Source of the DNA: Bacillota bacterium
GTDB taxonomy: Bacteria; Bacillota_I; Bacilli_A; RFN20; CAG-288
Direction of reading: 5' to 3'
NCBI GenBank assembly: GCA_036830315.1
Contig: DAISOU010000001.1
Location: forward strand, 14,437 to 78,436
DNA length: 64,000 nt
How positions within the stretch are numbered: position 1 is the stretch's first letter; every line of letters starts with the position of its first letter. The notes under the pieces are model-generated. The model was not told where the DNA came from and made no database searches. It was given only the letters and a program-made list of their open reading frames with translations. The position numbers and the translations under genes were made by a program. This document shows, piece by piece, positions 1 through 64,000 of this stretch.

Positions 1-34
1 TTGTAAGAATTATAGTAAACATCCAAGTGTTTGT

Positions 35-520
35 CTACTCCCAGATAATCATATCGTCATATTTTATGGTGAGAATCAGGTTATCCTCAATACCGGCTTT
101 ACCGCCATCGCTGGCCTTGAGGGTGATTTTTGTAGTGAAGAAAGGAATAGTATTAGATTCCAATTTCATCTTCTTGATAATCAATGCTCCGTTTCTGGAA
201 TTCTCGACTTTGACATACTGATTTTCCGGACAGGAATAATCAAAGAGAGACTGAGTGCAGTCAGAAGGAAGAACACGGGTAGAAAAGAAATACTGCATAT
301 ATTCCGTATCATCCCTGATGATATTCGTCTCATATTCGATAGTCATCTTCTTGTCTTTTCCCTCTTCAGCTTCTATTTCCTGACCAGTGCTGTCAAGGAT
401 AGAGACAGAATCAATATAGATAGTCGGAATGATACCAGCCGGGGCCACGCCAAAGAAGGCTATAAAGACAATCGAGAGAATGCAAAGACAGGCGATGATA
501 ATCAAAACACTTTTCTTCAT
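35..520 (-). CDS. Membrane-anchored protein with a degenerate Ig-like (Big_2-type) domain
   Basis: Start moved to MKKSVL (GGGGGA RBS, abuts upstream stop); N-terminal hydrophobic helix; VLPSDCTQ...VKVENSRNGALII resembles Big_2; last gene of a tightly packed operon. Confidence 0.6.
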   Translation of the reverse strand: MKKSVLIIIACLCILSIVFIAFFGVAPAGIIPTIYIDSVSILDSTGQEIEAEEGKDKKMTIEYETNIIRDDTEYMQYFFSTRVLPSDCTQSLFDYSCPENQYVKVENSRNGALIIKKMKLESNTIPFFTTKITLKASDGGKAGIEDNLILTIKYDDMIIWE

Positions 521-521
521 A

Positions 522-2225
522 TCAGATTCCCCCCTTAGCATAGACATCGGCCTTGTGGAAGAAATTCCAGGCCGTTGCCAGTAAGAAGATGGTTCCGAAT
601 ATAAACACCTTCAGTTCTGGTAAGAACCCGCTGTCTTCCCTTAAGAACCGATAATAGAGGAAGGCCATCAGAAAGGAAACGGCAAAGGAGATAAAAGTAG
701 CTACATTCTGATTCTTATCGGTGTTTTCCTCTAATGACATGAGATCGTTCTTGAAGCCAATATCCAAAGCGGAAGCAAACAGACATTGACCGATACCAAA
801 GAAAACGACGCCTATTGCCAGTAAGACAGCCGAAGCCACCGATATATCTGATCTAAAGAGAATCATGAGGACTGAAGACAAACCAGAGACAATAACTAAT
901 ATCACTGGAAAGAACAGTTTCATCGGAAGAATGATTTTCTGATTGACAGGCAGAGTTCTCGACAGGTTGAAGGCTATTCCCTCTTTGGAATAGAGAGTGC
1001 TAGTTACCGTGACTGAGTTCATGATAACTAGCATAGAAATCAAAAGAGACACAACCAAGGCAAGAATATTTCCGAAAGCGTCTATCTTCATGGAAGAATA
1101 GAATTTGCTCAGAAGAAGCAAAAGAACCGGAAGGAAAAGCAAAGGGGATGCAAAAGAGAAGAAAGTGCCGGGGTTATCGACAAGAGTGAGGAATTCTTTC
1201 TTGAGCTGAGCGACAAACAGGGAATGATACTTCGACTGGCGATCAGATTTTATCTTGCTGGCTTTAGGGCGAAGCTGCCTGCCAACCATCTTCTTATAAA
1301 AAGGAGTAAGGAAAAGAATAGACACGATGTAACATCCAAAGGCAATGCTTAATAAACTGGTGAAGACAGAAACAACTTTCTGATTGAAGAATATGATGGT
1401 CGTTCCATTATAAACTCCAATCTGGTAGCCTGTCAGATAAAACAGGAAAGAGAAATCTTTCTGATAAGCAGCTAAGAACAGCTGTATCTGGTTAAAATAC
1501 GGACCCCAGTTTGTGAATATGTCAATGTGATCAGGTATCAAGGAGAAGAGATAGACAGCCAGAAGAACCAAAGCCAAAAGCAGAACGAAAAGACAGATAC
1601 CTGAAAAAATTCTATGACGCCTGAAGATGTTGGCGATAAAGTAAAGCGGAACGGAAAGCAAGGTGCAGACACTGACTTCAAGGAAAACCAGAAGCAAAGT
1701 AGAAAGAATAAGCTGAACAAAAGAAAAGGCCGGAAAAGAGAAGAAGATAATATAGCCAAGAAGGAAAGGTATCTCAACAAAAAAAGTCATCAATAGCTGT
1801 TTGATATAGACAAAGAACAAACGGGCGGAGATGATAGTCACGGGATTTATCGGAAAGGCACTGACTATCGAGGAATCATCAGCATAGTAGAGACTTTTAA
1901 GAAGAGTGATAGTCAGAGGAATGAAACCAAAGAAGAAAACCAGATTGACAATAATCGATGGAACAGTCTCTGGAACAAAGGGGAATATGGAGAAGATATT
2001 GAGTTTGACAGCTACAAAGAAGAAGACAGCGGAAAGCAGGGTCAGAACTGAAAAGATAACGATCCAGGAAACTATTTTCAGAATGCCGTTCTTTTTCTTG
2101 GCTTTGAAATCAATCTTATAGTTCTCAGCCAAGAGCATTTTGACCATGGCAAAGAAGGTATGGATATCGAGTCCATATCTTTCGCCAAAGGTTTCCGTCT
2201 TTACGTTATCTTTTGTGTCCTTCAT
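522..2225 (-). CDS. ABC transporter/exporter permease (multi-TM)
   Basis: 567 aa with many hydrophobic segments in two halves; 3 bp downstream of the ABC ATPase fusion. Confidence 0.75.
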   Translation of the reverse strand: MKDTKDNVKTETFGERYGLDIHTFFAMVKMLLAENYKIDFKAKKKNGILKIVSWIVIFSVLTLLSAVFFFVAVKLNIFSIFPFVPETVPSIIVNLVFFFGFIPLTITLLKSLYYADDSSIVSAFPINPVTIISARLFFVYIKQLLMTFFVEIPFLLGYIIFFSFPAFSFVQLILSTLLLVFLEVSVCTLLSVPLYFIANIFRRHRIFSGICLFVLLLALVLLAVYLFSLIPDHIDIFTNWGPYFNQIQLFLAAYQKDFSFLFYLTGYQIGVYNGTTIIFFNQKVVSVFTSLLSIAFGCYIVSILFLTPFYKKMVGRQLRPKASKIKSDRQSKYHSLFVAQLKKEFLTLVDNPGTFFSFASPLLFLPVLLLLLSKFYSSMKIDAFGNILALVVSLLISMLVIMNSVTVTSTLYSKEGIAFNLSRTLPVNQKIILPMKLFFPVILVIVSGLSSVLMILFRSDISVASAVLLAIGVVFFGIGQCLFASALDIGFKNDLMSLEENTDKNQNVATFISFAVSFLMAFLYYRFLREDSGFLPELKVFIFGTIFLLATAWNFFHKADVYAKGGI

Positions 2226-2228
2226 CGT

Positions 2229-4613
2229 TTATGAATACTTCTTCTCTTCGGCAATTAGCTTTCTCGCCTCTTCTTTGTTGTCGGCAGTCAGAGTGAGAAA
2301 ATGTCTTTCCAAGTCGATTCCCTTCTTTTTGAGATCATCGACATCGTCTTCTTCTAAAAGTCTTCCGTTTTTGATAATAATGACCTTATCGCAGAGGTTG
2401 TTGACGACATCGATGATATGAGAGGAGAAGAAGACGATATTGCCTTTTTTGGCGTATTCGTGCATGGTCTCCTTGATTTGGAAAATTGAGTTAGGATCAA
2501 GACCGGTCATCGGCTCATCGAGAATCCAAACCTTGGGTTCATGAATAAGAGCGCCGATGATAGTGATTTTCTGTTTCATGCCATGAGAATAATCTCGCAT
2601 GGGAAGATCGTAGTTCTTCTCCATCTCTAAGGCCTTAACCAGTTTTCTGCTTCTCGTCTCCATCTCTTTTTTTCCGACTTTATAGATAGTAGCCATATAT
2701 TCGATATACTGTCTGCCAGTCAGATTTTCATATAAGGCGTAGTTGTCGGGGACATAGCCGATAGTCATCTTGGCTTTCTGAGGTTCGTTGACGACATCAA
2801 AGCCGCAGACATTTATCGACCCTCTCTCGAAAGGATGAATTCCGACAATAGCTTTCAAAGTCGTTGATTTGCCGGCACCGTTCTTGCCCAAGAATCCGTA
2901 GATATGACCTCTTTCCAGTTTGAAAGTCATATCGACCAGGGCGTCATTATCGCTTCCGGGATACTTTTTATAAAGGTGGCTTACTTCTAAAGAAGAAACG
3001 ATTTCATCCATATTCAGTGGTTTCATGATTTTGTCCTTTCCGATATTCTTTATATATTCTTCGTGTTGTGTCTCATAAGTCATCGTCTTGGATTTGATCA
3101 GAGAAATCTGATCAGTGGCTTTAAACAGCATCTCATAGACATACCAAATGACGAAAGAGAATCCGACATAGATGAGATAGAACAATACCAAATAAAGAGG
3201 ACGAACGGTCAATGTCTTTCCAAAGGCGTCAAAGGTTATCTCATCGTGGAAGATGTTGACTGCCCAGTCACCAAGTTTCTTGACGATGAAATTGGAATTG
3301 AGGAAGAAGAAATCCGTGTCATAGAACATGTTGAGGACCGTAACCAAAATGAAATAGGCTAAGAAACCAATCATCGAGTAGAAGAAATATTTCATCTTCG
3401 GTCTTTCATAGACACCTAGGAGAATAATAAGAACAGGCATAAAGAAAGCATAAAGATGGTTATTGAAGAATTCGATGATGGATGGGGAAAGAATCAAAAG
3501 ACTGGAAGAGTAATTTGGCATCAGCATAGCCAAAAAAGCGCCGATGACGTTCACAAACATGGTGAAATAGAAAAGCCCGTAATTCAAGAAAACCAAAGTA
3601 AAGGGCATGATATACATGGCGGTATTGCAAAGATGAAGAGGAAGAGAAACGACGGAAGTAAAGGAATCATATCTTCTGATTGCTGCATAGGAGAAGAAAA
3701 CAGCGAAGGCTATAAAGAAGAGGAAAGCCCGCCTGTTTTTAGAATCAAAGCGATATAGAAGCGAATAGTACAATATGGGAAGAAGGAAAGCGGCATAGAT
3801 AAAAAGACGATGTGAAAGATTGAAGTCAAGCGGAACATCAAGACTAAACATTTTCAAACCGAAGAGATTAGCGGGAAGATAATCTCCGATGGTGCAGAGA
3901 ACAAGAAGGATAAGACCTATGACTAAAGTATATATTTCTTTCTTGTCTATTTTGAAGCTGAGATTATTCTTCCAAGTATCAAGAGAGAAGGCAAAGCCCA
4001 TACCTAATTCAATTGCCATCAGCAAAACTCGGGGTACAAAAGCTGAACTTTCTCCGTTTATGCCGCCTGCAATATAAGGAAAGAAGAACAGACAGAGAAG
4101 GAGAACAGGGAAGGCCACAAAACGGACGATATTGTGAAAACTCCGACTATCAAAGAACTGACTTATCAAAACGAAAATAAGAGCACCTATCCAATAATTT
4201 GAAAGAAGGGCACCTATTCCTACTTGGAAAGGAGTCATGAAATCAGACTGCAGGCCAACGACATTCTCAAGATAATCATGATTCATATAGAATCTGGTCA
4301 TAAAGATTAATATCATAAAGAAAGCCAGACACTTCCGATAGAGTTTTATTCTGGATTCGGGAAGTGATATCCGGCTGACAAAATAATCATGAACTTTCTT
4401 TCCGTTAGTCTTAAGTCCCAGATCTTTAGTCACTATTTTCTTTTCAAAAGAGAGATAAGTGAAAAGAAGAAGAAATATCAAGACAAAAAACCACAGATAA
4501 AAACCATAGCCCATATTGATTGAGCCAAAAGACCAGACGGTAGCAGGTACAATCAAAAATAGAAGGGCAAGGGGAAGAAAGACAATAGTTTTGCGGTCAA
4601 CAGGAATTTTCAT
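2229..4613 (-). CDS. YwaF-family membrane protein fused to a C-terminal ABC ATP-binding domain
   Basis: About 500 aa of TM helices with LPLHLCN and FFNNHLY motifs; then Walker A GKNGAGKS, signature YSHGMKQ, Walker B ILDEP, H-loop SSH. Confidence 0.8.
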   Translation of the reverse strand: MKIPVDRKTIVFLPLALLFLIVPATVWSFGSINMGYGFYLWFFVLIFLLLFTYLSFEKKIVTKDLGLKTNGKKVHDYFVSRISLPESRIKLYRKCLAFFMILIFMTRFYMNHDYLENVVGLQSDFMTPFQVGIGALLSNYWIGALIFVLISQFFDSRSFHNIVRFVAFPVLLLCLFFFPYIAGGINGESSAFVPRVLLMAIELGMGFAFSLDTWKNNLSFKIDKKEIYTLVIGLILLVLCTIGDYLPANLFGLKMFSLDVPLDFNLSHRLFIYAAFLLPILYYSLLYRFDSKNRRAFLFFIAFAVFFSYAAIRRYDSFTSVVSLPLHLCNTAMYIMPFTLVFLNYGLFYFTMFVNVIGAFLAMLMPNYSSSLLILSPSIIEFFNNHLYAFFMPVLIILLGVYERPKMKYFFYSMIGFLAYFILVTVLNMFYDTDFFFLNSNFIVKKLGDWAVNIFHDEITFDAFGKTLTVRPLYLVLFYLIYVGFSFVIWYVYEMLFKATDQISLIKSKTMTYETQHEEYIKNIGKDKIMKPLNMDEIVSSLEVSHLYKKYPGSDNDALVDMTFKLERGHIYGFLGKNGAGKSTTLKAIVGIHPFERGSINVCGFDVVNEPQKAKMTIGYVPDNYALYENLTGRQYIEYMATIYKVGKKEMETRSRKLVKALEMEKNYDLPMRDYSHGMKQKITIIGALIHEPKVWILDEPMTGLDPNSIFQIKETMHEYAKKGNIVFFSSHIIDVVNNLCDKVIIIKNGRLLEEDDVDDLKKKGIDLERHFLTLTADNKEEARKLIAEEKKYS

Positions 4614-4619
4614 TGATAA

Positions 4620-7370
4620 TTAAGCTGAGTAATCAGAAAGAGTCACCACGACGCCAAAACAGTTAGCACCTTCATATTCGGAATACTTAGTAGGGTCAGC
4701 AGGATTACCGCCCTGAGCACTGCCTAAGGTATAGATACCCATATAGTTATCAGAGCCAGAACCAAAATCGGTTGAACCATTTGATAAGGTGACAGGATTA
4801 GAAGTCATATCGTAGGCAGGCTTTGTCAGACGGAGAGTACTAGTATCAGCCGGAGTAGCCGAATAGACAGAAGCATAGCTGGAGACACCAGCCTTTTGGG
4901 TTTTGAAAAGAGGAGTTGACGAAGCATTAGACAGCAAATACAGACTGCTATAATCGCTCTTTCCTAATTCTGCTGCATAAGAGGCACCGCTATCAGAAAG
5001 AACATTCGAGACCGCTGTTTCCAAAGCTTCACGGCCAGATTCATAATCGATGATATCATTTGAACCCATCTTAGTTCCGCCGTAGAAAGCACCGGTTTCG
5101 GTGTCAGAAGTCGAAGATGCCAACATATTGATGGCAACCAAATTGACTGTTGAAGTAGTCGTCTCACCGACAGTAGTCGATTTCAGGAAAGTCTTCTGAA
5201 GCTGGGCATTGAAGAGAGGATCAAGAGTCTTGAGCTGATTGATGCCGCTTTCTGCCCCATTGATTTTAAACCAGCCGCCCTGTCCTGTCACCTGATTTAC
5301 TAAGACAGTCGAAGAGTCGATGTTGATCCAAGAACCATGTCGGGGATCAGTTCCATTGGCCTTTTTATAGGCAGCAGCCAGTTTCCTATCAGTAGGATCA
5401 TAGTGAGCAGACTGATTGATGATCAAAGGTCCGCCTGAATCCCTCATTTCAGAATTGAAGATGTTGACATTAGTCTCCTTATAATTGAAGACGTGACAAT
5501 TGGAAGTGTCATAAATTCTCGTCGAAGTGATATTCAATTCCGGATTATTAGGTGCTGTATCAACATAGGTAGTATTAGAAGAGGCATTCGAGTCAAAATG
5601 ACCGCCGGTAAGATAGGCGAGATAATATTGACCCGAAATACAATTGATGACAGTAGTATCCACAAAGGTCTTCAAATAGCAGAGACCGGATTTAGTATAG
5701 TCGGCTGTTGCCGTTTTCTGCTGATTTCCGGTGGAAGAAAGATCGCGGACGAGGACCTTATAATCATCGAATCCGTCAATGATTCTAAACTGTTCAATAT
5801 CAAAGCCGAAGACAGCTGCATGAGATTCGACAGGTACACCGTTTTCTGGTCTTTTTGCATTGGCATCAGCCTCAACCATCGGCAGTTCGCTTAAGGATAT
5901 CTTATGACAGTTGCCATAGATTCCAAAAGTCTTCTGATTAAGACTTGGAATGTGATTGACCAAAAACAAATAATCCCTGAAGGTTCCGGCCAAAGTCATA
6001 TCACTACCACCGGCAGCCTTGATCGATTCTTCAGTCCAAAGGAAAGAAGAAGGGATGTTATTGGCATTCAGACTGATATCAGCCTGGATTATACCATTGG
6101 CAAAATTCTTGACAGGAAGATTGTTCTTTTCCTTAAAATCCTTCAGTCCGCCTGTCGGAGTAGACAAGTCCTCCTGGTTTCTGTTAACCAAGTCAGTATT
6201 GTCCAAAGCGAATAACTCAGTAGCATTATTGACGTTGTAACCATCGATGACGTCAAGATCATAAGATAGATCAGGGAAGCTTTCCTTGTTCTCAGAAGGA
6301 TAGATGAATTCAAGGGTGAACTTACCGGTGACTGTGTCTTTGAAATTCACTTCTCCTTTAGAGAGAAGGAGATTAACATCATCAAAATAATCGGCTAGAG
6401 TCAACTCGGTTTCTGATCCCTTAGTAAACAATTTTGCGGTGACATCATACATGCTCTGATAGGTAATGGACTTGTCGTTATCAGCCGAGTCAATGGCATT
6501 GATGACCGGCATCAGATTGACAGCATTGTAGTTTCCAAGATAGAAAGAGGTGGTTTCAAGGAAGGAAGTATTGTGCTGACCGTCTTTTTCCGTACTGACG
6601 TTTTTCAATTCATTTTGGAAAGTCGTATATTTGCTGTTTGCCATCCAATTGGTCGGAGTGAAACGTCTTTCTGCCTCATAGACGATGGTATTGATGGTCG
6701 AAGAAAGAGAACCATAGCTGAAAACAAGGGCGATATTGCCAGCTTTTGTCGAATCAAAACCGGTACAGGTGACTCCAGCGGCATTGCCTTTTACCTTTTC
6801 AAGTTCAATGGAATCCTTATTCTGAACGGAAACTGTAATCTTAGAAAGATCTAATTCATCGCCGACATAATACTTGTTGGATACACCCTGAACCACAATC
6901 TTAGTTGCGGTCTTATCGTAAGTCTTGGCGACAGAATATTTGACCGAAGCCGTGAAAACAATAGTATTGATAGTCACTTTTACCTCAAAAGTGGCATCAT
7001 TGACCTCAGCGGAAGTATCGATTCTATCAAAGGAAAAAGCGTTCTTGTTCTTGGCATAAGTCATCGTATGAATCAATTCATCGCTCTTGTTATAAGTCTC
7101 AATAGCCAAAGAATCATAATTGACTTCAGCATTGAGAATAAACTTGGTAGAAATGGATCCTTCTTTGATTTTGATATAGGTTATAACATCATCTTTGACG
7201 ATGACAGAAGAGGAAGAACCGGAACTAGGTATGACAGAAGAAGATGATGATGATGTTCCTCCTTGGCTTCCATTTGAGGAAGAACCAGAACTAGAAGAAG
7301 CATTACCGCAGGCTGAAAGTCCGATAGAACCCGCTAACAATAATGAAATAATCAACTGCTTGTTTTTCAT
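4620..7370 (-). CDS. Large lipoprotein with Ser-rich linker, bacterial Ig-like domain(s) and probable beta-helix domain
   Basis: Lipobox LSAC; poly-Ser linker; YYVGDELDLSKITV...TGFDSTKAG Ig-like signature. Confidence 0.7.
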   Translation of the reverse strand: MKNKQLIISLLLAGSIGLSACGNASSSSGSSSNGSQGGTSSSSSSVIPSSGSSSSVIVKDDVITYIKIKEGSISTKFILNAEVNYDSLAIETYNKSDELIHTMTYAKNKNAFSFDRIDTSAEVNDATFEVKVTINTIVFTASVKYSVAKTYDKTATKIVVQGVSNKYYVGDELDLSKITVSVQNKDSIELEKVKGNAAGVTCTGFDSTKAGNIALVFSYGSLSSTINTIVYEAERRFTPTNWMANSKYTTFQNELKNVSTEKDGQHNTSFLETTSFYLGNYNAVNLMPVINAIDSADNDKSITYQSMYDVTAKLFTKGSETELTLADYFDDVNLLLSKGEVNFKDTVTGKFTLEFIYPSENKESFPDLSYDLDVIDGYNVNNATELFALDNTDLVNRNQEDLSTPTGGLKDFKEKNNLPVKNFANGIIQADISLNANNIPSSFLWTEESIKAAGGSDMTLAGTFRDYLFLVNHIPSLNQKTFGIYGNCHKISLSELPMVEADANAKRPENGVPVESHAAVFGFDIEQFRIIDGFDDYKVLVRDLSSTGNQQKTATADYTKSGLCYLKTFVDTTVINCISGQYYLAYLTGGHFDSNASSNTTYVDTAPNNPELNITSTRIYDTSNCHVFNYKETNVNIFNSEMRDSGGPLIINQSAHYDPTDRKLAAAYKKANGTDPRHGSWINIDSSTVLVNQVTGQGGWFKINGAESGINQLKTLDPLFNAQLQKTFLKSTTVGETTTSTVNLVAINMLASSTSDTETGAFYGGTKMGSNDIIDYESGREALETAVSNVLSDSGASYAAELGKSDYSSLYLLSNASSTPLFKTQKAGVSSYASVYSATPADTSTLRLTKPAYDMTSNPVTLSNGSTDFGSGSDNYMGIYTLGSAQGGNPADPTKYSEYEGANCFGVVVTLSDYSA

Positions 7371-7416
7371 ATATAATTCCCCTTACATAAAATTTTTTTA
7401 ACTAAAATTAGAAAAC

Positions 7417-7441
7417 AAAAAAGCTCCGAGAAGGAGCTTTC
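7417..7441 (-). terminator. Rho-independent terminator
   Basis: AAAAGCTCC-ttctc-GGAGCTTTTTT on minus strand, just after the stop of 7450..7683. Confidence 0.7.
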
Positions 7442-7449
7442 AAACTTGA

Positions 7450-7683
7450 TTAATCGATCCAGAGAACCTTGCCAGAAGTGATAGTCGTAATGAGGTCGAC
7501 AATCCACAAGATTGTAGGGCATAAGAAGATGCAGAGAACAGCTAAGACAATACCCAAAGTATTTTTCTTAGAAATTGACTTGCAGAGACGATAGACAGCC
7601 CAGATAATATCAAGGGCCGGCAAAGCAAAAACAATCTTAAGAATCTTCGGACAAGAGTCTAACCAATTAGTTAATTCATCCAT
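7450..7683 (-). CDS. Small membrane protein
   Basis: 77 aa, hydrophobic, GGAG RBS, followed by a terminator. Confidence 0.7.
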   Translation of the reverse strand: MDELTNWLDSCPKILKIVFALPALDIIWAVYRLCKSISKKNTLGIVLAVLCIFLCPTILWIVDLITTITSGKVLWID

Positions 7684-7777
7684 TTTTATATTTCCTCCCT
7701 AGTGAAATATTTGTTTGACTATTGTAACGCAGTTTGAACATAAAATAAACACCGATTTTTTCATCTTGCCTTATCGT

Positions 7778-8737
7778 TTAGCGGTTCTTTTGTTCATCAT
7801 CTTTTATCGGACGGCCCTTCTTGTCATAGTTTTCTTCCGGAGATATTTCCGTCTTTGGATCAATCAGGAACATTTTCTTCAATTTAGTCATCCATTTGCC
7901 AGAAGACTTCATGGAAGAAGTCTCTAAATCATCCAGAGTATTCTTGACAGGCTTTGGAAGAGAAGCGAGAAAAGCTTTCTTTTTCAAAGCCAGTTTTTCT
8001 TTCTGTTCGTTTACCATTTTTTCATATCTGACAGTAATGTTATTTTTCTTAGCCCAAGAAGTGATTTTACTGAAAATACCAATTGACTGAATGAAATCGA
8101 TAAGAAGAACGCCATAAGCCAGACCAAGTATAAAGATCGATCCGAAATGAGCGGCCTGACTGCCGTCAGCCCGACCGAAGAGGAAGGCACAGACATTGAC
8201 ATAGAATTCATAGACAAAAGGGTCGATTGCATAATAGAAAAGCAAAGCCACTGCCAACCAGACAACATCGAATACAGGACAGATTATTCCCAGTATGTTG
8301 CCTTTCATGTTGCGGTAATCCCATAAGCGAACTTTAAAACCGCGGACAAATATCAGACCGGCCAAAAATTCCAAGGCGATCAGAGAAAGCCACATGATGG
8401 TAATAGGAATCAAGTCAAAGGCAGTTGGTCCGGATACAGGCCTATCGGTCCCGAATAGATTTCCCTGAGGATTATAAAAAACAAAATCTTCAGGAAGAAA
8501 GACTATCAGGATCCAACAGAAAGTAAACATGAGAATAAGACCAAAACCATAAAGAGGGAGCCAAGGTCCTTTCATAAAACCGGGATTCACCCATTTATGA
8601 GCGGAAAAGACACGTCTGAACAAAACTTCGATGCCATAACCTAACATCGAACCGAAAAGAAAGAGAAAAAGATACGATAAAAAGAAAGAACTACCAGTAA
8701 GACCGATGATGTCATCAGCAAAAAATATGTTGTTCAT
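7778..8737 (-). CDS. Putative ABC permease, CmpB/DUF1113-like family
   Basis: GYGIEV...NPGFMKGPWLPLYG and LWDY...NILGIICP motifs, TM segments, basic C-terminal coil. Confidence 0.7.
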   Translation of the reverse strand: MNNIFFADDIIGLTGSSFFLSYLFLFLFGSMLGYGIEVLFRRVFSAHKWVNPGFMKGPWLPLYGFGLILMFTFCWILIVFLPEDFVFYNPQGNLFGTDRPVSGPTAFDLIPITIMWLSLIALEFLAGLIFVRGFKVRLWDYRNMKGNILGIICPVFDVVWLAVALLFYYAIDPFVYEFYVNVCAFLFGRADGSQAAHFGSIFILGLAYGVLLIDFIQSIGIFSKITSWAKKNNITVRYEKMVNEQKEKLALKKKAFLASLPKPVKNTLDDLETSSMKSSGKWMTKLKKMFLIDPKTEISPEENYDKKGRPIKDDEQKNR

Positions 8738-8807
8738 TTAACTAAATCCCTGAGCAAAATTATGATACCATATTTATAGGTAAAAATAGGAAGAAAGAGG
8801 TGAAACA

Positions 8808-9740
8808 ATGGATAAAAAAAGAATCATATTCTTAGGAACACCTGAAATATCAGCGCGTCTGTTAAAAGGCCTCTATGACAATGGTTTCAACATCGTCGGG
8901 GTCGTGACCAAAGAAGACAAGGTTCGCGGTCGAAACAATCTAGTTGAGGCTTCACCGGTTGCAAAAGAAGCAGAAATGCTTAACATTCCAGTTCATAAGC
9001 CTCATAGACTCAATAAAGACTTTCAGTTCATCATCGATAAAAAGCCTGATCTTCTTCTGACTTTTGCCTATGGTCAGCTGATATCGGATGAAATATTAAA
9101 AATACCCGCTTATCGACCGATGAACCTTCACGCTTCGCTTCTACCTAAATACCGAGGTGCTGCTCCAATCCAATATGCCCTGAGAAACGGTGATGAGGAA
9201 ACAGGTGTCAGTTTTATGGAGATGGTCCACTCTATGGATGCCGGTGATGTGTTTGCAGTAGATAAAATCAAGATTGAAAGAGAGGACGATTACACGTCCT
9301 TATCGATCAAACTGTCTGATCTGGCCTTAAAGCTCTGCATCGATAATCTTCCCCTGTTCTTTGAAAACAAACTTATCGGAATAAAGCAAGATGAAACGAA
9401 AGTGACTTTCTGTCCCTCGATAAAGAAAGAAGAAGAAAAGCTCTCCCTTGACACCGACCCTGATTCCTTTGTCAATCAGGTGCGTTCTCTGTCTCTGACT
9501 CCTGGCGGTTATCTTTTATACAAGAATGAAATTCTCAAGATCTACAAAGCCGAAAAGCTAAATGATTTCGTAACCGGAAGAATCGGGCAGGTTTTAGTCG
9601 CCCACAAAAAAGATATCGTGCTTCAGCTTTCCAAAGGTCAGGTGAGATTATTGGAATTACAGCGTCCAGGCAAAAAGAGAATGAGCAGTTCTGATTTCAA
9701 CAACGGCGTTCACGACCTTACATCAAATGACTTAAAATGA
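8808..9740 (+). CDS. fmt: Methionyl-tRNA formyltransferase
   Basis: IIFLGTPE, NLHASLLPKYRGAAPIQ, MDAGD motifs. Confidence 0.95.
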   Translation: MDKKRIIFLGTPEISARLLKGLYDNGFNIVGVVTKEDKVRGRNNLVEASPVAKEAEMLNIPVHKPHRLNKDFQFIIDKKPDLLLTFAYGQLISDEILKIPAYRPMNLHASLLPKYRGAAPIQYALRNGDEETGVSFMEMVHSMDAGDVFAVDKIKIEREDDYTSLSIKLSDLALKLCIDNLPLFFENKLIGIKQDETKVTFCPSIKKEEEKLSLDTDPDSFVNQVRSLSLTPGGYLLYKNEILKIYKAEKLNDFVTGRIGQVLVAHKKDIVLQLSKGQVRLLELQRPGKKRMSSSDFNNGVHDLTSNDLK

Positions 9741-10248
9741 TCGGCTTATCAGGTACAAGAACTTTTTCTATTCGATAGACATAGACGTAATGAAGAGAAT
9801 TGCCGGTATAGTTAGAAGTAAAGACTTCCTTATCATTGAAATCGAAACGTTTAAGCTTAGTCGAGTATAGTTTCTTTCCGATAATAACCAGATTGCTGTT
9901 TTCGATATAGGGAGCAGCCTGACTATGATTGACAACAAGGCCTTTGTCCTTGAACTTGTCGTGATCACGGCCCGAGACAGTTCCAAAATAAGAAGTATAT
10001 TGGTGACCAATCTCATTAAGTCGGCAGAGTGAACAAAAGTCGCTTTCATCCAAAAGATGCTTAGTGAAGCGTTCTTTCCTGACAAATACTGTGAAGACAG
10101 GCTGATTCCATAGGTAGCCAAACTCACCCCAGGAAATAGTCATTCCGTTAGTGACACCTTCATGTTGGGCCATGAGAATCATAAAATCCTGCGAAAGCAT
10201 CGTAATCGGATTCTCTTTGACAAATGTCTCGCCGCTGATTTCTCTCAT
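9718..10248 (-). CDS. Flavin reductase-like protein
   Basis: NGMTISWG, VFVRKERFT, FGTVSGRDHDKF motifs; start reassigned to MREIS after GGAGG RBS; 3' end overlaps fmt by 23 bp. Confidence 0.8.
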   Translation of the reverse strand: MREISGETFVKENPITMLSQDFMILMAQHEGVTNGMTISWGEFGYLWNQPVFTVFVRKERFTKHLLDESDFCSLCRLNEIGHQYTSYFGTVSGRDHDKFKDKGLVVNHSQAAPYIENSNLVIIGKKLYSTKLKRFDFNDKEVFTSNYTGNSLHYVYVYRIEKVLVPDKPIILSHLM

Positions 10249-10334
10249 AGTTTTCCTCCATAAGCTGCTTTTCATATATTATATAGTAAATTTATTTGTA
10301 CATATCAATAAATAATCAGAAAAGGAGATACAAA

Positions 10335-10802
10335 ATGACTAAAACCAATGTCATGCGTCTATTAACACAGGAAAAAATCAACTATATTGTCAAAGACTAT
10401 ACTGATTCAAAAGCAGTCAGTGCCGAAGAAGTTGCCAAAGCCTTAGGAGAAGATGAAAAGACCGTCTTCAAGACCCTCGTCACTATTGGAAAAAGCCGTG
10501 ATCACTATGTGTTCGTCATTCCCGCCTTTGGAGAACTCAACCTGAAGAAAGCGGCCAAAGCCTGTGGAGAAAAGAACATCGAAATGATAACCCAGAAAGA
10601 ACTCCTTCCGCTCACTGGCTATGTTCACGGTGGCTGTTCTCCTATCGGCATGAAGAAAAAGTTTTCTACTTTCGTCGATATTTCCGCTCTGGATTATGAG
10701 CAGGTCTTCGTCTCCGGTGGTAAAATTGGATTGCAGGTTGGTCTGAATCCTAAAGACCTCGTCAAAGCCGCTTCGGTCACTTTTGTTTCCCTGATCGACT
10801 GA
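10335..10802 (+). CDS. ybaK: Cys-tRNA(Pro) deacylase, YbaK/EbsC family
   Basis: KTNVMRLL, VFKTLV, TGYVHGGCSPIG, VSGG motifs; start after AAGGAG. Confidence 0.9.
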   Translation: MTKTNVMRLLTQEKINYIVKDYTDSKAVSAEEVAKALGEDEKTVFKTLVTIGKSRDHYVFVIPAFGELNLKKAAKACGEKNIEMITQKELLPLTGYVHGGCSPIGMKKKFSTFVDISALDYEQVFVSGGKIGLQVGLNPKDLVKAASVTFVSLID

Positions 10803-10821
10803 TTGAAAGGAGTACATCAGT

Positions 10822-11736
10822 ATGAACAGCATTTATTCTGATAATCGTTTAGCCTTAGGTCTGATGAGATTAAAAGACATCTCAGTTGAAGAATTGGAGA
10901 ACATCATCGAAGGGGCCTTATCGATGGGCGTTTCTTTCTTTGATATCTCCGATGTCTATTGTCGCCATGAATCTGAAATCAAATTGGGAGAAGTCATCAA
11001 ACGAAACCCTGACTTACGAACCAGAATGATCATTCAAAGCAAATGCGGAATAGTCAAAGAAGATAACATCTTCCCCCATTATGACTTGTCGGAAGACCAT
11101 ATCAAAAACTCCTTGAAGGCCTCTTTGGAAAGAATGCATCTTTCCTATCTCGACAGTTATCTTCTGCATCGTCCTGATATCTTCATGGACAATAAAGAAA
11201 TAAGCCGTTCCTTCAACTCCTTATATGATAACGGCTTAGTGCATCACTTCGGTGTCTCCAATATGGACGTCAGTCAGATCGAATATCTCAAAAAGGAAGA
11301 TGGCGAGCATCCTCTTGAATGCTGTCAGCTGCAATTGGGATTAGGTCAGCTTTCCTTGCTCAGTCAGACTTTCAATGCCAATAACCCGGAAGAAAACCAT
11401 CTCAATACTGACGGTCTCTTCTTCTATATCAAGAAAGAAGGACTGGCTCTCCAGTGCTGGTCACCTTATCAATATGGCTTCTTCAAAGGTTCCATCTTCA
11501 AAGTTCCCGAACTCAAAAAGACTCAGGATCTTTTAAAGGAACTGGCTCTGAAATATAAGACCACCGACTGCGCTATCGCCACCTCCTTCTTGACGGACTT
11601 AGGGCCTTTTGTCCAGGTGATAACCGGAAGCATGAATCTCAGTCACATCAAAGAAAGCCTGGAAGGGACAAAGATCAAGCTCACCAAAGAAGACTGGTAC
11701 AGGCTCTATGCATCTACGGGTCATCTTCTTCCCTGA
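10822..11736 (+). CDS. Aldo/keto reductase
   Basis: LGLMRL, FFDISDVY, QSKCG, LLHRPD, GVSN motifs. Confidence 0.9.
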   Translation: MNSIYSDNRLALGLMRLKDISVEELENIIEGALSMGVSFFDISDVYCRHESEIKLGEVIKRNPDLRTRMIIQSKCGIVKEDNIFPHYDLSEDHIKNSLKASLERMHLSYLDSYLLHRPDIFMDNKEISRSFNSLYDNGLVHHFGVSNMDVSQIEYLKKEDGEHPLECCQLQLGLGQLSLLSQTFNANNPEENHLNTDGLFFYIKKEGLALQCWSPYQYGFFKGSIFKVPELKKTQDLLKELALKYKTTDCAIATSFLTDLGPFVQVITGSMNLSHIKESLEGTKIKLTKEDWYRLYASTGHLLP

Positions 11737-11751
11737 TAAAGGAAAAGAATA

Positions 11752-13302
11752 ATGTATACACATCCAGAATGGCTGAAAAAAGCCTGCTTCTATGAGATTT
11801 ATCCGCAATCATTTCTCGATACAAACGGCGATGGAATCGGTGATTTGGCCGGTATAATCAAAAAGCTCGATTATATCAAGAGCCTGGGTTTCAACGCTTT
11901 GTGGATCAACCCGATATTCGAATCTCCTTTTTATGATGCCGGCTATGATGTCACCGATTTCTATAAAGTAGCCAAAAGATACGGAACCAATGAACTTTGC
12001 TACACTCTCTTTTCCGAGTGCCACAAAAGAGGAATCAAAGTTCTTCTCGACTTAGTCCCTGGCCACACCTCCATCGAATCTAAATGGTTCAAAGAATCCT
12101 GCGACAATGACCATAATGAATTCAGCGACCGCTATATCTGGACTAAGTCCGTCTGGGATGCCACGGAGGATATACCATGCATCCGCGGTTTTACAAAAAG
12201 GTCCGGTTCAGTCGCCACTAATTTCTTCTCTATCCAACCGGCTTTAAATTACGGCTTTGGCGAAGTTAAGAATCCTAGCTACGAAGAAAAGATCACCGAC
12301 AAAGGTCCTCAGAAAACCATTCAGAGTATGATCGATGTCATTTTGTTCTGGTTAGATAAGGGCTGCGACGGCTTCCGCTGTGATATGGCAGGCTGGCTAG
12401 TCAAACGTGATGCCTTCTGTGCTGACACTATCAAAGTCTGGCAGCAGATATTCTCTTCAGTCAAAGAAAAGTATCCTGAATCGGCCTTTGTCTCGGAATG
12501 GAACGATCCTGAAAAATCCCTTCTAGCCGGATTCAACATGGATTTCCTCCTTCAGGACGGCTATACAAAATACAATAATGCGATGACCAGAAGCGATAAG
12601 CCGTATTTTCGTTTCACCGAAAAAGACAGCAATGCCCTGACCTTCCTCGATCACTTTGAAATCGTTCAGTCTTTTGGAAAGGAAAGACAGGACTATGTCA
12701 GTATGATCTCTGGCAATCACGACACCGACCGAATAAAGAAATGGCTCACGGACGAAGAACTCAAATTCTACTATACCTTCATGTATACGATTCCAAACGT
12801 TCCCTTCATGTATTACGGAGACGAAATCGGAATGAACTACCTTGATAACCTGGAGTCAGTCGAAGGCGGTTATCAGAGAACCGGAACAAGAACTCCCATG
12901 CAGTGGAACTCAGCTAGTAAAGCCGGTTTCACCAAGGCTAACTCTTCCTACATCAAGGTCAATCCTGACTATAGGAAGATAAATGTGGAAAAACAGGAAA
13001 ATAAAGACTCATCCCTTCTTTCTTTCGTCAAAAAGCTTCTGTCCTGCAAAAACAGAGAAATCGCCTTAGATAACGACGCCTCTTTCAAGCTTCTTCCCCT
13101 GAAAAGAAAAGACAGCGCCTTAGCCTACATCAGAGAAAAAGAAGGTCAGAAAGTCCTCGTTGTCATCAATCCCCGTCTAGAAGAAGAGACATTTGAAAAC
13201 ATAGCCGTCTCTAATGATGTCCTCCTCCAGATTGGTTCTTTCAAAATCGATAGCGGAAAGCTAGTCATTTCTCCAAAATCATTAGTCATCCTCAAGCTCT
13301 GA
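11752..13302 (+). CDS. GH13 alpha-amylase family glycoside hydrolase (alpha-glucosidase-like)
   Basis: FYEIYPQSF.D.NGDGIGDL, DGFRCDMA (nucleophile), SEW, NHD, YYGDEIGM motifs; no signal peptide. Confidence 0.9.
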   Translation: MYTHPEWLKKACFYEIYPQSFLDTNGDGIGDLAGIIKKLDYIKSLGFNALWINPIFESPFYDAGYDVTDFYKVAKRYGTNELCYTLFSECHKRGIKVLLDLVPGHTSIESKWFKESCDNDHNEFSDRYIWTKSVWDATEDIPCIRGFTKRSGSVATNFFSIQPALNYGFGEVKNPSYEEKITDKGPQKTIQSMIDVILFWLDKGCDGFRCDMAGWLVKRDAFCADTIKVWQQIFSSVKEKYPESAFVSEWNDPEKSLLAGFNMDFLLQDGYTKYNNAMTRSDKPYFRFTEKDSNALTFLDHFEIVQSFGKERQDYVSMISGNHDTDRIKKWLTDEELKFYYTFMYTIPNVPFMYYGDEIGMNYLDNLESVEGGYQRTGTRTPMQWNSASKAGFTKANSSYIKVNPDYRKINVEKQENKDSSLLSFVKKLLSCKNREIALDNDASFKLLPLKRKDSALAYIREKEGQKVLVVINPRLEEETFENIAVSNDVLLQIGSFKIDSGKLVISPKSLVILKL

Positions 13303-13321
13303 TAAGAAATATATCCAGAGT

Positions 13322-13385
13322 AAAAGCGGAGCTTTTGGCTCCGCTTTTTAAATGAAAAAGAGAACGGATTTCTCCGTTCCCTTTT
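13322..13385. terminator. Two adjacent hairpin terminators between the convergent GH13 gene and rplQ
   Basis: AAAAGCGGAGC/GCTCCGCTTTT (13322-13349) and AAAAGAGAACGGA/TCCGTTCCCTTTT (13356-13385). Confidence 0.8.
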
Positions 13386-13391
13386 AATGAA

Positions 13392-13799
13392 CTAGTCGAC
13401 GAAGGCGAGAAGAGCCATCGGGGCGTTGTCGCCACGACGGTTTTCAAGCTTCAGGACTCTGGTGTAGCCACCATTTCTGTCCTTATACTTGGGGCCATAG
13501 ACGTCGAAGAGCTTCTGTAAAGCATTCTTCTTGGTCTTGGGATCTTCAAAACCGACTTCACGGACAAACCTGGCGGCCTGTCTGCGAGCAGCTAAATCAC
13601 CCTTCTTGGCGTATGTGACCATACGCTCGGCCTTCTGCTGAGCACGCTTAGCGACAGTGAAAGTTACTTCAACCTGTCCTGAGATGATGAGCTGAGAGAC
13701 GACGTTTCTGAGCATGTTCTTCTCTTTATCAGAGGTGAAGCCCGCCTTGAAGCGGACACCGCCTTTGCCGTGTACATTCTTTCTACCGATAGTACCCAT
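13392..13799 (-). CDS. rplQ: 50S ribosomal protein L17
   Basis: RNGGYTRVLK...RRGDNAPMA; follows rpoA. Confidence 0.97.
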   Translation of the reverse strand: MGTIGRKNVHGKGGVRFKAGFTSDKEKNMLRNVVSQLIISGQVEVTFTVAKRAQQKAERMVTYAKKGDLAARRQAARFVREVGFEDPKTKKNALQKLFDVYGPKYKDRNGGYTRVLKLENRRGDNAPMALLAFVD

Positions 13800-13810
13800 A
13801 TGTCTTTACC

Positions 13811-14776
13811 TCACTTTTTAGTGTTATCGTCATGCTGGAGAGATAAGTTGATTCCGGCGAGCTTATCAAGAATTTCCTTGTAGGACTTCTTGCCTAAGTT
13901 ACGAACGGTCATCAACTCAGATTCCTTCATGTTGCAGAGATCCTGAACAGTCTTGAGACCATTTCTCTTAAGACAGTTGTAGGAACGAACGGAGAGATCA
14001 AGATCCTCAAGCGACATGGTGGTGAACTTGTTCTCCTGCTTGGTCTGAGCAGTAGCCATGACGGTAGCGCTCTTGACAGCTTCGTCAAGATTCTCAAAGA
14101 GCTTGAAGTGCTCATCGAGGATCTTAGCAGCTAAAGCAACAGCCTTACTAGGTTCGGTGGAACCATCGGTGTTGACTTCAATGACCAGCTTTTCGAAGTT
14201 GGCATCATGTCCGACACGGGTAGGCTCAACAGAGACGTTGACTTTGTCGATAGGAGAGAAATTGCTGTCAACAGCAATAAGTCCTAAAGGCCAAGCCGGA
14301 TCCTTGTTGTCTTCAGCAGTAACGAATCCACGGCCCTTCTTAGCATAGAGGGACATCTTAATGTGGCCGTTGGCGGCTAAATGGCAGATTGTCAGATCTT
14401 TATTGACGACACTGACCATATCGGGGCAGACGATGTCCCCGGCCTTGACTTCCTTCTCACCCTTGACTTCGAGTTTCAAAGTATAGCTGGCATCCTCATT
14501 ATCAGACTCATCCTTTAAGACGAGGTTCTTGATGTTGAGAACAATATCAGTCAGATCTTCAACAACGCCACTCAAGGGAGTGTACTCGTGATGAGCACCA
14601 TCGACTTCGATAGCGTAGACGGCAATTCCTGGTAAGGAAGAGAGCAAAACTCTTCTCATAGCATTACCGATTGTGACTCCATAGCCTTCTTCAAGAGGAG
14701 TGATGGTGAAGCGGCCAAAGCTTGGGGTTACATCGTTCTTGCTGATATCGAATTTCGGCTGTACGAATTGTTTCAT
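13811..14776 (-). CDS. rpoA: RNA polymerase alpha subunit
   Basis: PLEEGYGVTIGNAMRRVLLSS, LDLSVRSYNCLKR; start reassigned to MKQF after AAGGAG. Confidence 0.97.
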   Translation of the reverse strand: MKQFVQPKFDISKNDVTPSFGRFTITPLEEGYGVTIGNAMRRVLLSSLPGIAVYAIEVDGAHHEYTPLSGVVEDLTDIVLNIKNLVLKDESDNEDASYTLKLEVKGEKEVKAGDIVCPDMVSVVNKDLTICHLAANGHIKMSLYAKKGRGFVTAEDNKDPAWPLGLIAVDSNFSPIDKVNVSVEPTRVGHDANFEKLVIEVNTDGSTEPSKAVALAAKILDEHFKLFENLDEAVKSATVMATAQTKQENKFTTMSLEDLDLSVRSYNCLKRNGLKTVQDLCNMKESELMTVRNLGKKSYKEILDKLAGINLSLQHDDNTKK

Positions 14777-14802
14777 TGCGACTCTCCTTTTACCTTTCTC
14801 GA

Positions 14803-15264
14803 TCAACCACGAGGTCTCTTAGGCGGACGGCAGCCATTATGGGGAATAGGAGTGACATCGGAGATGGAAAGAACCTTAAGACCAGAAGCCTCAAGGGCTC
14901 TGACAGCAGTCTCACGTCCAGGGCCCGGGCCCTTGACTTCGACGTCAACAGTCTTCAAGCCGCGGTCAGCACAGGTCTTGGCGACAGTAGCCGCAGCAAC
15001 CTGAGCAGCGAACGGAGTGGACTTTTTGCTACCGGACATACCGCAGGTGCCAGCACTGGCCCAGGCGATAACCTTACCGGTCTCATCAGTGATAGAGATG
15101 ATGGTATTGGAATAGGAAGAGTGGATGTGGGCAATACCCTTAGTAAAGTTGAGTTTGGATTTCTTCTTACGGATAGTAGTCTTCTTGCCGCCCTTTTTGG
15201 CAGCGACAGTCGGAGTAGCAGACAGAATGCTGCTAGCAACTGATTTTTTCTCGGTTTCAGCCAT
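14803..15264 (-). CDS. rpsK: 30S ribosomal protein S11
   Basis: [32 protein letters not shown]. Confidence 0.97.
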
Positions 15265-15283
15265 TTTTCAATCTCCTCCCCGA

Positions 15284-15658
15284 TTACATCGTTGCCTTTT
15301 TGTGGTTGGCAACGGTCTTTCTCGGACCTTTTGAAGTACGAGCATTAGTCTTATCTCTTTGGCCACGGCAGGGAAGATTTCTCTTATGTCTCTGACCACG
15401 ATAGGTTCCGATTTCCTCGAGTCTCTTGATATTAAGAGCGACTTCGCGGCGCAGGTCACCTTCAACCTGATACTTAGTGATCTGAGTACGGACAGCAGTG
15501 AGTTCATCCTCGGAGCAGTCCTTTACTCTTTTAGTTCCATCGACTTTAGCGTCGACGCAGATCTTGTTAGCAAGAGTGTGTCCGATTCCGTAGATATAGG
15601 TCAGGGAATAGACCAGCTGCTTGTCGTTTGGAATATCAACTCCAGCGATTCTAGCCAT
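15284..15658 (-). CDS. rpsM: 30S ribosomal protein S13
   Basis: [21 protein letters not shown]. Confidence 0.97.
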
Positions 15659-15680
15659 ATTTTTAATCTTGTCCTTTCAT

Positions 15681-15794
15681 TTAGCCCTGTCTCTGCTTGT
15701 GTTTAGGGTTGGAGCAAATGACCATGACACGGCCTTTACGTTTGATGACGCGGCATTTATCACATATCGGCTTAACTGAAGATCTAACTTTCAT
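15681..15794 (-). CDS. rpmJ: 50S ribosomal protein L36 (absent from ORF track)
   Basis: Hand translation [37 protein letters not shown]. Confidence 0.97.
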
Positions 15795-15810
15795 ACGTTA
15801 GCTTTCTCCT

Positions 15811-16029
15811 TTATTTGTATCGGTAGACGATGCAGCCATTGGTGACATCATAAGGGGAGATTTCCACAGTGACCTTATCTCCTGGAAGAATACGGATCTT
15901 GTTCATCCTCATCTTACCTGAGATCCTGGCTCTGATCACTGCACCTCCGTCGAGTTGTACCGAATATTTCTCGGCGGGTAGGGACTCGAGAACCGTCCCT
16001 TCCATCTTGATGAAATCTTCTCTGCTCAT
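15811..16029 (-). CDS. infA: Translation initiation factor IF-1
   Basis: [25 protein letters not shown]. Confidence 0.97.
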
Positions 16030-16829
16030 TCTTGTTTCTCCAATTCATTGAGATGTCGTCTGACATTGGAATCGACAGAAGTGATCACAGCGCCATCATC
16101 AGTGATGATGATATCGTTCTCATAATGGCAAGTGAGTTTTCCGTCAGCTGATACTACACCCCAGCCATCATCAAGAGTCTTTATCTCAGAAGACCCCGAC
16201 AATACCATGGGTTCAATGGCAAGACACATGCCGGGACGTAAGAAGGGACCAAGTCCCAATTCCGGCGAATAGTAGTTGTAGATGAAGGGATCTTCGTGCA
16301 TGTCTTTGCCTAAGCCGTGACCGCCATATTCTTTACAGAGAGCAAAGCCGTATTTATCGGCTGTTCTCTGAATGGCTTTGGAGATTTCATAGAGGTGAAC
16401 TCCCGGCTTACATATCTTATAGGCTTCATAGAAGCACTCTTCGGTGCAGCGGATGAGCTTACTCGCTTCATCGGAGACACTTCCTACAGTGAAGGTCCGG
16501 CAGGCATCGCCCTGGAAACCTGTCGTGTCGACATTTCCCATATCGATGCTGAGGATATCACCGTCCTTGAGGATGACGTTTTTGGAGGGAATTCCGTGAA
16601 TCAGGACTTCATTCACAGAGGTGCAGACTGAACCGGGGAAGCCGTCGAATCCTTTGAAGGATGCTTTGCAGCCTGATTCCCGAATAAATCTGTCAGCCAG
16701 CTTGTCGATCTCATACGTGGTACGGCCTGGTCTGATTTCAGGAAGAAGCAAATCGAAGATCGCTCCTAATTTCAGTCCCGCCGCCTTCATCATTTCCTGT
16801 TCTCTAGGTGTTTTGATTGAGATCATCAC
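16026..16829 (-). CDS. map: Methionine aminopeptidase type I
   Basis: CTSVNE..IHGIP, GHGLG..MHEDP, EPMV, HYENDI. Confidence 0.95.
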
Positions 16830-17497
16830 TTGGCCTCTGAAAGTACCTTATCAACATCAGCGAAGACCTCATCGATGTCCTTGAGGGCGTCAACTTCAGC
16901 CAAGATGCCTTTCTTCTTGTAGAATTCAACAAGCGGAAGGGTCTTAGAGCTGTAGGCGTCAAGACGGACAACGAAGCTCTCAGCACGGTCATCAGGACGC
17001 TGGATCAATTCAGAACCGCAGCTGTCACAGATTCCGTCCTTTTGAGGCTTCTTGGTCTTCAAGTTATAGGAGGCACCGCATTTAGGGCAGACACGACGGG
17101 AAGAAATGCGTTCCACTAACTCCTTATCGTCAGCGACAAGAAGGATGACTTTGCTAAGCTTTCTGTTCTGAGAGCCTAACATCTTCTCTAGGGCTTCAGC
17201 CTGAGGAATGGTACGGGGGAAGCCATCGAGGAGGAATCCCTTCTCGCAGTCTTTCTGGCCTAATCTCTCTTCGACAAGGCCGATGGTGACACTGTCAGGA
17301 ACAAGCTTTCCTTCGGAGATGAAGGCCTGAGCCTCCAAACCGAGTTTGGTCTTGTTCTCGATAGCGCTGCGGAACATATCGCCAGTGGAGATGTGAGGGA
17401 TGCCGAATTCTCTGACGATAAGCTCGGATTGGGTTCCCTTGCCAGCGGCAGGGGGACCCATAAGGATAATATTCAACGGATGATTCAGATTTTTCAT
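16826..17497 (-). CDS. adk: Adenylate kinase
   Basis: GPPAAGKGTQ, STGDMFR, LDGFPRT, Zn LID CPKC...CDSC. Confidence 0.97.
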   Translation of the reverse strand: MKNLNHPLNIILMGPPAAGKGTQSELIVREFGIPHISTGDMFRSAIENKTKLGLEAQAFISEGKLVPDSVTIGLVEERLGQKDCEKGFLLDGFPRTIPQAEALEKMLGSQNRKLSKVILLVADDKELVERISSRRVCPKCGASYNLKTKKPQKDGICDSCGSELIQRPDDRAESFVVRLDAYSSKTLPLVEFYKKKGILAEVDALKDIDEVFADVDKVLSEAK

Positions 17498-17510
17498 TCA
17501 GTTTTCTCCT

Positions 17511-18851
17511 TTACATTTCGCTTTCAGCATAACCGTGACCGGCTAAGATTCCCGATATCTGGTTGTTGATTTCGAGAGCGACGCCGACGACGATGATGAG
17601 ACCAGTACCGCCTAAAGACAAGGAAGAGGGAACAGCTCCTGTCAGGGATAAGATGACAGGAATCAAGGCGATGATGGTAAGGGATAAGCTTCCGATGAAG
17701 GTGATACGGCTCAATATTCTCGAGATGTATCTTTCGGTTTCAGTTCCGGGCTTGATGCCGGTGATGTAAGTGCCGCTCGACTGGAAGTTCTCAGCTATTC
17801 TCTCAGGATTGATCTGCAGCTGTGAATAGAAGTAGGAGAAGGCGATGATGAGCACAGCGTAGATGATGGGACCCCAGGGGAAGGAGAAACTGTCGGTCAT
17901 CTGAGTCATCTTCTGATAGTTGAAGACATCTTCGAGGGTTTTAGCCCAGGCAGGTGTATCACCACCGGAGAAGAGGGAGATGACAATCGAAGGCGCAACC
18001 ATGATAGAGGAAGCGAAGATGACAGGCATGACGGAACTGGCATTGACCTTGATGGGAAGGAAGGAGGACTGAATAGAATTGGAGTCAGTAGACTGACTCG
18101 TGTTAGAGTGGCTGACTGGCAGCTTTCTAACTGATTTCTCAATGAAGGTAACGAAGACCACGATAAGGATGAACGCTAGGAGATAGACTGCGATTTGAAC
18201 TGATCCTTCAAGAATCAGAGTAGCATCACCTGTATTGACCTTGTCGCCTAAGTAAGTAGTGAAAGCAGTGGTTATCTGGCTAGGAAGAGAAGAGACGATA
18301 CCAGCGAAGATCAGCATGGAGATACCGTTTCCGATACCCTTGTCAGTCACCTGGTCACCCATCCAGTTAAGCATCATCGTGCCAGCCACCATGAAGATGA
18401 TGATCTTGGCATATCCCCAGGCCGAAGTATCAGCTAAGCTGATGCCATCGGAGTTGGAGAGAGAGACGATAATACCATAAGCCTGAACGGCGGCTAAGAC
18501 GACTGAGAGCATTCTGGTGACAACGTCTAATTTCTTTCTTCCGGTTTCGCCTTCCTTTGTCATTGATGTCAGGGATGGAAGTACATCCATCGATAACAGC
18601 TGAACGATAATCTGGGAGGTGATGTAAGGTGAGACACCTAACGCAAGAATAGAGAAGTTCTGAAGTGCGCCGCCACCCATCATATTCAGCAGTGAGAAAT
18701 TGGAAGTGGTGTCGCTCCAGATGTCCTCTTTGACAGTGACACCCGGAACTGTGATAGCCGATCCGATTCTGAAGACAAGGAAAATTGCTAACGTAAATAG
18801 TACACGGTTAAGAACTTCCTTGTTATGGAAAAATGCGGCTACCTTTTTCAT
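17511..18851 (-). CDS. secY: Preprotein translocase subunit SecY
   Basis: ALGVSPYITSQII, GIGNGISMLIFAGI, SVMPVIFASS. Confidence 0.97.
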   Translation of the reverse strand: MKKVAAFFHNKEVLNRVLFTLAIFLVFRIGSAITVPGVTVKEDIWSDTTSNFSLLNMMGGGALQNFSILALGVSPYITSQIIVQLLSMDVLPSLTSMTKEGETGRKKLDVVTRMLSVVLAAVQAYGIIVSLSNSDGISLADTSAWGYAKIIIFMVAGTMMLNWMGDQVTDKGIGNGISMLIFAGIVSSLPSQITTAFTTYLGDKVNTGDATLILEGSVQIAVYLLAFILIVVFVTFIEKSVRKLPVSHSNTSQSTDSNSIQSSFLPIKVNASSVMPVIFASSIMVAPSIVISLFSGGDTPAWAKTLEDVFNYQKMTQMTDSFSFPWGPIIYAVLIIAFSYFYSQLQINPERIAENFQSSGTYITGIKPGTETERYISRILSRITFIGSLSLTIIALIPVILSLTGAVPSSLSLGGTGLIIVVGVALEINNQISGILAGHGYAESEM

Positions 18852-19384
18852 TACTTGTCCTCAGAAACCTTTTCGTTTTGAGAATCAGCGGCATCTAATT
18901 TGGCAAGATACTCACGAGCGGCGATTCTGGCATCCTTAAGAGTAAGGACTTCAGCCTTGCCACCGGCGTTTTCGATGCTTTCCTTAGCACCTTTAGAGAA
19001 GGCCTGAGCGGAGATGGCGAACTTCTTAGTGAGTTTGCCCTTTCCTAAGACCTTGATAGGATTGTTGAAGTTCTTGATGATTCCAGCGCAGACTAAGGTG
19101 ATGTTGTTGATGACAGCGCCATCCTCGAAGACTTCTTCTAAATCCTCAATGTTGACGGGTAAGTAAGCGACGCGGTTAGGTGAAGTGAAGCCATGCTTAG
19201 GCAGACGTCTGTAAAGAGGTAACTGTCCGCCTTCGAAACCTTCAGGAACCTTACGTCCCTGACGGGCACCCTGACCTTTTTGACCTCTGGTGGAGGTCTT
19301 TCCCATACCAGAGCCGATACCTAAACCGACTCTCTTGGGTAAGTGACGGGAACCTTTGGCGATCTTAAGATTGCTTAATTCCAT
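18851..19384 (-). CDS. rplO: 50S ribosomal protein L15 (C-terminally extended)
   Basis: GIGSGMGKTSTRGQKGQ, FEGGQLPLYRRLPKHGF. Confidence 0.97.
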   Translation of the reverse strand: MELSNLKIAKGSRHLPKRVGLGIGSGMGKTSTRGQKGQGARQGRKVPEGFEGGQLPLYRRLPKHGFTSPNRVAYLPVNIEDLEEVFEDGAVINNITLVCAGIIKNFNNPIKVLGKGKLTKKFAISAQAFSKGAKESIENAGGKAEVLTLKDARIAAREYLAKLDAADSQNEKVSEDK

Positions 19385-19398
19385 TGGTATACTCCTCC

Positions 19399-20079
19399 TT
19401 ACTTGGCTTCAGGAGCCTTGGCGGCTTCTTCAGCATTCTTGTTAATATCAACGCCGTGACGGACAAGCTGGACATTAGCGAATGTCTTGAGCTGTCCTAA
19501 GCCATCGACGGTGGCTCTGACACAGTTGTTCTGAGTGCGGCTGCCATAGATCTTGGAGAAGACGTTCTTGACGCCTGATAACTCTAAGATGGCACGGACA
19601 GCACCACCGGCGATCAATCCAGTACCGGCAGGAGCAGGTTTTAAGAAGACCTTAGTAGCTCCGAAGTGACCGATAACGGTATGAGTGATGGTATCGCCCT
19701 TGGCGATCGAAATCTTGAACATATTCTTTCTAGCTGCGGCAAGAGCCTTCTTGATGGCATCCGGAACTTCGTTGGACTTTCCTAAGCCATAGCCGAATTT
19801 GCCCTTGTGGTCGCCGATGACGACTAAAGCAGTGAATCTGACACGCTTGCCGCCCTTGATGACCTTAGCAACACGGGAGATCTTGACGACTTTCTCGTCA
19901 TAGAGCTTCTCCTCGTCTCTTCTTCCAAAGCGTCCGCGGTTTCCGAATTTGCGGCCATCTCTCTGTCCCTGAGGACGTCCGCCATTGTTATAGCGGCCAT
20001 TGGGACGGGCGGAATGGTTAGCAGAATCAGTCTTAGCGGCACCGGCACTGGCCGGAGCAATATTTTTGTTTTCTTCCAT
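19399..20079 (-). CDS. rpsE: 30S ribosomal protein S5 (N-terminally extended)
   Basis: RVAKVIKGG, GTGLIAGGAVRAILEL. Confidence 0.97.
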   Translation of the reverse strand: MEENKNIAPASAGAAKTDSANHSARPNGRYNNGGRPQGQRDGRKFGNRGRFGRRDEEKLYDEKVVKISRVAKVIKGGKRVRFTALVVIGDHKGKFGYGLGKSNEVPDAIKKALAAARKNMFKISIAKGDTITHTVIGHFGATKVFLKPAPAGTGLIAGGAVRAILELSGVKNVFSKIYGSRTQNNCVRATVDGLGQLKTFANVQLVRHGVDINKNAEEAAKAPEAK

Positions 20080-20089
20080 GTTCTTCTCC

Positions 20090-20446
20090 TTAGAAGGCTA
20101 AGCCGCCTTCGCGGCAGGCATCAGCCAGGGCTTTCACCTGACCGTGATAGAGATAGCCGGAACGATCGAAGACAGCCTTGGCAATCTTGAGGTCCTTAGC
20201 CTTTTTGGCTAAGTCTTCACCGACAGCCGTAGCAGCAGCGACGTTTGAGGGATTGTCTAAACTGAGCTTAGCGCTACTAGAGGAGCAGAGAGTCTTATGA
20301 GCGACATCATCGATCAGAGCAGCATAGATGAACTTGTTGGAACGGAACACTGAGATCCTAGGACGATCAGCAGTTCCGGAGACCTTAGCTCTGATTCTGA
20401 CGTGACGATGTAATCTTTGTGCATTTCTGTCAAAAGCAGTATACAT
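20090..20446 (-). CDS. rplR: 50S ribosomal protein L18
   Basis: RPRISVFRSNK, VFDRSGYLYHG. Confidence 0.97.
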   Translation of the reverse strand: MYTAFDRNAQRLHRHVRIRAKVSGTADRPRISVFRSNKFIYAALIDDVAHKTLCSSSSAKLSLDNPSNVAAATAVGEDLAKKAKDLKIAKAVFDRSGYLYHGQVKALADACREGGLAF

Positions 20447-20460
20447 TAATTTCTCCTCCT

Positions 20461-21030
20461 TTACTTAGCAGCCGGAGCAGCAGCACCGACAGCAGACTTC
20501 TTAGCAGAAGCGGGCTGACGAAGTACGACAACCTCACCCTGATAACGGATACCTTTGCCATGATAGCATTCAGGTTTGCGGACATGTCTGATGACTGCAG
20601 CCATCTGTCCGACTTTCTGCTTATCAATACCGGTAACGGTAATGAAAGCCTGTTTGATGGAGATGGCGATGCCATCGATAGGATGGACGACATCTTCATG
20701 AGAGTGGCCAACGTGTAAGACGAGATCATTTCCTCTCATCTCACCACGATAACCGACACCCTTGATTTCGAGAGTCTTGGTGAAGCCAGTTGTGACACCG
20801 TTGACCATATCATTGATAAGGGCACGGGCAGTACCATGATTCATTCTCATCTTAATGGAATCATTAGGACGAGTGACATGGAAGTGGCCATCTTTGGTCT
20901 CGAAGCCAAGATGCTGATTAAACTTGTTAGTAAGTTCGCCTTTAGGTCCCTTGACGGTCACGACATTGTTGTTGACTGTGATGGTGACGCCTTCCGGGAT
21001 GGCGATAGGCATTCTTCCGATTCTTGACAT
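20461..21030 (-). CDS. rplF: 50S ribosomal protein L6
   Basis: MSRIGRMPI, GVGYR, KGIRY. Confidence 0.97.
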   Translation of the reverse strand: MSRIGRMPIAIPEGVTITVNNNVVTVKGPKGELTNKFNQHLGFETKDGHFHVTRPNDSIKMRMNHGTARALINDMVNGVTTGFTKTLEIKGVGYRGEMRGNDLVLHVGHSHEDVVHPIDGIAISIKQAFITVTGIDKQKVGQMAAVIRHVRKPECYHGKGIRYQGEVVVLRQPASAKKSAVGAAAPAAK

Positions 21031-21044
21031 TTCCAAACCCCTCC

Positions 21045-21446
21045 TTACCAGACGTAGGCGAGCACTTCGCCGCCAACGTTGATCTTACGAGCATGCTTGT
21101 CAGTCATGATGCCGCTGGAAGTAGAGATGATAGCGATTCCTAAGCCATTTAAGACTCTGGGAAGCTTGTCGGCAGAGACAGTGACACGTAAACCCGGCTT
21201 GGATATTCTGCGGATACCGGTGATAACACGGTTGCCGCGTGAATCGTACTTCAGATTAAGAGTTAAAGTCTTGTAAGGCTTTCCCTCTTCCTGAGAAACG
21301 GCGAAATCGTTGATGAAACCCTCATTTTTGAGGATTTTGGCGATCTGTTCGTTGGTCTTGGAAGTCGGGAGAGCGACGGATTCGGATTTGCTGAGATTTG
21401 CGTTGCGGATGCGGGTGAGCATATCAGCGATGGTATCATTAACCAT
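21045..21446 (-). CDS. rpsH: 30S ribosomal protein S8
   Basis: [29 protein letters not shown]. Confidence 0.97.
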
Positions 21447-21469
21447 AATTCTTTGTTCTCCTTTCTTCT

Positions 21470-21655
21470 TTACCAGCTAGACTTATGCATACCGGGGATT
21501 TCGCCCTTATATGCCATTTCACGAAGACAGATACGGCAGATGCCGAACTGTTTGATGATTCCGTGAACACGTCCACAGCGTGAGCAGCGGTTGTATTTCC
21601 TAGTGGAATACTTAGCCGGCTTAGCGCATTTGACGATCAATGCTTTTCTTGCCAT
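21470..21655 (-). CDS. rpsN: 30S ribosomal protein S14 type Z (Zn-binding)
   Basis: 61 aa; CSRC...CRIC. Confidence 0.97.
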
Positions 21656-21670
21656 CGATTAACTCCTCCT

Positions 21671-22282
21671 TTACTTAACAAAGGGCATTCCGAGCTTTGA
21701 AAGCAGGAAATATGCCTCTTTGTCTGTCGTGGCGGTCGTGACGATAATGACATCCATACCCTGGGTACGGCTGACCTTATCATACTGAATCTCGGGGAAG
21801 ATGAGCTGTTCCTTGATGCCGGTGGAATAGTTTCCACGTCCATCGAAGGAATCCTTACTGATACCTCTGAAGTCACGAACACGGGGAAGATCGATAGAGA
21901 CGAATTTATCGAGGAAATCATACATACGGATCTTTCTTAAGGTGACCTTGACGCCAACGGGGACTCCTTCACGGAGCTTGAAGTTAGCGATAGACTTCTT
22001 AGCACGAGTGACGATCGGATGCTGACCGGAGATGGTTTCCATTTCCTTGACAGCTTCTTCAACATTCTTCTCATTGCCGCCAGCCTCACCTAAACGCATA
22101 TTGAGGATGACTTTGACAAGCTTCGGACATTCCATGATGGACTTATATCCGAATTCTTTCATCATAGCCGGGGCTATTTCAGAAGTGTACTTCTCCTCAA
22201 GACGGGAGATGAACTTAGCTTTCTGGGCGCCTTGGTTGTGAGCTTTTTTGACGGAAACACCGTTTTTCTTTTCTTCAGCCAT
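21671..22282 (-). CDS. rplE: 50S ribosomal protein L5
   Basis: [24 protein letters not shown]. Confidence 0.97.
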
Positions 22283-22293
22283 TATATCTCTCC

Positions 22294-22602
22294 TTACTTG
22301 ATGGAAGTACCGCTCTTCTTAGCGAAGCGGACTTTCTTATCACCTTCCATCTTATATCCGACCTTAGTGGCTTTGCCGGTCTTGGGATCGACTAAAGCGA
22401 CTTTGGAGACATAGATAGGGCAGGTGATATCCTTGACTGAACCCTTAGGATCAGCCTGGGTAGGCTTAACATGCTTCTTCTTGACGTTGATGCCCTCAAC
22501 GACAACTTGGTTGTCCTTGGGGAGGGCTTTGATGACCTTGCCGGTCTTGCCCTTGAATTCACCGCTGATGACGATTACCTTATCGCCAGTTTTGATTTTC
22601 AT
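22294..22602 (-). CDS. rplX: 50S ribosomal protein L24
   Basis: [23 protein letters not shown]. Confidence 0.97.
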
Positions 22603-22622
22603 TAATTCAATCCTCCTTGCGA

Positions 22623-22997
22623 TTAAAGAACCTCAGTAGCCAATGAGACGATCTTCATATACTTATCGCCCTTCTCACGAAGTTCACGGGCAACAGGTCC
22701 GAATACACGTGTACCCTTAGGTGAACCATCTTCGTTGATGAGGACCACAGCATTGTCATCGAAGCGGATGGTGGAACCATCCTTTCTCTGATAACCCTTC
22801 TTGACACGGACGATGACGCCTTTGACGACGTCAGACTTCTTGACCTTGCCGTTAGGAATAGCATCCTTGACAGCGCAGACGACGACATCTCCGACACCAG
22901 CGCTCTTTCTGAAGCTTCCGCCTAAGAGACGGAAGACACGGACGGAACGGGCTCCGGAATTATCGGCGACCACCAGGTTAGTTTCATTCTGAACCAT
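22623..22997 (-). CDS. rplN: 50S ribosomal protein L14
   Basis: [27 protein letters not shown]. Confidence 0.97.
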
Positions 22998-23000
22998 GGA

Positions 23001-23282
23001 TTACTCTCCCTTCTTCACGATAGAGACAAGACGGAAACGCTTATCGTGGGACAGAGGACGGCATTCCTCGAAGATAACGACATCGCCAGGCTTGGCGCTG
23101 TTGTTTCTGTCATCTACCTTGTACTTCTTACGAATAGAGACACGCTTCTTGTAGATAGGATGGGCTTTGTAGTTCTCAGTCTCGACAACGATGGTTTTCT
23201 CCATCTTGTTAGAGACGACAGTGCCCTGAAGGCGTCTTCTAGTAGTAGAGGTCTTATTGACCTGTTCATTTTCAGTAGCCAT
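23001..23282 (-). CDS. rpsQ: 30S ribosomal protein S17
   Basis: [23 protein letters not shown]. Confidence 0.97.
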
Positions 23283-23296
23283 TGTGACCTCCTCCT

Positions 23297-23512
23297 TTAC
23301 TTAGTCTCAGCTTTAGCAGCTGAAGCATTCTTACGTTCATTTTCGACAGTCAGACATCTTGCGATATCCTTGCGGCAGGAAGTGATCTTCGCACCGTTAT
23401 CGAGCTGACCGGCCTTAGCCTGGAAGCGGAGTGATAAGAGGGACTCTTTCAGTTCGTAGACCTTAGCGGAGAGGTCTTTATCAGATAATTTTCTTACATC
23501 TTCAATTGTCAT
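23297..23512 (-). CDS. rpmC: 50S ribosomal protein L29
   Basis: [10 protein letters not shown]...RKDIARCLT; position after rplP. Confidence 0.95.
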
Positions 23513-23931
23513 AACTTGATCTCCTCGCCTTTCTTGACGACACGGCTGGTGACGGAGAGCTTGTAGCCGGCCTGATGGAGAGCTTCCATGGCATCAGCAG
23601 CTGCGACGCCGCCGATCTCGAACATGATAGCACCCTTCTCAATGACGGCATCCCAGGTCTCGATGGAGCCCTTGCCGTTACCCATACGGACTTCAGCAGG
23701 CTTCTTGGTGATTCCTAAGTAAGGGAATACACGGATATAAAGCTTACCGGTCTTCTTGGTGAAACGTGAGAGGACTACACGGGCTGACTCGATCTGACGG
23801 TTAGAGATATAGCCCGCCTCAGTGGCGATAAGACCATATTCTCCGAAGGCGACAGTGTTGCCACGGCTAGCGGCAGCTTTGGGCCAGATTAAGTGGCTTC
23901 TGCGCCACTTGGTTCTTTTAGGCTGTAACAT
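23509..23931 (-). CDS. rplP: 50S ribosomal protein L16
   Basis: [23 protein letters not shown]. Confidence 0.97.
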
Positions 23932-23934
23932 TGG

Positions 23935-24750
23935 TTATTCTCCTTTCGTATCGGCAGTTTTGTTGTCGCTGTCTTTGCCAGGATTTGGAGTAGTGGCAGG
24001 AGCAGCAGGCTTATTGCCGAAGCTGTTAGGACGGAAAGGACGACGATTTCTATCTCCGAAACGACCACGGCCCATACGTCCTTCATCAGGACGACGTTCT
24101 CTTAATTCTTTATAGTTCTCAGGGAGAGCGATCCAGCACTTGACACCGATGACACCATAAGTTGTCTGGCAGTGAGTAAGAGCATAATCGACAGGCTGAC
24201 GGAGAGTATGAAGTGAGAGAACACCTTCACGGTATTCTTCATAACGGGCAATTTCGGCACCGCCGATACGGCCCTTGACCATGGTCTTGCAGCCCATAGC
24301 TCCGGCTCTCATGACTCTCTGAATGGCCTTCTTGCAGACCATACGGTAAGAGGCACGTTCCTGAAGCTGTTTGCTGATGTCCTTGGTGACTAAGACGGCA
24401 TCGAGGTCGGGATTCTTGATCTCGACGATGTTGATCTTGATATTGTCAGCGTTCTTCTTGAGGATCTTGACCAAAGTGGCCTTGATGCTCTTGATAGTAG
24501 CGGAATCAGTACCGATGACCAAGGAAGGCTGAGATACATATAAGGAAATAGTGATGTCCTTCTTGATTCTTTCAATATCGACGTGGCTGAGACCGGCACC
24601 GAGAGTGTCGAGCTTGGGCTCGAGGAACTTTCTGATGGCGATATCTTCCTTGAGATAGACCGAGTAGGTCTTCTTATCGGCATACCAATGACTGGACCAT
24701 TCGCGGTTGATACCTAAGCGAAGTCCATTTGGATTGACTTTCTGACCCAT
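23935..24750 (-). CDS. rpsC: 30S ribosomal protein S3 (C-terminally extended)
   Basis: MGQKVNPNGLRLGI, GRIGGAEIAR, TTYGVIGVKCWI. Confidence 0.97.
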   Translation of the reverse strand: MGQKVNPNGLRLGINREWSSHWYADKKTYSVYLKEDIAIRKFLEPKLDTLGAGLSHVDIERIKKDITISLYVSQPSLVIGTDSATIKSIKATLVKILKKNADNIKINIVEIKNPDLDAVLVTKDISKQLQERASYRMVCKKAIQRVMRAGAMGCKTMVKGRIGGAEIARYEEYREGVLSLHTLRQPVDYALTHCQTTYGVIGVKCWIALPENYKELRERRPDEGRMGRGRFGDRNRRPFRPNSFGNKPAAPATTPNPGKDSDNKTADTKGE

Positions 24751-24754
24751 GTTT

Positions 24755-25309
24755 TTACTTGGCCTCCCGATTCTTGACAGTAACGTAGATATTGCACCAT
24801 CTCTTGACTAATCCACTGGCAGAGCCCTTAGCTCTGGGAAGGATTCTCTTGAGTTTGGCAGCATCGCCGACTTCGATAGTGGCGATGAATAAGCTATCTT
24901 CATCCATATGGAAGTTGTTAATAGCATTAGCAGCTGCAGACTTGATAAGTTTTTCAACATCACGAGCGCAGAGCTTTTCGCAGTTTTCGAGGATAGCATA
25001 AGCGGTAGGAAGATCCTTGCCGCGGATTAAGTCGACAACTAAGCGGACCTTTCTAGGGGTGACGCCGTAATTGAGCAACTCAGCTTTGGCTTCAGTTCTA
25101 AGAGGTTTGTTTTCCTCTTTCTTCTCTTCAGCCTTCGTAGCTGTCTTCTTAGAAGCAGCGGCCTTTTTAGGAGCAGCGGCCTTCTTAGGAGCGGCAGCCT
25201 TCTTAGGGGCAGCAGCCTTCTTGGCAGCAGTCTTCTTAGCAGGAGCCTTTTTGGCAGGGGCAGCCGGAGCTACGACTTCTTCGGTTACTTTATTTTCATT
25301 TTCAGCCAT
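24755..25309 (-). CDS. rplV: 50S ribosomal protein L22 with Lys/Ala-rich N-terminal extension
   Basis: TPRKVRLVVDLIRG, SAAANA..N, PRAKG; preceded by about 70 aa of AAPKK repeats. Confidence 0.96.
   Translation of the reverse strand: MAENENKVTEEVVAPAAPAKKAPAKKTAAKKAAAPKKAAAPKKAAAPKKAAASKKTATKAEEKKEENKPLRTEAKAELLNYGVTPRKVRLVVDLIRGKDLPTAYAILENCEKLCARDVEKLIKSAAANAINNFHMDEDSLFIATIEVGDAAKLKRILPRAKGSASGLVKRWCNIYVTVKNREAK
25141..25270 (-). repeat. In-frame 18-bp tandem repeats encoding AAAPKK within rplV
   Basis: gcagcggcctttttagga / gcagcggccttcttagga / gcggcagccttcttaggg units; protein KKAAAPKKAAAPKKAAAPKKAAASKK. Confidence 0.85.
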
Positions 25310-25321
25310 TGTTCAGTCTCC

Positions 25322-25639
25322 TTACTTCTTGGCAGCACTAGGAGCTGCAGCCTTAGGGGCAGATTCGGTAGTGGTATCAGAACCGGATCTGTGATGTGTG
25401 AAGGTACGAGTGAAGACGAATTCGCCTAACTTATGACCGACCATATCCTCGGTTACATAGACCGGCACGAAGGCGCGGCCATTGTGAACGGAGATTGTAT
25501 GCTGGATGAATTCGGGGAAGATAGTGGAGCGACGGCTCCAGGTCTTGATAACTTCTTTCTTACCTGATTCGTTCTGTTCCTGAACTCTCTTCAGGAGTTT
25601 AGGATCGCAATACGGTCCTTTTTTAAGACTTCTTGACAT
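25322..25639 (-). CDS. rpsS: 30S ribosomal protein S19
   Basis: [28 protein letters not shown]. Confidence 0.97.
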
Positions 25640-25658
25640 TTGTCATTCTCCTCCTGGT

Positions 25659-26489
25659 TTACTTGCCGTTGCGACGTCTGACAATCAGACGGTTGCTTCT
25701 GGCTTTATCGGAACGGGTCTTAACACCCATGAGTCTTCTGCCCCAAGGTGATCTAGGAGCATCGTGGCCGACAGGGCACTTACCTTCACCACCACCATGC
25801 GGATGGTCGTTAGGGTTCATGGCAGCACCACGGACAGTAGGACGGACGCCTAACCAACGAGTCTTACCGGCCTTGCCCTTGTGAACAAGGTTGAAGTCTT
25901 CATTGCCGACAGTGCCGATTGTGGCTCTGCAGGTTAAGAGGAACTTTCTGACTTCGCCGGAGGCTAATCTTAAGATGGCGTATTTGCCTTCCTTACCTAA
26001 GATCTGAGCACCAGTTCCGGCAGAACGGCAGACTTGTCCGCCCTTGCCAGGTTCTAACTCGATGTTGTGAATCATGATACCTTCAGGGATAGCGTTGATT
26101 TCCATGCAGTTGCCATTGGCGATTTCGCCGACTTTGCCATCGGTGACTTTGGCGCCAACCACCAAGCCCTTAGGGCAGATGATATAACGCTTGACACCAT
26201 ACTGGTTGGCGATTAAGGCGATACGGCAGTTTCTGTTAGGATCATATTCGATAGCCTTGACGGTCGAAACTTCTTCACCGTTTCTCTTGAAGTCGATAAT
26301 ACGGTACTTTCTCTTGTTACCACCGCCGATGTGACGGCAGGTGATGTAGCCTTGGTTATTTCTTCCGCCGGTTTTGCTCAGCGTTTTAGTCAAAGCCTTT
26401 TCAGGAGCCTTATTAGTGAGATCATTGGTAGCTAAGGTGGTGAGATGTCTCATGCCCGGAGTAAGCGGGTTATATTGTTTGATTGCCAT
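25659..26489 (-). CDS. rplB: 50S ribosomal protein L2
   Basis: GGRNNQG, EYDPNR, AMNPNDHPHGGGEG. Confidence 0.97.
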   Translation of the reverse strand: MAIKQYNPLTPGMRHLTTLATNDLTNKAPEKALTKTLSKTGGRNNQGYITCRHIGGGNKRKYRIIDFKRNGEEVSTVKAIEYDPNRNCRIALIANQYGVKRYIICPKGLVVGAKVTDGKVGEIANGNCMEINAIPEGIMIHNIELEPGKGGQVCRSAGTGAQILGKEGKYAILRLASGEVRKFLLTCRATIGTVGNEDFNLVHKGKAGKTRWLGVRPTVRGAAMNPNDHPHGGGEGKCPVGHDAPRSPWGRRLMGVKTRSDKARSNRLIVRRRNGK

Positions 26490-26514
26490 ACTTTTCTCCT
26501 ATAATGTGCTTTCT

Positions 26515-27036
26515 TTACTTCTTTTCGCTATCTTCGGCCTTATCAGCCTTGGTAGCCTTAGTCTCTTCGGAGGCGATGGCATCAGTGATCTTTCCTAAAT
26601 CGAAGGAAGAATCGAATCTGACGATGGCCTTCTTGTAAGCGGCAAGAGTTCCGACATAACGGCCGACTCTCTTCTTCTTAGGAATTACGTGAACAGTGTT
26701 TACGCTCTTGACCTTAGCAGAGAAGATAGCCTGGACGGCTCTCTTGATTTCGGATTTGGTAGCCTTGGTATCGACAGCGAAGACAAGTGCGTTCTCTTCA
26801 GCCTGAAGACGACGTGTTTCTTCGGTGGCGATCATATGCTTGATGATGGAGAAGTCCTTGATGATAGCGGCACGGTATTTGAATTCGCCGGTAGCCTTGA
26901 CACCCTTCTCAGCTAATTTCTCAGCCTTGGTGGGTTCAGCCTTAGCGGCGGTCTTCTTAGCAGCCTTCTTGGCAGGAGCTTTCTTGCTCTCAGCTTCAGA
27001 AGCGACCTGTTCGGTCTTCTTTGTTTCTTCAGCCAT
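26515..27036 (-). CDS. rplW: 50S ribosomal protein L23 with N- and C-terminal extensions
   Basis: ATKSEIKRAVQAIF..KV.SVNT, YKKAIV; long Lys/Ala/Glu-rich ends. Confidence 0.94.
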   Translation of the reverse strand: MAEETKKTEQVASEAESKKAPAKKAAKKTAAKAEPTKAEKLAEKGVKATGEFKYRAAIIKDFSIIKHMIATEETRRLQAEENALVFAVDTKATKSEIKRAVQAIFSAKVKSVNTVHVIPKKKRVGRYVGTLAAYKKAIVRFDSSFDLGKITDAIASEETKATKADKAEDSEKK

Positions 27037-27698
27037 TACTTAGCTTCCTCCTCAGTTTCGTCCTCTTCAGTCGGGATGACACCCTTAGAGAGAATGAGCT
27101 TGTCGGCATTCAAGACATCATAGACGGAGCAGTTATCAGAGCCATAGACATGGACATTCTGAAGGTTGCTGGCGGCTAAGCTGAGGTTCTCATCGGCGTT
27201 GAGGGTAATGATGAGGGTTTTCTTGTCAGCCTTGAGGGCCTTAAGAACTTCGACGAGATCCTTGGTCTTGTGACTATCGAAGGGCTTGTCATCGATGACG
27301 ATGAGGTCCTTTTCCTTAACCTTGTCAGACATGACAGAAGAGAAGGCGATAGCATATTCTTTCTTATTCATCTTAAGCTTGAAGTTCTGATTGCCATCCG
27401 GTCCATGAACGACACCGCCATGTCTCCAAAGCGGAGAATTGGTAGTACCGGCACGAGCGCGGCCAGTTCCCTTCTGAGCATAAGGTTTGCGGTTGGAACC
27501 GTGAACGTTAGCTCTGTCGAGGGTGCAGGCAGTGGCGACACGGCGATTAGCCAAGTCGACTCTGACAGCTCTCTGAACGACGACTTCGTTGATGTCAGCA
27601 TTGAAGAGATAGCCAGGAAGAACGACTTCTCCGACCTTGGCGCCTTTATAGTCGACGACCGGCCAGGTGAGGTTCTTGTTTTCTTTTTCGTTAGCCAT
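27036..27698 (-). CDS. rplD: 50S ribosomal protein L4
   Basis: RKPYAQKGTGRARAG, PLWRHGGVVHGP. Confidence 0.97.
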   Translation of the reverse strand: MANEKENKNLTWPVVDYKGAKVGEVVLPGYLFNADINEVVVQRAVRVDLANRRVATACTLDRANVHGSNRKPYAQKGTGRARAGTTNSPLWRHGGVVHGPDGNQNFKLKMNKKEYAIAFSSVMSDKVKEKDLIVIDDKPFDSHKTKDLVEVLKALKADKKTLIITLNADENLSLAASNLQNVHVYGSDNCSVYDVLNADKLILSKGVIPTEEDETEEEAK

Positions 27699-27718
27699 AG
27701 TGTTTCTCCTTACCCGCT

Positions 27719-28519
27719 TTACTTGCTGGCGTTGCTGTGAGCCTTGTTAGAGACGGCGGTACGCTTCTTACCGGAGTTCTCTTCAGCCTTAACAGCAATC
27801 TTAGACAAAGCTTCAGCGTTCTTCTTTTCGATATCGGCAATAGATTCCTTGCCATAATCGACGATGTTGCCGATATTCATCGGCTTGCCCTTCTTGACAG
27901 CGGATCTGATTTTAATGATAGAGAGATCCGGTCCAGGGACAGAGCCCTTGATGACGAGGCAGTTCTTAGAAGGATCGACAGAGACAACGGCGAGATTAAG
28001 AACAGTTCTGGTCTTAGGTCTCCACTGTCCGCCCATCTTCTTGCCAGCGTGGACACGGTTGTTGCATCTTCCGTTGGTAGCTAAGGAACCGATCTGTCTG
28101 TGATAGCCGGAACCATGACCCTTAGGTCCGATGGTGGCATGGTATCTCTTGATGACGCCAGAGAATCCATGACCCTTGCTCATACCGGTGACATCGATGA
28201 TTTCACCAGCAGAGAAGATAGAACAATCAACGGCAGAACCTACTTCATGATTTCCATAGATTTCGTCGCCGTCTAATTCGCGGATAACATACTTGGGAGC
28301 AGTATTGGCTTTCTTGACGATGCCCTGCTCGCACTTGTTAGCGCGGCTGACCTTCTTGTCTTCATAACCAATCTGAAGGGCTTCATAACCGTCCTTAGCC
28401 TTGGTCTTCTTCTGAAGTACAACGTTGGGTAAGACCTCAACGACTGTTACCGGGTAGCTGATGCCATCTTCGTTGAAGACGGTGGTCATTCCGATTTTTC
28501 TTCCGATTATTGATTTCAT
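27719..28519 (-). CDS. rplC: 50S ribosomal protein L3 (C-terminally extended)
   Basis: GRKIGMT, DVTGMSKGHGFSG, IKGSVPG. Confidence 0.97.
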   Translation of the reverse strand: MKSIIGRKIGMTTVFNEDGISYPVTVVEVLPNVVLQKKTKAKDGYEALQIGYEDKKVSRANKCEQGIVKKANTAPKYVIRELDGDEIYGNHEVGSAVDCSIFSAGEIIDVTGMSKGHGFSGVIKRYHATIGPKGHGSGYHRQIGSLATNGRCNNRVHAGKKMGGQWRPKTRTVLNLAVVSVDPSKNCLVIKGSVPGPDLSIIKIRSAVKKGKPMNIGNIVDYGKESIADIEKKNAEALSKIAVKAEENSGKKRTAVSNKAHSNASK

Positions 28520-28539
28520 AATAAGATGTGGCCTCCTCC

Positions 28540-28851
28540 TTAGAGCTTAATCTCAACATCGACACCAGCGGGAAGATCGAGATTCTTGAGAACATCGATA
28601 GTCTGCTTTGTCGGGCGGTTGATGTCGATGAGTCTCTTGTGAGTTCTGATTTCGAACTGTTCACGAGAATCCTTATCGACGAACGGAGAACGTAAGATTG
28701 TGAAGATCTGCTTCTCAGTAGGTAGCGGAATAGGTCCGACTACTTGAGCGCCAGTCTTCTTGGCGGCTTCGACGATCTTGGCGACCGCCTGATCAAGGAC
28801 TGCGTGATCATAGCCCTTGAGACGAACACGAATTGTTTTGTTTTCTGCCAT
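28540..28851 (-). CDS. rpsJ: 30S ribosomal protein S10
   Basis: [25 protein letters not shown]; start reassigned to MAENK after AAGGAAGG. Confidence 0.97.
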
Positions 28852-28984
28852 TGTGATGTGTTTCCTTCCTTGCTCACGATCTAGTGTGAGCATCCGTTCG
28901 GTATGAATTACCCGAAGCGTGACAACCTTTGTCGGCGTTTCGGCAACTTCACACGTCAATACGGGCTGAAATGGCATTCAGCGT
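28852..28984 (-). promoter_or_regulatory. Structured 5' leader of the S10 operon
   Basis: About 130-nt UTR with hairpins GCTGAA/TTCAGC, GACAA/TTGTC, TTCGG/CCGAA and TGCTCAC/GTGAGCA. Confidence 0.55.
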
Positions 28985-28989
28985 TTTAT

Positions 28990-29018
28990 AGTTTACTATT
29001 CCAAGGACCCTGTGTCAA
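28990..29018 (-). promoter_or_regulatory. Sigma-A promoter of the S10 operon
   Basis: TTGACA (29018-29013), 17 bp, TAAACT (28995-28990). Confidence 0.8.
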
Positions 29019-29116
29019 CGTTTTTTTTATTAATATTTTGAGCAATTTCAAAACGTATATATAAGGATATATAGTATCATTTGATATTGCAACCCTTAAT
29101 GGCGTTCCCAAACAGA

Positions 29117-29959
29117 TTATTTTTTCATTTTCCGTTCTTCTATTATCTTCATAACGTATTTATATCCGTCGCCGACTCCTCTGTTTATTGTTTTTTTGGT
29201 AAATTCAGTCTGACTGATGCCAAAATCAAGTTTCAGATACAGGCCTTTGTTTTCCTCGCTGAAAAAAAGGAATCGGTTATGGTCATTGGCAAGAATTTTC
29301 AGATTGAAAGAGTCCAAACCGACAAAATAGGTTTTCTTAAAGGAAGGGATGACATCAAAAGCGATGTCGAAATAATTCTTTTGATCAAAGGACGGGTTTT
29401 CTTTTCTGATCAGCTTCAGAAGTTCAAAAGGAACATTAGAGCTATAGCAGCTGTCCTTAAGGTAGAGAACACGGCCGTGACCGATAACACCTTCCGTCTG
29501 TTCGATTATCTGCTTTTTGATGGCAATATCATTCACCAGGTACTTTCTTATCAGGTAGGAGGAAGTAGAAGCAGCTATCACATTGTCGATTCTTCCTTTT
29601 CTCAAAATTATCCGTAACCCAGAATCTGGGAGTGTGGTCGGTATATAAACCTTGATTGGCAGGTCTTCGAGATTGCGGTAGCCTTTCAAAGAACATAACT
29701 CCAGACAGGCCTTGGCTAAAGGCCTGTTATCGACTTTGAAGAAACCCAGCCTGAAAAGTCCGAACCTTTTCTTCTTCTTATAGAAACATATGATTTCCCG
29801 GACGCTGTAGCCGGCTGACAGAAGGACGGCATTGACGGCTCCCATGCTGGAACCAGAAAAATAGGACGGTAAAACGCCGCATTCAGCAAAGGCTTTAATA
29901 GCGCCTAGCTGAGCAAAAGACTTTGCTCCGCCTCCGCCTAAGGCAAAACCATATTCCAT
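29117..29959 (-). CDS. Patatin-like phospholipase
   Basis: LGGGGAKS glycine loop, GSSMG nucleophile elbow, DSC in place of DGG. Confidence 0.8.
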   Translation of the reverse strand: MEYGFALGGGGAKSFAQLGAIKAFAECGVLPSYFSGSSMGAVNAVLLSAGYSVREIICFYKKKKRFGLFRLGFFKVDNRPLAKACLELCSLKGYRNLEDLPIKVYIPTTLPDSGLRIILRKGRIDNVIAASTSSYLIRKYLVNDIAIKKQIIEQTEGVIGHGRVLYLKDSCYSSNVPFELLKLIRKENPSFDQKNYFDIAFDVIPSFKKTYFVGLDSFNLKILANDHNRFLFFSEENKGLYLKLDFGISQTEFTKKTINRGVGDGYKYVMKIIEERKMKK

Positions 29960-30045
29960 GCCCTGTTTCTCTCTTTTATCTAAATTATAATCCCGTTTGA
30001 CATTTTGGTCTATGACCTAAGACATGATTGTATTAAAATCATCGT

Positions 30046-31158
30046 ATGAAAATATCATTAAATGAAAAAGACCAAAAAGAGATGCTCCGTCTATTCGAAC
30101 AGAAAGACAGGAACATTCAATGTTCTGATCTTTTAAACAAATACCTGACTGAGGGGTATACTTCAATAACATCGGATATCATCCGTGAGAAGGAAAAAGA
30201 AAACAGCGATGAAGAGGAGTGCTTTGAAGAAGCCTTCTTGGAATATCTGGATGTCGATCCAAACGATGATGAACTGAAAATGATGAGAAGACGAAATTCC
30301 TTTGGCAGCTGCAAGAGAATGGATTACCAGTCTTTTTCTGATAACCCTTATTCTAAGAGAATACAAATTCACGACTTCAGTTTCGGAAATTGGAGACTCA
30401 TAGACAACTACTTCGCTCCCTACGAAGGCTTCCTCTTTGACGATATCGAAGCTGACGAAACAAATTATTATTCAGAAAAATCACCTTTAGGCTTCTTCAA
30501 CAGAAAGTCACCTTATCTTACAGTCGAAGAAAACTCCCAGGTTTGGATGAGCATCACTCCTCATGAGATCAACACCATGAGAGAACCGATAAGAAAAGCC
30601 TGTGGAAAAGTAGTCACTTATGGTTTAGGTCTAGGGTATTTTGCCTATATGTGTTCACTGAAGAAAAGCGTAAGCAGAATAGATGTGATTGAAAAAGACA
30701 ATAAAGTAATCCGTCTTTTCAGGGAAATCATCCTGCCGCATTTCGAATACAGAGAAAAGATCAACATCATTCCTTTCGACGCCTTCAAATACGCAGAAAA
30801 AAAAGCCCCTCAGGAAAAATATGATTACTCTTTCTTCGATATCTATCATTCAACTGAAGAAGCACTTCCGCTCTACTTGAAGATGAAGGCGATGGAAAAA
30901 CTATCACCCAAAACCATTCATGACTACTGGATAGAAGACTCGATACTCTGTCTTTTGAGAAGATACGTCATCACACTCTTGGAAGAAAATCTTAACGGCT
31001 ATGACAAAGAAGATTATCAGTCAGTCGAAGAAGAAGATCGCCTCATCAACAGCATTTATAAAGCAATTGAGAATGAAGAATTCAAGTCTTTTGATGAAGT
31101 GATGGCCTTTTTATCAAAAGACAATATGAAAAAACTGGCCGAAAGAATCGTTTTGTAA
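30046..31158 (+). CDS. Spermidine-synthase-like SAM-dependent methyltransferase-fold protein
   Basis: VVTYGLGLGY motif I, VIEKD, DAFKY, FFDIY. Confidence 0.6.
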   Translation: MKISLNEKDQKEMLRLFEQKDRNIQCSDLLNKYLTEGYTSITSDIIREKEKENSDEEECFEEAFLEYLDVDPNDDELKMMRRRNSFGSCKRMDYQSFSDNPYSKRIQIHDFSFGNWRLIDNYFAPYEGFLFDDIEADETNYYSEKSPLGFFNRKSPYLTVEENSQVWMSITPHEINTMREPIRKACGKVVTYGLGLGYFAYMCSLKKSVSRIDVIEKDNKVIRLFREIILPHFEYREKINIIPFDAFKYAEKKAPQEKYDYSFFDIYHSTEEALPLYLKMKAMEKLSPKTIHDYWIEDSILCLLRRYVITLLEENLNGYDKEDYQSVEEEDRLINSIYKAIENEEFKSFDEVMAFLSKDNMKKLAERIVL

Positions 31159-31212
31159 CTTACTTTCACATATAAAAATTGTCTTTTGCAAATCTTGGCA
31201 ATTCAAAATTAA

Positions 31213-33594
31213 TTATTCGACTTCAACAGTGCAAGAAGTATTTCCGAAAGAAGAAGAAAGATCAATATTTATCGTGCCCTTGGAAGAAGGTTTTACAATC
31301 ATCAGACATTCTCCAAAATAGGTATCGGATTTATTGTTGTCGGCATAATTCATTTTATAATAAGAACAGCCGGAACCAAATCCCAGAAGTTCGCCGTTTT
31401 CAATCTTTGTCGCTTCGATTATCGCTCTTTCTTCTGGGCGAGTCTTCAATTCATCGTCAGCTAAACGGATACGAATATAAGCTAAGTCATTTTTTCTGAT
31501 CTTGGGGTTTTCAGAGGTGGCGACAAGTCTTGTCTTTCCTTTGCCAGTCGTCAGAGAAGTCCTAGCAATTTCTTTGTTGTCTTCATCATAGCCGATAGCC
31601 AGAACTTCTCCATTATGGTAGCGGGTATCAAAAGTGAACAGACAGTTCTTTTTGAACTTCTTCGTTCCGACTTTCTTTGAATTGACAAAGAGAGATACCT
31701 TCTTAGCACGGCTATATACTTCAACTTGGGTTTTCAGGCCCTCGTCTTCAGGATAATTCCAGCTGTTTTCAGCACGGCTCATCTTCCAGGCGGAAGCGGA
31801 GTACTTCATCTTGTAGTGTCGGGGTGGAATTACTCCGATGGCGATCTTCTGTTTTTCGAAAGCTACCCTGGTATAAGCCATCTCAGAGAGTTCTTTGCCA
31901 GTGATATCGATTCTTCCTGAGCCAGCAGTGACCCAGCCAACCAGATGACTGAAATCATTGTCACAGTAAGATTCATCAGTCCAAGAGCCAATGCCTACTT
32001 CTCCAAGATAATCAAATCCGGCCCAGACAAAATCACCGATTATGCGCTTGTTTTTCTTAGCCATCTCATAGAAATCATAGGCGTCATCACAAAAGGTCTC
32101 ACTTCCCAAAATCAAACGGTTAGGATACTGGCGGATATCGTGTTTATATCTTTTGATTCCGTAATTGTATCCGGCAATATCCATGTTGGCGAAAGCGTCT
32201 CTGGTCTTGACGTCAGACCCGTGAAGGCTGGCTCCCATCTTCATGAAACCGGCGCCGGCTATCGTCGTAAGCTTGTTGAAGAATTCGCTCCCGACAGATT
32301 TTTTCTTTTCTTTGGCTTTCTTTTCAGAATCTTTGTCAGCTTTCTTATCAGAATATATTCCGAATCCGATGGAAGAGAGGAAATTGAAGAAGATATTAAT
32401 TCCGCAGGTCACCGGTCTTGTTCCATCAAGACGATGAAGTTCTTCGGTCAGAGTCTTAGTAAAGGCTATGCCTTTGCTCTGACTGGTTTCACTGACTTCA
32501 TTACCGGTGGAATACATGATCACCGAAGGATGGTTATAGTCTTTGTCAACCATCTCCTTCAAATCAGAGCGGTAGTTTTTCATCACATAGGTTGAGTAAT
32601 CATACTTGGTCTTATGGATATACCAGCAGTCGACATATTCATCAAGGACCAGCATTCCTAAACGGTCACAGGCATCAAGAAGAGCTTTGCTGCAGGGGTT
32701 ATGAGCGCTTCTGATAGCGTTATAGCCGGCTTCTTTGAGAATGCGTATTTTTCTCTCTTCGGCAAAAGGATAGGCGCAGGCTCCTAGAAGACCGTTGTCG
32801 TGATGGATACAGGCTCCTTTGATTATTGTTCTCTTTCCATTGATCAAAAGACCTTCCTGTCCATACTCTATCTTTCTGATGCCAAAGGGAATAAGACGGA
32901 CATCATCGTAAAACCGTATTTTGAAAGTGTAAAGATAAGGATTGGATTCACTCCAAAGCCTGGCATTTTCAAGTTCGACAGTAACAGAGGAATTTCCGTC
33001 AGTTTCCATATTTGAAGAATAAACAACTTTTTCTTCATTATCTAAGACATCAATAGATATAAGGCCTTTGTCATTTGTCTTTATTTCGGTCTTTATTATG
33101 GCCGGCTGATAACTAATTGTAGTAAGTCTCACTCCATCTATGTCGATGCTCTTTTGCTCAAAGCCGTAGATATAGACATCACGGTAAATTCCCGATCCCG
33201 AATACCAGCGGGAATTAGGCTCTTCTTTATTATGGGCTAACACCTTTATCTGGTTGACGCCGTCTTTTTTTATCAGAGAGGTGATGTCCAGATAAAAATC
33301 TGTATAGCCGTATTCACGTCTGCCGGCTTCCACTCCGTTTACATAAATAACAGGTTCCCGATAGACGCCTTCGAATTCAAGGACGATCTTTTTGTCTTTC
33401 AGGTCTTCGTCAAGTGTGAATTCTTTGACATATTCATAATCAAAGCCTTCAAAATATGAAATGTTGTGTGCGCCTTTGGCATCAATGCTTCTTTTTTCAT
33501 GGATCATGGCATCATGAGGAAGAGTAACAGCCATATATTTTTCTTCTCCGACTCTGCGATAGGCCCAGCCCTCATTGAACAGTTTCTTTATCAT
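31213..33594 (-). CDS. GH2 glycoside hydrolase (beta-galactosidase-like)
   Basis: FEGVY, SRWYSGSGIYRDV, GACIHHDNG, IRSAHNP, TGNE (acid/base), GSET (nucleophile); start reassigned to MIKK after GGAG. Confidence 0.9.
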   Translation of the reverse strand: MIKKLFNEGWAYRRVGEEKYMAVTLPHDAMIHEKRSIDAKGAHNISYFEGFDYEYVKEFTLDEDLKDKKIVLEFEGVYREPVIYVNGVEAGRREYGYTDFYLDITSLIKKDGVNQIKVLAHNKEEPNSRWYSGSGIYRDVYIYGFEQKSIDIDGVRLTTISYQPAIIKTEIKTNDKGLISIDVLDNEEKVVYSSNMETDGNSSVTVELENARLWSESNPYLYTFKIRFYDDVRLIPFGIRKIEYGQEGLLINGKRTIIKGACIHHDNGLLGACAYPFAEERKIRILKEAGYNAIRSAHNPCSKALLDACDRLGMLVLDEYVDCWYIHKTKYDYSTYVMKNYRSDLKEMVDKDYNHPSVIMYSTGNEVSETSQSKGIAFTKTLTEELHRLDGTRPVTCGINIFFNFLSSIGFGIYSDKKADKDSEKKAKEKKKSVGSEFFNKLTTIAGAGFMKMGASLHGSDVKTRDAFANMDIAGYNYGIKRYKHDIRQYPNRLILGSETFCDDAYDFYEMAKKNKRIIGDFVWAGFDYLGEVGIGSWTDESYCDNDFSHLVGWVTAGSGRIDITGKELSEMAYTRVAFEKQKIAIGVIPPRHYKMKYSASAWKMSRAENSWNYPEDEGLKTQVEVYSRAKKVSLFVNSKKVGTKKFKKNCLFTFDTRYHNGEVLAIGYDEDNKEIARTSLTTGKGKTRLVATSENPKIRKNDLAYIRIRLADDELKTRPEERAIIEATKIENGELLGFGSGCSYYKMNYADNNKSDTYFGECLMIVKPSSKGTINIDLSSSFGNTSCTVEVE

Positions 33595-33715
33595 GTTTGT
33601 CAGTCTCCGTAAACAATAATAGCAAAAAGCCCTTACACTGGCATTACTTTTGCCATTTTTTGTCGAATTTTGTACATACTTTGCACTAGTCACCATTCTT
33701 CTATTGCTTTACAAT

Positions 33716-34870
33716 ATGGTTATGAAAAAAGAGACCACTAACATTACTACTTATGTAAATGAGGAATTCCGCCCTTTTTCTGTTCTTCCTCTATCCGAAG
33801 TGGACTTGGCCTGTTTTGCCAAACTCAGCTATTTCAATTTTGGAGTTTTCCTTCCAGATTTCAATTCTGAGAGAACTCTGGTTTCTTTTTATCAGCTCAA
33901 TAAGATTAGTTCGTTTCTAGACATACCCGGCAAAAATGATGAAGATCGAGACTTCGTATTAGGAATGATTGGCAATCCCCGTTTTCAGAATATCAAAGTA
34001 TTCGGTTTCCGTTCCGTCTTTTCCAAAGAGGAAACGGAACAGTTTGCTGCTGTATCTTTTCAATTGGAAGACTCGAGAATAATCCTAGCCTTTAGGGGAA
34101 CCGATTCTAGCTGGGTAGGATGGAAAGAAGATTTTGAGATGGCAACTAAAGCCCCCATACCAGCTCAAACCAGGGCCTCTCTATACTTGAATGATATCTT
34201 CAGAAAATTTCGGTTCAAAAAGAATCGTTTCACTTTAGTCGGTCATTCAAAAGGAGGCAATCTCGCCTTCTATTCTTATCTCACCTTCAAAGAGAAATTT
34301 AAGAAGAGAATCGACCAGGTAGTGTCTCTGGATGGCCCGGGTCTCAATCAAGATCTTCGCCGAAAGCTATCTTATCAGGACAATCGTGCAAAACTTTATA
34401 AACTAGTTCCGGAAGAATCGATAATAGGACAGATTTATGATACAGACTATAAAGCCCATATTATCCAGTCTGATGCAGTTTTGCTCTTGCAGCACTCTTT
34501 GTACAGCTGGAAAGTTGTCAATGACAGTTTTCTCACTGGCGTAATGAAAGATTCAGTTGCACAGACTGCTAAAACTCTCAATGATTGGATCGAACAGTCT
34601 TCAGGCGATGAGAAGGACCTTCTAATAGAGACCCTCTTCTCCCTGGTTTCTGGAACCGACATCAAAACCATGGCTGACCTTGGCCGTCACAAGATCCAGT
34701 CTTTCTTTAAAATCTACAAGCAGATTCAAAAGCTCGATCCTAAAACTAAGAAGGCTTTTACTTCTCTTCTCAAAAAGACTTACAGATATTTCAAGGACTT
34801 CAGCAAAGTACGTCCTGAAAGTGATATTGACGAAGACCGTTTTCTCTCTGATTCCAGAGAGACAGATTAA
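33716..34870 (+). CDS. DUF2974/Mbeg1-like alpha/beta hydrolase (lipase-like)
   Basis: FSVLPLSEVDLACFAKLSY, AFRGTD..WVGWKEDF, GHSKGG, DGPG. Confidence 0.85.
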   Translation: MVMKKETTNITTYVNEEFRPFSVLPLSEVDLACFAKLSYFNFGVFLPDFNSERTLVSFYQLNKISSFLDIPGKNDEDRDFVLGMIGNPRFQNIKVFGFRSVFSKEETEQFAAVSFQLEDSRIILAFRGTDSSWVGWKEDFEMATKAPIPAQTRASLYLNDIFRKFRFKKNRFTLVGHSKGGNLAFYSYLTFKEKFKKRIDQVVSLDGPGLNQDLRRKLSYQDNRAKLYKLVPEESIIGQIYDTDYKAHIIQSDAVLLLQHSLYSWKVVNDSFLTGVMKDSVAQTAKTLNDWIEQSSGDEKDLLIETLFSLVSGTDIKTMADLGRHKIQSFFKIYKQIQKLDPKTKKAFTSLLKKTYRYFKDFSKVRPESDIDEDRFLSDSRETD

Positions 34871-34873
34871 AAC

Positions 34874-36586
34874 TCAGTTTGTCTTGATAATGAATTCACT
34901 CCCCTGTCCGAAAACAGAATTTACTTTGATCTGATACCCGTATAATTCACAGGTATGTCTGACAATAGCAAGACCTAAGCCGGTCCCTTCGACGTTGTCT
35001 TTTCCGCGGGAATTGTCAACCCGGTAAAATCTTTCAAATATCCGCGATAGGTTTTCTTCCTTGATGCCGATTCCAGTATCACTGACCGATATTTCCCTTT
35101 TTTCCTTATCCATCTTAATCACGATACTTCCGCCTTCTTTGTTGTATTTGACGGCATTGGAAATCAGATTGCTGAAGAGCTTATCTAAGTCTTTTCTGTC
35201 AGCCTTCAACTGATAATCAGTCAATTCGGCTTTTAAGGCTATTTTCTTTTCTCTCATCGGCGGAAGCTGACCGTCTAAAGCTAGTTTTATTGAATCTCTG
35301 GCATTTATGTTCTCCACATTCCTGCCTTCTTTGTTTTCCAAAGTATTGATAGTCAGCATATCGGCGATGATGTCTTTCATTCTCTTGGCTTCAAAGATGG
35401 TCTTTTTAATCGCCTCTTCTTTATCTTCTTCAGAACTCAGTATGCCTTCCTCTATCATCTGCAGATAACCGATAATTGAAGTAAGAGGGGACTTGAGTTC
35501 GTGGCTGGCATTGCTGAAGAAATCATTCTTGGTCTTAGCAAGATTTCTCTCATTGGTCACTTCCATCAAGAGGATGGCAAGACCGGATATTGAGCTGTCA
35601 TCCAGAGGATATGATAGAGGCATGATACTGACTTTATAGATCAGCCCCTGTCTTTCATAATCAAACGAAAGGTTATCTTCCTTGGTTTTGATGCAAAGTT
35701 CAATCTTATTCTGAAATTCTTTGTTTAAGACTAAGACATCAAATCTTTTATTAATGACATCTTTTTCCTCATATCCGAAAATAGAGCCGGCTTTTTTATT
35801 GAAAAGAACTATTTCACCCTCACCGGACAAAGCCATGAACCCTTGAGAAATAGAATCGAGAATCATCTGAGTTTTGGCTCTTTCCCGTTCGAGATCAGTT
35901 ATTTTTCTATCCAAAGAAGAAGAGACTTTGTTTACTGATTCCGTAAGCGTAAACAAGTCGCTTCCGTCATCAAAGGATTCCTTGTTTTCGCCGGCCACAT
36001 AGGAAAGCCTCTGTATCTGCTCTTTCAAAGGCCGGATCGATTTCTTATATTCGTTGACTTTATAAAACACATACATGGTAAGTAAAACTGAAAGTATAAC
36101 CGATCCGTAAATTAGGAAGTTCTTAGATAGCCTAGTGGCCGTGCTTTCCTTGATAGCCACTCTCACATAATAAAGAGGATTCTCCTTGTCCTTAATAGCT
36201 TTATAGATCATCGAATAGCCATAGCTGGATTTTCTGGTCACCTCTTTGTCAAGGTTAACAGCTTCCAGTTCATCGGCTTTCTCAGTCGACTCATAAAGAC
36301 CTTGCGAATCATAGACTATCGTATAATCGCTATCGCTTTCACGAGTAATGATGCTGACACGTATTTTGCTGTTTTCATCACCTTTGAAACTGTCAACGGT
36401 CTTTTCACCCGTGACCTTTGCATCAGTTCCGACAAATATGCTTTCGGCGACCTGCAAGTCAGTTGAAAGCTCTTCGCCGGTATTGCTTTGGCTGGTGAAG
36501 AAGACCACTAAAAAGAATGAGACAAAAAGTAAAAGAAAGCTCGTGCAGAAAGCGATTATCTCACCGATGTATCTTTTCTGACTCAT
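34874..36586 (-). CDS. phoR: Phosphate-regulon sensor histidine kinase (PAS-HisKA-HATPase)
   Basis: Two TMs, PAS, ASHELKSPL H-box, NLISNAVKY, DTGIG, GTGLGL; in pst-phoU operon. Confidence 0.85.
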   Translation of the reverse strand: MSQKRYIGEIIAFCTSFLLLFVSFFLVVFFTSQSNTGEELSTDLQVAESIFVGTDAKVTGEKTVDSFKGDENSKIRVSIITRESDSDYTIVYDSQGLYESTEKADELEAVNLDKEVTRKSSYGYSMIYKAIKDKENPLYYVRVAIKESTATRLSKNFLIYGSVILSVLLTMYVFYKVNEYKKSIRPLKEQIQRLSYVAGENKESFDDGSDLFTLTESVNKVSSSLDRKITDLERERAKTQMILDSISQGFMALSGEGEIVLFNKKAGSIFGYEEKDVINKRFDVLVLNKEFQNKIELCIKTKEDNLSFDYERQGLIYKVSIMPLSYPLDDSSISGLAILLMEVTNERNLAKTKNDFFSNASHELKSPLTSIIGYLQMIEEGILSSEEDKEEAIKKTIFEAKRMKDIIADMLTINTLENKEGRNVENINARDSIKLALDGQLPPMREKKIALKAELTDYQLKADRKDLDKLFSNLISNAVKYNKEGGSIVIKMDKEKREISVSDTGIGIKEENLSRIFERFYRVDNSRGKDNVEGTGLGLAIVRHTCELYGYQIKVNSVFGQGSEFIIKTN

Positions 36587-37251
36587 AAGACAAAGCGATA
36601 GCCGATTCCGTAGACAGCGACTATCTTTTTCCCTTCTTCACCTAATTTTGATCTCAATGAATTGATATGAACATCGATAGTTCTAGACTCACAGGCCTGA
36701 CTGTCTCCCCAGAGCTTGGAAAGAAGTTCATCCCGACTGACTACCTGATTGTTTTTCTTCATCAGAGTAAAGAGAATTGTGAATTCGGCATTAGTGAGAC
36801 TTATCTCTTTATCATGTATCTGACAGATATGTTTTCTGTTGTCGATTCTGAGGTTTCCAGACTCCACCACCTGTTGGTTTTCATAGCGGCGGAACTTGGC
36901 AGAGACTCTTGATATCAGTTCTAAGATATCAAAGGGCTTTTCAAGATAATCATCAGCCCCCAGGTCAAGACCGTCTACTTTGTCGATGATCTGATTTTTG
37001 GCTGAGACGATCATGATCTGCATTTCATCATTAGTTTTGTCGGAACGGATCTTTCTAATGATGTCAAAGCCGTTATAGTCAGGAAGCATCAGGTCCAAAA
37101 GAAGAAGATCGGGTTTTTTCTCTTTCATCTTAGTCAGAAAAAGAGAGCCGGTAGAAAAAGTCTCCACCGTATATCCTTGTTTAGTCAAAGTCAGATTGAT
37201 GATTCTGGCGATGTCAGAATCATCTTCGACAGAATAAATCAGGTATGACAT
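36583..37251 (-). CDS. phoP: OmpR-family response regulator PhoP/PhoB
   Basis: VEDD, LDLMLP, GADDYLEKPF, RTIDVHI.SLR.KL. Confidence 0.85.
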   Translation of the reverse strand: MSYLIYSVEDDSDIARIINLTLTKQGYTVETFSTGSLFLTKMKEKKPDLLLLDLMLPDYNGFDIIRKIRSDKTNDEMQIMIVSAKNQIIDKVDGLDLGADDYLEKPFDILELISRVSAKFRRYENQQVVESGNLRIDNRKHICQIHDKEISLTNAEFTILFTLMKKNNQVVSRDELLSKLWGDSQACESRTIDVHINSLRSKLGEEGKKIVAVYGIGYRFVL

Positions 37252-37284
37252 ATTGGTTTATCTCTTTTCTTTCACTCTACTATT

Positions 37285-37935
37285 TTAAATTATCACCTTG
37301 TCTTTGTGGTATCCGTTTATCATATATATCACCCATTCGGCAATATTTGTCGCCTCATCTCCGATTCTTTCGAGGAATTTGTCAATGTGGATCTGATAGA
37401 TGGAATTAAGAGAGGTTATTTCTTTTTTATCAGCTAAGACTGCCAATAATCCGACAATCTGCCAATATTTCTTATCGGCATTGTCATCTTCGCTGATGAC
37501 ATTCATTGCCAAAGTCTCATCCATAGTCACAAAAGAAGTCATGCTTTCCTTGATCATGGAATTGACAATGCAGATGAGCTCTTCTATTTCGCTGATCTTA
37601 TCTAAATCATGGAGTTTCTTGATGTCATCGCTCATCCATTTGATATCAAAGGCGTGGTCGCTGATTCTTTCGATATCCTGAATCATCTTTAAGCCACCAG
37701 TTACTTTTCTCAAGTCGGCGGAGTAGATTTTTTCTTTCAGCATCACCTGCATGCAAAGAGATTCTATTTCTCTTTCCAGGGCATTGATTTCATCATCGTC
37801 TATTACGATTTTCTCATCATATCCAGAATCTGAAAGATAATATGAGAAGGCAATGCGACAGTTTTCTATCGACTTTGAAAGCATCTGATAGATCTTCTCA
37901 TTGATGCGATTTATCTCTTCATCAAGTTTATACAT
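37285..37935 (-). CDS. phoU: Phosphate transport system regulator PhoU
   Basis: DDEINALE, DIERISDHA, FLERIGDEATNIAE. Confidence 0.93.
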   Translation of the reverse strand: MYKLDEEINRINEKIYQMLSKSIENCRIAFSYYLSDSGYDEKIVIDDDEINALEREIESLCMQVMLKEKIYSADLRKVTGGLKMIQDIERISDHAFDIKWMSDDIKKLHDLDKISEIEELICIVNSMIKESMTSFVTMDETLAMNVISEDDNADKKYWQIVGLLAVLADKKEITSLNSIYQIHIDKFLERIGDEATNIAEWVIYMINGYHKDKVII

Positions 37936-37952
37936 AAATTTACTCTCCTCTT

Positions 37953-38750
37953 TTAACTGAATCTTCCGGTTATATAATCGTTTGACTCCTTCTCTTTAGG
38001 ATGAGAGAAGAAGTTCTCGGTCTGATTGAATTCAACTAGCCTTCCTAGCATGAAGAAGGCAGTATAGTCACTGATTCTTGTCGCCTGCTGCATATTGTGA
38101 GTGACGATGACAATGGTGTAGTTTTTCTTGAGATTGTTCATGAGTTCTTCAATCTTTGAAGTAGCGATAGGATCTAAAGCCGAGGTCGGTTCATCCATCA
38201 GGATGACATCCGGTCTCATAGCCAGACATCTGGCTATGCATAATCTCTGCTGCTGTCCCCCTGAGAGAGAAAGACCATTAGTCTTCAGCCTGTCTTTGAC
38301 TTCTTCAAAGAGAGCAGCTTCCTTAAGTGATTTCTCTACGATCTCATCAAGTTCCTGTCTTTTTTTGATACCCTGAAGACGAGGTCCATAAACGATGTTT
38401 TCATAAATTGACATAGGGAAAGGATTAGGCTGCTGGAAGACCATTCCTACTTTGGTTCTCAGGTAGATAGGATTCATCTCTCGGATATTCTTTCCTAAGA
38501 AGGTGATGTCACCGATTATCCTGCAGTCATCAATTAAGTCATTCATCCGATTAAGGCAGCGTAAGAATGTTGATTTGCCGCATCCTGAAGGGCCGATCAA
38601 TGCTGTGACCTGGTTTTTGAATATCTTCATGTCGATATCAGTCAGAGCCTGTTTCTTCCCATAATATAGATTCAGTTTATCTGCTTTAAAGACGATTTCA
38701 TTTAGATTGTTCTTCAAAGCGTCATTTGTCAATTCATCCGTTATATCCAT
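37953..38750 (-). CDS. pstB: Phosphate ABC transporter ATPase
   Basis: [36 protein letters not shown]. Confidence 0.96.
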
Positions 38751-38752
38751 AA

Positions 38753-40018
38753 TTATTTTCCTTTCTGGAACCTGGTAAAGCGACTGGAAACTATCTTTAT
38801 CAGAATACTTAGAACCAAGATCACAAACAGTATCACGATTGATACGGCACAGCTGGCTTCGATGTTCTGGCTGTCACCTGACATCAGAGACCAGATATGG
38901 ACAGCTAAAGTCGCACTGCCTTTAGTTGGGATAATATAATCCTGGATTGAAGCCCCGGAAGTGTAAATCAAGGCTGCCGACTCTCCGATAACCCGACCTA
39001 TTCCTAAAAGTGCCGAAGTCAGAATACCCGGGAGCGCATTAGGAATCACAATCTTAAAAGCAGTCTCGGTTTCGCTGGCTCCCAAAGCCAAAGAGGCCAA
39101 GGACATGCTTTTAGGAATAGTCCTTATAGATTCTTCCGTTGACTTGATGATGATAGGAAGAATCATACAGGCCAGAGTCAAAGAACCGGATATGAGATTT
39201 CCTTTTCCGCCGACAAAAGGGAGAAAAATTACACCGCCTACTAAACCGAAGATTATGGAGGGAATTCCCGTTATCATATCGATCATGTTTCTCAGAAATT
39301 TTGATAACCGATTGACAGTCTTTCCCATCTTGTCGGAAAAAACACCTAAAAACAAAGCCGCCAGGATACCTAGTGGCAAAGCGATAGACATCGTTATCAG
39401 AATCATATAGAGAGTAGAAATCAGAGAACCTCTGATTCCTCCTCCGCCATAGGACAAAGTCATGACTTTCAGGTAATCGCAGGAATCAAACCCTTTTTCA
39501 AATGCCAAAGCTCCGTCAGAGGAAGAAAGAACTACGACTGAGGCTGTCTCTTTGTCATCAGTCGTCCAAAGCTGTACCGAAGAGACTGTCAGTCCTTCCC
39601 TGATTGAAAAAGGAGTAGAATCCGAACTATCAATCCAATTATTAGTATTAGAATTGCTATCTACATAACTTATTGAGACTATCGGAAGGCCTTCATTGTC
39701 TTTTTCATCTTTGAAGGCGATTCCCCACCTGGATGAGAAGTGTTCGTCTTCTCCCTCTTCATAGGAAAACTCATTAGAGCTTTTGATGATTTCCATATTG
39801 GTCTCGACATTATAGACAACACTTTGATAATCTCCGAATAAGAAATCCAAACTCAGAGTTGAATAACCTTTTGAAAAAACAAAAATGACAATAGCAATCA
39901 ATGCCATGATTGAAAAGGAAGAAAACAGATAAGTGGAAGCTGTTCTCAATATGTCTTTCAGTTTCAGAGATATCTTTCTCTTCATATTGACTGATAAAGA
40001 AGAGTTATCACCTGACAT
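38753..40018 (-). CDS. pstA: Phosphate ABC transporter permease PstA
   Basis: [25 protein letters not shown]; long extracytoplasmic loop after TM1. Confidence 0.92.
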
Positions 40019-41087
40019 AATTCTTAATTCTCGCTTTCAGTTTGGAAGAATACTGTCTAATAAATAGATAAGCTCTTGTTATCATCAAAGGCTTAGACTC
40101 CGCATCAGAAACGTGATTCTTGATATCGTTGAGAACAAGATTAGTAACTATGATTATCAGCATCAGAGCAATCCCGGCTGAAAACCTTATGTCATAATTC
40201 AAGGAATCAGGTATGCATTCTCCAAGAGAAAGAAGCATCTGACTGGTCAAAGTCACTGTAGGATCAAATAATCCCGTCGTTATTCCGTAAGTCGGAGAAC
40301 CACAGACCATCGATATGGCAGTCGCTTCTCCTAAGGCTCTTCCAAGACCTAAGATAATTCCGGCAAAAATACCGGACTTAGCGCTTCTGAGGCAAATCTT
40401 GAAATTAGTCTCAGCCTTACTCGCCCCTAAAGCCAAAGAACCTTTTATCAGGTTTTCGTCAACAGCTTTAAGAGCTGTAACCGCTACTGAAATCATAGTT
40501 GGCATTGACATCAAAGCCAAAATAATGGCCCCTGATAAAAGAGAGATACCAGAAGAAGAACTGTTTCCGAACACGTTTCTAGCCAAAGACTTAATCAGGG
40601 GAACAATCACGCCGACTCCGAAAACACCATAAATAACTGAAGGAATGGCTGCCAAAAGATCCACACCCGATTGGATTATCCTGGCTAAGAATTTCGGAGC
40701 TACATGAGATATGAATAAAGCCGTCAGAATTGCTGTCGGGACTGAGATAAAGGCGGCTACGAGATTGAGTGAGAGCGTATTGACAACTAGATAAAACACC
40801 CCGTACAGATATTTGCCTAAATCGGCGTCATAGCCGTTATTAAATCGAAGTCCAGTCAGGAAATAGGACAGACTGGCTTTACCTGTTTCCCCGTTTTCAG
40901 TATAGTCCTTGACAAAAGGAAGGACGCCTTTGAAAAGGATGAATACTGTTACGATGATAATCACGGAAGAACAGAGTAAAGTCACTGAAAGAAGAACAAT
41001 TTTGATTATTTTATCTAAATTGTTCTTCCTTTCAAATATTGCTGTATCGCTTTGATTGCTTAAATAACTTATATTATTCATTTTCAT
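40008..41087 (-). CDS. pstC: Phosphate ABC transporter permease PstC
   Basis: LAAIPSVIYG, GSLALGASK, GRALGEATA; start reassigned to MKMNN (the longer ORF overlaps pstS). Confidence 0.9.
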   Translation of the reverse strand: MKMNNISYLSNQSDTAIFERKNNLDKIIKIVLLSVTLLCSSVIIIVTVFILFKGVLPFVKDYTENGETGKASLSYFLTGLRFNNGYDADLGKYLYGVFYLVVNTLSLNLVAAFISVPTAILTALFISHVAPKFLARIIQSGVDLLAAIPSVIYGVFGVGVIVPLIKSLARNVFGNSSSSGISLLSGAIILALMSMPTMISVAVTALKAVDENLIKGSLALGASKAETNFKICLRSAKSGIFAGIILGLGRALGEATAISMVCGSPTYGITTGLFDPTVTLTSQMLLSLGECIPDSLNYDIRFSAGIALMLIIIVTNLVLNDIKNHVSDAESKPLMITRAYLFIRQYSSKLKARIKNYVR

Positions 41088-41115
41088 AAAGGCTAAGCTT
41101 TTGCTTAGCTGAAAA

Positions 41116-42099
41116 TCACTTGATATCAGACCAGACTTCCGAAGTTCCTTCTTTGGAGTAGATAGCAAGGCATTGTTCTCCGGTGATATTCTCAATCGGG
41201 TTTTGATCCTGTACTCCAATAACGATGCCATCGACACAGACTCTTCCATAAGTTCCTTCAGCCAAAGGCTCACTGTCAGTTACTTTGAATTCTCTTGAGG
41301 CAAAGGCAATATCCAAAGAAAGCTTATTAGCTCCCTGAGTAGATTTATAGGCATCTCCGCTTCCGGTATGGTTGTGGTTAGCCTGGAAATTACCGGCTCT
41401 GGTTTTGAAATCTGCGCTTAAGGCCTTAGCTATTTTCTCAACTGAAGTCGAACCGCCGAAGTTGATAGTCACATTGCTATGATCGTCGCCTATTCCATCA
41501 TAAGTGTTCTTGATATCATTCCAGGAGGGAGTAGTTGTCTTGATTTCGACAACACCGCCATTTGATTTGACAGTGGTCAAACCTTCGCTTGTTCCCATAT
41601 AGGCGACAAAGGCACTGACTATCAGTTTCCTGACGGAATCAGTTTCCTGGGCAAAGCAGTAGTTGAAATTTCTGCTTAAGGTATAAGAACCCGAAAGGAT
41701 GTTTTTCTCAGTTGCCTCGATTCCTTCATAAGTCAGAGTCTTTACTCCTAATGCCTTGGCATCGCTTATAGAATCGTGGGAGAAATAACCGATTCCATAT
41801 TCATCAGCCGCAAGCTTCTGAACCATATCTCCGTTAGAGGTTACCTGCTGAACAGTTGTCTTCAAAGACGAATCGTCCTTGCTGGCATTACTTAAGCCGA
41901 TCTTCTGCATGAATCCTTCTCTTGTACCGGAAGTAGTATCTCTGGTATAGGGGACGATCTTCTTAGCTGAGTCAAAGACAACAACAGAAGAACTTCCCTC
42001 AGTTCCACTAGTTACAGAAGAAGTAACTGACTCACCGCATCCTGCTAACAGCATCATTCCTAACAGTCCTAAAGACAGCATACCTTTGTTTCTTTTCAT
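41116..42099 (-). CDS. pstS: Phosphate-binding lipoprotein PstS (lobe order permuted)
   Basis: Lipobox LAGC; TRDTTSGTREGF, GGSTSV, GSGDA, DIAFASRE motifs. Confidence 0.88.
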   Translation of the reverse strand: MKRNKGMLSLGLLGMMLLAGCGESVTSSVTSGTEGSSSVVVFDSAKKIVPYTRDTTSGTREGFMQKIGLSNASKDDSSLKTTVQQVTSNGDMVQKLAADEYGIGYFSHDSISDAKALGVKTLTYEGIEATEKNILSGSYTLSRNFNYCFAQETDSVRKLIVSAFVAYMGTSEGLTTVKSNGGVVEIKTTTPSWNDIKNTYDGIGDDHSNVTINFGGSTSVEKIAKALSADFKTRAGNFQANHNHTGSGDAYKSTQGANKLSLDIAFASREFKVTDSEPLAEGTYGRVCVDGIVIGVQDQNPIENITGEQCLAIYSKEGTSEVWSDIK

Positions 42100-42166
42100 T
42101 TTCTTGGTCCTTTATTTGATACGGGTCAAGTTTAACGGAAAGAAAAACGGGGATAAATCTGGATGC

Positions 42167-42193
42167 TGTTAATAATTGTTAAGAAACGGTAAA
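42167..42193 (-). promoter_or_regulatory. Candidate Pho box upstream of pstS
   Basis: Minus strand TTTACC-N5-TTAACA-N4-TTAACA, matching the Bacillota PhoP repeat TT(A/T/C)ACA. Confidence 0.6.
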
Positions 42194-42225
42194 GAAAAAA
42201 GAACCGGTTTCCCGATTCTTCGTTT

Positions 42226-43083
42226 TTATTCTCTGTCCTTGAGATGAAGAGGAACGTTTTCGATAATCTGCTGCAGAGAAGAAGGCAGACGTTTACGGCA
42301 TTCTTCGATCATAAAAGAAGGAATAGAACGATAGTAGGCACTAGCTATAGCGCAGGCCATCGCACCGATTGTATCGGTATCACCGCCGATATAGTTCACC
42401 CGTCTTAGACAGTCTTCGAAATTCTTGGATGAGAGGAAACAGTAAAGAGCCTCAGGAACACTGGTCTGACAGATCTCGCTATGTTCGTAATTCTTTCTCA
42501 GCTCTTCCAAGTCGAAATTGATATTGTAATTGCTGACAGCAATCTTTCTAAGATAGGAAAGGTCCTTGCCCTGTAACGAATGATAGATCAAAAGCGACAC
42601 AACCCGGGCCGCCTTCATTCCCTCATAGTGATTATGAGTGACTTCTGTGACTTTGTCAGACAAACGGATGCAGTCGTCTTCGTTCTTAGCAAAGTATCCG
42701 ACACTGCTGACTCTCATGCCGGCACCGTTTCCGCAGGAATTATAGGCTTCGGCTTTAGGATTATTGAGCCAGTCCTGGAATCTAGTCCCATATCCTCCTG
42801 ACTGACAGACATAATCCCTTGAGAACTGACGCATTGTCTCACTGACATCTTTTTTCTCCAGCAAGGCAGAGGCGATGGCGCAGGTCATTATGGTGTCATC
42901 GGTATAAGCGGAGGAAGAAGAGAAAAGAGGAAAATCAAAGCTTTCAGGCTTATTTCTGAAGACCGGTGAAAACTCATAGGCTGAACCTACGATGTCACCG
43001 ATAATAGCACCATACATCAATGTGTTTCCCATTTTCTTTTGCCTCATTGTTTTTATTGTATCATCTTTATTCTTTTTTGACAT
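42226..43083 (-). CDS. ADP-ribosylglycohydrolase family protein
   Basis: GAIIGDIVGS, YTDDT, SCGNGAGMR, GGDTDTIGAMA. Confidence 0.9.
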   Translation of the reverse strand: MSKKNKDDTIKTMRQKKMGNTLMYGAIIGDIVGSAYEFSPVFRNKPESFDFPLFSSSSAYTDDTIMTCAIASALLEKKDVSETMRQFSRDYVCQSGGYGTRFQDWLNNPKAEAYNSCGNGAGMRVSSVGYFAKNEDDCIRLSDKVTEVTHNHYEGMKAARVVSLLIYHSLQGKDLSYLRKIAVSNYNINFDLEELRKNYEHSEICQTSVPEALYCFLSSKNFEDCLRRVNYIGGDTDTIGAMACAIASAYYRSIPSFMIEECRKRLPSSLQQIIENVPLHLKDRE

Positions 43084-43158
43084 TTATACTCTTTGATAAA
43101 AACAATGTCTTTTTAATCAAATTACTTTACAATATTATGGTATTAAGGAGAACATCTC

Positions 43159-44145
43159 ATGGAAAACAAAGAAGCTTACCGCCAGTATGAAGAAGAACTT
43201 CTAAGAGAAAGAAAAGACAAACTCTCGACTTTGAAGAAGGCATATGAGGACCAAATTAATCTGAAAAACAAGGAAAGACTGACCTGTAAGGAACAATATG
43301 TCAGAGAAAGAAGACAGATCATTAATAATACTTCTTCATCTCTTTGTGAATTAAAGAAGAGAAGAAGAGAAAACAATGATGAATGGATAAACTCCAAAGT
43401 ATTGACTGATAACCTGGAAGAAAAGAAACCGCTTACCAATGAAGAATTGGCATTGAAAAGAAAACAGGAAAAGCTTCCCCGTTATACAAAAGGAGAAGAA
43501 ATCTTCAACTCCGTCACTCATATGGTGGGTGGCGGATTCGGTGTCATTTTTCTTGTAGTCGGCATCGTCTGTGCCGTCATCTTCAAAAATGATCCAGTGA
43601 CAGTGACTTCAATGACTGTCTTTGGCATCTGCTCCGTCTTCCTCTATACGATGTCTTCAATCTATCACGCTCTTCACATCAACAAGGCCAAGAAAGTATT
43701 TCAGATCATCGATCACTGCACTATCTATGTCCTGATAGCCGGTACCTATGTTCCTGTCTGCCTGATGCAGCTCACGCAGATCTTCCCCTACAACTATGTC
43801 CTTCTAGGATCGATTGTCCTGATGGCGGCTCTAGGTATCTCTCTTAACGGAACCATGATGGACAAAATTCCCGTCAAAATCGTCTCTTATACATTATATA
43901 TAGCTATGGGCTGGGCAATCATCTTCTTCTATCCTTATCTCGTCCAAACTCTTACCATACCTGGAACCTGGCTATTCATCGGCGGAGGCATCTCCTACAC
44001 CGTCGGAGCAATACTGTTTGCCATTGGCAAAAACGTTCCTTATTTTCATTCTATCTTCCATCTGTTTGTCAATGCCGCCACCCTTCTTCAGTTCCTGTCA
44101 ATCCTTCTCTACGGCATAATATTCCCCGCTTTGGGAATGATCTAA
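43159..44145 (+). CDS. Hemolysin III/PAQR family membrane protein with N-terminal coiled coil
   Basis: EEIFNSVTH, SSIYHA, DHCTIYVLIAGTY, HSIFHLFV. Confidence 0.88.
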   Translation: MENKEAYRQYEEELLRERKDKLSTLKKAYEDQINLKNKERLTCKEQYVRERRQIINNTSSSLCELKKRRRENNDEWINSKVLTDNLEEKKPLTNEELALKRKQEKLPRYTKGEEIFNSVTHMVGGGFGVIFLVVGIVCAVIFKNDPVTVTSMTVFGICSVFLYTMSSIYHALHINKAKKVFQIIDHCTIYVLIAGTYVPVCLMQLTQIFPYNYVLLGSIVLMAALGISLNGTMMDKIPVKIVSYTLYIAMGWAIIFFYPYLVQTLTIPGTWLFIGGGISYTVGAILFAIGKNVPYFHSIFHLFVNAATLLQFLSILLYGIIFPALGMI

Positions 44146-44161
44146 GGAGAAAAGTACAATT

Positions 44162-44200
44162 GAAAGCAATTCTTAGTATCTGAAAGAATTGCTTTCTTTT
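44162..44200 (+). terminator. Rho-independent terminator
   Basis: GAAAGCAATTCTT/AAGAATTGCTTTC followed by TTTT. Confidence 0.75.
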
Positions 44201-44314
44201 TGTTTTTCATTTTGAATAGTTATAGTTTTGCTATTTAATTGTTTCAAAATAAAGCATTTGCAAGCCTTGTCTTTACTCGATATAATCCAAGAGTAAATAT
44301 AAGGAAGGTTATCT

Positions 44315-45583
44315 ATGGTCATTACTTTTGTCGTTGACATGTTTGGTTCCACAAATAACGGAACCACTGTCACTTGTATGAGAACAGCCAAAGTCCTCAG
44401 AGAACTTGGAAATGAAGTAAGAATAATCGCTCACGTACCAGAGATCCACGATGATCTTACCGGATTCAAAGTCCTGAACTGCAAGATGTTCAAGTTCCCG
44501 ATTTTTCAGCCTCTTATCGAAAAAAACGGCATGACCTTTGCAACCGGAGATGAAAAGCAAATAGCGGAATTTATCCAAGGCTCTGATATCGTCCATCTCT
44601 TCACACCGTTTTCTCTGGAAATCAAAGTAAGAAGAGTCGCAAATGTCCTAAATATTCCTGTCACATCGGCTTTTCATGTTCAGCCTGAAAACGTCTCCTA
44701 CAATATCAACATGGGGAAGATCAAAGCCGTCAATTCTCTCGTCTTCAAGATCTTCAATTCCATGATGTACAAGCACACGAAGTTTGTTCATACGCCAAGC
44801 AAGATGATGAGAGACATGATGATGCTCCACGGATACAAGAACAATATCTTCCCGATTTCAAACGGTGTCTCCGAATATTTCCGTCCTCTGTCTGTTCCTA
44901 AGCCTGAGGACCTTCAAGACAAGTACGTCATTTTGATGATAGGAAGACTGTCCCGTGAAAAAAGACAGGATCTTATTTTCAAAGCCATCGGCCATTCTCA
45001 ATACAACAGTCAGATTCAGCTGATACTCTGTGGTAAAGGACCGATGAGAAAGAAGTACGAAAAGTACTCAAAGAAGTACCTGAAGAATCCCTGTCGCTTT
45101 GAATTCATCTCCCAGAAAGAACTCCTTGATGTCATCAACTATTCCGACCTCTATATTCATAGTTCCGACGCTGAAAGCGAAGCCATTGCCTGCATCGAAG
45201 CTTTTTCCTGCGGAAAAGTCCCGATAATATCCGACTCCAAAGTCAGTGCCACCAACAGTTTTGCCCTCGATTCAAAATGCCTCTTCAAAAACGGAGACTA
45301 CCAGTCCCTTCAAAACCGAATCGAGTACTTCATCGAACATCCGGAAGTCAAAAAAGAACTGAGTCCCAAATATATCGAATTCAGCCGCCAGTTCTCACTC
45401 AAAGCCTGTGTCAGACAATTGGAGCAGATGTTCATTCTCTCAATCAGCGACTATAACCGAGAACAGGAAGAGCATACGGTCTTCTTCACTTCCCATCACG
45501 AAAGAAGAATGTTGAAGAAAACGGCTAAGAAAATAGGCGTAAGCTATCAGCCGCCGGTTCTAATCGAAGAAAAAGCTATCTAA
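44315..45583 (+). CDS. GT4 glycosyltransferase (possible glycolipid synthase)
   Basis: NNGTT, IGRLSREKRQ, ESEAIACIEA (EX7E). Confidence 0.85.
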   Translation: MVITFVVDMFGSTNNGTTVTCMRTAKVLRELGNEVRIIAHVPEIHDDLTGFKVLNCKMFKFPIFQPLIEKNGMTFATGDEKQIAEFIQGSDIVHLFTPFSLEIKVRRVANVLNIPVTSAFHVQPENVSYNINMGKIKAVNSLVFKIFNSMMYKHTKFVHTPSKMMRDMMMLHGYKNNIFPISNGVSEYFRPLSVPKPEDLQDKYVILMIGRLSREKRQDLIFKAIGHSQYNSQIQLILCGKGPMRKKYEKYSKKYLKNPCRFEFISQKELLDVINYSDLYIHSSDAESEAIACIEAFSCGKVPIISDSKVSATNSFALDSKCLFKNGDYQSLQNRIEYFIEHPEVKKELSPKYIEFSRQFSLKACVRQLEQMFILSISDYNREQEEHTVFFTSHHERRMLKKTAKKIGVSYQPPVLIEEKAI

Positions 45584-45609
45584 AAAAAAGCAGCCTCGGC
45601 TGCTTTTTT
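45582..45609. terminator. Bidirectional terminator between the GT4 gene and tRNA-Arg
   Basis: A8-GCAGC-ctcg-GCTGC-T6. Confidence 0.8.
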
Positions 45610-45617
45610 AAGTTTCA

Positions 45618-45695
45618 TGGTGCTCCCAAACGGATTTGAACCGTTGGCCTACCGCTTAGGAGGCGGTCGCTCTATCCAGGCTGAGCTACGGAAGC
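45618..45695 (-). tRNA. tRNA-Arg(CCT)
   Basis: Hand-folded cloverleaf; anticodon loop CTCCTAA, T-loop TTCAAAT, encoded CCA. Confidence 0.95.
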
Positions 45696-45758
45696 AAGTA
45701 GGCTTATTATAGGCTAACAATTAAAGCTTAACAATAACTATCTTATTAGTTTTTGCTC

Positions 45759-46880
45759 TTAGTTATCAGCTTTTTTCTTCTTGTCCTCATATAAAAGTTT
45801 ATCGGTGATCATTATCGCCTCTTCAAAGGGAAGAGGGTTGTCTTCCAAAGACAGTGAACCATAACTGAAGTTGATTTTTTCCTTGCCGGGATCAAGATTG
45901 GCATTCTTAGTGATTTTGTTCATTATCTGAGAAATACTTTTTCCGTTTCCGACCTGACAGATCAAGACAAACTCATCTCCGCCGTATCGGGAGACAAACG
46001 ATCTTCGGCTGACGGATTTTACCAGAGCCTGACTGAGTCTTATCAGTGCCTGGTCACCTTCCGTATGACCTTTTTCATCATTGATCCTTTTAAAATCATC
46101 GATGTCGATGAAAACAAGATATGTGTTCTTCTGGAGACGGGGGTGTTTTAATCTGGCATCATAGTATTTTTTGAGTTTGAGGCGATTATTAAGACCAGTC
46201 AGTGTATCTAAAGACATATGATATTCAAAGATGGTGATGAAGTTCATGAAAAGACCTAAGGTCAGTCCCATAATGCCTAAAGGAGTTTCAGGATAGAAAA
46301 ACTGAAGAAGCATTCCAATAGCCGGATAGAGAGGAAAAGTCGAAAAGACATAAGCTTCCTTTCTGATAAAGAGATTGTTGGTCTTCTTAGCCTGATAGAG
46401 AATATAGAAGGAACCGACCAGCATATAGGCAAAGATCAAGATGAGCTGCATATAAATGAAGGGACCTCTTTTATAGGCTCCGTTATCGGTGATAGTGAAG
46501 ACATATCCTGTAAAGGGGCTTGATATTGCAAGCCCTGAAAAAACCAGGACAGGAAGAGAAAACAGAAAGCTGATAAGCTTAATGTTTTTTATCTTTGCCG
46601 GACTGGAGCTAAGAGAAAAAAGAAACCACAGATAGGATATTATGACTGACCCGATAAGATAGATAATGCTGAAGACATAGTTTCCTATAACTGAGACCAA
46701 CCCATCATTTCCATTTAGGACAATGCTCAGAATATCAGAAACACCGATTATCATTGCCATCATCAGTACAGACAATACCAAAGGCTGGCCCTTGATTTCA
46801 AAATCAGGGCTGACAGTCTTCAAAGATACAACGGCAAGAATGATGAGACAGAAGACAATGACAACTATATATGTGGTCAT
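45759..46880 (-). CDS. Membrane-bound GGDEF diguanylate cyclase
   Basis: About seven TM segments, DTLTGLNNR, FIDIDDFK..ND..GH..GD, RYGGDEF. Confidence 0.9.
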   Translation of the reverse strand: MTTYIVVIVFCLIILAVVSLKTVSPDFEIKGQPLVLSVLMMAMIIGVSDILSIVLNGNDGLVSVIGNYVFSIIYLIGSVIISYLWFLFSLSSSPAKIKNIKLISFLFSLPVLVFSGLAISSPFTGYVFTITDNGAYKRGPFIYMQLILIFAYMLVGSFYILYQAKKTNNLFIRKEAYVFSTFPLYPAIGMLLQFFYPETPLGIMGLTLGLFMNFITIFEYHMSLDTLTGLNNRLKLKKYYDARLKHPRLQKNTYLVFIDIDDFKRINDEKGHTEGDQALIRLSQALVKSVSRRSFVSRYGGDEFVLICQVGNGKSISQIMNKITKNANLDPGKEKINFSYGSLSLEDNPLPFEEAIMITDKLLYEDKKKKADN

Positions 46881-46997
46881 CCGTTTGGTCCTTTTATGAC
46901 ATTATTATACATATCAGAAATAAGTCAGAAATATTTTTTGCTCATTTTTTATAGAAAACCCTTCCTCTGGCTTAATAATAAGTGAGGAGCTAATCTT

Positions 46998-48875
46998 ATG
47001 AAAAAAGCCAAGCTTAGTTTGTTTATTCTCTCTTTATCATTACTGCTTCCGGGAATTCCTGTCATCAGACAGGAAAACGGAACCAGAAAAAACCTGACTG
47101 TCAACTCTGATTACGATACGGTCTGTGTCAAAGGCGATTTCACCCAATATCAGACAGAGAAGACCCTGCTTCCTAATGGCTACTACGGAAACTATCCCGA
47201 CGAGGGCATTGCCGAAATCGGAGGAAAAGCCGGTGATCCAAATGGAATCACCATGCCCAGTTTTTTCATCGGGACTCAATTATCCTCCATGTTTTATTTC
47301 ACATTCAGTGATGATATCAGAAATTTCAGTTCTTTTTCCGCCACGACTAAAATAGGATTCAGGATATCTTATGACTCTGACAAGGGCAAAGACCAAGTCT
47401 ATGAACTCTACAATGAGGCTAAAAAATTCAAAGATGCTTTTGACTTCCGCAATGAAGATTTCGCGTTAAGCAACATGAGAATCTATGGTGACAACTCCAT
47501 TGTCTTAAGCTATTCCATCCCGACAAAATCAGTCGTTCTGACTTTCAATTTTCAAAGCGATTATAAAATAAATTCTGTAAAACTGTTTTACGGAGATAAG
47601 CCAGAAGGTCTGGTCCGCTGTGGAATAGTCGAAGGCGGCAGCAATTTCAAGGAGAATATACTTCTTGATTATAAAGGAAATGACTGCTCAGCCAGGAAAT
47701 ATACAGAAAGCATCGGTAAGAATCCTGTCTACAGAATGAAAAGTCAGATAGGAACCGTCTATTCCAAGCACTATCTTCTCAACAGCTTCATCTACGAAGA
47801 TGACTATGACGGGGAAAAACTCCACCCGACTGTAATTCAGGATCCGGAAGACTATTTCGGAACTGGAGACAAAGCCGCTTTGGGAACTGAATTCACTTTG
47901 AAGATACAGGCAACTGACAATTCCGGAAACAGCTCTTACCTGACTTTGATCATCACTGTTGTCGACACCAAGGGTCCAAAGACGGTCCTAAGAAACAACA
48001 TACCAATAGAGGTACCTTACAATACTGACCTCCTATCAAAGGAATTCTTGGAAAAGCATTTTCTTCTCAGTGACAATAACGGCGGAGAGATCATAACTAC
48101 TATAGGCTTAGAAAACGGCTTAGAAGTACCAAAGAACCAGATCGGTGATTTCAGCTGTCTTTTAACAGCTAAGGACACCAATGACAATCAGACGACTCTT
48201 CCCTTTAAACTGAACCTCTATGACAATGTTCTCCCGGCGATAACAGCCGAGCAGGAAGAACTTAATCTCACTCCCAACAATCGTATGAGCAAAGATACCC
48301 TCTTGGCTCTTTTCACAGTGACCGATGAAGTAGACGGCAGTCTATTACCCGAAATTGTCGAGAACACCTACCAAGGAAACGAAGGGAAGACAGGAAACTA
48401 TGTCTTCAAGGTCAAAGGAACTGATAAAAGCGGCAATATGGCAGAAAAAAGCATCGTTATCAAGGTGTCGGATACTGAAGGCCCGGTCTGGTTTGCCAAG
48501 GAGTCATTTCTGACAGTGACAGAAGGTGATGTTCCGACCCTAACCCAAGTGACCGAAGCCCTGATCAGACAGAAAGTAATCGAAGATAAGAAATACACTG
48601 AAGCCGAAATCATCGAAGGCGAAAAACTGGATAACAGCTTATCTTTAGGTCTTCATCAGCTGAAACTGAGACTGACGGATGAAGAAGAAAACTCAATTTT
48701 TGTCAATCTGACGGTCAAAGTCATAGAAAAAGACAAAATCAATTCTACTGCAAAGGATACTTCTTTCTTTGCGTCAGTCTCCCTCTTCTTCACCGATATG
48801 TGGACTGAGGTCTGCAAATTTTTCCAGGACCTTTGGAAAAACATCGTTTCTTTCTTCACTGGAAGCAATAATTAG
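46998..48875 (+). CDS. Secreted/surface protein with tandem Ig-like repeats
   Basis: Signal peptide; repeats ATDNSGN...VVDTKGP, AKDTNDN...YDNVLP, GTDKSGN...VSDTEGP; aromatic amphipathic C-terminus. Confidence 0.65.
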   Translation: MKKAKLSLFILSLSLLLPGIPVIRQENGTRKNLTVNSDYDTVCVKGDFTQYQTEKTLLPNGYYGNYPDEGIAEIGGKAGDPNGITMPSFFIGTQLSSMFYFTFSDDIRNFSSFSATTKIGFRISYDSDKGKDQVYELYNEAKKFKDAFDFRNEDFALSNMRIYGDNSIVLSYSIPTKSVVLTFNFQSDYKINSVKLFYGDKPEGLVRCGIVEGGSNFKENILLDYKGNDCSARKYTESIGKNPVYRMKSQIGTVYSKHYLLNSFIYEDDYDGEKLHPTVIQDPEDYFGTGDKAALGTEFTLKIQATDNSGNSSYLTLIITVVDTKGPKTVLRNNIPIEVPYNTDLLSKEFLEKHFLLSDNNGGEIITTIGLENGLEVPKNQIGDFSCLLTAKDTNDNQTTLPFKLNLYDNVLPAITAEQEELNLTPNNRMSKDTLLALFTVTDEVDGSLLPEIVENTYQGNEGKTGNYVFKVKGTDKSGNMAEKSIVIKVSDTEGPVWFAKESFLTVTEGDVPTLTQVTEALIRQKVIEDKKYTEAEIIEGEKLDNSLSLGLHQLKLRLTDEEENSIFVNLTVKVIEKDKINSTAKDTSFFASVSLFFTDMWTEVCKFFQDLWKNIVSFFTGSNN

Positions 48876-48915
48876 TTGAAAGCCCCGGCGGTTTAGGTTA
48901 TGATTATTAATCGCT

Positions 48916-48999
48916 GGGGTTATGGCGGAATTGGTAGACGCGCTAGATTCAGGTTCTAGTGACAATATCATGGGGGTTCGAGTCCCCCTAACCCCACCA
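48916..48999 (+). tRNA. tRNA-Leu(CAG)
   Basis: GGGGTTA/TAACCCC acceptor, loop TTCAGGT, long variable arm, encoded CCA. Confidence 0.95.
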
Positions 49000-49010
49000 C
49001 ATATCAAATT

Positions 49011-49040
49011 GAGCCCTTGATTAAGGGCTTTTTTCTTTTT
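49011..49040 (+). terminator. Terminator after tRNA-Leu(CAG)
   Basis: GAGCCCTT-gatt-AAGGGCTT followed by a T-run. Confidence 0.75.
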
Positions 49041-49184
49041 TTGGCGCAAAAGTGGTACAAAATCAGTGTAGGGTGTAGGTTAAAAATCTACACCCCTTCA
49101 AAGAAAAAGCTGAGGTCCTCTTGAAATATTCCCTGCAAAGCGGATATTTCAGTCGTATGCCTCAGATTTTTTATCGGTGAGTCG

Positions 49185-49217
49185 AAAAACCGCCAGTGGC
49201 GGAATCTGGCGGTTTTT
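49185..49217. terminator. Orphan bidirectional terminator-like inverted repeat
   Basis: AAAAACCGCCAG-N9-CTGGCGGTTTTT, perfect 12-bp arms. Confidence 0.6.
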
Positions 49218-49569
49218 AGATTATTTCTAATCCATACTGAGAAGCAGAAGGCTCTTTATAGGATCCGTATTAACAATCGATATGCCCACTCGAAATACTA
49301 CCTGACATCTTGACCATTGATCTAAAAGGTCGTCATGATCAAGCGCGGCTTCTCGGTGAACAGGGCCTGGTGAAAGAGCACGATGTCTAGAAGACCTAAA
49401 TGAAAACGAAAAGACTGAAAATAATCTTTCCTTTCTTCTGGAAATTCATGATATTAATACCCGAGAATTCCTTGAATCAATAAAGAAACATCGTTTTTTT
49501 CATTGTCTAGTCTTTAAATCCAGCCTGATAAACGTTAAAATACTTTATGCCCATAAAAAGGAGCCACCT

Positions 49570-49647
49570 GCGCCCGTAGCTCAGCCCAGATAGAGCACAA
49601 GCCTCCGAAGCTTGGGGCCAAGGGTGCGAATCCCTTCGGGCGCACCA
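49570..49647 (+). tRNA. tRNA-Arg(CCG) with atypical D and T loops
   Basis: GCGCCCG/CGGGCGC acceptor, loop CTCCGAA, D-loop AGCCCAGATA, T-loop TGCGAAT, encoded CCA. Confidence 0.9.
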
Positions 49648-49655
49648 TAATTTGT

Positions 49656-49958
49656 ATGATAACTGCATTGATAAAGAAAATTCTTAACGCCATTGCCTCT
49701 ATGTCGCAAAAAGCCAGCATCGTTTATTGCTGGATTCTTACGACTTTGTTTTTCACTGCCATTGCAATCCTTCTTTCCGGAGTTATCAATCTAATGCCGG
49801 GCCATACTCCTACCTATGCGATAACGCTTTCGACTGTCGGTGGTTTTCTTTTGCTGGCTGTCACTTTTGTTATCTGTCTGACAACTATCTCTTCAAACTA
49901 TGTCAAACGAAAAGAGAAGAAAGAAAAGAAGCAGTCATCTGAAGACGAATCGAAGTAA
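49656..49958 (+). CDS. Small two-TM membrane protein between two tRNAs
   Basis: Two hydrophobic helices and a charged tail; no clear RBS, start uncertain. Confidence 0.5.
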   Translation: MITALIKKILNAIASMSQKASIVYCWILTTLFFTAIAILLSGVINLMPGHTPTYAITLSTVGGFLLLAVTFVICLTTISSNYVKRKEKKEKKQSSEDESK

Positions 49959-49974
49959 TCTTATCCTATTAACT

Positions 49975-50054
49975 GCGGACGTGGTGGAACTGGTAGACAC
50001 GTGGGACTTAGGATCCCATGAGCAATCATGCAGGTTCAAGTCCTGTCGTCCGCA
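49975..50054 (+). tRNA. tRNA-Leu(TAG), CCA not encoded
   Basis: GCGGACG/CGTCCGC acceptor, loop CTTAGGA, T-loop TTCAAGT; discriminator A followed by CGT. Confidence 0.92.
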
Positions 50055-50068
50055 CGTATTAAATGACT

Positions 50069-50098
50069 AATGTGATGCAATCTGTATCACATTTTTTT
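50069..50098 (+). terminator. Terminator after tRNA-Leu(TAG)
   Basis: AATGTGATGCA/TGTATCACATT followed by a T-run. Confidence 0.65.
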
Positions 50099-50241
50099 AT
50101 TTTACAGGGCAACGTCGATCAAGTTTTTTAATTCGAGGATGGGACGGACTGGACGTTTTTTTCTTTTTGTAGACTAAATTAAAACTTGACCTTTATTCTA
50201 TATCGACCAAAACAAAAAAGTTTTTGAATTCTTCCCATAAG

Positions 50242-50282
50242 AAAAAGCGTGCGACTGATAATCAATTAATCGCACGCTTTTT
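50242..50282 (-). terminator. Terminator after the GH81 gene
   Basis: AAAAAGCGTGCGA/TCGCACGCTTTTT. Confidence 0.8.
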
Positions 50283-50295
50283 AAAGAATTTCCAG

Positions 50296-53205
50296 TTACA
50301 GATCGACAGAGGTAAACCCACTTACAGCCACTACTTCCTTAATTTTATTACCGCCATAATGAATAGTGACAGTCTTATTGTTCTTACCAGCATTCCAAAG
50401 AAGAACAACTTCTTTAAAACCATTATCGTAGACACTTCCTGCAACATTTGAGGTTATCTCAGCGTAAGAAGCTGAAGAATGATTCTTCAGCCCGTCCATC
50501 GCCTCCACCATCCAATAGGCACCGGACAATTCATTTGGATAATCATCACCAAGTATCTTATTATCGTCAAAGTTATAGATGGCTGTTGAAGAAGAACAGA
50601 GAGACTGGATGGACCACATATTGGAAAACCAGGTTTTAGGTGCTCCGCCTCTTTCTTTCAAAAAGGTATTATAGATCTTTGTCAGTTTCTTCTGCTCATC
50701 GTTTCCCAAAGCATAGGATGATAAGTATTCACCGGTTGGAAGCCAATGAATTCCATAGATGAATTCCGGACTTGGTCCAAACCAAGTCTGGTATTCGTTC
50801 TTGCCACCCCAGACCATGCCTAGAGCATGGACATTGGCACTTGCCGGTATGCCGCTGTCATACCAGTTAGTCTCATCATAATCAAACCAGTACTGTTTAA
50901 CAGAATATAGTTCAGTAGTGTATCCGTAGATGCTGGTATCTACTAATTCTGTATCGCCTGTTGCCAATCCAAACAGATAACCTGCCACCCAGGAATTAAG
51001 GGCTTCACCGCAGGATTCCTGATTATTGCCATCTCCGGCATCTCCGAATCCATCCGACCAACTATGGCCGGAATATGTGTCAAAAGTTCGTAGATATGGA
51101 TACATCTCATCATCTTCGTGATCATAGCTTTCATAGTCTTTCAGTAAGAGAGAAACCATACCTTTGTAGCTAGTCAGGAATGCAGAATCAAACATAGACA
51201 AAACTGCGCTGGCAAAAACCAGGTATCCGTGGGTGAAATGATGATCGCTTAATCTAGTTCCAGTCGAGAAGGCATCATCGCTATAGTACATGCTTCCCCA
51301 AGTATCGTTATAGTAAAGATAACGGGAATCATTTTCACCACTATAGGTGAACCAGTCATCTAAGATAAGACGGATCTTCTCAATAAAGTTGGCCTTGAGT
51401 CTTTCTTCATTCAACTGACTGGCGATAATAAGGCCTTGACTTAACGGATATAGAGCTTTGCTGTTCCAATATGGAGCCGTATTATCGAGATAGTCTTTAG
51501 AATCGACTTTATCGTCATAGACACCATCTGAGACCAAGTTATCATTGAGGCGGTTAAGATAAGAAACCATCTTGATCTTATCAAAGGTAGAAGAAGTCGG
51601 AGTCGTGAAGGAAGGGAGGACGCCTGCAAAACTCATGCTGGTATCAAAGCTATCGTCTGCCAGCATTTTAATCGTTCCTCTCATTGCTTCAACCGAATAT
51701 GGGGAAGGAGTCGAAGCTGTTTTCTTCCACTGATGAGGAAGAAGACCGAAAACGGAAGTCGCATCTGTTTTATCAATATGCTGGACATTGACAGAATAAT
51801 GAGTGTTGACTAAGCTCTTTTTATGGTCGACTGTGAAAGAGGAATTGGACCTGCAAGCCATTGAATAAGCATGCTGATGATAGAAGCTGACCATTTCCTT
51901 CGAGAAGGACTCCCCTAAAGGTGTAACGGAAAAATAATTTCCTTTTGTCGGAGCAATGGTCAGACGATCCAGGAAAGAACTGTCAGGATGAGAATTATGT
52001 TTGGGTGTAAAGACTGTGTTTTCAGGTGCATTGATCAGGAAAAACACATCCTTATATATAGGAGCGCCAAAGGAGACACCATTGCTGACACCATTGTCCT
52101 GATAACTATAACCGCGATGTCTTGATACCAAGGAGACGATTATTCCCTCAGAGGTTATAGGAGTCAGTCCATCTATCTGAGTGCCGTCAAGATTAAAGTA
52201 GCGATAACCGCCAGTCACGCCATCGATTGACAGATCGATATCAGTAGGAGCAGTTCCTTTGGTTTCAAAGAAGACATAAGGAGAACCCTGAGCATAGGTA
52301 ACAACCAAATCATCAATGTTATCGGCCTGATTCTTCAAAGCAACCCTCAAGCCGTTTTCGGAATATGACTGAACTTCAATTTTTGTATTACCGCTTTTAG
52401 CCGGCTTGATCTTCAGATCTCGAAAAGTGGGAGTGAAGTTTGAGATGGTCTTACTAGTATAGGAACCGTTATCAGCCATATCCTTATTAGTACGGTAAAC
52501 CTGGTCACCTCCGACTCCGACATCGGAGATTTCAACTCCGCCATCGATAAAACTGGAACGATACTGATTTATATATAGACCAGTATTAGATGGATTGGTA
52601 AAAAGTCCGCTATACCAAGAATTGGTAGGTATTGGGTTCTCTAATAAATCAGCCCGGATATTGTTAGGGTTGGCAGGGTTGGGGGCCTTAGTCGTACCGG
52701 TTGCATAAGAGCCATCTCCAATATTTACCTGAGTATTGGAAGAATGAGCCTTATTGTTAACTGGCGCCGTATAGGTTCCATTATCACTTACAGTAATAGT
52801 TCTTTGATTAGTTTCAGTCTTAGAATTGTAATCAAGAGTATAAGTCAAAACATAGGACCCGACTGTTCCATAATCCACATAACCGCTGCAACTTATATTA
52901 TCGGTTATATCTATACCAGTTGAAGAAGTAGCTGATACGCCTTCGAAAGCATCAAAATAGTGACCGGTCTTGATTGTAATATCATCGATGCCTTTAATCG
53001 AAGTGGGATCACCTGGTTCAACTGATGATGATGAATTCTGAGATTCTGAATCCTCACCTGTCGATATAGAAGAATCTACATTATTTGAATTTTCACAACT
53101 AGAGGGTGAACTATCAGTCCCTGAGCTTATGATACTTGAATTATTTCCGCAGCTGCAAAGTAAAAACACAGTAAGTAAGCTGATTGCTTTTCGAAGTTTT
53201 TTCAT
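50296..53205 (-). CDS. GH81 endo-beta-1,3-glucanase lipoprotein with DUF5011-type Ig domain
   Basis: Start MKKLRK after AGGAG; lipobox LCSC; Ser linker; PIPTNSWYS, SDHHFTHGY, RTFDTYSGHSW, NNQESCGEALN, GIHWLP motifs. Confidence 0.88.
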   Translation of the reverse strand: MKKLRKAISLLTVFLLCSCGNNSSIISSGTDSSPSSCENSNNVDSSISTGEDSESQNSSSSVEPGDPTSIKGIDDITIKTGHYFDAFEGVSATSSTGIDITDNISCSGYVDYGTVGSYVLTYTLDYNSKTETNQRTITVSDNGTYTAPVNNKAHSSNTQVNIGDGSYATGTTKAPNPANPNNIRADLLENPIPTNSWYSGLFTNPSNTGLYINQYRSSFIDGGVEISDVGVGGDQVYRTNKDMADNGSYTSKTISNFTPTFRDLKIKPAKSGNTKIEVQSYSENGLRVALKNQADNIDDLVVTYAQGSPYVFFETKGTAPTDIDLSIDGVTGGYRYFNLDGTQIDGLTPITSEGIIVSLVSRHRGYSYQDNGVSNGVSFGAPIYKDVFFLINAPENTVFTPKHNSHPDSSFLDRLTIAPTKGNYFSVTPLGESFSKEMVSFYHQHAYSMACRSNSSFTVDHKKSLVNTHYSVNVQHIDKTDATSVFGLLPHQWKKTASTPSPYSVEAMRGTIKMLADDSFDTSMSFAGVLPSFTTPTSSTFDKIKMVSYLNRLNDNLVSDGVYDDKVDSKDYLDNTAPYWNSKALYPLSQGLIIASQLNEERLKANFIEKIRLILDDWFTYSGENDSRYLYYNDTWGSMYYSDDAFSTGTRLSDHHFTHGYLVFASAVLSMFDSAFLTSYKGMVSLLLKDYESYDHEDDEMYPYLRTFDTYSGHSWSDGFGDAGDGNNQESCGEALNSWVAGYLFGLATGDTELVDTSIYGYTTELYSVKQYWFDYDETNWYDSGIPASANVHALGMVWGGKNEYQTWFGPSPEFIYGIHWLPTGEYLSSYALGNDEQKKLTKIYNTFLKERGGAPKTWFSNMWSIQSLCSSSTAIYNFDDNKILGDDYPNELSGAYWMVEAMDGLKNHSSASYAEITSNVAGSVYDNGFKEVVLLWNAGKNNKTVTIHYGGNKIKEVVAVSGFTSVDL

Positions 53206-53280
53206 TTGATTACTCCTAATGATGAATATTGAACGACTATAGGGCAAACTATTATAGACCATTGAATACCTATAGACTTA

Positions 53281-53311
53281 AAAGGCCCCATGAAGTTAAA
53301 ATGGGGCCTTT
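53281..53311 (-). terminator. Intergenic hairpin between lipoprotein and GH81 genes
   Basis: AAAGGCCCCAT-N9-ATGGGGCCTTT with a short U-tail. Confidence 0.65.
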
Positions 53312-53329
53312 CAAGAATACAGATTTTAA

Positions 53330-55510
53330 TTATTCAGCCAGAACACAGGACTGTGAGACGACTTCAAAGTAAGCGTCGGTGGTATCGGCCTTACCGGTGA
53401 AAACCTCACAAAGCTTGCAAGTCACATCATTCAAGGTGACATTGACAGTGAAAGTGTGATCGGCAGCAGCGACAAATTCAGCGCTGGGGAAACCTAATCC
53501 CATGACGATTTCAGTCGCACTGACGACAGTTTCTCCAACTAAGCCAGTTGAAGTCAAGGTAGCTCCGGTCGAAGTGACGATTTTTGCCGTGGTGTTATCA
53601 ACACAGCCAGCAGTCAGAGTATAGCCTTCAGCCCAAGTGACATGAGCCTTGAGCCAGGCTCCGCCGACACCCGAAGATAGTTTTACAGCAAAGCGAGTGG
53701 AGACATCTTCATCAGGGCCAGCAGCTTTGACAGTGATTTCAACTGTGGCCTTATATTCCTTAGAATCGATTGTCACAGAGGCAGTTATTATAGCTGTTCC
53801 TTCCTTGATACCAGTGACTACGCCAGTAGCAGAATCGACAGTTGCAATAGCTTCATCAGACGAAAGGAAGGCAATCGTTCCGGCACCGTATTTGATTTCA
53901 GCTGTCAAAGTGATGGTTTCACCGACTTTGACGGACTTCTTAGTAGAAGTGAAGTTCACTTCCGGACTTAAGACATCAAAGACATCTTCATCATGTTTTA
54001 AGACAGGCATGGTATTATCGGCAAAAGTGAAAACCGTATCCGATAAGGAAGCAAAGCTATCCTTGGTGCAGGAAGCAAAATCAACATTGTTTAAATTGGA
54101 GACGTGAGTATCAGCAATGGTTCCGCCGTTAGGATTGAAGGGCTTGAAGTTTTCATTAGCGGTATCGTGTGCAATATTGGTATAGCCGTTCTGAATCTTA
54201 AATTCACCAGCATCTGCAAATGAATAAGCAAAGAAGGGGAAACACATGGCATCGGGAGCCATCAAATTGGTGACGATGTTATTGATCTTGGCAGCACCGG
54301 AGATGCAGCTGGCAATAACTCCGTTTCTTCCCCAAGTCCAATCTGAAGCTGTACGAGTGTGAGCGGCTTCAAAAATACAATTTTCAATGCTTCCGCCATT
54401 GACTTCCTTAGCTAACAGACCAGAGAAACCAGCGGCATCGATGGCACCGATAAGATGAATATTTCTCATTACGCCGTTGAACAGCCAGAAGATACCAGTG
54501 GCTTTTTCTTTTTCGTTTTCGGAATCATTCCTGACATTGAAATTCTTGACCGTATAACCACAGCCATCTAAAGTGCCGGAGAAGACATTTCCTTCATTAG
54601 AGTTATTTTTAGCGCGTCCGTTTAAAACAGCACCATTCAAATCGATATTCTTTCCTAAAGCATACTTGCCATTGATTGTTCCTTTAGTCTCAACCATAGC
54701 CAAAAACTCGGAAGCAGTATTGATCTTAGTATAGCTATCATAATTAGCGGCAACAGTAAACTCCATTGAAGCGGGATATTCTTTGCCCTCATAAGTGGCA
54801 GTACAGGTGATAGTGGAAGATCCATAGTTTGTCGGTGTGACCCACTGGGAGTTTTCTTTAAATCCCGCAGCTACGGCTGAGCCGATAGCCACTGCATTTG
54901 AACTAGTCGCCCAAGCATAAGTAATAGAGGCATCAGCTTTGGCATTAACTAAAGTAGCAGTGACTAAGTTAGCGCCGCCCCCTTCAGTCAAATTGTTCTT
55001 ATCACCCTCTCTTAAAGCCAAAGTCAGACTGATCACAGCCTTTGCTTCTACCTTGACTGTCAAAGTACCAAACTTACTGGTATCAAAAACAGAAGTGGCT
55101 TTGATGACAGCAGTTCCATCACCGATACCAGTGACCACGCCATTATTATCAACAGTGGCTACTGTTTCCGTATCACTGGACCAAGTCACCTTCTGACTGG
55201 CCTCATCGACAACGACGACAGAAGCAGTAAAGGTAGCAGTGTCTCCGACTTCAATAGTATCCTTACCGGTAACAGTTACCGAAGTAACACTGGGATTCTT
55301 AATAGCTGTAGAACTAGAAGAATCGGGAGCAGGAGTAGATGATTCAATAGATGAAGCCGTAGTCTTATCAGATAAAACAGAACTTTGAGATGAAGAGGCT
55401 GCAGAAGAAGTAGGTGAAGAGCTTAATTTCTCCGATAAGGATGAAATATCTCCGCAACTCGCCAAGGACAATAAGCCTGAAGCTAAAACTAAAAGGATTT
55501 TCTTTTTCAT
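53330..55510 (-). CDS. Lipoprotein with Big_2 Ig domains and a central GLUG-like beta-helix domain
   Basis: Lipobox LASC; Big_2 VTWSSDTETVATVDNNGVVTG and FLSSDEAIATVDSATGVVTG; YTKINTASEF...YALGKNIDL...FSGTLDGCGYTV. Confidence 0.72.
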   Translation of the reverse strand: MKKKILLVLASGLLSLASCGDISSLSEKLSSSPTSSAASSSQSSVLSDKTTASSIESSTPAPDSSSSTAIKNPSVTSVTVTGKDTIEVGDTATFTASVVVVDEASQKVTWSSDTETVATVDNNGVVTGIGDGTAVIKATSVFDTSKFGTLTVKVEAKAVISLTLALREGDKNNLTEGGGANLVTATLVNAKADASITYAWATSSNAVAIGSAVAAGFKENSQWVTPTNYGSSTITCTATYEGKEYPASMEFTVAANYDSYTKINTASEFLAMVETKGTINGKYALGKNIDLNGAVLNGRAKNNSNEGNVFSGTLDGCGYTVKNFNVRNDSENEKEKATGIFWLFNGVMRNIHLIGAIDAAGFSGLLAKEVNGGSIENCIFEAAHTRTASDWTWGRNGVIASCISGAAKINNIVTNLMAPDAMCFPFFAYSFADAGEFKIQNGYTNIAHDTANENFKPFNPNGGTIADTHVSNLNNVDFASCTKDSFASLSDTVFTFADNTMPVLKHDEDVFDVLSPEVNFTSTKKSVKVGETITLTAEIKYGAGTIAFLSSDEAIATVDSATGVVTGIKEGTAIITASVTIDSKEYKATVEITVKAAGPDEDVSTRFAVKLSSGVGGAWLKAHVTWAEGYTLTAGCVDNTTAKIVTSTGATLTSTGLVGETVVSATEIVMGLGFPSAEFVAAADHTFTVNVTLNDVTCKLCEVFTGKADTTDAYFEVVSQSCVLAE

Positions 55511-55565
55511 TGTAATCTCCCTTTTACCAGCCTTTCAAAGAAAACTGGTTCAATGAACAGCAGTC

Positions 55566-55615
55566 ATTTTATAAAGGAAAAATAATAAAGTCAACGCAAT
55601 AAAAAAGGGCTTTCA
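55566..55615 (-). promoter_or_regulatory. Promoter of 53330..55510 with upstream operator
   Basis: TTGACT (55594-55589), 17 bp, TAAAAT (55571-55566); TGAAAGCCCTT at 55615-55605. Confidence 0.75.
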
Positions 55616-55619
55616 ATTA

Positions 55620-57005
55620 GTGGCAATTATTTGATTTCATTCTTGAAACAGCAAAAGCAAAGAAATGCAAAATAATAAGTTTAGATGATTATATTTATTT
55701 TACATATTGTAATTAATTCAAAAATACAAAAATCATAATCAAATGGCTTTTTTCATAAAATAGAAGCAATTATCAAAAAACATTTGGGTCCTGTTATTAA
55801 GAATGGTTTTTTCCGTTTTCCCTTCATTATAATTTTTGAATAAACGAACATACTTTAAGTTAAACAGCAGAGGTGCAAAAAAATAATGAATTGCTTATCA
55901 AAAGCCGATGTAATTTAAATAAATTTTCTTTTAATAATCATTTTATTTCCTGTAATTATCGTGTAAACCAACTTTATAATTTAAATTAAATGTTTATCAT
56001 TAAATAATTAAAAAAATTTATTTGTATGATTTCCAAATAACCCGAAATTAAATAAGTCTCAAGTGAAAAGCAAAAACAATTTTACTATAGAAAAATTAAA
56101 AAAGCTTAGTTATGTATTCAGTTTTTTTGCCTTATAACACTATTATTTATAATTTTTTTATTAATCGTGTTTTTTTAGGAAACTAGCTTTCATAAATATA
56201 TAATTTGTAACATGTTTTTAAGGATTTTTTCTATTTTTTTATTTCTGCTTCTGATCAAAAATTGACATATAAAATGGTATTATTTTCTTATAAAATTGTA
56301 GCCCTTTCTTGGTCTTGAGCAAAAGGTGTACATTATTTAAACTCAAACTTCAAAAATCTTACCAATCAAGTAAAAAAACATGTCTTCGGCGAAAAAGAAA
56401 AATTCAAATCTTTTTTGTCTTTTGTTCGATAATGTCTATTTTTTGAGATTTACATTCACTTTTAGATCGATTGATTGCAATCTGAAGATAAAGTTTTTTG
56501 GAAAATTTATAAATATAACAAACCAATGATTTTTCATTATGATCAAACCATTTTTGGCGTATGTTCTCCATTCCGTTTCTTTGGTTTCAAAATCAATCGC
56601 AAAGGCTCAACAGCGTTTACCAGCCGTTTATTCGATAATGTGACTTTTGTTAATATACTATTTCATAAAACAATTTCTGTTCAACAAACACACCAGAAAA
56701 GGCTTTCTTTATTAATAGTATTGAAGTATACGATCGTTGTTATTAAGTAATTCTCAATCAAAAAAGCAGTCATCAATTTACTTTTGAAACACATGAATTA
56801 TTATTGAAAAATAAGAAGGCTTGTTCTCTTGATTTCCTTTCCTTTTCAAATAATCTTTTACGACTTGCATTAATTAAAAGCCACAAAAAAAGAGCATGTC
56901 CATGCCCTTTTTCTTCGTCTGCTGAAGATAGTCAGAAAATATAGAAACCACTATTGAAGCTTACAATTCTAAACTTCAGTAAGATAGAAACACGCAAAAA
57001 AAGTT
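55620..57005. other. Very AT-rich, apparently non-coding spacer
   Basis: Two hand-counted 60-nt lines had 11 and 6 G+C; no credible ORF. Confidence 0.7.
56885..56912 (-). terminator. Terminator after the GH16 gene
   Basis: Minus strand AAAAAGGGCAT-ggac-ATGCTCTTTTTTT. Confidence 0.65.
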
Positions 57006-57009
57006 AATC

Positions 57010-57987
57010 CTAACTAATCCAATCATAGATTCTGACGTAATCAATCAACATTTCAGCACTAGTGAAAGAATCAGGAGGCATAACTCCATTATCAAAATTT
57101 CCGCCGACTGCCATATTCAGAAGGATGTGGAAAGGCTGATTAAAAGGAGAAGAATCATTTGTGGAATAAGAATCAGTATGCCAGGTAGAAGATGAAACTG
57201 TCATGAATTGGTTATCATCACAATACCAGGTAATGCCTTGTTCATTCCAAATGATGCCATAATTATGGTATTCGCCGATGGTAGTGTAATCTGTAAGTTT
57301 AAACACATTGGTACCTGCTTCATAAGCGTGTTGATTGTTGTCATTTGAATAATGAAGAGCTCCGGAAGTCTGATTAGTCAGCCTTCCTTTTGCTTCCATG
57401 ATATCGATTTCACCAGAATGAGGCCATCCCTGATTCTCATAGTTCTTTTCAGGCAACATCCAGAAAGCCGGCCATAATCCCTTGACTGCGGGAAGAGATA
57501 TACGCGCTTCAATCTTCCCATAAGTAGCTTTTACCTTCCCTTTAGTCCTCAGTCTTGAGGAAGTATAGGAATAACCGCCTACTGACTCTTTCTTAGCCGT
57601 AATAACTAATTTTCCGTCTCTGACTGAAGAATTGTTCCCCTGATAATATTCAGCCTCATTATTTCCCCAGCCCGAGATTCCGTAGGCATCACCGTTACCT
57701 GTCATGTTTTCCCAGATATTGGTATTCAGACTAGCTGAAGAAAATTCATCTGACCAGGATAGTTTCCATCCGGTCTCTTCACCTACTGAAGAAGATGAAG
57801 ATGATGTTGATGAACTTGCTTCAGAGCTGATTTCTGATGAAGAATCCTCCCCTATGCTGGATAGAGAACTATTTGAAGTAGACTCAGTGGAACTTTCAGA
57901 ACTCGAATTGGAATTACCTGAAAAGAGCATCTCACAGGAGTTAAGACTCATAAGGCTGATTAAGATTAAGGAACTGATTCTTTTCAT
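57010..57987 (-). CDS. GH16 beta-1,3-glucanase (laminarinase-type) lipoprotein
   Basis: Lipobox LNSC; Ser linker; WSDEF, GWGNNEAEYY, YTSSRL, WPAFWMLP, WPHSGEIDIME catalytic motif. Confidence 0.92.
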   Translation of the reverse strand: MKRISSLILISLMSLNSCEMLFSGNSNSSSESSTESTSNSSLSSIGEDSSSEISSEASSSTSSSSSSVGEETGWKLSWSDEFSSASLNTNIWENMTGNGDAYGISGWGNNEAEYYQGNNSSVRDGKLVITAKKESVGGYSYTSSRLRTKGKVKATYGKIEARISLPAVKGLWPAFWMLPEKNYENQGWPHSGEIDIMEAKGRLTNQTSGALHYSNDNNQHAYEAGTNVFKLTDYTTIGEYHNYGIIWNEQGITWYCDDNQFMTVSSSTWHTDSYSTNDSSPFNQPFHILLNMAVGGNFDNGVMPPDSFTSAEMLIDYVRIYDWIS

Positions 57988-58007
57988 GGTATATATTATC
58001 CTTTAAA

Positions 58008-58040
58008 CAAATAAGGCTGATTATTCATCAGCCTTATTTG
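58008..58040 (-). terminator. Intergenic hairpin between lipoprotein and GH16 genes
   Basis: CAAATAAGGCTGAT-N5-ATCAGCCTTATTTG. Confidence 0.7.
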
Positions 58041-58082
58041 AGCATTCTAACGGCAAAAGACAAACAAAACTAATAGATGCTT

Positions 58083-59516
58083 TTAAGCCAGGGCCTTAAT
58101 AGTAGGCATCTGATTTTCTTTGATATCAAAGATATGAGAATCCAAATCAGCATAAGAAGCGACAGTGGCATTAGTCCAATTGATTCCAGTGTGATAAGTG
58201 GTCTGATCTTCGACAGGGCTTCCCCATTCCCAGACAGATCCACCGACGACTGTAGAATCAGTATAGAAGTTGACAACTGAGAAAGCCTGAGTACTTTGTG
58301 CATTTGTTCCCTGAGAACCGCCAGCTGGATAAGCGACATCGGCAAAGATTGTCTTAAAGCCGGCTTCCGGAGTCTTGTTGACATTGACGACAATGTTGCG
58401 ATAAGTGCTGCCTTCCTTGAAGACACCAACTAAAGCGGAGTTGAAGGGGAACCACTTGTTGGCATCAATCAAAGACGAATTATCAAAAGTATGGGTTACC
58501 GAAACAAAGATGTTCTCTAAACTTCCAGAACAGGCCGCACAGATAGAAGAAGTGCCCCAGCCAGATCCCTTTTCTCCGATAGTAACGCCGTCAAATCCGA
58601 TGTTGGCGATGATTGATCCTGATTCAGTGGCGGAGAAGAAGCCGCCATTTGAATACTTGTCGGCAGTATTGCCAGTGACGGTGTAATTCTTAATTGAATA
58701 ACCCTGTCCGTCTAAAACACCGGCAAAGGAACTGTTGGTATAGGGAATGGTGTAATTTCCTAAATCAATATCAGAGGTAAGATAATAATTTCCGCTGATA
58801 GTAGCTCCTGTCAAGAGTTTGGTCTTAACATCGTCAGCTGTCGATAATGCGGTCCATCCAGTAGTGTGATCAGCCTTGACGAAGACAGGAATCGTCTTCT
58901 TGAAAGTATCCGAACCAACCTGGAAAGAAACCTGTATGGTATCGGAGCCAAAATTGTTGCAGCTATAGTTGACTGCGTTTGAAGTAGTGGAGCCAGTGAA
59001 GGTTCCCTTAGAATAAAGTGACTTCCAGTTATAAGTGATGGCGCCATCATAATCGGTGACAGTCGCAGTTAAGGCAATAGTATCCTTCTGGGTAGCCAAA
59101 GTCTTATCCGCTTCAATGGTGATGACAGGATTGACGACCGATATGACGTTGATATCTAAACTTGCAGAAACTGTGGCATCAGCTTTGGCAGTAGCCGTAA
59201 ACTTAGTTGTTCCGACTTTTTTTCCTGTAATCAAAACGGAACCATCGTTATTGATTGAACAAGTGGCGATAGAATCATCAGCCATCGCAATATCAAACCC
59301 GGCTTTAGTCGTATCACGGGTAAGAGTGACAGTTAAGTTAGTGGTTTTCCCAACCATGACAGTGCCTTCGCCAGTCAATTTGATCTTAATTTCCTGAGTA
59401 GTAGCTGAAGTTGAAGTACCAGATAAGTCGCCGCTATTGACAGAAGTACCGTTTTCACCACAACCAGTAACTAAGATTAATGAGGCAATAGCTAAGAATA
59501 AACCTGATTTTTTCAT
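58083..59516 (-). CDS. Lipoprotein with Ig-like domains and a GLUG-like beta-helix domain (paralogue-like to 53330..55510)
   Basis: Lipobox VTGC; Big_2 DDSIATCSINNDGSVLITG; WTALSTADD...YYLTSDIDL...FAGVLDGQGYSI. Confidence 0.72.
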   Translation of the reverse strand: MKKSGLFLAIASLILVTGCGENGTSVNSGDLSGTSTSATTQEIKIKLTGEGTVMVGKTTNLTVTLTRDTTKAGFDIAMADDSIATCSINNDGSVLITGKKVGTTKFTATAKADATVSASLDINVISVVNPVITIEADKTLATQKDTIALTATVTDYDGAITYNWKSLYSKGTFTGSTTSNAVNYSCNNFGSDTIQVSFQVGSDTFKKTIPVFVKADHTTGWTALSTADDVKTKLLTGATISGNYYLTSDIDLGNYTIPYTNSSFAGVLDGQGYSIKNYTVTGNTADKYSNGGFFSATESGSIIANIGFDGVTIGEKGSGWGTSSICAACSGSLENIFVSVTHTFDNSSLIDANKWFPFNSALVGVFKEGSTYRNIVVNVNKTPEAGFKTIFADVAYPAGGSQGTNAQSTQAFSVVNFYTDSTVVGGSVWEWGSPVEDQTTYHTGINWTNATVASYADLDSHIFDIKENQMPTIKALA

Positions 59517-59580
59517 TATTTACGTCCTCCCATAATAATGATGAAGAATAGAATCTGATGATTTCTATTTCATTGACCTG

Positions 59581-59631
59581 ATTATATTTTGGAACTTGGA
59601 AAAAAGTCCCAATATTTCGTAAGGGCTTTCA
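59581..59631 (-). promoter_or_regulatory. Promoter of 58083..59516 with the same upstream operator
   Basis: TATAAT (59586-59581); weak -35 GGGACT (59610-59605, 18-bp spacer); TGAAAGCCCTT at 59631-59621. Confidence 0.7.
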
Positions 59632-59650
59632 TTTTTTTCTTATTTGGTAA

Positions 59651-61492
59651 TCAACTTCTAGTCAAGACGAAATTGTCGAGCTGATAAACGACGCCTTTAT
59701 TGTTTATTCTAAGAATGTTCATCCCCTGATTGAAGGCAATTTCTCCAAAAGCGACGTCTTTGAACTGATCGACAGCGTTGGAAGTCAGTATCTCCACTCC
59801 TTCTTCTTTAATGGTCACATTGTTGAGAGTCATATCAAAGAGATTTACTGAATTTGTCTTAACCAGATTCAGATAGGATAAGGCCATGGTCAGTTTCAAA
59901 CTATAGCTTTCTTTCAGATACACGTATAAGAGAATTGAGGAATAGGAACTGGAATTGGAGATGAATAGACTGTTTGAGGCTTTACGGCTATAGTTTCTGA
60001 CCTCGTCTCCTAAAAGGATCAAGTCTTCTCCTTCCATCTTCAAAGTGGTGGTGGCTTCATCGATTCTGGTATTGAACAAAGTAAGACAATCCAAATCATA
60101 ATTGCCAGTGACAGAGATTACCTTCAAAGAGTGCTTTCCTTCCTGGATGACTATATTATTGACTAAGACATCGAAGAAATTGTAATAATCTGTCGGAACC
60201 AGGTTATAAGCTAAAGGAATTAAATCTTCGTCGTCCAGAGTAAATCTGATGACGTGAGAAATATCAAGCTCTTCTCCGACATAGGATAACCTGATAGCCA
60301 AACGTGAATAACAGGCTTCCAGAGTATGGAGAGTGAAGTCGACATAGGTACTTGGCCCGTTAAAGCCGACAATATCATGATTCGGGCCTGAGATCAAACA
60401 GCCGTTGACTAAGATAGCATCCTCGGCTTCAAACCTCTGATTGGAGATAACCGATGAGAGGTTGATGTCGCTGTTGAGAGTAATAGAATCCAAATAGAAG
60501 AATCCGCCCAGGTTTTTGAGAGTAATAGTGTTGCTTCCCTTGATCAAATTAATATACCCAAAGTCAAGACTGCTATAAGAATCCGTCATCGAGGAAAAAG
60601 GCTGATTGTTTATCTTCACATCATTGACAGTGATTTCAACACCCGGCGTATTACTGGATTCGCTCTTTTTCCGGGCTTGGATAGCTAATGAGCTTGTCGT
60701 TTTCTCATCGCTTGAGAAATAAAAGGAAATAGAATCATCCGGGCTTGTAAAGAAGACAGAGTATTTTGTCGAGGCCTTGTCATCAGTGACAATGACAGCA
60801 CCTTGGATATTCTGCTGTCTTTCAGCTTCAAAGACTTGTTTTTTCTCTCGGCTCTTAAAATCACCGCTTTGATAGCCGATCGATGTTTCCTTGGTTGTTT
60901 TTTCCTTTGAGGAAACCAATAAAAGATAATCGATAGAATAAGTGTTAGATAAGGCTGTTATCTTGATTTCGTTTTTTCCGGCACTGAGATTGACCAAAGC
61001 CAGAGTATTCTCCATGAAATCATATTCATCAAAGGAGGGATTGATTTTCAAAGGAAGTTTCACTTCGTTTGAATTCACGTTCAAAGTCATCAAGTTTGAA
61101 GCGGCAATCGCCTTTCCAGTCTGAGAAACATATGATGTCGCAACCACTAGTTTCGCTTCCATAGAATAGGAAACTGACACTTCCAAAGTCAGGGAGGAAC
61201 CGGTAAATAATTCGGTGACCACCTCTTGGTTAGAAGCGTGTATATTGTCCTTCACTTCCGCCGAGCCTGAGAGTTTTGCCGATTCGGCCTCATAAATCTG
61301 ACCCCCAGAGTCTTCTTTGAAAATCTTGGTGTCGCTGCGGTCAATGTATTCGTGATAGGAATAAGTCGGATAATCAGCCAGTGACATCTTCTGCATTATT
61401 GAAACACCGACAATAGAAAGGCAGATTGCAAAAGCGATGATGGTTCCGATGATAGAGAAGATAATATAAAACCGCGATGATTTCTTTTTCAT
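59651..61492 (-). CDS. Membrane-anchored protein with four CBM6/CBM35-like modules
   Basis: N-terminal TM; repeats start YEAESAKL, FEAERQQ, FEAEDAIL, MEGEDLIL and end ..IDYL / ..LDSI / ..LDCL / ..LDNF; no catalytic domain seen. Confidence 0.7.
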   Translation of the reverse strand: MKKKSSRFYIIFSIIGTIIAFAICLSIVGVSIMQKMSLADYPTYSYHEYIDRSDTKIFKEDSGGQIYEAESAKLSGSAEVKDNIHASNQEVVTELFTGSSLTLEVSVSYSMEAKLVVATSYVSQTGKAIAASNLMTLNVNSNEVKLPLKINPSFDEYDFMENTLALVNLSAGKNEIKITALSNTYSIDYLLLVSSKEKTTKETSIGYQSGDFKSREKKQVFEAERQQNIQGAVIVTDDKASTKYSVFFTSPDDSISFYFSSDEKTTSSLAIQARKKSESSNTPGVEITVNDVKINNQPFSSMTDSYSSLDFGYINLIKGSNTITLKNLGGFFYLDSITLNSDINLSSVISNQRFEAEDAILVNGCLISGPNHDIVGFNGPSTYVDFTLHTLEACYSRLAIRLSYVGEELDISHVIRFTLDDEDLIPLAYNLVPTDYYNFFDVLVNNIVIQEGKHSLKVISVTGNYDLDCLTLFNTRIDEATTTLKMEGEDLILLGDEVRNYSRKASNSLFISNSSSYSSILLYVYLKESYSLKLTMALSYLNLVKTNSVNLFDMTLNNVTIKEEGVEILTSNAVDQFKDVAFGEIAFNQGMNILRINNKGVVYQLDNFVLTRS

Positions 61493-62805
61493 TTGTTTTT
61501 GCCTCTGCTAATTGGAATAACACAGTCAACCTGAAACATTTTATCCGCTAGGAAAAGATATATGGTCCCCTTGTATTTATCAACGATCTTCCCCATAGAC
61601 CTAGTTCCAAAGCCATGGTTTTCCTTATCGGCCTTGTCAGTCTTGAGAAAATCGGAGGAATTGCTGTTTTCTTCCGCAAAGAAATTTTCACAGTGAATGA
61701 AGACCTTATTGTCGATGGCCTTGATTGTCAAAGATATAAAACGTTTAGTCGGATCAGTTATCTTGCTTTCATAATCAAGGGCATTGTCAAGCATATTGCC
61801 AAAGAGAGAATAGATATCCTGAGTATCCATAAAGTCGATGGCTTTTCCATCTGTCATACAGGTCAGGACAATCTTGTTTTTCTGACAGCGAAGAGATACG
61901 GAGGAGAGAATGACATCCAGAACTTCGTTTCCAGTTTGAACAATGGACTGATAGATATCGGCTGATTCCTCTAACTGATTGACGATTTTTTCATTCACAA
62001 TGCCAGTTGTCTTGATATCTTCAATCTGATGTTTCAAATCATGAACTTTGATGTTGATCATTTCCATGTTCTCTTTCTGAATCTCATAGTGCTTTCGGTC
62101 TTCTACCCAGATTTGTTTGATAACGGCTATTTCATCTTCTGACTCACCCTGATTCAATAAGGAATAGCAAATCAGGAACATCATCAGTCCATAGAAGACC
62201 TCGCAGATTATAAGCATCATGATATAGGAGGTTGTCGTCGCCTGGATATAAATTTCTATGGCTTCCATCGCTAGTGAGACAACTGAGAAGAAGATACTGA
62301 AGAATAGCAGGTCTTTTAGACCAATCTTATCGATTTTTTCCTGATATCGGGAAATAAAGAATCTCTGAGTGAAGGCTATGACAATGCAAAAGGACAACAA
62401 TTCGATCAGCAGATTGTAATATTCGTTAATGGTTGAAAAAGCATTGTTCAGGGAAATGACGATCAAAGATCCTATCTGTCTGGCCAGGAAGTGAGTCAAA
62501 CCCAAAGCACTTTCCGAAAAACAGGCATAGGCAATACTTGTCTCGTATAAGCTGACTATGGCAGCTGAATCCAGAATATAGAAAAGAAAGACAGTAACTA
62601 AAAGCCAATATGATTGCTGGTTTTCAGGAGCAAAAGAATAAAAATAAGGTAAGAGGAGAACGATTAAAAGACTCAAGGCAAAAAACAAAAAAGCCTTTAA
62701 GAGAAACAGTTTCCTTTTCTTTAATTCCTTTGCAGACAAAAAGAAGGAAATTAAAAACTCCACAAAGAACAATGATGAGTAGGCGACTAAATATAGATAG
62801 TTCAA
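61489..62805 (-). CDS. AgrC-like membrane sensor histidine kinase (GHKL domain)
   Basis: About seven TM segments; KVHDLKHQI H-box, LFGNMLDNA N-box, HGFGTRSM. Confidence 0.88.
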   Translation of the reverse strand: MNYLYLVAYSSLFFVEFLISFFLSAKELKKRKLFLLKAFLFFALSLLIVLLLPYFYSFAPENQQSYWLLVTVFLFYILDSAAIVSLYETSIAYACFSESALGLTHFLARQIGSLIVISLNNAFSTINEYYNLLIELLSFCIVIAFTQRFFISRYQEKIDKIGLKDLLFFSIFFSVVSLAMEAIEIYIQATTTSYIMMLIICEVFYGLMMFLICYSLLNQGESEDEIAVIKQIWVEDRKHYEIQKENMEMINIKVHDLKHQIEDIKTTGIVNEKIVNQLEESADIYQSIVQTGNEVLDVILSSVSLRCQKNKIVLTCMTDGKAIDFMDTQDIYSLFGNMLDNALDYESKITDPTKRFISLTIKAIDNKVFIHCENFFAEENSNSSDFLKTDKADKENHGFGTRSMGKIVDKYKGTIYLFLADKMFQVDCVIPISRGKNK

Positions 62806-63515
62806 GACAGAGACACTTTCTTTTCGTTCAGCTTGTTCAGGACATCTTTCTTTTTGTTACGGGAAAAAGAAATTGGAATCTTCCTGTTAGTCAGATAAGC
62901 TTTGTCTTTGTCAATCGATGTCACTTTCTGAATATTGATAATAACGGAATTGCTGCAACGGGAAAACATATCATCGGGAAGGGACGCTTTCGCGTTAGCC
63001 AAAGTTCCCCAGACTTCTACTTCTTCCTCATTATCGAGATAATAAATCAATAAGTGGTCTTTGATTTCGACATAGAGAATTGAAGACAAGGAAACTTTTT
63101 TAGCTCCGCCGGTGGTCTTGAGAATGATTTCCTGATCTTTGTTTGATCCGACTATCTTCATTGTTTTGATCATCAAAGATTCAAAACGTGCATATTGAAT
63201 AGGTTTCAAAACATAGTCGATAGCATCGACTTGGTAGCCTTGAATCGCATACTGAACCAAGTTGGTAATAAAGATCAAAGGGACATTGCGGTCTTTTTCA
63301 CGTAATTTTTTAGCTACTTCCATACCATTCATATGAGGCATCTCAATATCCATGAAAATCAAATCAAAGTTCTTGCTTTCGTCTAAAAAAGAAAGACCTT
63401 CCTTATAGTGGGTGATGCTGAAAAGAAAATTATTATCCTCTCCAAATTTTAAAAGAAAGCCCTTAAGCGTTTCAAAAGCTTCGTCCTCGTCTTCGACAAT
63501 TGCAGTTTTAATCAT
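62802..63515 (-). CDS. LytTR-family (AgrA-like) response regulator
   Basis: IVEDE, FMDIEM, IDYVLKP receiver; ILYVE...H, FSRCSNSVIIN LytTR domain. Confidence 0.92.
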   Translation of the reverse strand: MIKTAIVEDEDEAFETLKGFLLKFGEDNNFLFSITHYKEGLSFLDESKNFDLIFMDIEMPHMNGMEVAKKLREKDRNVPLIFITNLVQYAIQGYQVDAIDYVLKPIQYARFESLMIKTMKIVGSNKDQEIILKTTGGAKKVSLSSILYVEIKDHLLIYYLDNEEEVEVWGTLANAKASLPDDMFSRCSNSVIINIQKVTSIDKDKAYLTNRKIPISFSRNKKKDVLNKLNEKKVSLS

Positions 63516-63556
63516 AATGAAAAGTCAGCACTCTCTTTCCTAATTTTACCAAGGGA

Positions 63557-63565
63557 ATTATAACA
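63557..63565 (-). promoter_or_regulatory. Extended -10 promoter of the LytTR-kinase-CBM operon
   Basis: TGtTATAAT on the minus strand about 40 nt upstream of the start codon. Confidence 0.55.
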
Positions 63566-63648
63566 CAAATAGTTTTCCTGATTTTTTGCAAACTGATCAA
63601 TATTGGAAAAGAACAAGCATAGTGTTAATGAAGTACACTGCTGTTTCC

Positions 63649-64000
63649 TTATTCGATCTTATTGTCCTTCAGTTTTTCGATATCATCCTTGACAAGTCTG
63701 AAAATAATCCATTCATCCATACTTTTGGCATTCATCGATTTATAGAACTTTATCGATGGGGCATTCCAATTCAAACAGACCCACTCCATCCTTTCACATC
63801 CGTTATCAAGAGCAATCTGAGCTAAGAAACTGAAGGCTTTTCTACCTAAACCCAGATGTCGGTATTCAGGGAGAATATAGATATCTTCTACATATAAACC
63901 TCGGTGTCCTTTAAAGGTTGAGAAATTATAAAAATAAACTATATATCCGACTTTCTTTGAATCTAGTTTAATGAAGTAGACATAAGCCGCTTCTTTTTTG
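63649..64000 (-). CDS. GNAT diamine/spermidine N-acetyltransferase-like protein (5' end cut by window edge; absent from ORF track)
   Basis: Hand translation ...YFYNFSTFKGHRGLYVEDIYILPEYRHLGLGRK...MEWVCLNWNAPSIKFY...KIE*. Confidence 0.88.
   Translation of the reverse strand, partial: KKEAAYVYFIKLDSKKVGYIVYFYNFSTFKGHRGLYVEDIYILPEYRHLGLGRKAFSFLAQIALDNGCERMEWVCLNWNAPSIKFYKSMNAKSMDEWIIFRLVKDDIEKLKDNKIE

Follow-up and report, generated by a model that had tools for sequence, protein, structure and literature searches.

The intercistronic REP hairpins between malE and malF of E. coli, studied by Newbury, Smith and Higgins in 1987, reportedly leave the binding protein in excess of the downstream products. 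Ruminiclostridium cellulolyticum has internal intrinsic terminators in its ABC importer operons, placed after the substrate-binding-protein genes, whose extracellular products are needed in excess. The U content of these terminators is lower, their U tracts pair with 5′ sequence, the length of the poly(U) sets the termination efficiency, and such U-rich tails are enough for partial termination (Wu et al. 2022, PMC9045158). Selective RNA processing and stabilisation sets enzyme stoichiometry in the cip-cel cellulosome operon of a polysaccharide-degrading Firmicute (Xu et al. 2015, PMC4423207; PMC10311766). So far, ABC importers and cellulosome operons are the main cases in which internal terminators have been shown to set stoichiometry. 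Finally, Bacteroides beta-1,3-glucan utilisation loci encode surface GH16 enzymes and surface glycan-binding lipoproteins (Dejean et al. 2020, PMC7157763).

We analysed a 64,000-nucleotide stretch of DNA, hereafter the window, from a member of the Bacilli that is uncultured and has a small genome. The lineage is known from gut, rumen and digester settings. We read the region as a section of a beta-1,3-glucan utilisation locus: in each of two modules, an Ig/beta-helix lipoprotein gene is followed by an RNA hairpin, the gene of a beta-1,3-glucan-cutting enzyme and a terminator. We lean towards reading both modules as two-gene operons in which the hairpin would be a partial terminator, giving an excess of lipoprotein mRNA over glucanase mRNA. 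Of the two, module A gives this model the firmer footing.

Two modules of the same layout

All features of both modules lie on the minus strand. The promoters, lipoproteins, hairpins, glucanases and terminators that a preliminary description of this DNA had arranged in two parallel modules were all found in place, at the same coordinates.

Upstream of module A, a conserved non-coding block of 37 nt, TTACCAAATAAGAAAAAAATGAAAGCCCTTACGAAAT (59614..59650), directly follows the stop codon of a 613-aa membrane protein that has no NCBIfam match. Over 7 loci, 27 positions of the block are invariant, while the flanking proteins are just 38-91% identical. The block contains the 11-mer TGAAAGCCCTT (59631-59621), which recurs in front of module B (55615-55605) and has only 4 occurrences in the 1.68-Mb genome; it stands 34 nt before the -10 box in module A and 33 nt before it in module B. 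The candidate module A promoter (59581..59610) combines a weak -35, GGGACT (59610-59605), with an 18-nt spacer and the -10 TATAAT (59586-59581), and a -10-like box lies at a fixed distance from the 37-nt block in the orthologous loci. A plain sigma-70 scan missed this promoter because its -35 matches at just 3 of 6 positions; it is probably activator-dependent. The module B promoter region (55566..55615) carries TTGACT (55594-55589), a 17-nt spacer and TAAAAT (55571-55566), reaches 10 of 12 matches in the same scan and is conserved in the sister genome L024.

The 11-mer may well be where the neighbouring LytTR two-component system acts, and its regulator would then control both modules. A LytTR-dependent promoter is expected to have a pair of ~9-bp direct repeats, separated by ~12 bp, in front of a weak -35. 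In the conserved block TTAC[CG]AAAT occurs twice, at a distance of 28 bp and not at the canonical spacing; module A has a weak -35, module B a good one. Stem-loops in the 5′-UTRs were considered as conserved stabilisers; their folds are weak, with z between -1 and -2.4, and fall short of significance.

The first gene of module A (58083..59516) encodes lipoprotein A, 477 aa long, with the lipobox LVTGC, two Ig-like domains and a C-terminal beta-helix domain; 13 homologues were found. The second (57010..57987) encodes a predicted endo-beta-1,3-glucanase of the laminarinase type, which is a GH16 by its fold, its motif and its relatives. It matches PF00722 at 2e-20 (73 bits, cut-off 22), its motif EIDIME fits the catalytic ExDxxE, and its closest solved structures are the laminarinases 6jh5, 2vy0, 4crq and 3azx (top PDB matches at E = 2.5e-54). 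The module ends in a hairpin followed by UUUUUUU (56885..56914).

In module B, lipoprotein B (726 aa, 53330..55510) has the lipobox LASC, Big_2/Ig domains, a beta-helix as in lipoprotein A, and further Big_2-like and C-terminal domains. It precedes a predicted GH81 endo-beta-1,3-glucanase of 969 aa (50296..53205) with an Ig-like spacer. The start codon of GH81 is most likely the ATG at 53205, placed after AGGAG and giving MKKLRK...LLCSC, and not the longest-ORF start at 53262. GH81 matches PF17652 at 4e-39 (135 bits, cut-off 25.6) as well as PF16403, and residues 416-950 align with PDB 6fop at E = 8.5e-65; BH0236 (5t49) is also among the closest solved structures. The sequence is thus that of a GH81 with the catalytic (alpha/alpha)6 domain at its C-terminus. 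A 13-bp GC-rich stem followed by UUUUUCUU (50242..50282; z = -3.3) closes the module.

By inspection, both glucanases carry lipoboxes as well, SLNSC in GH16 and LLCSC in GH81, each with a Ser-rich stalk, and these lipoboxes are retained in the orthologues of both. With four lipoproteins in two modules, the label "lipoprotein" therefore fails to separate the first gene from the second.

Hairpins at the lipoprotein–glucanase junctions

Hairpin A (58008..58040) is a 14-bp stem with the 5-nt loop GAAUA, whose U-rich 3′ side, UUAUUUGUUU, pairs with an A-rich tract on the 5′ side. The 95-nt gap that contains it folds at -25.5 kcal/mol (z = -4.7), which none of 200 shuffles equalled. Eleven loci, at 33-91% identity, have lipoprotein A followed by GH16, and in 9 of them, or 6 of 8 lineages, the gap holds a hairpin of -16 to -29 kcal/mol. 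In comparable co-directional gaps of the window's own genome, such a hairpin occurs in only 21% (binomial P for 6 of 7 lineages = 6e-4).

From lineage to lineage the stems differ in sequence, keep their position and show compensatory changes. In an alignment of 8 junction hairpins, paired cells make up 88%, a level that none of 500 shuffles attains (68% in shuffles); slid controls give 26-54%. Both sides have changed in 8 of the 13 stem pairs, a count that draws on some six lineages, with the underlying structure taken from those very sequences. The covariation is unusually clear for so short an element.

Were hairpin A an ordinary, near-complete terminator of a monocistronic lipoprotein gene, GH16 would have its own promoter. 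We regard this as unlikely, for module A as for module B. The GH16 ATG comes just 20 nt after the hairpin, ribosome-binding site included, so that any promoter there must overlap the hairpin; across loci the same distance is ~15-35 nt, again with the ribosome-binding site, which is insufficient space for a promoter. No -10/-35 is conserved over the 9 loci. The module A junctions of L003 and L008 work with no hairpin, which counts against the hairpin model. In L003 the gap is only 16 nt, which suggests that co-transcription of lipoprotein A and GH16 is the ancestral state. As in the preliminary description, no promoter is evident before GH16. We also considered a promoter between the lipoprotein A stop and hairpin A: the TAGAAT at 58049-58044 is absent even from the sister genome, and no -10-like box upstream of the hairpin recurs across the orthologous module A loci. 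Comparison between genomes therefore supports hairpin A as a putative attenuator or stabiliser internal to a lipoprotein–GH16 operon.

Hairpin B (53277..53315) has 15 bp and a 9-nt loop, with its core at 53281-53311 (GGCCCCAU/AUGGGGCC) and the 3′ tail UUUUAAGU. At -22.7 kcal/mol it is within the strongest 5% genome-wide, and none of 200 shuffles folds as well as the gap around it (z = -5.6). In L024 the stem is identical and the loop different. Here near-complete termination finds more in its favour. The hairpin ends 71 nt before the GH81 ATG, and this spacer includes the TATAAT at 53251..53256 noted in the preliminary description, leaving room for GH81's own, possibly weak, internal promoter. 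Additional -10-like hexamers occur at the end of the lipoprotein B gene. The TATAAT has no acceptable -35, though, and is unlisted by the sigma-70 scan; it is kept in L024, a genome too close for this to mean much.

The pairing of lipoprotein B with GH81 is itself lineage-specific, seen in the window and in one close sister genome, where conservation is uninformative. In the neighbourhood of 13 other GH81 orthologues from the order (~6 kb, tblastn E <= 1e-6), there is no gene for a lipoprotein like A or B, for GH16 or for a two-component system, which rejects an obligate partnership; the proposal that lipoprotein B is the partner of GH81 is not supported. At 2 of those 13 loci, a more distant beta-helix protein is encoded downstream of GH81. 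Genes like that of lipoprotein B also occur in other contexts: they are solitary, with strong terminators, in L003 and L025, and in a third family a B-like lipoprotein gene is followed by a hairpin, ~22 nt and a binding-protein/permease/GH16 operon. In another family, an unrelated Flg_new/CBM4_9 lipoprotein gene precedes a hairpin and GH81. The layouts of these two families speak for the operon model. If termination were near-complete in module B, the hairpin would have been inherited from a once-solitary lipoprotein B gene, and GH81 would be a later arrival using the TATAAT at 53251-53256.

The U tails speak in part for the same explanation. The longest U run is 3 in hairpin A (26th percentile of the genome) and 4 in hairpin B (50th percentile), in the lower-to-middle range; by U content the two are not clearly weaker than this genome's typical terminators and might stop most transcripts. 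Some hairpin is also present in 36% of co-directional gaps of 40-110 nt. Since the U-tract scores of the four window hairpins vary with the chosen stem end, we put weight on the raw tails, UUAUUUGU (A) and UUUUAAGU (B) at the internal hairpins versus UUUUUUUG (A) and UUUUUCUU (B) at the module ends, and on the genome-wide contrast, more than on percentiles.

That contrast comes from 39 co-directional junctions of the window's own genome, taken from our own heuristic ORF calls, where a strong hairpin lies within 35 nt of the next start. At such internal hairpins the longest U run averages 3.05-3.26, against ~4.2 at other hairpins (Mann-Whitney p = 8e-4 and 5e-5). The upstream genes are enriched in lipoboxes (8/39 vs 121/1402, Fisher p = 0.015). 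The set includes a Bmp binding protein and a Peripla_BP_4 binding protein, each followed by an ABC ATPase, and also GAPDH followed by PGK and DnaK followed by DnaJ.

Partial termination, as we favour it, would proceed as follows. Each two-gene operon would be transcribed from a promoter with TGAAAGCCCTT upstream; the first cistron would yield a membrane-anchored Ig-Ig-beta-helix lipoprotein and the second a membrane-anchored endo-beta-1,3-glucanase. Between them, the GC-rich stem with its interrupted U tract, paired with the upstream A tract, would act as a partial intrinsic terminator. Read-through would supply the glucanase, and the 3′ stem left on the short transcript would also shield that transcript. 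Termination and protection together would leave more lipoprotein mRNA than glucanase mRNA. We infer that partial termination actually takes place, and also which way the expression ratio leans and by how much.

Alternatively, the stem-loops may not terminate at all: an RNase would cut a whole-operon transcript, and the stem-loop would only shield the upstream fragment from 3′ exonucleases. The stems are indeed long and GC-rich with interrupted U tracts, several hairpins of the orthologous loci end in very poor U tails (UUAUAAAA in L026, UUUCUAAG in L025), and in cip-cel it is such processing that sets the enzyme stoichiometry (PMC4423207). Yet the window hairpins do have U-rich tails (UUAUUUGU, UUUUAAGU), tails of this type gave partial termination in R. 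cellulolyticum (PMC9045158), and no processing-site motif was identified. We consider processing as the sole mechanism quite unlikely; partial termination and RNA processing with stabilisation are compatible.

Operons for beta-glucan and beta-glucoside use in Bacillus are under terminator/antiterminator control of the BglG/LicT family. On this precedent the hairpins could be conditional switches, with glucanase read-through regulated by an antiterminator protein or by translation coupling, and the enzyme produced only in certain conditions and at no fixed ratio; their conservation is stricter than a simple terminator needs. Such switches seem very improbable here: around the stems we found no alternative antiterminator fold or conserved sequence, the stems differ wholly between lineages, which makes a sequence-specific RNA-binding protein unlikely, and the layout is also found after housekeeping genes. 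A search for known cis-regulatory RNAs gave no Rfam match at E <= 1 besides tRNAs and one chance match. Dispersed REP-like repeats are rejected, each hairpin being unique in the genome.

Altogether, the proposal that the internal hairpins are leaky terminators or stabilising stems is supported for module A on comparative grounds (hairpins at 9 of 11 junctions, compensatory changes, no promoter space). For module B, with 71 nt, a TATAAT and two genomes, it is weaker.

The Ig–beta-helix lipoproteins

Lipoproteins A and B are paralogues, with Ig-like domains and a beta-helix; BLASTP aligns them at 24% identity over 451 positions (E = 2e-13). The family is unannotated, and it occurs in over a third of the genomes sampled in the order. 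Lipoprotein B matches Pfam Big_2; neither protein has an NCBIfam match, and the PDB sequence search yields Ig-like matches only. The AlphaFold model of lipoprotein A has a pLDDT of 82, and that of its separate C-terminal domain 85.5. A fold search with the full-length model returned generic Ig-domain matches only, and one with the domain model returned weak beta-helix matches, none at E <= 0.001. The best of these is the N-terminal beta-helix of BACOVA_03286, a 'putative IgA1 protease' (PDB 3n6z), at E = 6e-3 and TM 0.34. With 3n6z and pectate-lyase-type right-handed beta-helices, the lipoprotein helix has in common the cap motif DIDL...FxGxLDGxGxxIxN. Only two acidic residues are conserved across the A and B families, both in this motif, so that a catalytic site cannot be deduced.

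Calling these proteins "binding" lipoproteins, as was done initially, presumes a function: neither has a Pfam or NCBIfam match to a CBM family or a confident solved relative. A partnership with GH16 is better founded for lipoprotein A, from synteny and from a natural fusion. In a genome of the same family, a 722-aa protein joins the beta-helix module to a GH16 domain; the helix is matched by hhalign with a probability of 99.9% (E = 1e-32), and the GH16 part is 49% identical to that of the window. The family is likely GH16's partner in glucan handling, and glycan binding by the lipoproteins is a putative function with indirect support from the synteny and the fusion.

A broader view is, taken as a whole, rather doubtful: the lipoproteins would be new Gram-positive surface binders of beta-1,3-glucan, the helix a new CBM-like module, and the conserved hairpin a selected device that fixes an excess of binder over enzyme on the cell surface of these small-genome Bacilli. 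If true, the Ig-Ig-beta-helix lipoproteins would be functional counterparts of Bacteroides SGBPs, and the GH16 fusion would mark the helix as CBM-like. The family offers a concrete target for a glucan-binding study.

Relation to described systems

As in the Bacteroides loci, where enzyme and partners work together on beta-1,3-glucan at the cell surface, the genes of lipid-anchored, non-catalytic partners adjoin that of a lipid-anchored GH16 laminarinase, binding being putative in the window. The window differs in having no SusC/SusD pair, in a beta-helix in place of a SusD-like or Ig-based SGBP-B type fold, and in its regulator, a LytTR two-component system where the Bacteroides loci have a hybrid one.

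Both malE-malF and our modules place a hairpin after the first cistron, that of the binding protein in malE. However, REP sequences are a dispersed repeat family, whereas the window hairpins are unique in their genome and the host is of the Gram-positive type. With cip-cel, the modules share intercistronic stem-loops, non-catalytic and catalytic polysaccharide-degrading components, and a Firmicute host. Unlike that single long, endonucleolytically processed transcript, the window operons would have two genes each, as read from DNA.

The closest parallel lies in the ABC operons of R. cellulolyticum. The hairpins share two features with the internal terminators described there (PMC9045158): a stem-loop in a short gap after a first gene for an extracellular, lipid-anchored protein, and a U tract that is short or interrupted and paired with a 5′ A-rich tract. 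The downstream gene has no promoter in R. cellulolyticum; GH16 has 20 nt after its hairpin and no promoter conserved across loci, and GH81 has its 71 nt and bare TATAAT. The classic form is also present in the window's genome, at the two binding-protein-to-ABC-ATPase junctions. The difference lies in the products, a transporter binding protein and translocator there, and here an Ig-Ig-beta-helix lipoprotein of putative function with a surface glucanase, both known from sequence. The window thus looks like a case of the known internal-terminator mechanism on a new kind of surface protein, with no new principle. It suggests that, in an uncultured lineage with reduced genomes, the same device may serve surface proteins that are not transporters and putatively capture glycans, together with their enzymes.

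Layout of the two modules and their promoters

Both modules lie on the minus strand of a genome of 1.68 Mb in 60 contigs, from an uncultured small-genome lineage of Bacilli. First in reading order come a LytTR response regulator (62802-63515), an AgrC-type kinase (61489-62805) and a 613-aa membrane protein with weak CBM-like repeats (59651-61492), whose genes are joined by successive 4-nt overlaps. They are followed by lipoprotein A (58083-59516) and GH16 (57010-57987) in module A, and by lipoprotein B (53330-55510) and GH81 (50296-53205) in module B. On re-inspection, the coordinates that the preliminary description gave for promoters, hairpins, terminators and a bare TATAAT were correct in every case. 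The start of GH81 is most likely the ATG at 53205, with AGGAG ahead of it; the longest-ORF start is disfavoured. GH16 contains EIDIME and its nearest solved structures are laminarinases, while GH81 matches solved bacterial GH81 endo-beta-1,3-glucanases. Lipoboxes and Ser-rich stalks occur also in GH16 (SLNSC) and GH81 (LLCSC), so that all four module products are lipoproteins.

Between the modules lies a 1.5-kb AT-rich intergenic region (55511-57009, 25.8% G+C). In the close sister MAG (L024), genes for a 1008-aa protein and for a methyltransferase occupy the matching place; the two genomes share no more of this region than the lipoprotein B promoter (110 nt, 85% identical) and a 132-nt remnant (78% identical).

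The modules had been described as parallel, and they are so in two further respects. Their upstream lipoproteins are paralogues, an alignment of 451 positions giving 24% identity (E = 2e-13), and both promoters carry an identical 11-mer, TGAAAGCCCTT, 34 nt (A) or 33 nt (B) ahead of the -10 box. The 11-mer occurs only four times genome-wide. The copy in the lipoprotein B promoter is at 55605-55615 (minus strand); that of module A, where the -35 box (GGGACT) is poor and a plain sigma-70 scan misses the promoter, belongs to a 37-nt block (59614-59650, minus strand) directly after the stop of the 613-aa gene. This block is nearly invariant in seven orthologous loci, where flanking proteins are only about 40-90% identical, and is, with its core 11-mer, a likely operator of the adjacent LytTR regulator. 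Its TTAC[CG]AAAT repeats are 28 bp apart, the usual LytTR separation being 21 bp.

The lipoprotein A 5' UTR also holds a near-palindrome, AGAAATCWTCWGATTCT (59540-59560, minus strand; columns 101-117 of alignment A2), kept in the leaders of lipoprotein A orthologues, two loci having a variant form. Possible roles are those of a DNA operator and of a small 5' stem-loop; folds of the 5' UTRs, this leader included, were not significant. A related ABC-type beta-glucan locus has a perfect cre-like palindrome, TGAAAGCGCTTTCA (L006:1312-1325 and L031:1201-1214), ahead of its binding-protein gene; the palindrome resembles the window's 11-mer across its first 7 bases.

Hairpins between lipoprotein and glucanase genes

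We propose that the internal hairpins (58008-58040 in A, 53277-53315 in B) most likely act as partial terminators inside each lipoprotein-glucanase operon. They would also stabilise the upstream transcript, leaving the Ig-beta-helix lipoprotein in excess over its glucanase. The gaps that contain them fold with z = -4.7 (A) and -5.6 (B), none of 200 shuffles being as good. Each hairpin is unique in the genome, which rejects a repeat family, and Rfam returned no family matching the intergenic regions.

In 11 loci (33-91% identity) GH16 comes after a lipoprotein A orthologue; the pair usually lies downstream of the regulator-kinase-613-aa unit, and the lipobox is retained in the GH16 orthologues. 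At 9 of the 11 junctions, corresponding to 6 of 8 lineages, the gap folds into a hairpin with an energy between -16 and -29 kcal/mol. In the window's own genome, such a hairpin is present in only 21% of comparable gaps, and the binomial probability of 6 out of 7 lineages with a hairpin is 6e-4. The stems vary from lineage to lineage. When eight hairpins are aligned, 88% of cells are paired, against 68% in shuffles (0/500); both sides have changed in 8 of 13 pairs, and slid registers give 26-54% pairing. As the structure was derived from these same sequences, from few lineages, this covariation makes a good case for selection on the fold but does not settle it.

The hairpin's 3' end lies about 15-35 nt ahead of the GH16 ATG, a stretch that includes the ribosome-binding site. 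No conserved -10-like box was found upstream of the hairpin across the lipoprotein A-GH16 loci, and one orthologue has a 16-nt gap without a hairpin. Co-transcription of lipoprotein A and GH16 with read-through is thus the simplest reading. The internal tails, UUAUUUGU and UUUUAAGU, are weaker than those of the module-end terminators (7 and 5 uninterrupted U), and nevertheless inside the normal range for this genome.

In module B, the hairpin is followed by a 71-nt spacer with a TATAAT, and -10-like hexamers occur in the last part of the lipoprotein B gene, which leaves room for an independent or additional GH81 start; conservation here comes from a single sister genome and says little. The earlier suggestion of leaky or stabilising hairpins that set a lipoprotein excess, read from sequence, is partly supported: for module A it is firm by comparison across loci, for module B it is tentative.

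The lipoproteins and their pairing with glucanases

In its predicted structure (pLDDT 82), lipoprotein A has a C-terminal beta-helix preceded by two Ig-like domains. Modelled separately (pLDDT 85.5), the beta-helix has 3n6z as its top fold match, at E = 6e-3. Given this weak match, and since Pfam and NCBIfam yield no carbohydrate-binding family for lipoprotein A or B, the label "binding" is an assumption and not a result. Of the 301 genomes sampled in the order, 115 have a match to the beta-helix profile; in this order-wide search full-length matches came from about 25 genomes, and many proteins of roughly 1000 aa matched only in the N-terminal cap region.

Each lipoprotein had been supposed to be the partner of its own glucanase. 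For A and GH16, strong synteny is joined by natural fusion: a 722-aa lipoprotein from the same family (L016:331-2499, minus strand, genome G017) combines Ig-like, beta-helix and GH16 parts. Its residues 206-447 correspond to the beta-helix module of lipoproteins A and B (hhalign probability 99.9%, E = 1e-32), and residues 473-719 to a GH16 49% identical to that of the window. Three such beta-helix-GH16 fusions are on record (P0138-P0140).

The lipoprotein B-GH81 pair occurs only in the window and the sister MAG. For thirteen other GH81 orthologues of the order, all of them lipoproteins (38-49% identity), tblastn at E <= 1e-6 found no A- or B-like lipoprotein, no GH16 and no two-component-system gene closer than about 6 kb, so the pairing does not hold as a rule. 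B-like genes are also found upstream of the two-component system, beside A-like genes or heading an ABC importer operon. In another family of the order (L057, L060), GH81 is preceded by an unrelated lipoprotein of about 500 aa that has Flg_new and CBM4_9-like parts, and in one case a hairpin lies between the two genes; downstream of GH81 is a C-terminally anchored membrane protein whose N-terminus matches the beta-helix cap motif (hhalign probability 96.7%). In a third (L103/L104; genomes G098 and G093), a B-like lipoprotein, a hairpin and about 22 nt precede SBP_bac_1, two permeases, a 475-aa beta-helix lipoprotein, a 1028-aa cytoplasmic protein and a GH16 lipoprotein. The 1028-aa protein, with no Pfam match, is possibly a glucan phosphorylase.

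From these neighbourhoods, the theme of a surface non-catalytic protein, a hairpin and then the remaining glucan machinery recurs, but one-to-one correspondence is confined to module A. More unusual is the Ig-beta-helix lipoprotein family itself, which lacks annotation and is tied to GH16 through synteny and natural fusion.

Start-proximal hairpins genome-wide and their precedent

The module layout is not special in its own genome. With genes called by our own ORF procedure (1402 in total), a hairpin of -10 kcal/mol or better is present in 171 of 516 co-directional gaps, and 39 of these hairpins end no more than 35 nt ahead of the next start. Their U runs are shorter, 3.05-3.26 against about 4.2 in other hairpins (p = 8e-4 and 5e-5), and lipoboxes are enriched in the genes upstream of them (8/39 vs 121/1402, p = 0.015). 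Pfam-confirmed junctions include two of binding protein to ABC ATPase, GAPDH to PGK and DnaK to DnaJ; EF-Ts to PyrH was recognized by N-terminal motif, and EF-Tu is also among the upstream genes. Binding protein, GAPDH, DnaK and EF-Ts are each the product of their pair normally needed in excess. Altogether, the 39 junctions look as though internal attenuators are used throughout the genome.

Internal terminators after binding-protein genes have been shown experimentally in Ruminiclostridium cellulolyticum, where they have lower U content, their U tracts pair with 5' sequence, and termination efficiency tracks poly(U) length (PMC9045158). The 39-junction pattern, in which termination is predicted from sequence, is like that of R. 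cellulolyticum (PMC9045158), and the two modules would be a further case of this known regulatory layout.

Follow-up and report, generated by a model that had tools for sequence, protein, structure and literature searches.

Gene content and transcription units

The window, i.e. the whole 64,000-nt stretch of DNA that was analysed, comes from an uncultured gut/landfill Bacilli bacterium of a reduced-genome lineage related to 'Candidatus Enterosoma'. Its ORF listing contains the seven co-oriented minus-strand genes of the initial annotation, whose coordinates proved exact. These genes and the elements around them are, in the order of their transcription:

63557..63567, minus strand: extended -10-like promoter element TGTGTTATAAT upstream of the RR gene, read from the sequence, function presumed
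62802..63515, minus strand: RR, response regulator with receiver and LytTR DNA-binding domain, 237 aa (Pfam)
61489..62805, minus strand: HK, AgrC-like histidine kinase, 438 aa (Pfam, hydropathy, H-box)
59651..61492, minus strand: CBM protein, membrane-anchored, with four CBM35/6-like modules, 613 aa (AF2 model, Foldseek, internal repeats)
59615..59649, minus strand: conserved 35-nt block TACCAAATAAGAAAAAAATGAAAGCCCTTACGAAA upstream of Lip477, candidate LytTR operator
58083..59516, minus strand: Lip477, lipoprotein with two Ig-like domains and a Trp-rich C-terminal domain (lipobox, AF2)
58009..58039, minus strand: hairpin between Lip477 and GH16, 14-bp stem then U-rich tract, its end some 20 nt ahead of the GH16 start codon
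57010..57987, minus strand: GH16, laminarinase-type endo-beta-1,3-glucanase lipoprotein, 325 aa (Pfam, PDB relatives, motif)
56885..56914, minus strand: terminator-like hairpin after GH16
55511-57009 (spacer feature 55620..56884), no strand: non-coding, AT-rich (33% GC) gap of 1.5 kb between GH16 and Lip726
55587..55619, minus strand: second TGAAAGCCCTT core copy (55605-55615), ahead of Lip726
53330..55510, minus strand: Lip726, lipoprotein, Lip477 paralogue (Pfam Big_2, tblastn)
53281..53311, minus strand: strong terminator-like hairpin between Lip726 and GH81 (MFE -31 kcal/mol, z -7.7)
50296..53205 (likely CDS; ORF 50296-53262), minus strand: GH81, endo-beta-1,3-glucanase lipoprotein (Pfam, PDB relatives, RBS)
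50242..50282, minus strand: terminator after GH81
49975-50055: tRNA-Leu, in a tRNA cluster beyond the GH81 terminator

For GH81, initiation at M20 (position 53205) with a product of 969 aa is most likely, because AGGAG is found 8 nt upstream and public gene calls also give 969 aa. At the other end of the locus the frames overlap: the HK start and the RR stop share 4 nt, and the HK stop and the start of the CBM protein share ATGA. The region is not a single operon: the strong hairpins after Lip477, GH16, Lip726 and GH81, together with the 1.5-kb spacer, divide it into several transcription units. The hairpin between Lip477 and GH16 (MFE -25.5 kcal/mol, z -4.7) is likely a partial terminator or attenuator; two related loci (L013, L016) have a hairpin of different sequence at the same position. 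The gap between GH16 and Lip726 contains no ORF longer than 91 aa and no Rfam match, and tblastn found no coding relic in the spacer, the sole match being 132 nt to an intergenic stretch of a close relative (L005). There, the equivalent interval harbours a gene for a 1025-aa GLUG-like lipoprotein and, on the reverse strand, a methyltransferase gene.

Putative surface glucanases and the neighbouring lipoproteins

The initial assignment of the two endo-glucanases held up: both pass their family models (Pfam GH16, 2.2e-20; GH81C, 3.8e-39), both keep their catalytic motifs and the best solved relatives of both are beta-1,3-glucanases. For GH16, where the ExDxxE motif reads E193-I-D195-I-M-E198, the best PDB relatives are the laminarinases 6jh5 (2.5e-54), 2vy0, 4crq and 3azx. 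GH81 consists of a Ser-rich linker, a Bact_surface_Ig-like domain and the GH81 core; its motifs align with those of 6fop (9.5e-65) and of BH0236, 5t49 (2.6e-58), and the catalytic residues are kept, namely D673 (in DHHF), E749 and E753 (in NNQESCGEA; numbering of the 988-aa ORF). A surface location is backed by near-canonical lipoboxes (LNSC in GH16, LCSC in GH81) and Ser-rich linkers, and on these sequence features the pair are credible lipoprotein beta-1,3-glucanases. As enzymes they are ordinary. Outside the species group, the database homologues closest to GH81 are only 41-49% identical, and its core shares the DHHF and NNQESxxEA motifs with the enzymes BH0236 (Bacillus halodurans, 5t49), 6fop and PsLam81A (PMC9609564), at E = 1e-58 to 1e-64. 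These three are either secreted or cellulosomal, with CBM6/CBM56 or a dockerin as further modules, whereas the GH81 of the window is lipid-anchored, has an Ig-like spacer and lacks a CBM.

The other two lipoproteins have canonical lipoboxes (Lip477, VTGC; Lip726, LASC; Cys19 in both). They had been described as Ig/beta-helix proteins, of which the Ig-like domains are supported and the beta-helix is at most putative: in the AF2 model of Lip477 (pLDDT 82, pTM 0.73), Foldseek matches are restricted to the Ig domains (44-125 and 131-214), the conserved Trp-rich C-terminal domain (215-477) being unmatched, and a profile search returned no PDB relative. Orthologs of Lip477 (54-62% identity) are always located between the CBM protein and GH16. 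By sequence, the two lipoproteins are paralogues (tblastn, 24% identity along about 430 aa), Lip726 having additional Big_2 (Pfam, 2.8e-14) and C-terminal domains; a relative of 834 aa, 30% identical to Lip726, is divergent from RR in L012/L013. The conserved Trp-rich domain of both proteins is a candidate for glycan binding or for an unrecognised enzymatic activity.

The locus was initially thought to be self-contained, which it is not. Two sequences of the same species (L002, L093) have a gene for a surface-anchored GH3, divergent from RR, about 1.8 kb past the window end, and GH3 adjoins the regulatory genes in 14 related loci. An N-terminal signal/TM is present in L002, L093 and relatives, and those relatives in which the gene was read to its 3' end also show a C-terminal TM helix; against NCBIfam, every match of this GH3 is far below cut-off. 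The statement that the locus has no transporter was confirmed and extends to the relatives read; nor did the window, or the flanks in relatives, contain an importer, phosphorylase or cytoplasmic beta-glucosidase. Since the GH3 would be extracellular, with glucose perhaps as its end product, a dedicated oligosaccharide importer need not be postulated. Another possibility, which we regard as rather unlikely, is that the system is mycolytic or antagonistic and attacks yeast or fungal walls to kill competitors or free their contents, not for glucan catabolism. The missing transporter and cytoplasmic glucan-processing enzymes would fit, and lysis of yeast walls by GH81 and GH16_3-type enzymes is known from other bacteria, an example being PsLam81A of a Paenibacillus isolated on yeast cell wall (PMC9609564). 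However, an extracellular GH3, which would yield monosaccharide, is consistently linked, and in the majority of the distant cassettes it is this GH3 and not an endo-glucanase that directly follows the CBM gene, which speaks for nutrient acquisition. The system could also serve both roles.

A conserved cassette of regulator, kinase and CBM protein

The LytTR regulator and AgrC-like kinase of the initial annotation are borne out. RR matches Response_reg (2.4e-19) and LytTR (9.2e-15) in Pfam, and its orthologs (60% identity) stand at the head of the same cassette in L012-L019. HK matches HATPase_c_5 (3.8e-21; GHKL) and has 6-7 TM helices by hydropathy, the H-box HDLKHQ with His255, and no extracellular domain. 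A kinase of this AgrC/HPK10 type, with a regulator weakly matching the AgrA model (5e-12, far below cut-off), could suggest an Agr-like quorum-sensing module placing the surface enzymes under the control of cell density rather than substrate. This seems improbable, as neither the window nor any relative has an AgrB-like or pre-peptide gene in or beside the cassette, and the third conserved gene encodes the CBM protein.

This third protein starts with a short K-rich N-tail, and its single TM helix (7-32) leads via the juxtamembrane motif DYPTYSYHEYIDRS into four repeats, beta-sandwich modules of some 130 aa that each open with (Y/F)EAE. That it carries four CBMs is supported by the predicted fold, though the sequence scores below threshold: Pfam CBM_35 gives 17.2 bits under a cut-off of 28, while the AF2 model (pLDDT 77) matches in Foldseek the CBM35 of C. 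thermocellum (2w1w, TMt 0.79) and also CBM35-bearing enzymes, which supports CBM35/6-like modules. The N-terminal signature is common to about 45 full-length representatives of the family, with the juxtamembrane motif [DN][FY]PxYxYx[ED]Y[IV][DN]R[ST] kept across them, and six close homologues of the window clade have in the TM helix an invariant face formed by F12, I15, G16, A20 and C24. This face and the motif are the best-conserved parts of a family that is otherwise 25-40% identical.

Of the related loci, from Bacilli and Clostridia MAGs, 17 include upstream sequence, and in every one of these the CBM gene directly follows RR and HK; in those with listed reading frames it overlaps HK or adjoins it without a gap. 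The genes that follow vary: mostly GH3, Lip477-GH16 in the window clade, and Lip726-GH81 in the closest relatives only. Four further lineages retain the order RR-HK-CBM-Lip477-GH16, with proteins 38-68% identical. Co-occurrence of the genes in relatives, as initially expected, was found, though for Lip726-GH81 in the closest relatives only: the conserved unit is RR-HK-CBM protein(-Lip477-GH16), and Lip726-GH81 is an add-on. A mere chance neighbourhood of glucanases and regulator, with no functional coupling, could account for the separate hairpin of every gene after the cassette, for the 1.5-kb spacer and for GH81 occurring elsewhere (in L004, beside amylases/pullulanases). We disfavour it as very improbable, given the synteny kept at such identities, a cis element common to the upstream regions of Lip477 and Lip726, and a GH16-GH81 pair that independently adjoins a different LytTR two-component system (RR 29% identity) in L007.

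The CBM protein has about 6 cytoplasmic residues and no recognisable signalling domain, so that any signalling must run via membrane contacts. One reading, which we consider possible though the less likely one, is that it is a mere surface glycan tether, analogous to an SGBP and co-transcribed with the two-component system, and that HK itself senses another cue: a small product (laminaribiose, glucose), a membrane/cell-envelope cue or a peptide. AgrC-type kinases sense ligands through their own TM bundle, and the absence of a CBM protein from L007 means that this partner is not obligatory for such loci. On the other hand, the HK-CBM order and frame overlap hold in 17 of 17 loci, whichever enzymes come downstream, and a TM face and juxtamembrane motif more conserved than the rest would be unexpected for a plain anchor. 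On this conservation and the predicted fold, the CBM protein is possibly a co-sensor.

Candidate operators, proposed mode of action and known systems

In the 35-nt block upstream of Lip477, TTACGAAA is accompanied by a degenerate copy 21 nt further upstream. The right edge of the block and the -10 of Lip477 (TATAAT) are 28 nt apart, the -35 being weak. In six orthologous loci, 27 positions of the block (including T26-A42) are invariant, although the flanking proteins are only 39-60% identical. The 11-mer core of the block has only two exact copies in 64 kb, upstream of Lip477 and of Lip726, for a chance expectation of about 0.03 in 128 kb. The Lip726 site, 10 nt upstream of the promoter TTGACT-17-TAAAAT, shares this core and lacks the TTACGAAA repeat. 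The RR promoter element is conserved in L017; no operator-like repeat was seen upstream of RR in the window, and neither GH16 nor GH81 has an operator to itself. A clean LytTR-style tandem repeat occurs in distant cassettes only and is absent from the window, the block of the window clade standing at the equivalent place: a perfect GTTAYGAAA-N12-GTTAYGAAA (18/18) separates the CBM gene from the next gene in L024-L027 and is also found upstream of RR in L024, with 16-17/18 matches in L022, L023 and L028.

The initial interpretation as a whole is partly supported, and the reading we favour as probable, from sequence and predicted structures, is that of a glucan-induced, cassette-controlled system for surface depolymerisation of beta-1,3-glucan, of which the region would be the larger part. 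The retaining GH16 and the inverting GH81, both lipid-anchored endo-glucanases, would cut the polymer at the cell surface, and the exo-glycosidase GH3, anchored by terminal TM helices, would probably trim the oligosaccharides, possibly to glucose, which would explain the absence of a dedicated importer. Expression would depend on the RR-HK-CBM cassette, translated from overlapping frames: on binding extracellular glucan, the CBM protein would modulate HK via its conserved TM helix and juxtamembrane segment, and phosphorylated RR would bind the conserved block upstream of the weak Lip477 -35 and the related Lip726 site, activating Lip477, with read-through past the hairpin into GH16, and also Lip726 (with GH81).

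A LytTR regulator beside surface glycosidases has precedents. Kelly et al. 2010 (PMC2914790) described Butyrivibrio LytTR regulators adjoining secreted GH3s with a C-terminal TM helix, and RR[LytTR] is among the components that Sheridan et al. 2016 (PMC5320581) give for a Roseburia gpPUL; in gpPULs of B. proteoclasticus B316 (PMC2914790) and Roseburia (Ros-7, PMC5320581), a LytTR RR and kinase are likewise beside surface-anchored glycoside hydrolases, and the GH3 anchoring (N-terminal signal, C-terminal TM helix) is the same. In contrast, these Lachnospiraceae gpPULs have a transporter by definition, the enzymes for the substrate are GH16 and GH81 in the window, whose host belongs to a reduced-genome Bacilli lineage, and neither paper describes a CBM-bearing membrane partner.

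For the proposed co-sensor role, the nearest functional parallel is RsgI/SigI of Clostridium thermocellum (PMC6852018), where a single-pass protein with exposed CBM-type modules senses polysaccharide and induces the matching GH genes. RsgI acts through a cytoplasmic anti-sigma domain and an alternative sigma factor, neither of which is present here; the signal would go instead to an AgrC-like kinase and a LytTR RR, and there is no sequence relationship. In VraTSR, GraXSR and LiaFSR (PMC8774646; bioRxiv 10.1101/2025.01.23.634444), a co-operonic membrane protein modulates an intramembrane-sensing kinase without extracellular domain, as proposed here, but these systems sense cell-envelope stress, their accessory proteins have no carbohydrate-binding modules and their kinase and regulator families are not HPK10/LytTR. 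Bacteroidota laminarin/beta-1,3-glucan PULs (Bacteroides, PMC7157763; BguR, bioRxiv 10.64898/2026.01.10.698779) resemble the locus in combining surface GH16, glycan-binding lipoproteins and GH3 with a dedicated membrane-spanning sensor. They differ by SusC/SusD and a periplasm, both absent here, by the absence of GH81, and by regulators (HTCS or one-component BguR, with beta-propeller sensors) that have no relationship to the cassette.

What is chiefly new here is the RR-HK-CBM cassette with its overlapping frames, a sensor cassette that appears to be undescribed. These three genes may represent an undescribed route of polysaccharide sensing in Gram-positive bacteria.

Layout of the locus and its proteins

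The initial annotation had described seven co-oriented genes, and the ORF listing does give seven minus-strand ORFs with exactly the same coordinates.

Genes of the locus (domain names from Pfam)
62802-63515, minus strand, LytTR response regulator (RR): Response_reg and LytTR domains
61489-62805, minus strand, AgrC-like histidine kinase (HK): HATPase_c_5 domain
59651-61492, minus strand, membrane protein of 613 aa (CBM protein)
58083-59516, minus strand, lipoprotein Lip477
57010-57987, minus strand, lipoprotein GH16: GH16 domain
53330-55510, minus strand, lipoprotein Lip726: Big_2 domain
50296-53262, minus strand, lipoprotein GH81: Bact_surface_Ig-like domain and GH81 C-domain

The RR and HK ORFs overlap by 4 nt, as do those of HK and the 613-aa protein. 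The most likely start of the GH81 gene is M20 (53205), with an AGGAG 8 nt upstream, as in the public gene calls (969 aa). Strong hairpins are found 3′ of Lip477, GH16, Lip726 and GH81 and, therefore, the locus is not a single operon; it is broken up both by these hairpins and by a 1.5-kb spacer between GH16 and Lip726 (55511-57009, 33% GC, without any ORF above 91 aa). A 14-bp hairpin, whose position is conserved although its sequence is not, lies about 20 nt ahead of GH16, and the expression of GH16 probably depends on read-through from the promoter of Lip477; GH81 likewise lies downstream of a hairpin, of -31 kcal/mol.

A search of the spacer against Rfam gave no match, and that of the whole window gave four tRNAs only. 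This stretch appears to be a strain-variable hotspot. In a close landfill relative (L005), the same interval is 4.2 kb long and holds a gene for a 1025-aa lipoprotein with GGLIG/GGIVG repeats and a methyltransferase gene on the reverse strand; tblastn detected no relic of either in the spacer, the only match being one of 132 nt, intergenic. The assembly of another sample breaks within the spacer, where L002 (same species as the window) ends and L011 begins, and the identity of L002 over its first 420 nt is only 91%. At its GH81 end, the locus abuts three clustered tRNA genes (Leu-CAG, Arg-CCG and Leu-TAG; 48916-50055) with a 100-aa ORF among them; a tRNA-Arg-CCT gene is found at 45618-45695.

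The two enzyme assignments of the initial annotation held, since both proteins passed their family models and kept the catalytic motifs: GH81 scored 135.4 bits (cut-off 25.6) with PF17652, the C-terminal alpha/alpha-barrel catalytic domain, and GH16 scored 73.3 bits (cut-off 22) with the beta-jelly-roll model PF00722. Phmmer matched GH81 to PDB entries 6fop (a family-81 hydrolase, 9.5e-65) and 5t49 (BH0236 of B. halodurans, 2.6e-58). Residues D673 (DHHF), E749 and E753 (NNQESCGEA), the predicted catalytic acids, align with the same motifs of BH0236; in 6fop, Ala takes the place of the first Glu of the NNQESxxEA motif. The N-terminal beta-sandwich PF03639 is on record for homologues P0005 and P0006; for the window protein it is not reported by Pfam, and the alignments to the N-domains of 6fop and 5t49 are weak (10-13 bits). 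In GH16 the motif G-E193-I-D195-I-M-E198 corresponds to ExDxxE, the form with one extra residue that is typical of laminarinases, lichenases having ExDxE. Its 15 best PDB matches (the top one being 6jh5, 2.5e-54) are all laminarinases or endo-1,3-beta-glucanases, two of them named beta-1,3(4)-glucanase.

Downstream of the CBM protein, each of the four non-regulatory proteins has at its N-terminus a signal peptide, a lipobox (scored as [LVI][ASTVI][GAS]C) and a Ser-rich linker. The lipobox is canonical in Lip477 (VTGC) and Lip726 (LASC) and near-canonical in GH16 (LNSC) and GH81 (LCSC); the GH16 ortholog of a more distant lineage (L019) has ATSC. Family and PDB homology, motifs, signal peptides, lipoboxes and linkers thus give good support to the view that GH16 and GH81 are, very probably, surface beta-1,3-glucanases. 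Attack on beta-1,3-glucan by bacterial GH16 and GH81, with or without GH3, is well known, and the enzymology of the locus is one of ordinary, known kinds of enzyme.

The AF2 model of Lip477 (pLDDT 82, pTM 0.73) consists of two Ig-like domains and a Trp-rich C-domain of 260 residues. No relative of the C-domain was found by Foldseek in PDB or BFVD, where only the Ig domains gave matches, or by profile search in PDB, and Pfam at E≤1 revealed no consistent family other than Ig-like ones among 14 members of the Lip477 family; the motif FxGxLDGxGYxIxN, below Pfam significance, gave us the impression of being GLUG-like. The beta-helix that the initial annotation gave to the two lipoproteins is thus a possible fold, and glycan binding a possible role. 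The Lip477 family is well conserved, its C-domain has no relative that we could find, and its constant place between the sensor and the glucanase makes it a candidate new glycan-binding or catalytic module. Lip726 is a paralogue of Lip477 (24% identity over about 430 residues) with extra domains.

Close homologues are few: in a word-indexed search of 5.8 billion proteins, GH81 had only 7 matches, the CBM protein 6 and Lip477 13. In a landfill Bacilli MAG (L005/L017), the proteins are about 80-90% identical and the gene order is the same; a municipal landfill (JGI 3300014203; PMC9723747) is among the sources of relatives. Four more distant lineages (L012/L013/L018, L014/L015, L016 and L019) keep RR-HK-CBM-Lip477-GH16, at identities of 60-61% for RR, 48-66% for HK, 38-43% for the CBM protein, 57-60% for Lip477 and 57-68% for GH16, and Lip726-GH81 is absent from their retrieved DNA. 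The conserved unit is thus a five-gene module, to which Lip726-GH81 is a recent addition. Elsewhere, GH81 was found beside amylase/pullulanase lipoproteins (L004) or right after GH16 and a LytTR two-component system (L007). The L007 system was rejected as an ortholog (29% identity for RR and no match for HK) and is therefore counted as an independent association, not as synteny.

A host described as Mollicutes/Erysipelotrichales-like seems reasonable from SecY, which is 80-85% identical to that of MAGs labelled ‘Candidatus Enterosoma’, ‘uncultured Mollicutes bacterium UMGS171’ or ‘Bacilli/Bacillales bacterium’, versus 52-56% for MAGs labelled Erysipelotrichaceae; the standard genetic code fits the window ORFs. 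The 48% GC block at 13811-28519 is explained by its content, the ribosomal-protein operon region (L3, L2, S3, L5, S5, SecY, Adk, Map and RpoA), and is not a foreign element. A complete phosphate module (34874-42099) comprises a PhoR-like kinase, an OmpR-type regulator, PhoU, PstB, a PstS-like gene and two Pst permease genes, unusually long (421 aa). Other carbohydrate or surface genes of the window are unlinked to the locus:

31213-33696, GH2 protein (827 aa)
11752-13302, GH13 protein of the alpha-amylase family (516 aa)
4620-7370, Big_3 protein (916 aa), next to an ABC-ATPase/TMEM164 fusion of 794 aa

The RR-HK-CBM cassette

The regulatory genes are those that had been named, a LytTR regulator and an AgrC-like kinase. 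RR is made of a receiver (PF00072, 70 bits) and a LytTR domain (PF04397, 55.1 bits); HK is polytopic, with 6-7 hydrophobic helices within residues 1-213, an H-box (HDLKHQ) at 255 and a GHKL domain of the HATPase_c_5 type (PF14501, 75.3 bits), and it has no extracellular domain. Neither an AgrD-like pre-peptide nor an AgrB-like processing protein was found among all ORFs of the locus and of related loci, and the locus is not an Agr system.

In the CBM protein, a K-rich, cytoplasmic N-tail of about 6 residues is followed by a single TM helix and then by four repeats, which are about 130 aa long and open with (Y/F)EAE. Its AF2 model (pLDDT 77) contains four beta-sandwiches, and the Foldseek matches include the C. 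thermocellum CBM35 2w1w (TMt 0.79, rmsd 3.1 Å over 140 columns), 2w47, the CBM35 3zm8 and 5x7o, CBM35-bearing enzymes being among them. The earlier designation as a four-CBM membrane protein is thus upheld at the level of the predicted fold, with a CBM_35 sequence score of 17.2 bits, below the cut-off of 28; homologue P0011, scored over its full length, reaches 28.2 bits, roughly the cut-off value, and none of its stretches passes by itself. An exhaustive profile search (E<1e-30) gave 52 cluster representatives of the family, about 45 of them with a length of 599-628 aa, and there are also shorter forms (about 340-360 aa) with two modules. Common to some 45 representatives are a short basic tail, a TM helix and, ahead of the first GAQLYEAE, the motif [DN][FY]PxYxYx[ED]Y[IV][DN]R[ST]. 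In the clade of the window, one face of the TM helix (F12, I15, G16, A20 and C24) is invariant.

Scanning of species-representative genomes and tblastn mapping provided 17 distinct loci with a TM-CBM gene and its upstream sequence. An AgrC-like HK gene stands directly upstream in all 17, overlapped or abutted by the CBM gene in those with listed reading frames, and it is preceded by a LytTR RR wherever the sequence extends far enough. The MAGs that carry these loci belong to Bacilli and Clostridia and come from rumen, cecum, chicken, rabbit, human gut and landfill; a cultured host (e.g. Butyrivibrio) was sought in the genome-collection scans, and only MAGs came out. A close relative of the window organism (L085, JBAXZY010000015.1) has a second cassette beside a GH3 gene, with a CBM protein 33% identical, and RUG810 (L019/L020) has two CBM genes, on separate contigs. 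The presence of two cassettes in single genomes suggests paralogous sensors for different glycans.

HK lacks an extracellular domain, and there are no peptide-pheromone genes. The CBM protein can plausibly be regarded as the ligand-binding partner of HK; from gene linkage and the pattern of conservation, we put forward this role of co-sensor only tentatively. The kinase, of the AgrC type that senses within the membrane, would pass the signal of the CBM protein to RR, which would act on surface glycosidase genes via a GTTAYGAAA-N12-GTTAYGAAA operator. It is conceivable, though somewhat short of probable, that RR-HK-TM-CBM cassettes in general form an undescribed class of Bacillota polysaccharide sensors, in which a two- or four-module CBM protein is the ligand subunit and the LytTR RR and this operator drive glycosidase genes.

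Candidate operators

LytTR operators consist of two direct repeats of 9-10 bp, separated by 12-13 bp and located upstream of target promoters. In L024, L025, L026 and L027, the interval from the CBM gene to the next one carries a perfect GTTAYGAAA-N12-GTTAYGAAA (18/18) on the gene strand, and L024 has it upstream of RR as well; L022, L023 and L028 have matches of 16-17/18. The shuffled control gave just 5-11 matches of ≥15/18 over 403 kb, and real low-scoring matches are at the same background level.

At the equivalent position, the clade of the window has a 35-nt block, TACCnAnnnnGnAAAAnnTGAAAGCCCTTACGAAA, as candidate operator, 27 positions of which are invariant across six loci whereas the flanking proteins are only 39-60% identical. 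Of TTACGAAA, the block comprises one good copy, with a degenerate one 21 nt upstream; between the right edge of the block and a -10 box lie 28 nt, and the intervening -35 is poor. Exact copies of the 11-mer core, TGAAAGCCCTT, occur only twice in the 64-kb window, each time on the gene strand: one precedes Lip477, and the other precedes Lip726, where a TTGACT-17-TAAAAT promoter follows it after 10 nt. We find it rather likely that the locus is coupled to the cassette for its regulation.

That TGAAAGCCC...GGG might merely be the terminator of the CBM gene was considered and rejected, since the sequence is invariant and yet L005 and L013 lack the stem. The 5′-UTR of Lip477 (59517-59580) and the orthologous regions of L005, L013, L014, L016 and L019 may form a stem-loop with an AAUCAU-containing loop, in sequences that vary from lineage to lineage; RNAalifold support is weak (-0.97 kcal/mol), with compensatory changes in 3 of the 7 pairs. 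In L017 (5676-5966), a lipoprotein gene is divergent from RR and has upstream both ATGACGAAA-N12-GATACGAAA, which matches the operator at 15/18, and AATGAAAGCCTTTAC, which is almost a copy of the conserved core. This gene, missing at this place in the window genome, may be a further member of the regulon.

GH3, transport and known systems

The initial annotation took the locus to be self-contained. In the same species (L002, and L093 from GCA_002399505.1), a GH3 gene is found about 1.8 kb past the window end, divergent from RR, so that this claim has to be abandoned.

L002:1-2535 and L093:3040-6181, minus strand, GH3 gene of the same-species loci

A GNAT acetyltransferase gene, the 3′ end of which occupies 63649-64000 of the window, stands between GH3 and RR, and a small membrane-protein ORF precedes GH3. 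The L093 scaffold, DHDT01000067.1, is 99.6-100% identical to the window through Lip726 and only 81-85% in the GH81 region (L093:18358-21546), broken by N-runs; it is probably chimeric between two co-occurring strains (NODE_213 and NODE_10354 in ERZ724032). The same-species GH3 has the permuted order GH3_C-Fn3-GH3_N and a signal/TM segment at its N-terminus, and its relatives end with a TM helix followed by basic residues; these features argue for extracellular, membrane-anchored proteins. GH3 of this kind adjoins the cassette in 14 loci.

The absence of a transporter, also claimed, was confirmed: no sugar ABC, PTS, MFS or GPH gene lies in the 50-64 kb region, in the L002/L093 flanks or in L012-L019, and the Pst phosphate system is the sole ABC importer within the window. 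An extracellular GH3 could trim oligosaccharides to monosaccharide outside the cell and thus make a dedicated importer unnecessary. Of the initial interpretation as a whole, the enzymes and the regulator stand; self-containment (GH3 lies outside) does not, nor is the locus one operon (hairpins, spacer).

LytTR regulators beside secreted GH3s with a C-terminal TM anchor were noted in Butyrivibrio in 2010 (PMC2914790), and an RR[LytTR] is present in a Roseburia gpPUL (PMC5320581). However, the locus is not a gpPUL as defined by Sheridan et al. 2016, i.e. enzyme, transporter and regulator (PMC5320581), because it has no carbohydrate transporter. Nor is it a Bacteroidota PUL: the SusC/SusD pair is absent among the annotated ORFs of the window, and the host is of a Bacilli lineage. 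The closest functional analogue of the cassette is RsgI/SigI (PMC6852018), but the CBM protein, with its approximately 6 cytoplasmic residues, has no RsgI_N anti-sigma domain and the locus has no sigma factor gene. The closest architectural analogues are two-component systems with accessory proteins (VraTSR, GraXSR and LiaFSR), whereas BguR, the laminarin regulator of Bacteroidota, is unrelated. Full-text searches of the literature brought up no account of a LytTR system with a CBM-bearing membrane partner, and the cassette with its operator appears to be a new form of accessory-protein two-component signalling.

Much less is known about how insoluble or polymeric glycans are sensed by Gram-positive bacteria of guts and digesters than by Bacteroidota. 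Known solutions are LacI or AraC regulators sensing imported sugars, kinases linked to solute-binding proteins and, in cellulosomal clostridia, RsgI/SigI. A CBM protein coupled to an AgrC-like kinase would be a further, new design for sensing and an example of ‘quorum-sensing-type’ kinases put to use in nutrient sensing; if true, quorum-sensing-type parts would here make up a Gram-positive counterpart of HTCS/SusR/BguR and RsgI-SigI. It also offers a small testable regulon with a defined operator, two promoters and three enzymes. For the reduced-genome, Mollicutes-like Bacilli (relatives of ‘Ca. Enterosoma’ in guts, rumens and landfills), the predicted attack on beta-1,3-glucans such as yeast/fungal walls, laminarin and curdlan would take place wholly at the cell surface, which bears on cross-feeding and on yeast-derived feed additives.

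Follow-up and report, generated by a model that had tools for sequence, protein, structure and literature searches.

Genes of the Locus

The DNA that we have analysed (64 kb, hereafter the window) comes from an uncultured gut Bacilli bacterium in which one 11-base box is common to two β-glucanase operons. These operons, called module A and module B, are listed in table 1 together with the regulator operon and the sequence elements discussed below; a terminator follows the GH16 gene at 56914-56885 (terminator scan). Related loci and genomes are designated by L numbers.

Table 1. Genes and sequence elements of the two glucanase modules and of the regulator operon
Feature	Position	Strand	Description
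Module A gene 2, GH81 endo-β-1,3-glucanase	50296..53262	-	Pfam Glyco_hydro81C 3.8e-39
Module A gene 1, 726-aa Big_2 lipoprotein	53330..55510	-	Paralogue of the 477-aa protein, 24% identity
Module A core promoter	55566..55594	-	TTGACT (55594-55589), 17-nt spacer, TAAAAT (55571-55566); 10/12 consensus positions (promoter scan)
Site A 11-mer	55605..55615	-	Exact match; upstream of lipoprotein-GH81 operon
Module B gene 2, GH16 β-glucanase lipoprotein	57010..57987	-	Pfam Glyco_hydro_16 2.2e-20
Module B gene 1, 477-aa lipoprotein, Ig-like domains	58083..59516	-	Orthologues P0001-P0012
Predicted stem-loop, 5' end of module B mRNA	59541..59573	-	Hairpin after the -10 in 10/10 lineages
Module B core promoter	59581..59610	-	GGGACT (59610-59605), 18-nt spacer, TATAAT (59586-59581)
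17-nt conserved core TGAAAGCCCTTACGAAA	59615..59631	-	Cre-like 14-mer (59631-59618) overlapping DR2 (59628-59615)
Site B 11-mer TGAAAGCCCTT	59621..59631	-	Exact match; upstream of lipoprotein-GH16 operon
Distal repeat DR1 TACCAAATAAGAAA	59636..59649	-	Its start precedes that of DR2 by 21 bp; begins 1 nt beyond the TGA stop of the 613-aa gene
613-aa membrane-anchored protein, four CBM35-like β-sandwich modules	59651..61492	-	Last gene of the regulator operon
Histidine kinase, GHKL HATPase_c_5	61489..62805	-	Pfam 3.8e-21; six predicted membrane segments (hydropathy scan)
Response regulator, receiver and LytTR domains	62802..63515	-	Pfam Response_reg 2.4e-19, LytTR 9.2e-15

The response regulator aligns with AgrA (3bs1, 4e-7) through its LytTR domain and with ComE (4cbv) over its full length; judged by its sequence, it is a bona fide LytTR protein. 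The histidine kinase has an AgrC/ComD-like architecture. The third product of the operon, the 613-aa protein, combines one transmembrane segment with four internal repeats, and its gene retains the same synteny in related loci. Its AF2 model (pLDDT 77) matches CBM35 in Foldseek (2w1w, TMt 0.79, rmsd 3.1) as well as a multi-CBM35 structure (5x7o, E = 5.7e-16), while the Pfam CBM_35 match (E = 0.0065) scores 17.2 bits against a cut-off of 28. This protein is the candidate glycan co-sensor. Polysaccharide sensors of a comparable kind are the RsgI anti-sigma factors of Clostridium thermocellum, CBM-bearing transmembrane proteins which work with SigI. The 613-aa protein likewise carries extracellular CBM-like modules on a single-pass membrane protein encoded with a regulator of glycoside-hydrolase genes, and RsgI thus provides a functional analogue for how it might sense glucan. 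However, its partner is a two-component system (AgrC-like kinase and LytTR regulator) instead of an anti-sigma/sigma pair, and it has no anti-sigma domain.

A Box Shared by the Promoters of Both Modules

The motif TGAAAGCCCTT of the minus strand, which reads AAGGGCTTTCA on the plus strand, is present in two exact copies in the 64-kb window, and these are the pair at the two module promoters that the initial annotation had reported. Three additional copies with one mismatch lie at 20126 and 36464, within ORFs, and at 63454, within the response-regulator gene; with two exact copies in the whole window, the motif is not abundant at random positions. On the minus strand each exact copy is followed, after exactly 10 nt, by the hexamer TTGACT at site A or GGGACT at site B, and then by a good -10 box. 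Since the spacers measure 17 and 18 nt, the distance from the box to the -10 is 45 nt at A and 46 nt at B, a 1-nt difference; the identical spacing that had been claimed is therefore exact up to the two hexamers and holds elsewhere only within 1 nt, the gap from box to TTGACT being 11 nt in the orthologous promoter A of L001 versus 10 nt in the window.

A Conserved Core and a Tandem Repeat at Site B

At site B the 11-mer lies inside a 17-nt core, TGWAAGCMCTTACGAAA, which is kept in 13/13 orthologous promoters (13 lineages, 54-91% protein identity) amid flanks that diverge or become unalignable. Conservation in orthologous promoters was the feature by which the annotation had beforehand proposed to be judged, and at the GH16 module it is strict. 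In the anchored alignment of the 13 lineages the consensus of the core is TGaAAGCCCTTACGAAA, with variation restricted to positions 3 and 8, the former being A or T, that is the W of cre. Single-base variants of the 11-mer are found in 3/13 lineages: TGTAAG in L074, L078, and L081, and AAGCACTT in L081. In each of the 13 lineages the core precedes the ATG by 100-120 nt, and L065 retains it despite a different upstream gene. The 11-mer is a real, conserved putative regulatory site.

The 11-mer of site B consists of three spacer bases and the 5' part of DR2 (AAGCCCTTACGAAA, 59628-59615 on the minus strand), which ends 4 nt ahead of the -35 position and 28 nt before the -10. DR2 and DR1, with a unit of about [T/G]ACC[G/A]A..ACGAAA, are the only tandem pair that the repeat-unit PWM detects in the 64-kb window. 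In every lineage their ACGAAA blocks recur at a distance of 21-22 bp (22 bp in L066), and the DR1 pattern TTACC..A.G.AAA is conserved in 11/13, being degenerate in L065 and L081. Published LytTR sites have two repeats of 9-11 nt with 11-13 nt between them (PMC4847170); two imperfect direct repeats with the required spacing are present at B and absent at A. The suggestion that LytTR binding would be atypical here for want of direct repeats is thus contradicted at site B by a tandem repeat of 21-bp period. By eye, a repeat pair with the same period, followed by a -10 after 28-29 nt, is also found at divergent promoters adjoining orthologous two-component systems, those of GH3 or Big_2-lipoprotein genes in L001, L002, L003, L004, and L071, plus L074. 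The top-scoring pairs of the repeat PWM include those of L001-L004 and L071, with a partial circularity in that it was trained on most of its best-scoring pairs; it does not recover the pair of L074, where the distal unit scores -11.4. A putative cognate LytTR regulator is encoded near B, and the same repeats recur at its other candidate targets, subject to some circularity of the training set. The first two bases of the box, T1 and G2, are not part of the repeat unit and are nonetheless invariant, in contrast with the equivalent bases before DR1 and other repeats, which vary; this speaks for a second element distinct from the repeats, as does the restriction of core variation to positions 3 and 8.

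In the promoter that follows, every lineage has a TAnAAT-type -10 at a distance of 45-47 nt from the box, together with a poor and nonconserved -35 position: orthologues read GAGACT, AGAACA, AGGGCT, ATGCTT, and others. Of the two hexamers originally named as -35 elements, TTGACT is conserved in L001 but GGGACT is not conserved as such in orthologues. LytTR sites are found immediately upstream of suboptimal promoters, the AgrA case being one of suboptimal -35/-10 spacing (PMC4227749), and site B likewise directly precedes a promoter that is suboptimal and looks activator-dependent. The earlier idea of activation from upstream of -35 fits such a promoter without a conserved -35.

The hairpin predicted after the -10 has stem sequences that differ among lineages, with z <= -2.4 in 6/10 and only -1.2 for the window's own sequence. 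Could the core, for its part, act in RNA instead? The box might belong to an intrinsic terminator that ends the upstream regulator operon (in B, AAAGCCC..GGGaCTTT with a following T-run) or to another structured RNA. The core does pair with AGGGCT(T), followed by a T-run, in L003, L004, L064, and L077, and the window has a bulged version, AAAGCCC-N12-GGGACTTTTTT. This 3' arm, however, is not conserved in L001, L002, L065, L066, L071, L074, L078, L080, and L081, even if the 5' arm is invariant; moreover, L065 has its own separate upstream terminator in addition to its different upstream gene, site A lacks a complementary arm, the terminator scan is negative at both sites, and no Rfam family is matched. 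A role at the RNA level thus appears highly improbable. As to the intrinsic terminator in particular, which would show a conserved GC-rich hairpin with a T-run, we have discarded it on the subset distribution of the 3' arm and the negative scan.

Resemblance of the Box to cre

The 14-nt extension of the box matches the cre consensus TGWAANCGNTNWCA (as quoted in PMC5263246) at 12/14 positions in B and 11/14 in A (TGAAAGCCCTTTTT, 55615-55602), both having C for G at the centre. The likeness to cre with a CC centre was already part of the initial annotation, and it extends to similar boxes at β-glucan promoters of the clade. The centre is CC in all lineages except L081, which has CA, and the central CG step of cre, its most conserved feature, is therefore missing. 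The arms GWAAG/CTTAC are palindromic in B and perfectly so in L074, L078, and L081, while the right half-site of A is degenerate, with TTT instead of WCA; the right arm ends with CG in B and TT in A, where canonical cre has CA. The other boxes of the clade, TGnnAGCsCTT, lie downstream of the -10 at promoters of GH3 and lipoprotein genes, in inverted orientation in the window's own species, and these do have the central CG. A PWM derived from them ranks A first and B second among all 14-mers of the window, although the family is partly circular, a pattern taken from A and B having served to find several of its members. The part that A and B share, with the invariant TG outside the repeat unit, fits these boxes.

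The box resembles operators of CcpA and the LacI family in being an approximate 14-nt pseudo-palindrome whose sole variable base in the left arm is the W position. Like them, it turns up at a number of sugar-utilisation promoters in the clade, where its orientation and its position relative to the -10 both vary. It departs from cre not only at its centre and right end, but also in its strict invariance across lineages, which is unusual for the site of a global regulator, and in its location upstream of -35, where CcpA usually activates; this would be odd for a glucanase operon, unless the activator is displaced. In B. subtilis, ackA and pta have cre sites upstream of the promoter. Repression from upstream of -35 is itself unusual, which weighs against the composite arrangement considered below. 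The search for a LacI/CcpA-like gene by tblastn, with an approximate query (B. subtilis CcpA), gave no match in the window and 14 clade loci (about 200 kb of related loci). As for the LacI-family binder that had been suggested, the cre likeness is genuine, but the corresponding gene does not appear in the window or related loci with that query.

Site A and the Question of Co-regulation

Site A was compared with one close orthologue only, L001 (80% protein identity), in which the box is conserved at 16640-16650 along with both promoter hexamers. Could this copy be a non-functional relic or a coincidence, with B alone being regulatory and no co-regulation through the box? In about 3% of dinucleotide shuffles the two upstream regions come to share some 11-mer, and a second, AT-rich one, AAATATAATCA, is indeed common to them; other blocks of at least 20 nt are also conserved between the window and its single close relative, the gap to the -35 differs between the two, and GH81 in the more distant genome L069 is without such a box. 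Against these points, the match at A is in register with the 13-lineage core and at the same -10 distance within 1 nt, for which an analytic estimate gives about 1e-5; as an in-register sub-word of the 17-nt core at matching distance from the -10, the shared 11-mer is not ascribable to chance. With no more than 24% identity between the first genes of the modules, neutral retention from a common ancestor is implausible too. Furthermore, the homology between the window and L001 begins at 55619, just 4 nt upstream of the box, DNA beyond being unrelated, and no other 14-mer in the window scores as high as A for the cre-like box. We thus consider a relic or coincidence improbable.

A more serious alternative is that the 11-mer itself is the high-affinity recognition element of the LytTR regulator, B being a full tandem site and A a single proximal half-site at the same -10 distance, so that both modules would be directly activated. 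The box is 45-46 nt from the -10 in both promoters, the position of a promoter-proximal LytTR repeat, and nothing else in site B is as invariant; the two-component system is encoded next door, the substrate degraded is the same for both operons, and the 5' block of DR1, ACC[G/A]A, loosely resembles AGCCC. The LytTR regulator alone could, by sequence, account for the invariant 17-mer. The L004 genome has a second complete 17-mer, this one with no DR1, ahead of a GNAT gene (L148), which together with the degenerate DR1 of L065 and L081 favors the same reading; this lone copy implies that the 17-mer may be a self-sufficient site, contrary to a composite model. Nevertheless, ACGAAA and ACC[G/A]A, common to every other repeat unit of the clade, are absent from A, as are DR1 and the repeat pair (repeat-unit PWM score -18.9 bits), and the TG before the unit is invariant at A and B only, not before other repeats. 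Promoter A, with TTGACT and a 17-nt spacer, does not look activator-dependent; its near-consensus -35/-10 pair is unlike that of activator-dependent promoters. That the LytTR regulator directly controls both modules, one of the two options initially raised, is consequently not indicated, and we regard the 11-mer as a LytTR element as unlikely, if far from negligible. The broader proposal of an operator shared by both modules is still plausible; what A has in common with B is not the ACGAAA that the repeats have in common. This common part is closer in appearance to a catabolite-type (cre-like) operator than to the kind of repeats that the neighbouring LytTR regulator should bind. The interpretation of the initial annotation is, overall, partly supported.

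A Possible Composite Operator

The reading that we tentatively prefer, with chances that fall a little short of even, is that B combines two things, activator repeats of the LytTR type and a cre-like operator, the operator alone being shared with A. It joins sequences, conservation, and geometry that are observed to binders and a sign of regulation that we infer. The first element, present at B and not at A, would be the tandem repeat DR1/DR2 with its 21-bp period at a promoter without a usable -35. The phosphorylated LytTR regulator, encoded just upstream, would bind it as a dimer and recruit RNA polymerase, thereby switching on the lipoprotein-GH16 operon; the signal would probably come from the AgrC-like kinase and the membrane-anchored 4xCBM35-like protein in the presence of β-glucan. 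The second element, common to A and B, would be the 14-nt cre-like box TGWAAGC(C/A)CTTwnn, of which the 11-mer forms the left 11 nt. At B this box covers part of the spacer together with the 5' half of DR2, and at A it lies in the same place (about -57 to -44) before a near-consensus, apparently activator-independent promoter. A second regulator, be it CcpA, a different LacI-like protein, or some other protein, may use it as its operator and so tie both glucanase modules and other β-glucan genes of the clade to one signal. At B such a regulator would compete with the LytTR activator, acting by anti-activation, and at A it would occupy the UP-element zone.

Comparison with Known LytTR Systems

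The targets of LytTR systems are usually quorum-sensing peptides, bacteriocins, toxins, and pyruvate-related genes, whereas the candidate targets here are β-glucanases. Site B is similar to known LytTR operators (AgrA at agr P2/P3, ComE, PlnC/D, VirR, YpdB, BtsR/YehT) in having two imperfect direct repeats of 21-22-bp period upstream of a promoter without a good -35, and in lying next to the genes of a regulator with receiver and LytTR domains and of an AgrC-like kinase (HATPase_c_5, six membrane segments). It differs from them in its repeat sequence, [T/G]ACC[G/A]A..ACGAAA, which is new, and in the second, cre-like box overlaid on the proximal repeat, a box that A has without repeats. Moreover, no peptide pheromone gene is seen here, the 4xCBM35-like membrane protein being co-transcribed instead.

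In itself the 11-mer box is an ordinary kind of element, of an uncharacterised regulon. A more speculative proposition, to which we give rather less credence than to the composite operator, is that an AgrC/AgrA-type system (HPK10 kinase and LytTR regulator) has given up peptide quorum sensing and come to sense polysaccharides by means of the 4xCBM35-like protein, its target promoter having a composite operator made of the proximal LytTR repeat and, fused with it, a non-canonical, CC-centred cre-like box. If this were true, two inputs, induction by β-glucan and a second, shared signal, would converge on 17 conserved base pairs, and the GH81 operon would be connected to the second of them through the box alone.

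Genetic Context of the Two Sites

The genes of the window at this locus all lie on the minus strand (see table) and include two operons that each encode a lipoprotein and a glucanase: the lipoprotein-GH16 operon (module B), preceded by site B, and the lipoprotein-GH81 operon (module A), preceded by site A. The DNA-binding domain of the response regulator encoded nearby aligns with those of AgrA and ComE. The promoter of the regulator operon has an extended -10 element, TGTGTTATAAT (63557-63567, minus strand), which is kept in the related locus L001, and no repeat pair stands upstream of it; hence this sensor operon seems to be expressed constitutively and not under its own control. Directly upstream of the operon, the window's species has a GNAT gene and not a GH3 gene. 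A further observation concerns the segment 12001-28000, where the G+C content is 0.47-0.49 versus about 0.40 elsewhere in the window and short minus-strand ORFs are densely packed; it may represent a gene cluster of foreign origin or of distinct function.

Coordinates of the features discussed (window positions, unless a related locus is named)
Feature	Position	Strand	Remarks
Receiver-LytTR response regulator	63515-62802	-	From domain searches
GHKL (HATPase_c_5) histidine kinase	62805-61489	-	Six membrane segments
613-aa protein	61492-59651	-	No significant Pfam match; site B follows
DR1, TACCAAATAAGAAA	59649-59636	-	Distal repeat of site B; begins one base past the TGA stop of the 613-aa gene
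DR2, AAGCCCTTACGAAA	59628-59615	-	Proximal repeat of site B
477-aa Ig-like lipoprotein	59516-58083	-	Directly after site B
GH16 glucanase	57987-57010	-	
Terminator after GH16 gene	56914-56885	-	
ORF-free gap	55616-57009		1.4 kb, between GH16 gene and site A
726-aa Big_2 lipoprotein	55510-53330	-	24% identical to the 477-aa protein
GH81 endo-beta-1,3-glucanase	53262-50296	-	
TGGTAGCGCTT(A/T)(A/T)(A/T) boxes	L002 4168, L003 898, L004 5846, L071 5814, L171 ~3095-3110		Related loci

The 613-aa protein spans the membrane once, at its N terminus, and contains four internal repeats, each ~130 aa long. Its AlphaFold model (pLDDT 77) matches CBM35 modules, namely 2w1w (TMt 0.79) and 5x7o, a protein with several such modules. 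Each of the four tandem CBM35-like beta-sandwich modules opens with an E[A/G]E motif. The family is tiny, counting 5 homologues among 5.8 billion proteins, all from this clade, and its genes always follow those for a LytTR regulator and an AgrC-like kinase. The protein is a candidate glycan co-sensor, which would form a three-component system with the AgrC-like kinase and the LytTR regulator.

The Shared 11-mer and the Conserved Core of Site B

The box common to the two sites is the 11-mer AAGGGCTTTCA (plus strand) or TGAAAGCCCTT (minus strand), which occurs at 55605-55615 and 59621-59631 and has no other exact copy in the 64-kb window. Read on the minus strand, the 11-mer of site A is followed by 10 nt, TTGACT (55594-55589), a 17-nt spacer and TAAAAT (55571-55566), and that of site B by 10 nt, GGGACT (59610-59605), an 18-nt spacer and TATAAT (59586-59581); the positions and spacings reported for both copies in the initial annotation are thus correct. 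Some common 11-mer between the two upstream regions arises in 3% of shuffles, while for an in-register match of site A to the conserved core of site B, at equal distance from the -10, we estimate P ~1e-5. Three copies with one mismatch lie in the window, two of them in ORFs (20126 and 36464) and one in the response-regulator gene (63454). This last near-copy, AGAAAGCCCTT (63454-63464, minus strand; 6053-6063 in L001), falls in the codons for ..TLKGFLL.., and its conservation is that of a coding sequence, not of a regulatory site.

Orthologues of the 477-aa protein (54-91% identity) are found in MAGs of uncultured Bacilli/Erysipelotrichaceae-like bacteria and in metagenomes, the samples being from rumen or otherwise animal-associated. 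The promoter region of each of the 13 non-redundant lineages contains the 17-nt core TGWAAGCMCTTACGAAA, which includes the 11-mer and lies 100-120 nt upstream of the ATG, embedded in intergenic DNA that is otherwise unalignable. Variation of the core is confined to position 3 (A, replaced by T in three lineages) and position 8 (C, replaced by A in one). A -10 of TAnAAT type follows 45-47 nt downstream of the first T of the core in every lineage; the hexamer at the -35 position differs in nearly every one and is never good. In the related locus L065 an unrelated gene with a terminator of its own lies upstream, and the core is nonetheless retained; it thus belongs to the downstream promoter. Scanning GTDB genomes with the 17-mer returned 88 matches, nearly all of them apparently due to chance in unrelated taxa; inside the clade, only the four known B sites and one extra copy were found. 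The latter, an exact second copy in the MAG that also contains L004 (TGAAAGCCCTTACGAAA, L148 2066-2082, contig 88), lies between the terminator of a formate/nitrite-transporter gene and a GNAT acetyltransferase gene, 66 nt from TACAAT and without DR1. It may be an additional target, or a sign that the 17-mer is a self-sufficient site.

The leaders of module B carry one hairpin right after the -10 in all ten 5' regions that were folded singly, a position that supports the promoter assignment, with stem sequences differing between lineages. In the window this hairpin spans 59541-59573 (minus strand), and it occupies the equivalent place in L002, L003, L065, L071, L074, L078, L080 and L081; its loop is often AUCnUCnGAU, z is -2.4 or lower in 6 of the 10, and it could be a 5'-terminal stabilizer or a regulatory RNA element. 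RNAalifold gave no consensus for the module B 5' UTRs, their hairpins being unalignable. That the box itself is a terminator or RNA element is very improbable: the arrangement AAAGCCC..GGGaCTTT might be read as a terminator, but its 3' arm is unconserved and the terminator scan found none, and the site matched no known RNA family.

A LytTR-Type Tandem Repeat at Site B

The initial annotation regarded binding by a LytTR protein as atypical, seeing no direct repeat. Site B does have a tandem repeat with a 21-bp period (DR1 and DR2): the ACGAAA at the end of the core has a counterpart 21 bp upstream (22 bp in L066), A[A/C]G[A/G]AA, which follows TTACC. Other promoters beside orthologous two-component systems, read by eye, show two [T/G]ACC[G/A]A..ACGAAA units with the same 21-bp period, the proximal unit ending 28-29 nt before a -10. 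The genes so preceded are divergently oriented GH3 genes (L003, L004, L071), Big_2 lipoprotein genes (L002, L074) and the gene for an 804-aa surface protein (L001). Of these pairs, a position weight matrix (PWM) of the repeat unit places those of L001-L004 and L071 among the top-scoring ones, a partly circular result given that most high-scoring pairs belong to the training set; it misses the L074 pair, whose distal unit scores -11.4. Over the whole window DR1/DR2 is the sole tandem pair, and the PWM reveals no further LytTR target besides site B, with single units at chance level (17 found vs ~10 expected).

Published LytTR sites consist of two 9-11-nt repeats that are 11-13 nt apart (PMC4847170) and lie immediately upstream of suboptimal promoters, the fault in the case of AgrA being the -35/-10 spacing (PMC4227749). 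Site B matches them in both repeat architecture and promoter placement. Because of this LytTR-like architecture and the AgrA/ComE-type DNA-binding domain of the adjacent regulator, we read site B as the predicted activator site of that regulator.

Site A and Its Surroundings

Site A shares with site B the 11-mer alone: after AAGCCCTT it runs TTTTAT and not ACGAAA, no DR1-like sequence is present 21 bp upstream, and as a repeat unit it scores -18.9 bits. It precedes a near-consensus promoter, TTGACT-17-TAAAAT. The 726-aa lipoprotein has a single close orthologue among 5.8 billion proteins (L001, 80% identity; the next relatives have 43%); L001 retains the box together with both hexamers, the gap to TTGACT being 11 nt instead of 10. 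DNA homology between the window and L001 begins at 55619, four bases upstream of the box; farther upstream the genomes differ, L001 having a methyltransferase gene there and, within the corresponding gap, also a 1025-aa gene. No remnant of either gene was detected in the 1.4-kb gap of the window, tblastn giving no match to the methyltransferase. The nearest other GH81 locus (L069, 49% identity) is organized differently and lacks the box. Could the copy at site A be a non-functional relic? We consider this improbable, since the paralogous lipoproteins are too diverged (24%) for neutral retention of the box.

Inside the gap, a block of ~130 nt (56292-56423, plus strand) is kept with L001 at 78-85% identity. 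On the plus strand of this block, TTGTAGCCCTTTCT (56296-56309) ranks third among the cre-like 14-mers of the window, and TACCAATCAAGTAA / TGTCTTCGGCGAAA (56360-56394) form a repeat-like pair of 21-bp period. The block might be what is left of a promoter, or it might specify a small transcript subject to the same controls.

A rather unlikely explanation for the two sites, though the main rival to the one that we prefer, is that the 11-mer is the preferred contact of the LytTR regulator and site A a target with a single half-site. It would fit the identical position of the 11-mer at A and B, the degenerate DR1 of L065 and L081 and the solitary, whole 17-mer upstream of the GNAT gene in the L004 genome. 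On the sequences compared, the repeat unit fails to account for two properties of the box: its TG, which falls in the spacer before DR2 and is invariant while the corresponding positions vary ahead of DR1 and of the repeats at other promoters, and its 5' half AAGCCC, which departs from the ACC[G/A]A of all other repeat units.

Resemblance of the Box to Catabolite-Responsive Elements

The box forms the left part of a 14-mer resembling a catabolite-responsive element (cre), whose consensus is quoted as TGWAANCGNTNWCA (PMC5263246); the 14-mers TGAAAGCCCTTACG and TGAAAGCCCTTTTT fit it at 12/14 and 11/14 positions, respectively. The W position is the sole variable base of the left arm, and in three lineages the arms, GTAAG/CTTAC, are perfect. 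Further beta-glucan promoters of the clade have related boxes. Those of the form TGGTAGCGCTT(A/T)(A/T)(A/T) are conserved just downstream of the -10 in promoters divergent from the regulator gene, ahead of GH3 beta-glucosidase (L003, L004, L071) or Big_2 lipoprotein (L002) genes. In the window's own species (L171, ~1 kb past the right end of the window) such a box stands inverted upstream of the GH3 gene, which points to a protein operator and not to a promoter or RNA element. Other relatives are TGTAAGCGCTTTCT, which in L074 lies past the -10 of the lipoprotein gene, and TGAAAGCCTTTACA, at the 804-aa gene of L001. The pattern TGnnAGCnCTT has 25 occurrences, nearly all of them intergenic, in ~200 kb of clade DNA. 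A PWM built from boxes other than A and B ranks site A first and site B second among all 14-mers of the window, with 0.4 such scores expected per shuffled window; this is suggestive and partly circular, several training boxes having been found with a pattern derived from A and B.

The box differs from canonical cre in its center, which is CC and never CG, in the degenerate right arm of site A, and in lying upstream of the -35, away from the classical repressing position. No LacI-family/CcpA gene was found in the window or related loci with an approximate query sequence. Matches to canonical cre in the window all fall apparently in ORFs: the exact one, TGAAATCGATATCA (57399-57412, minus strand), lies within the GH16 coding sequence, and the 14 with one mismatch (vs 4.7 expected) include positions in the 726-aa (53728, 54358) and 613-aa (60625) genes.

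A Proposed Composite Model of Regulation

The explanation that we tentatively prefer, with somewhat less than even confidence, is a composite one in which site B would combine LytTR repeats with the cre-like box, site A having the box only. The AgrC-like kinase presumably phosphorylates the LytTR regulator once the membrane protein with four CBM35-like modules senses glucan, and the regulator would then bind DR1 and DR2 and activate the module B promoter, which has no -35. A second protein would recognize the cre-like box, which shares bases with the spacer and with the 5' half of DR2, and could be a competitor of the activator. Having to serve both proteins would be the reason why these 17 bp hardly vary between lineages. 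At site A the box would act alone, in the zone of the UP element, at a promoter that is otherwise self-sufficient. Modules A and B would therefore have the second control in common, but not that by the LytTR regulator.

Biological Significance

As a sequence feature this is an ordinary transcription-factor site, and its pieces, LytTR tandem repeats and a cre/LacI-like operator, are of known kinds. What is new is the specific LytTR repeat consensus with its fixed geometry, the 17-bp core conserved across an uncultured clade, and an AgrC/AgrA-type system tied to a CBM35-like membrane protein and glucanase genes instead of peptide signaling, the context from which such two-component systems are mainly known. 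To our knowledge, little has been mapped of how Gram-positive gut bacteria regulate their polysaccharide-utilization loci, and we know of no cultured model for this clade of rumen and gut Bacilli/Erysipelotrichaceae-like MAGs. LytTR regulators do appear in Gram-positive polysaccharide loci (PMC5320581); our literature search retrieved no described AgrC/AgrA-type system with a CBM35-like protein and glucanases. The analysis supplies concrete operators, namely the LytTR repeat, the 17-bp core and a candidate second operator common to the GH16 and GH81 beta-1,3-glucanase operons. If confirmed, the arrangement would illustrate how an AgrC/AgrA-type system can be adapted to the sensing of dietary or fungal glucans, with induction and a second control overlaid on one site.
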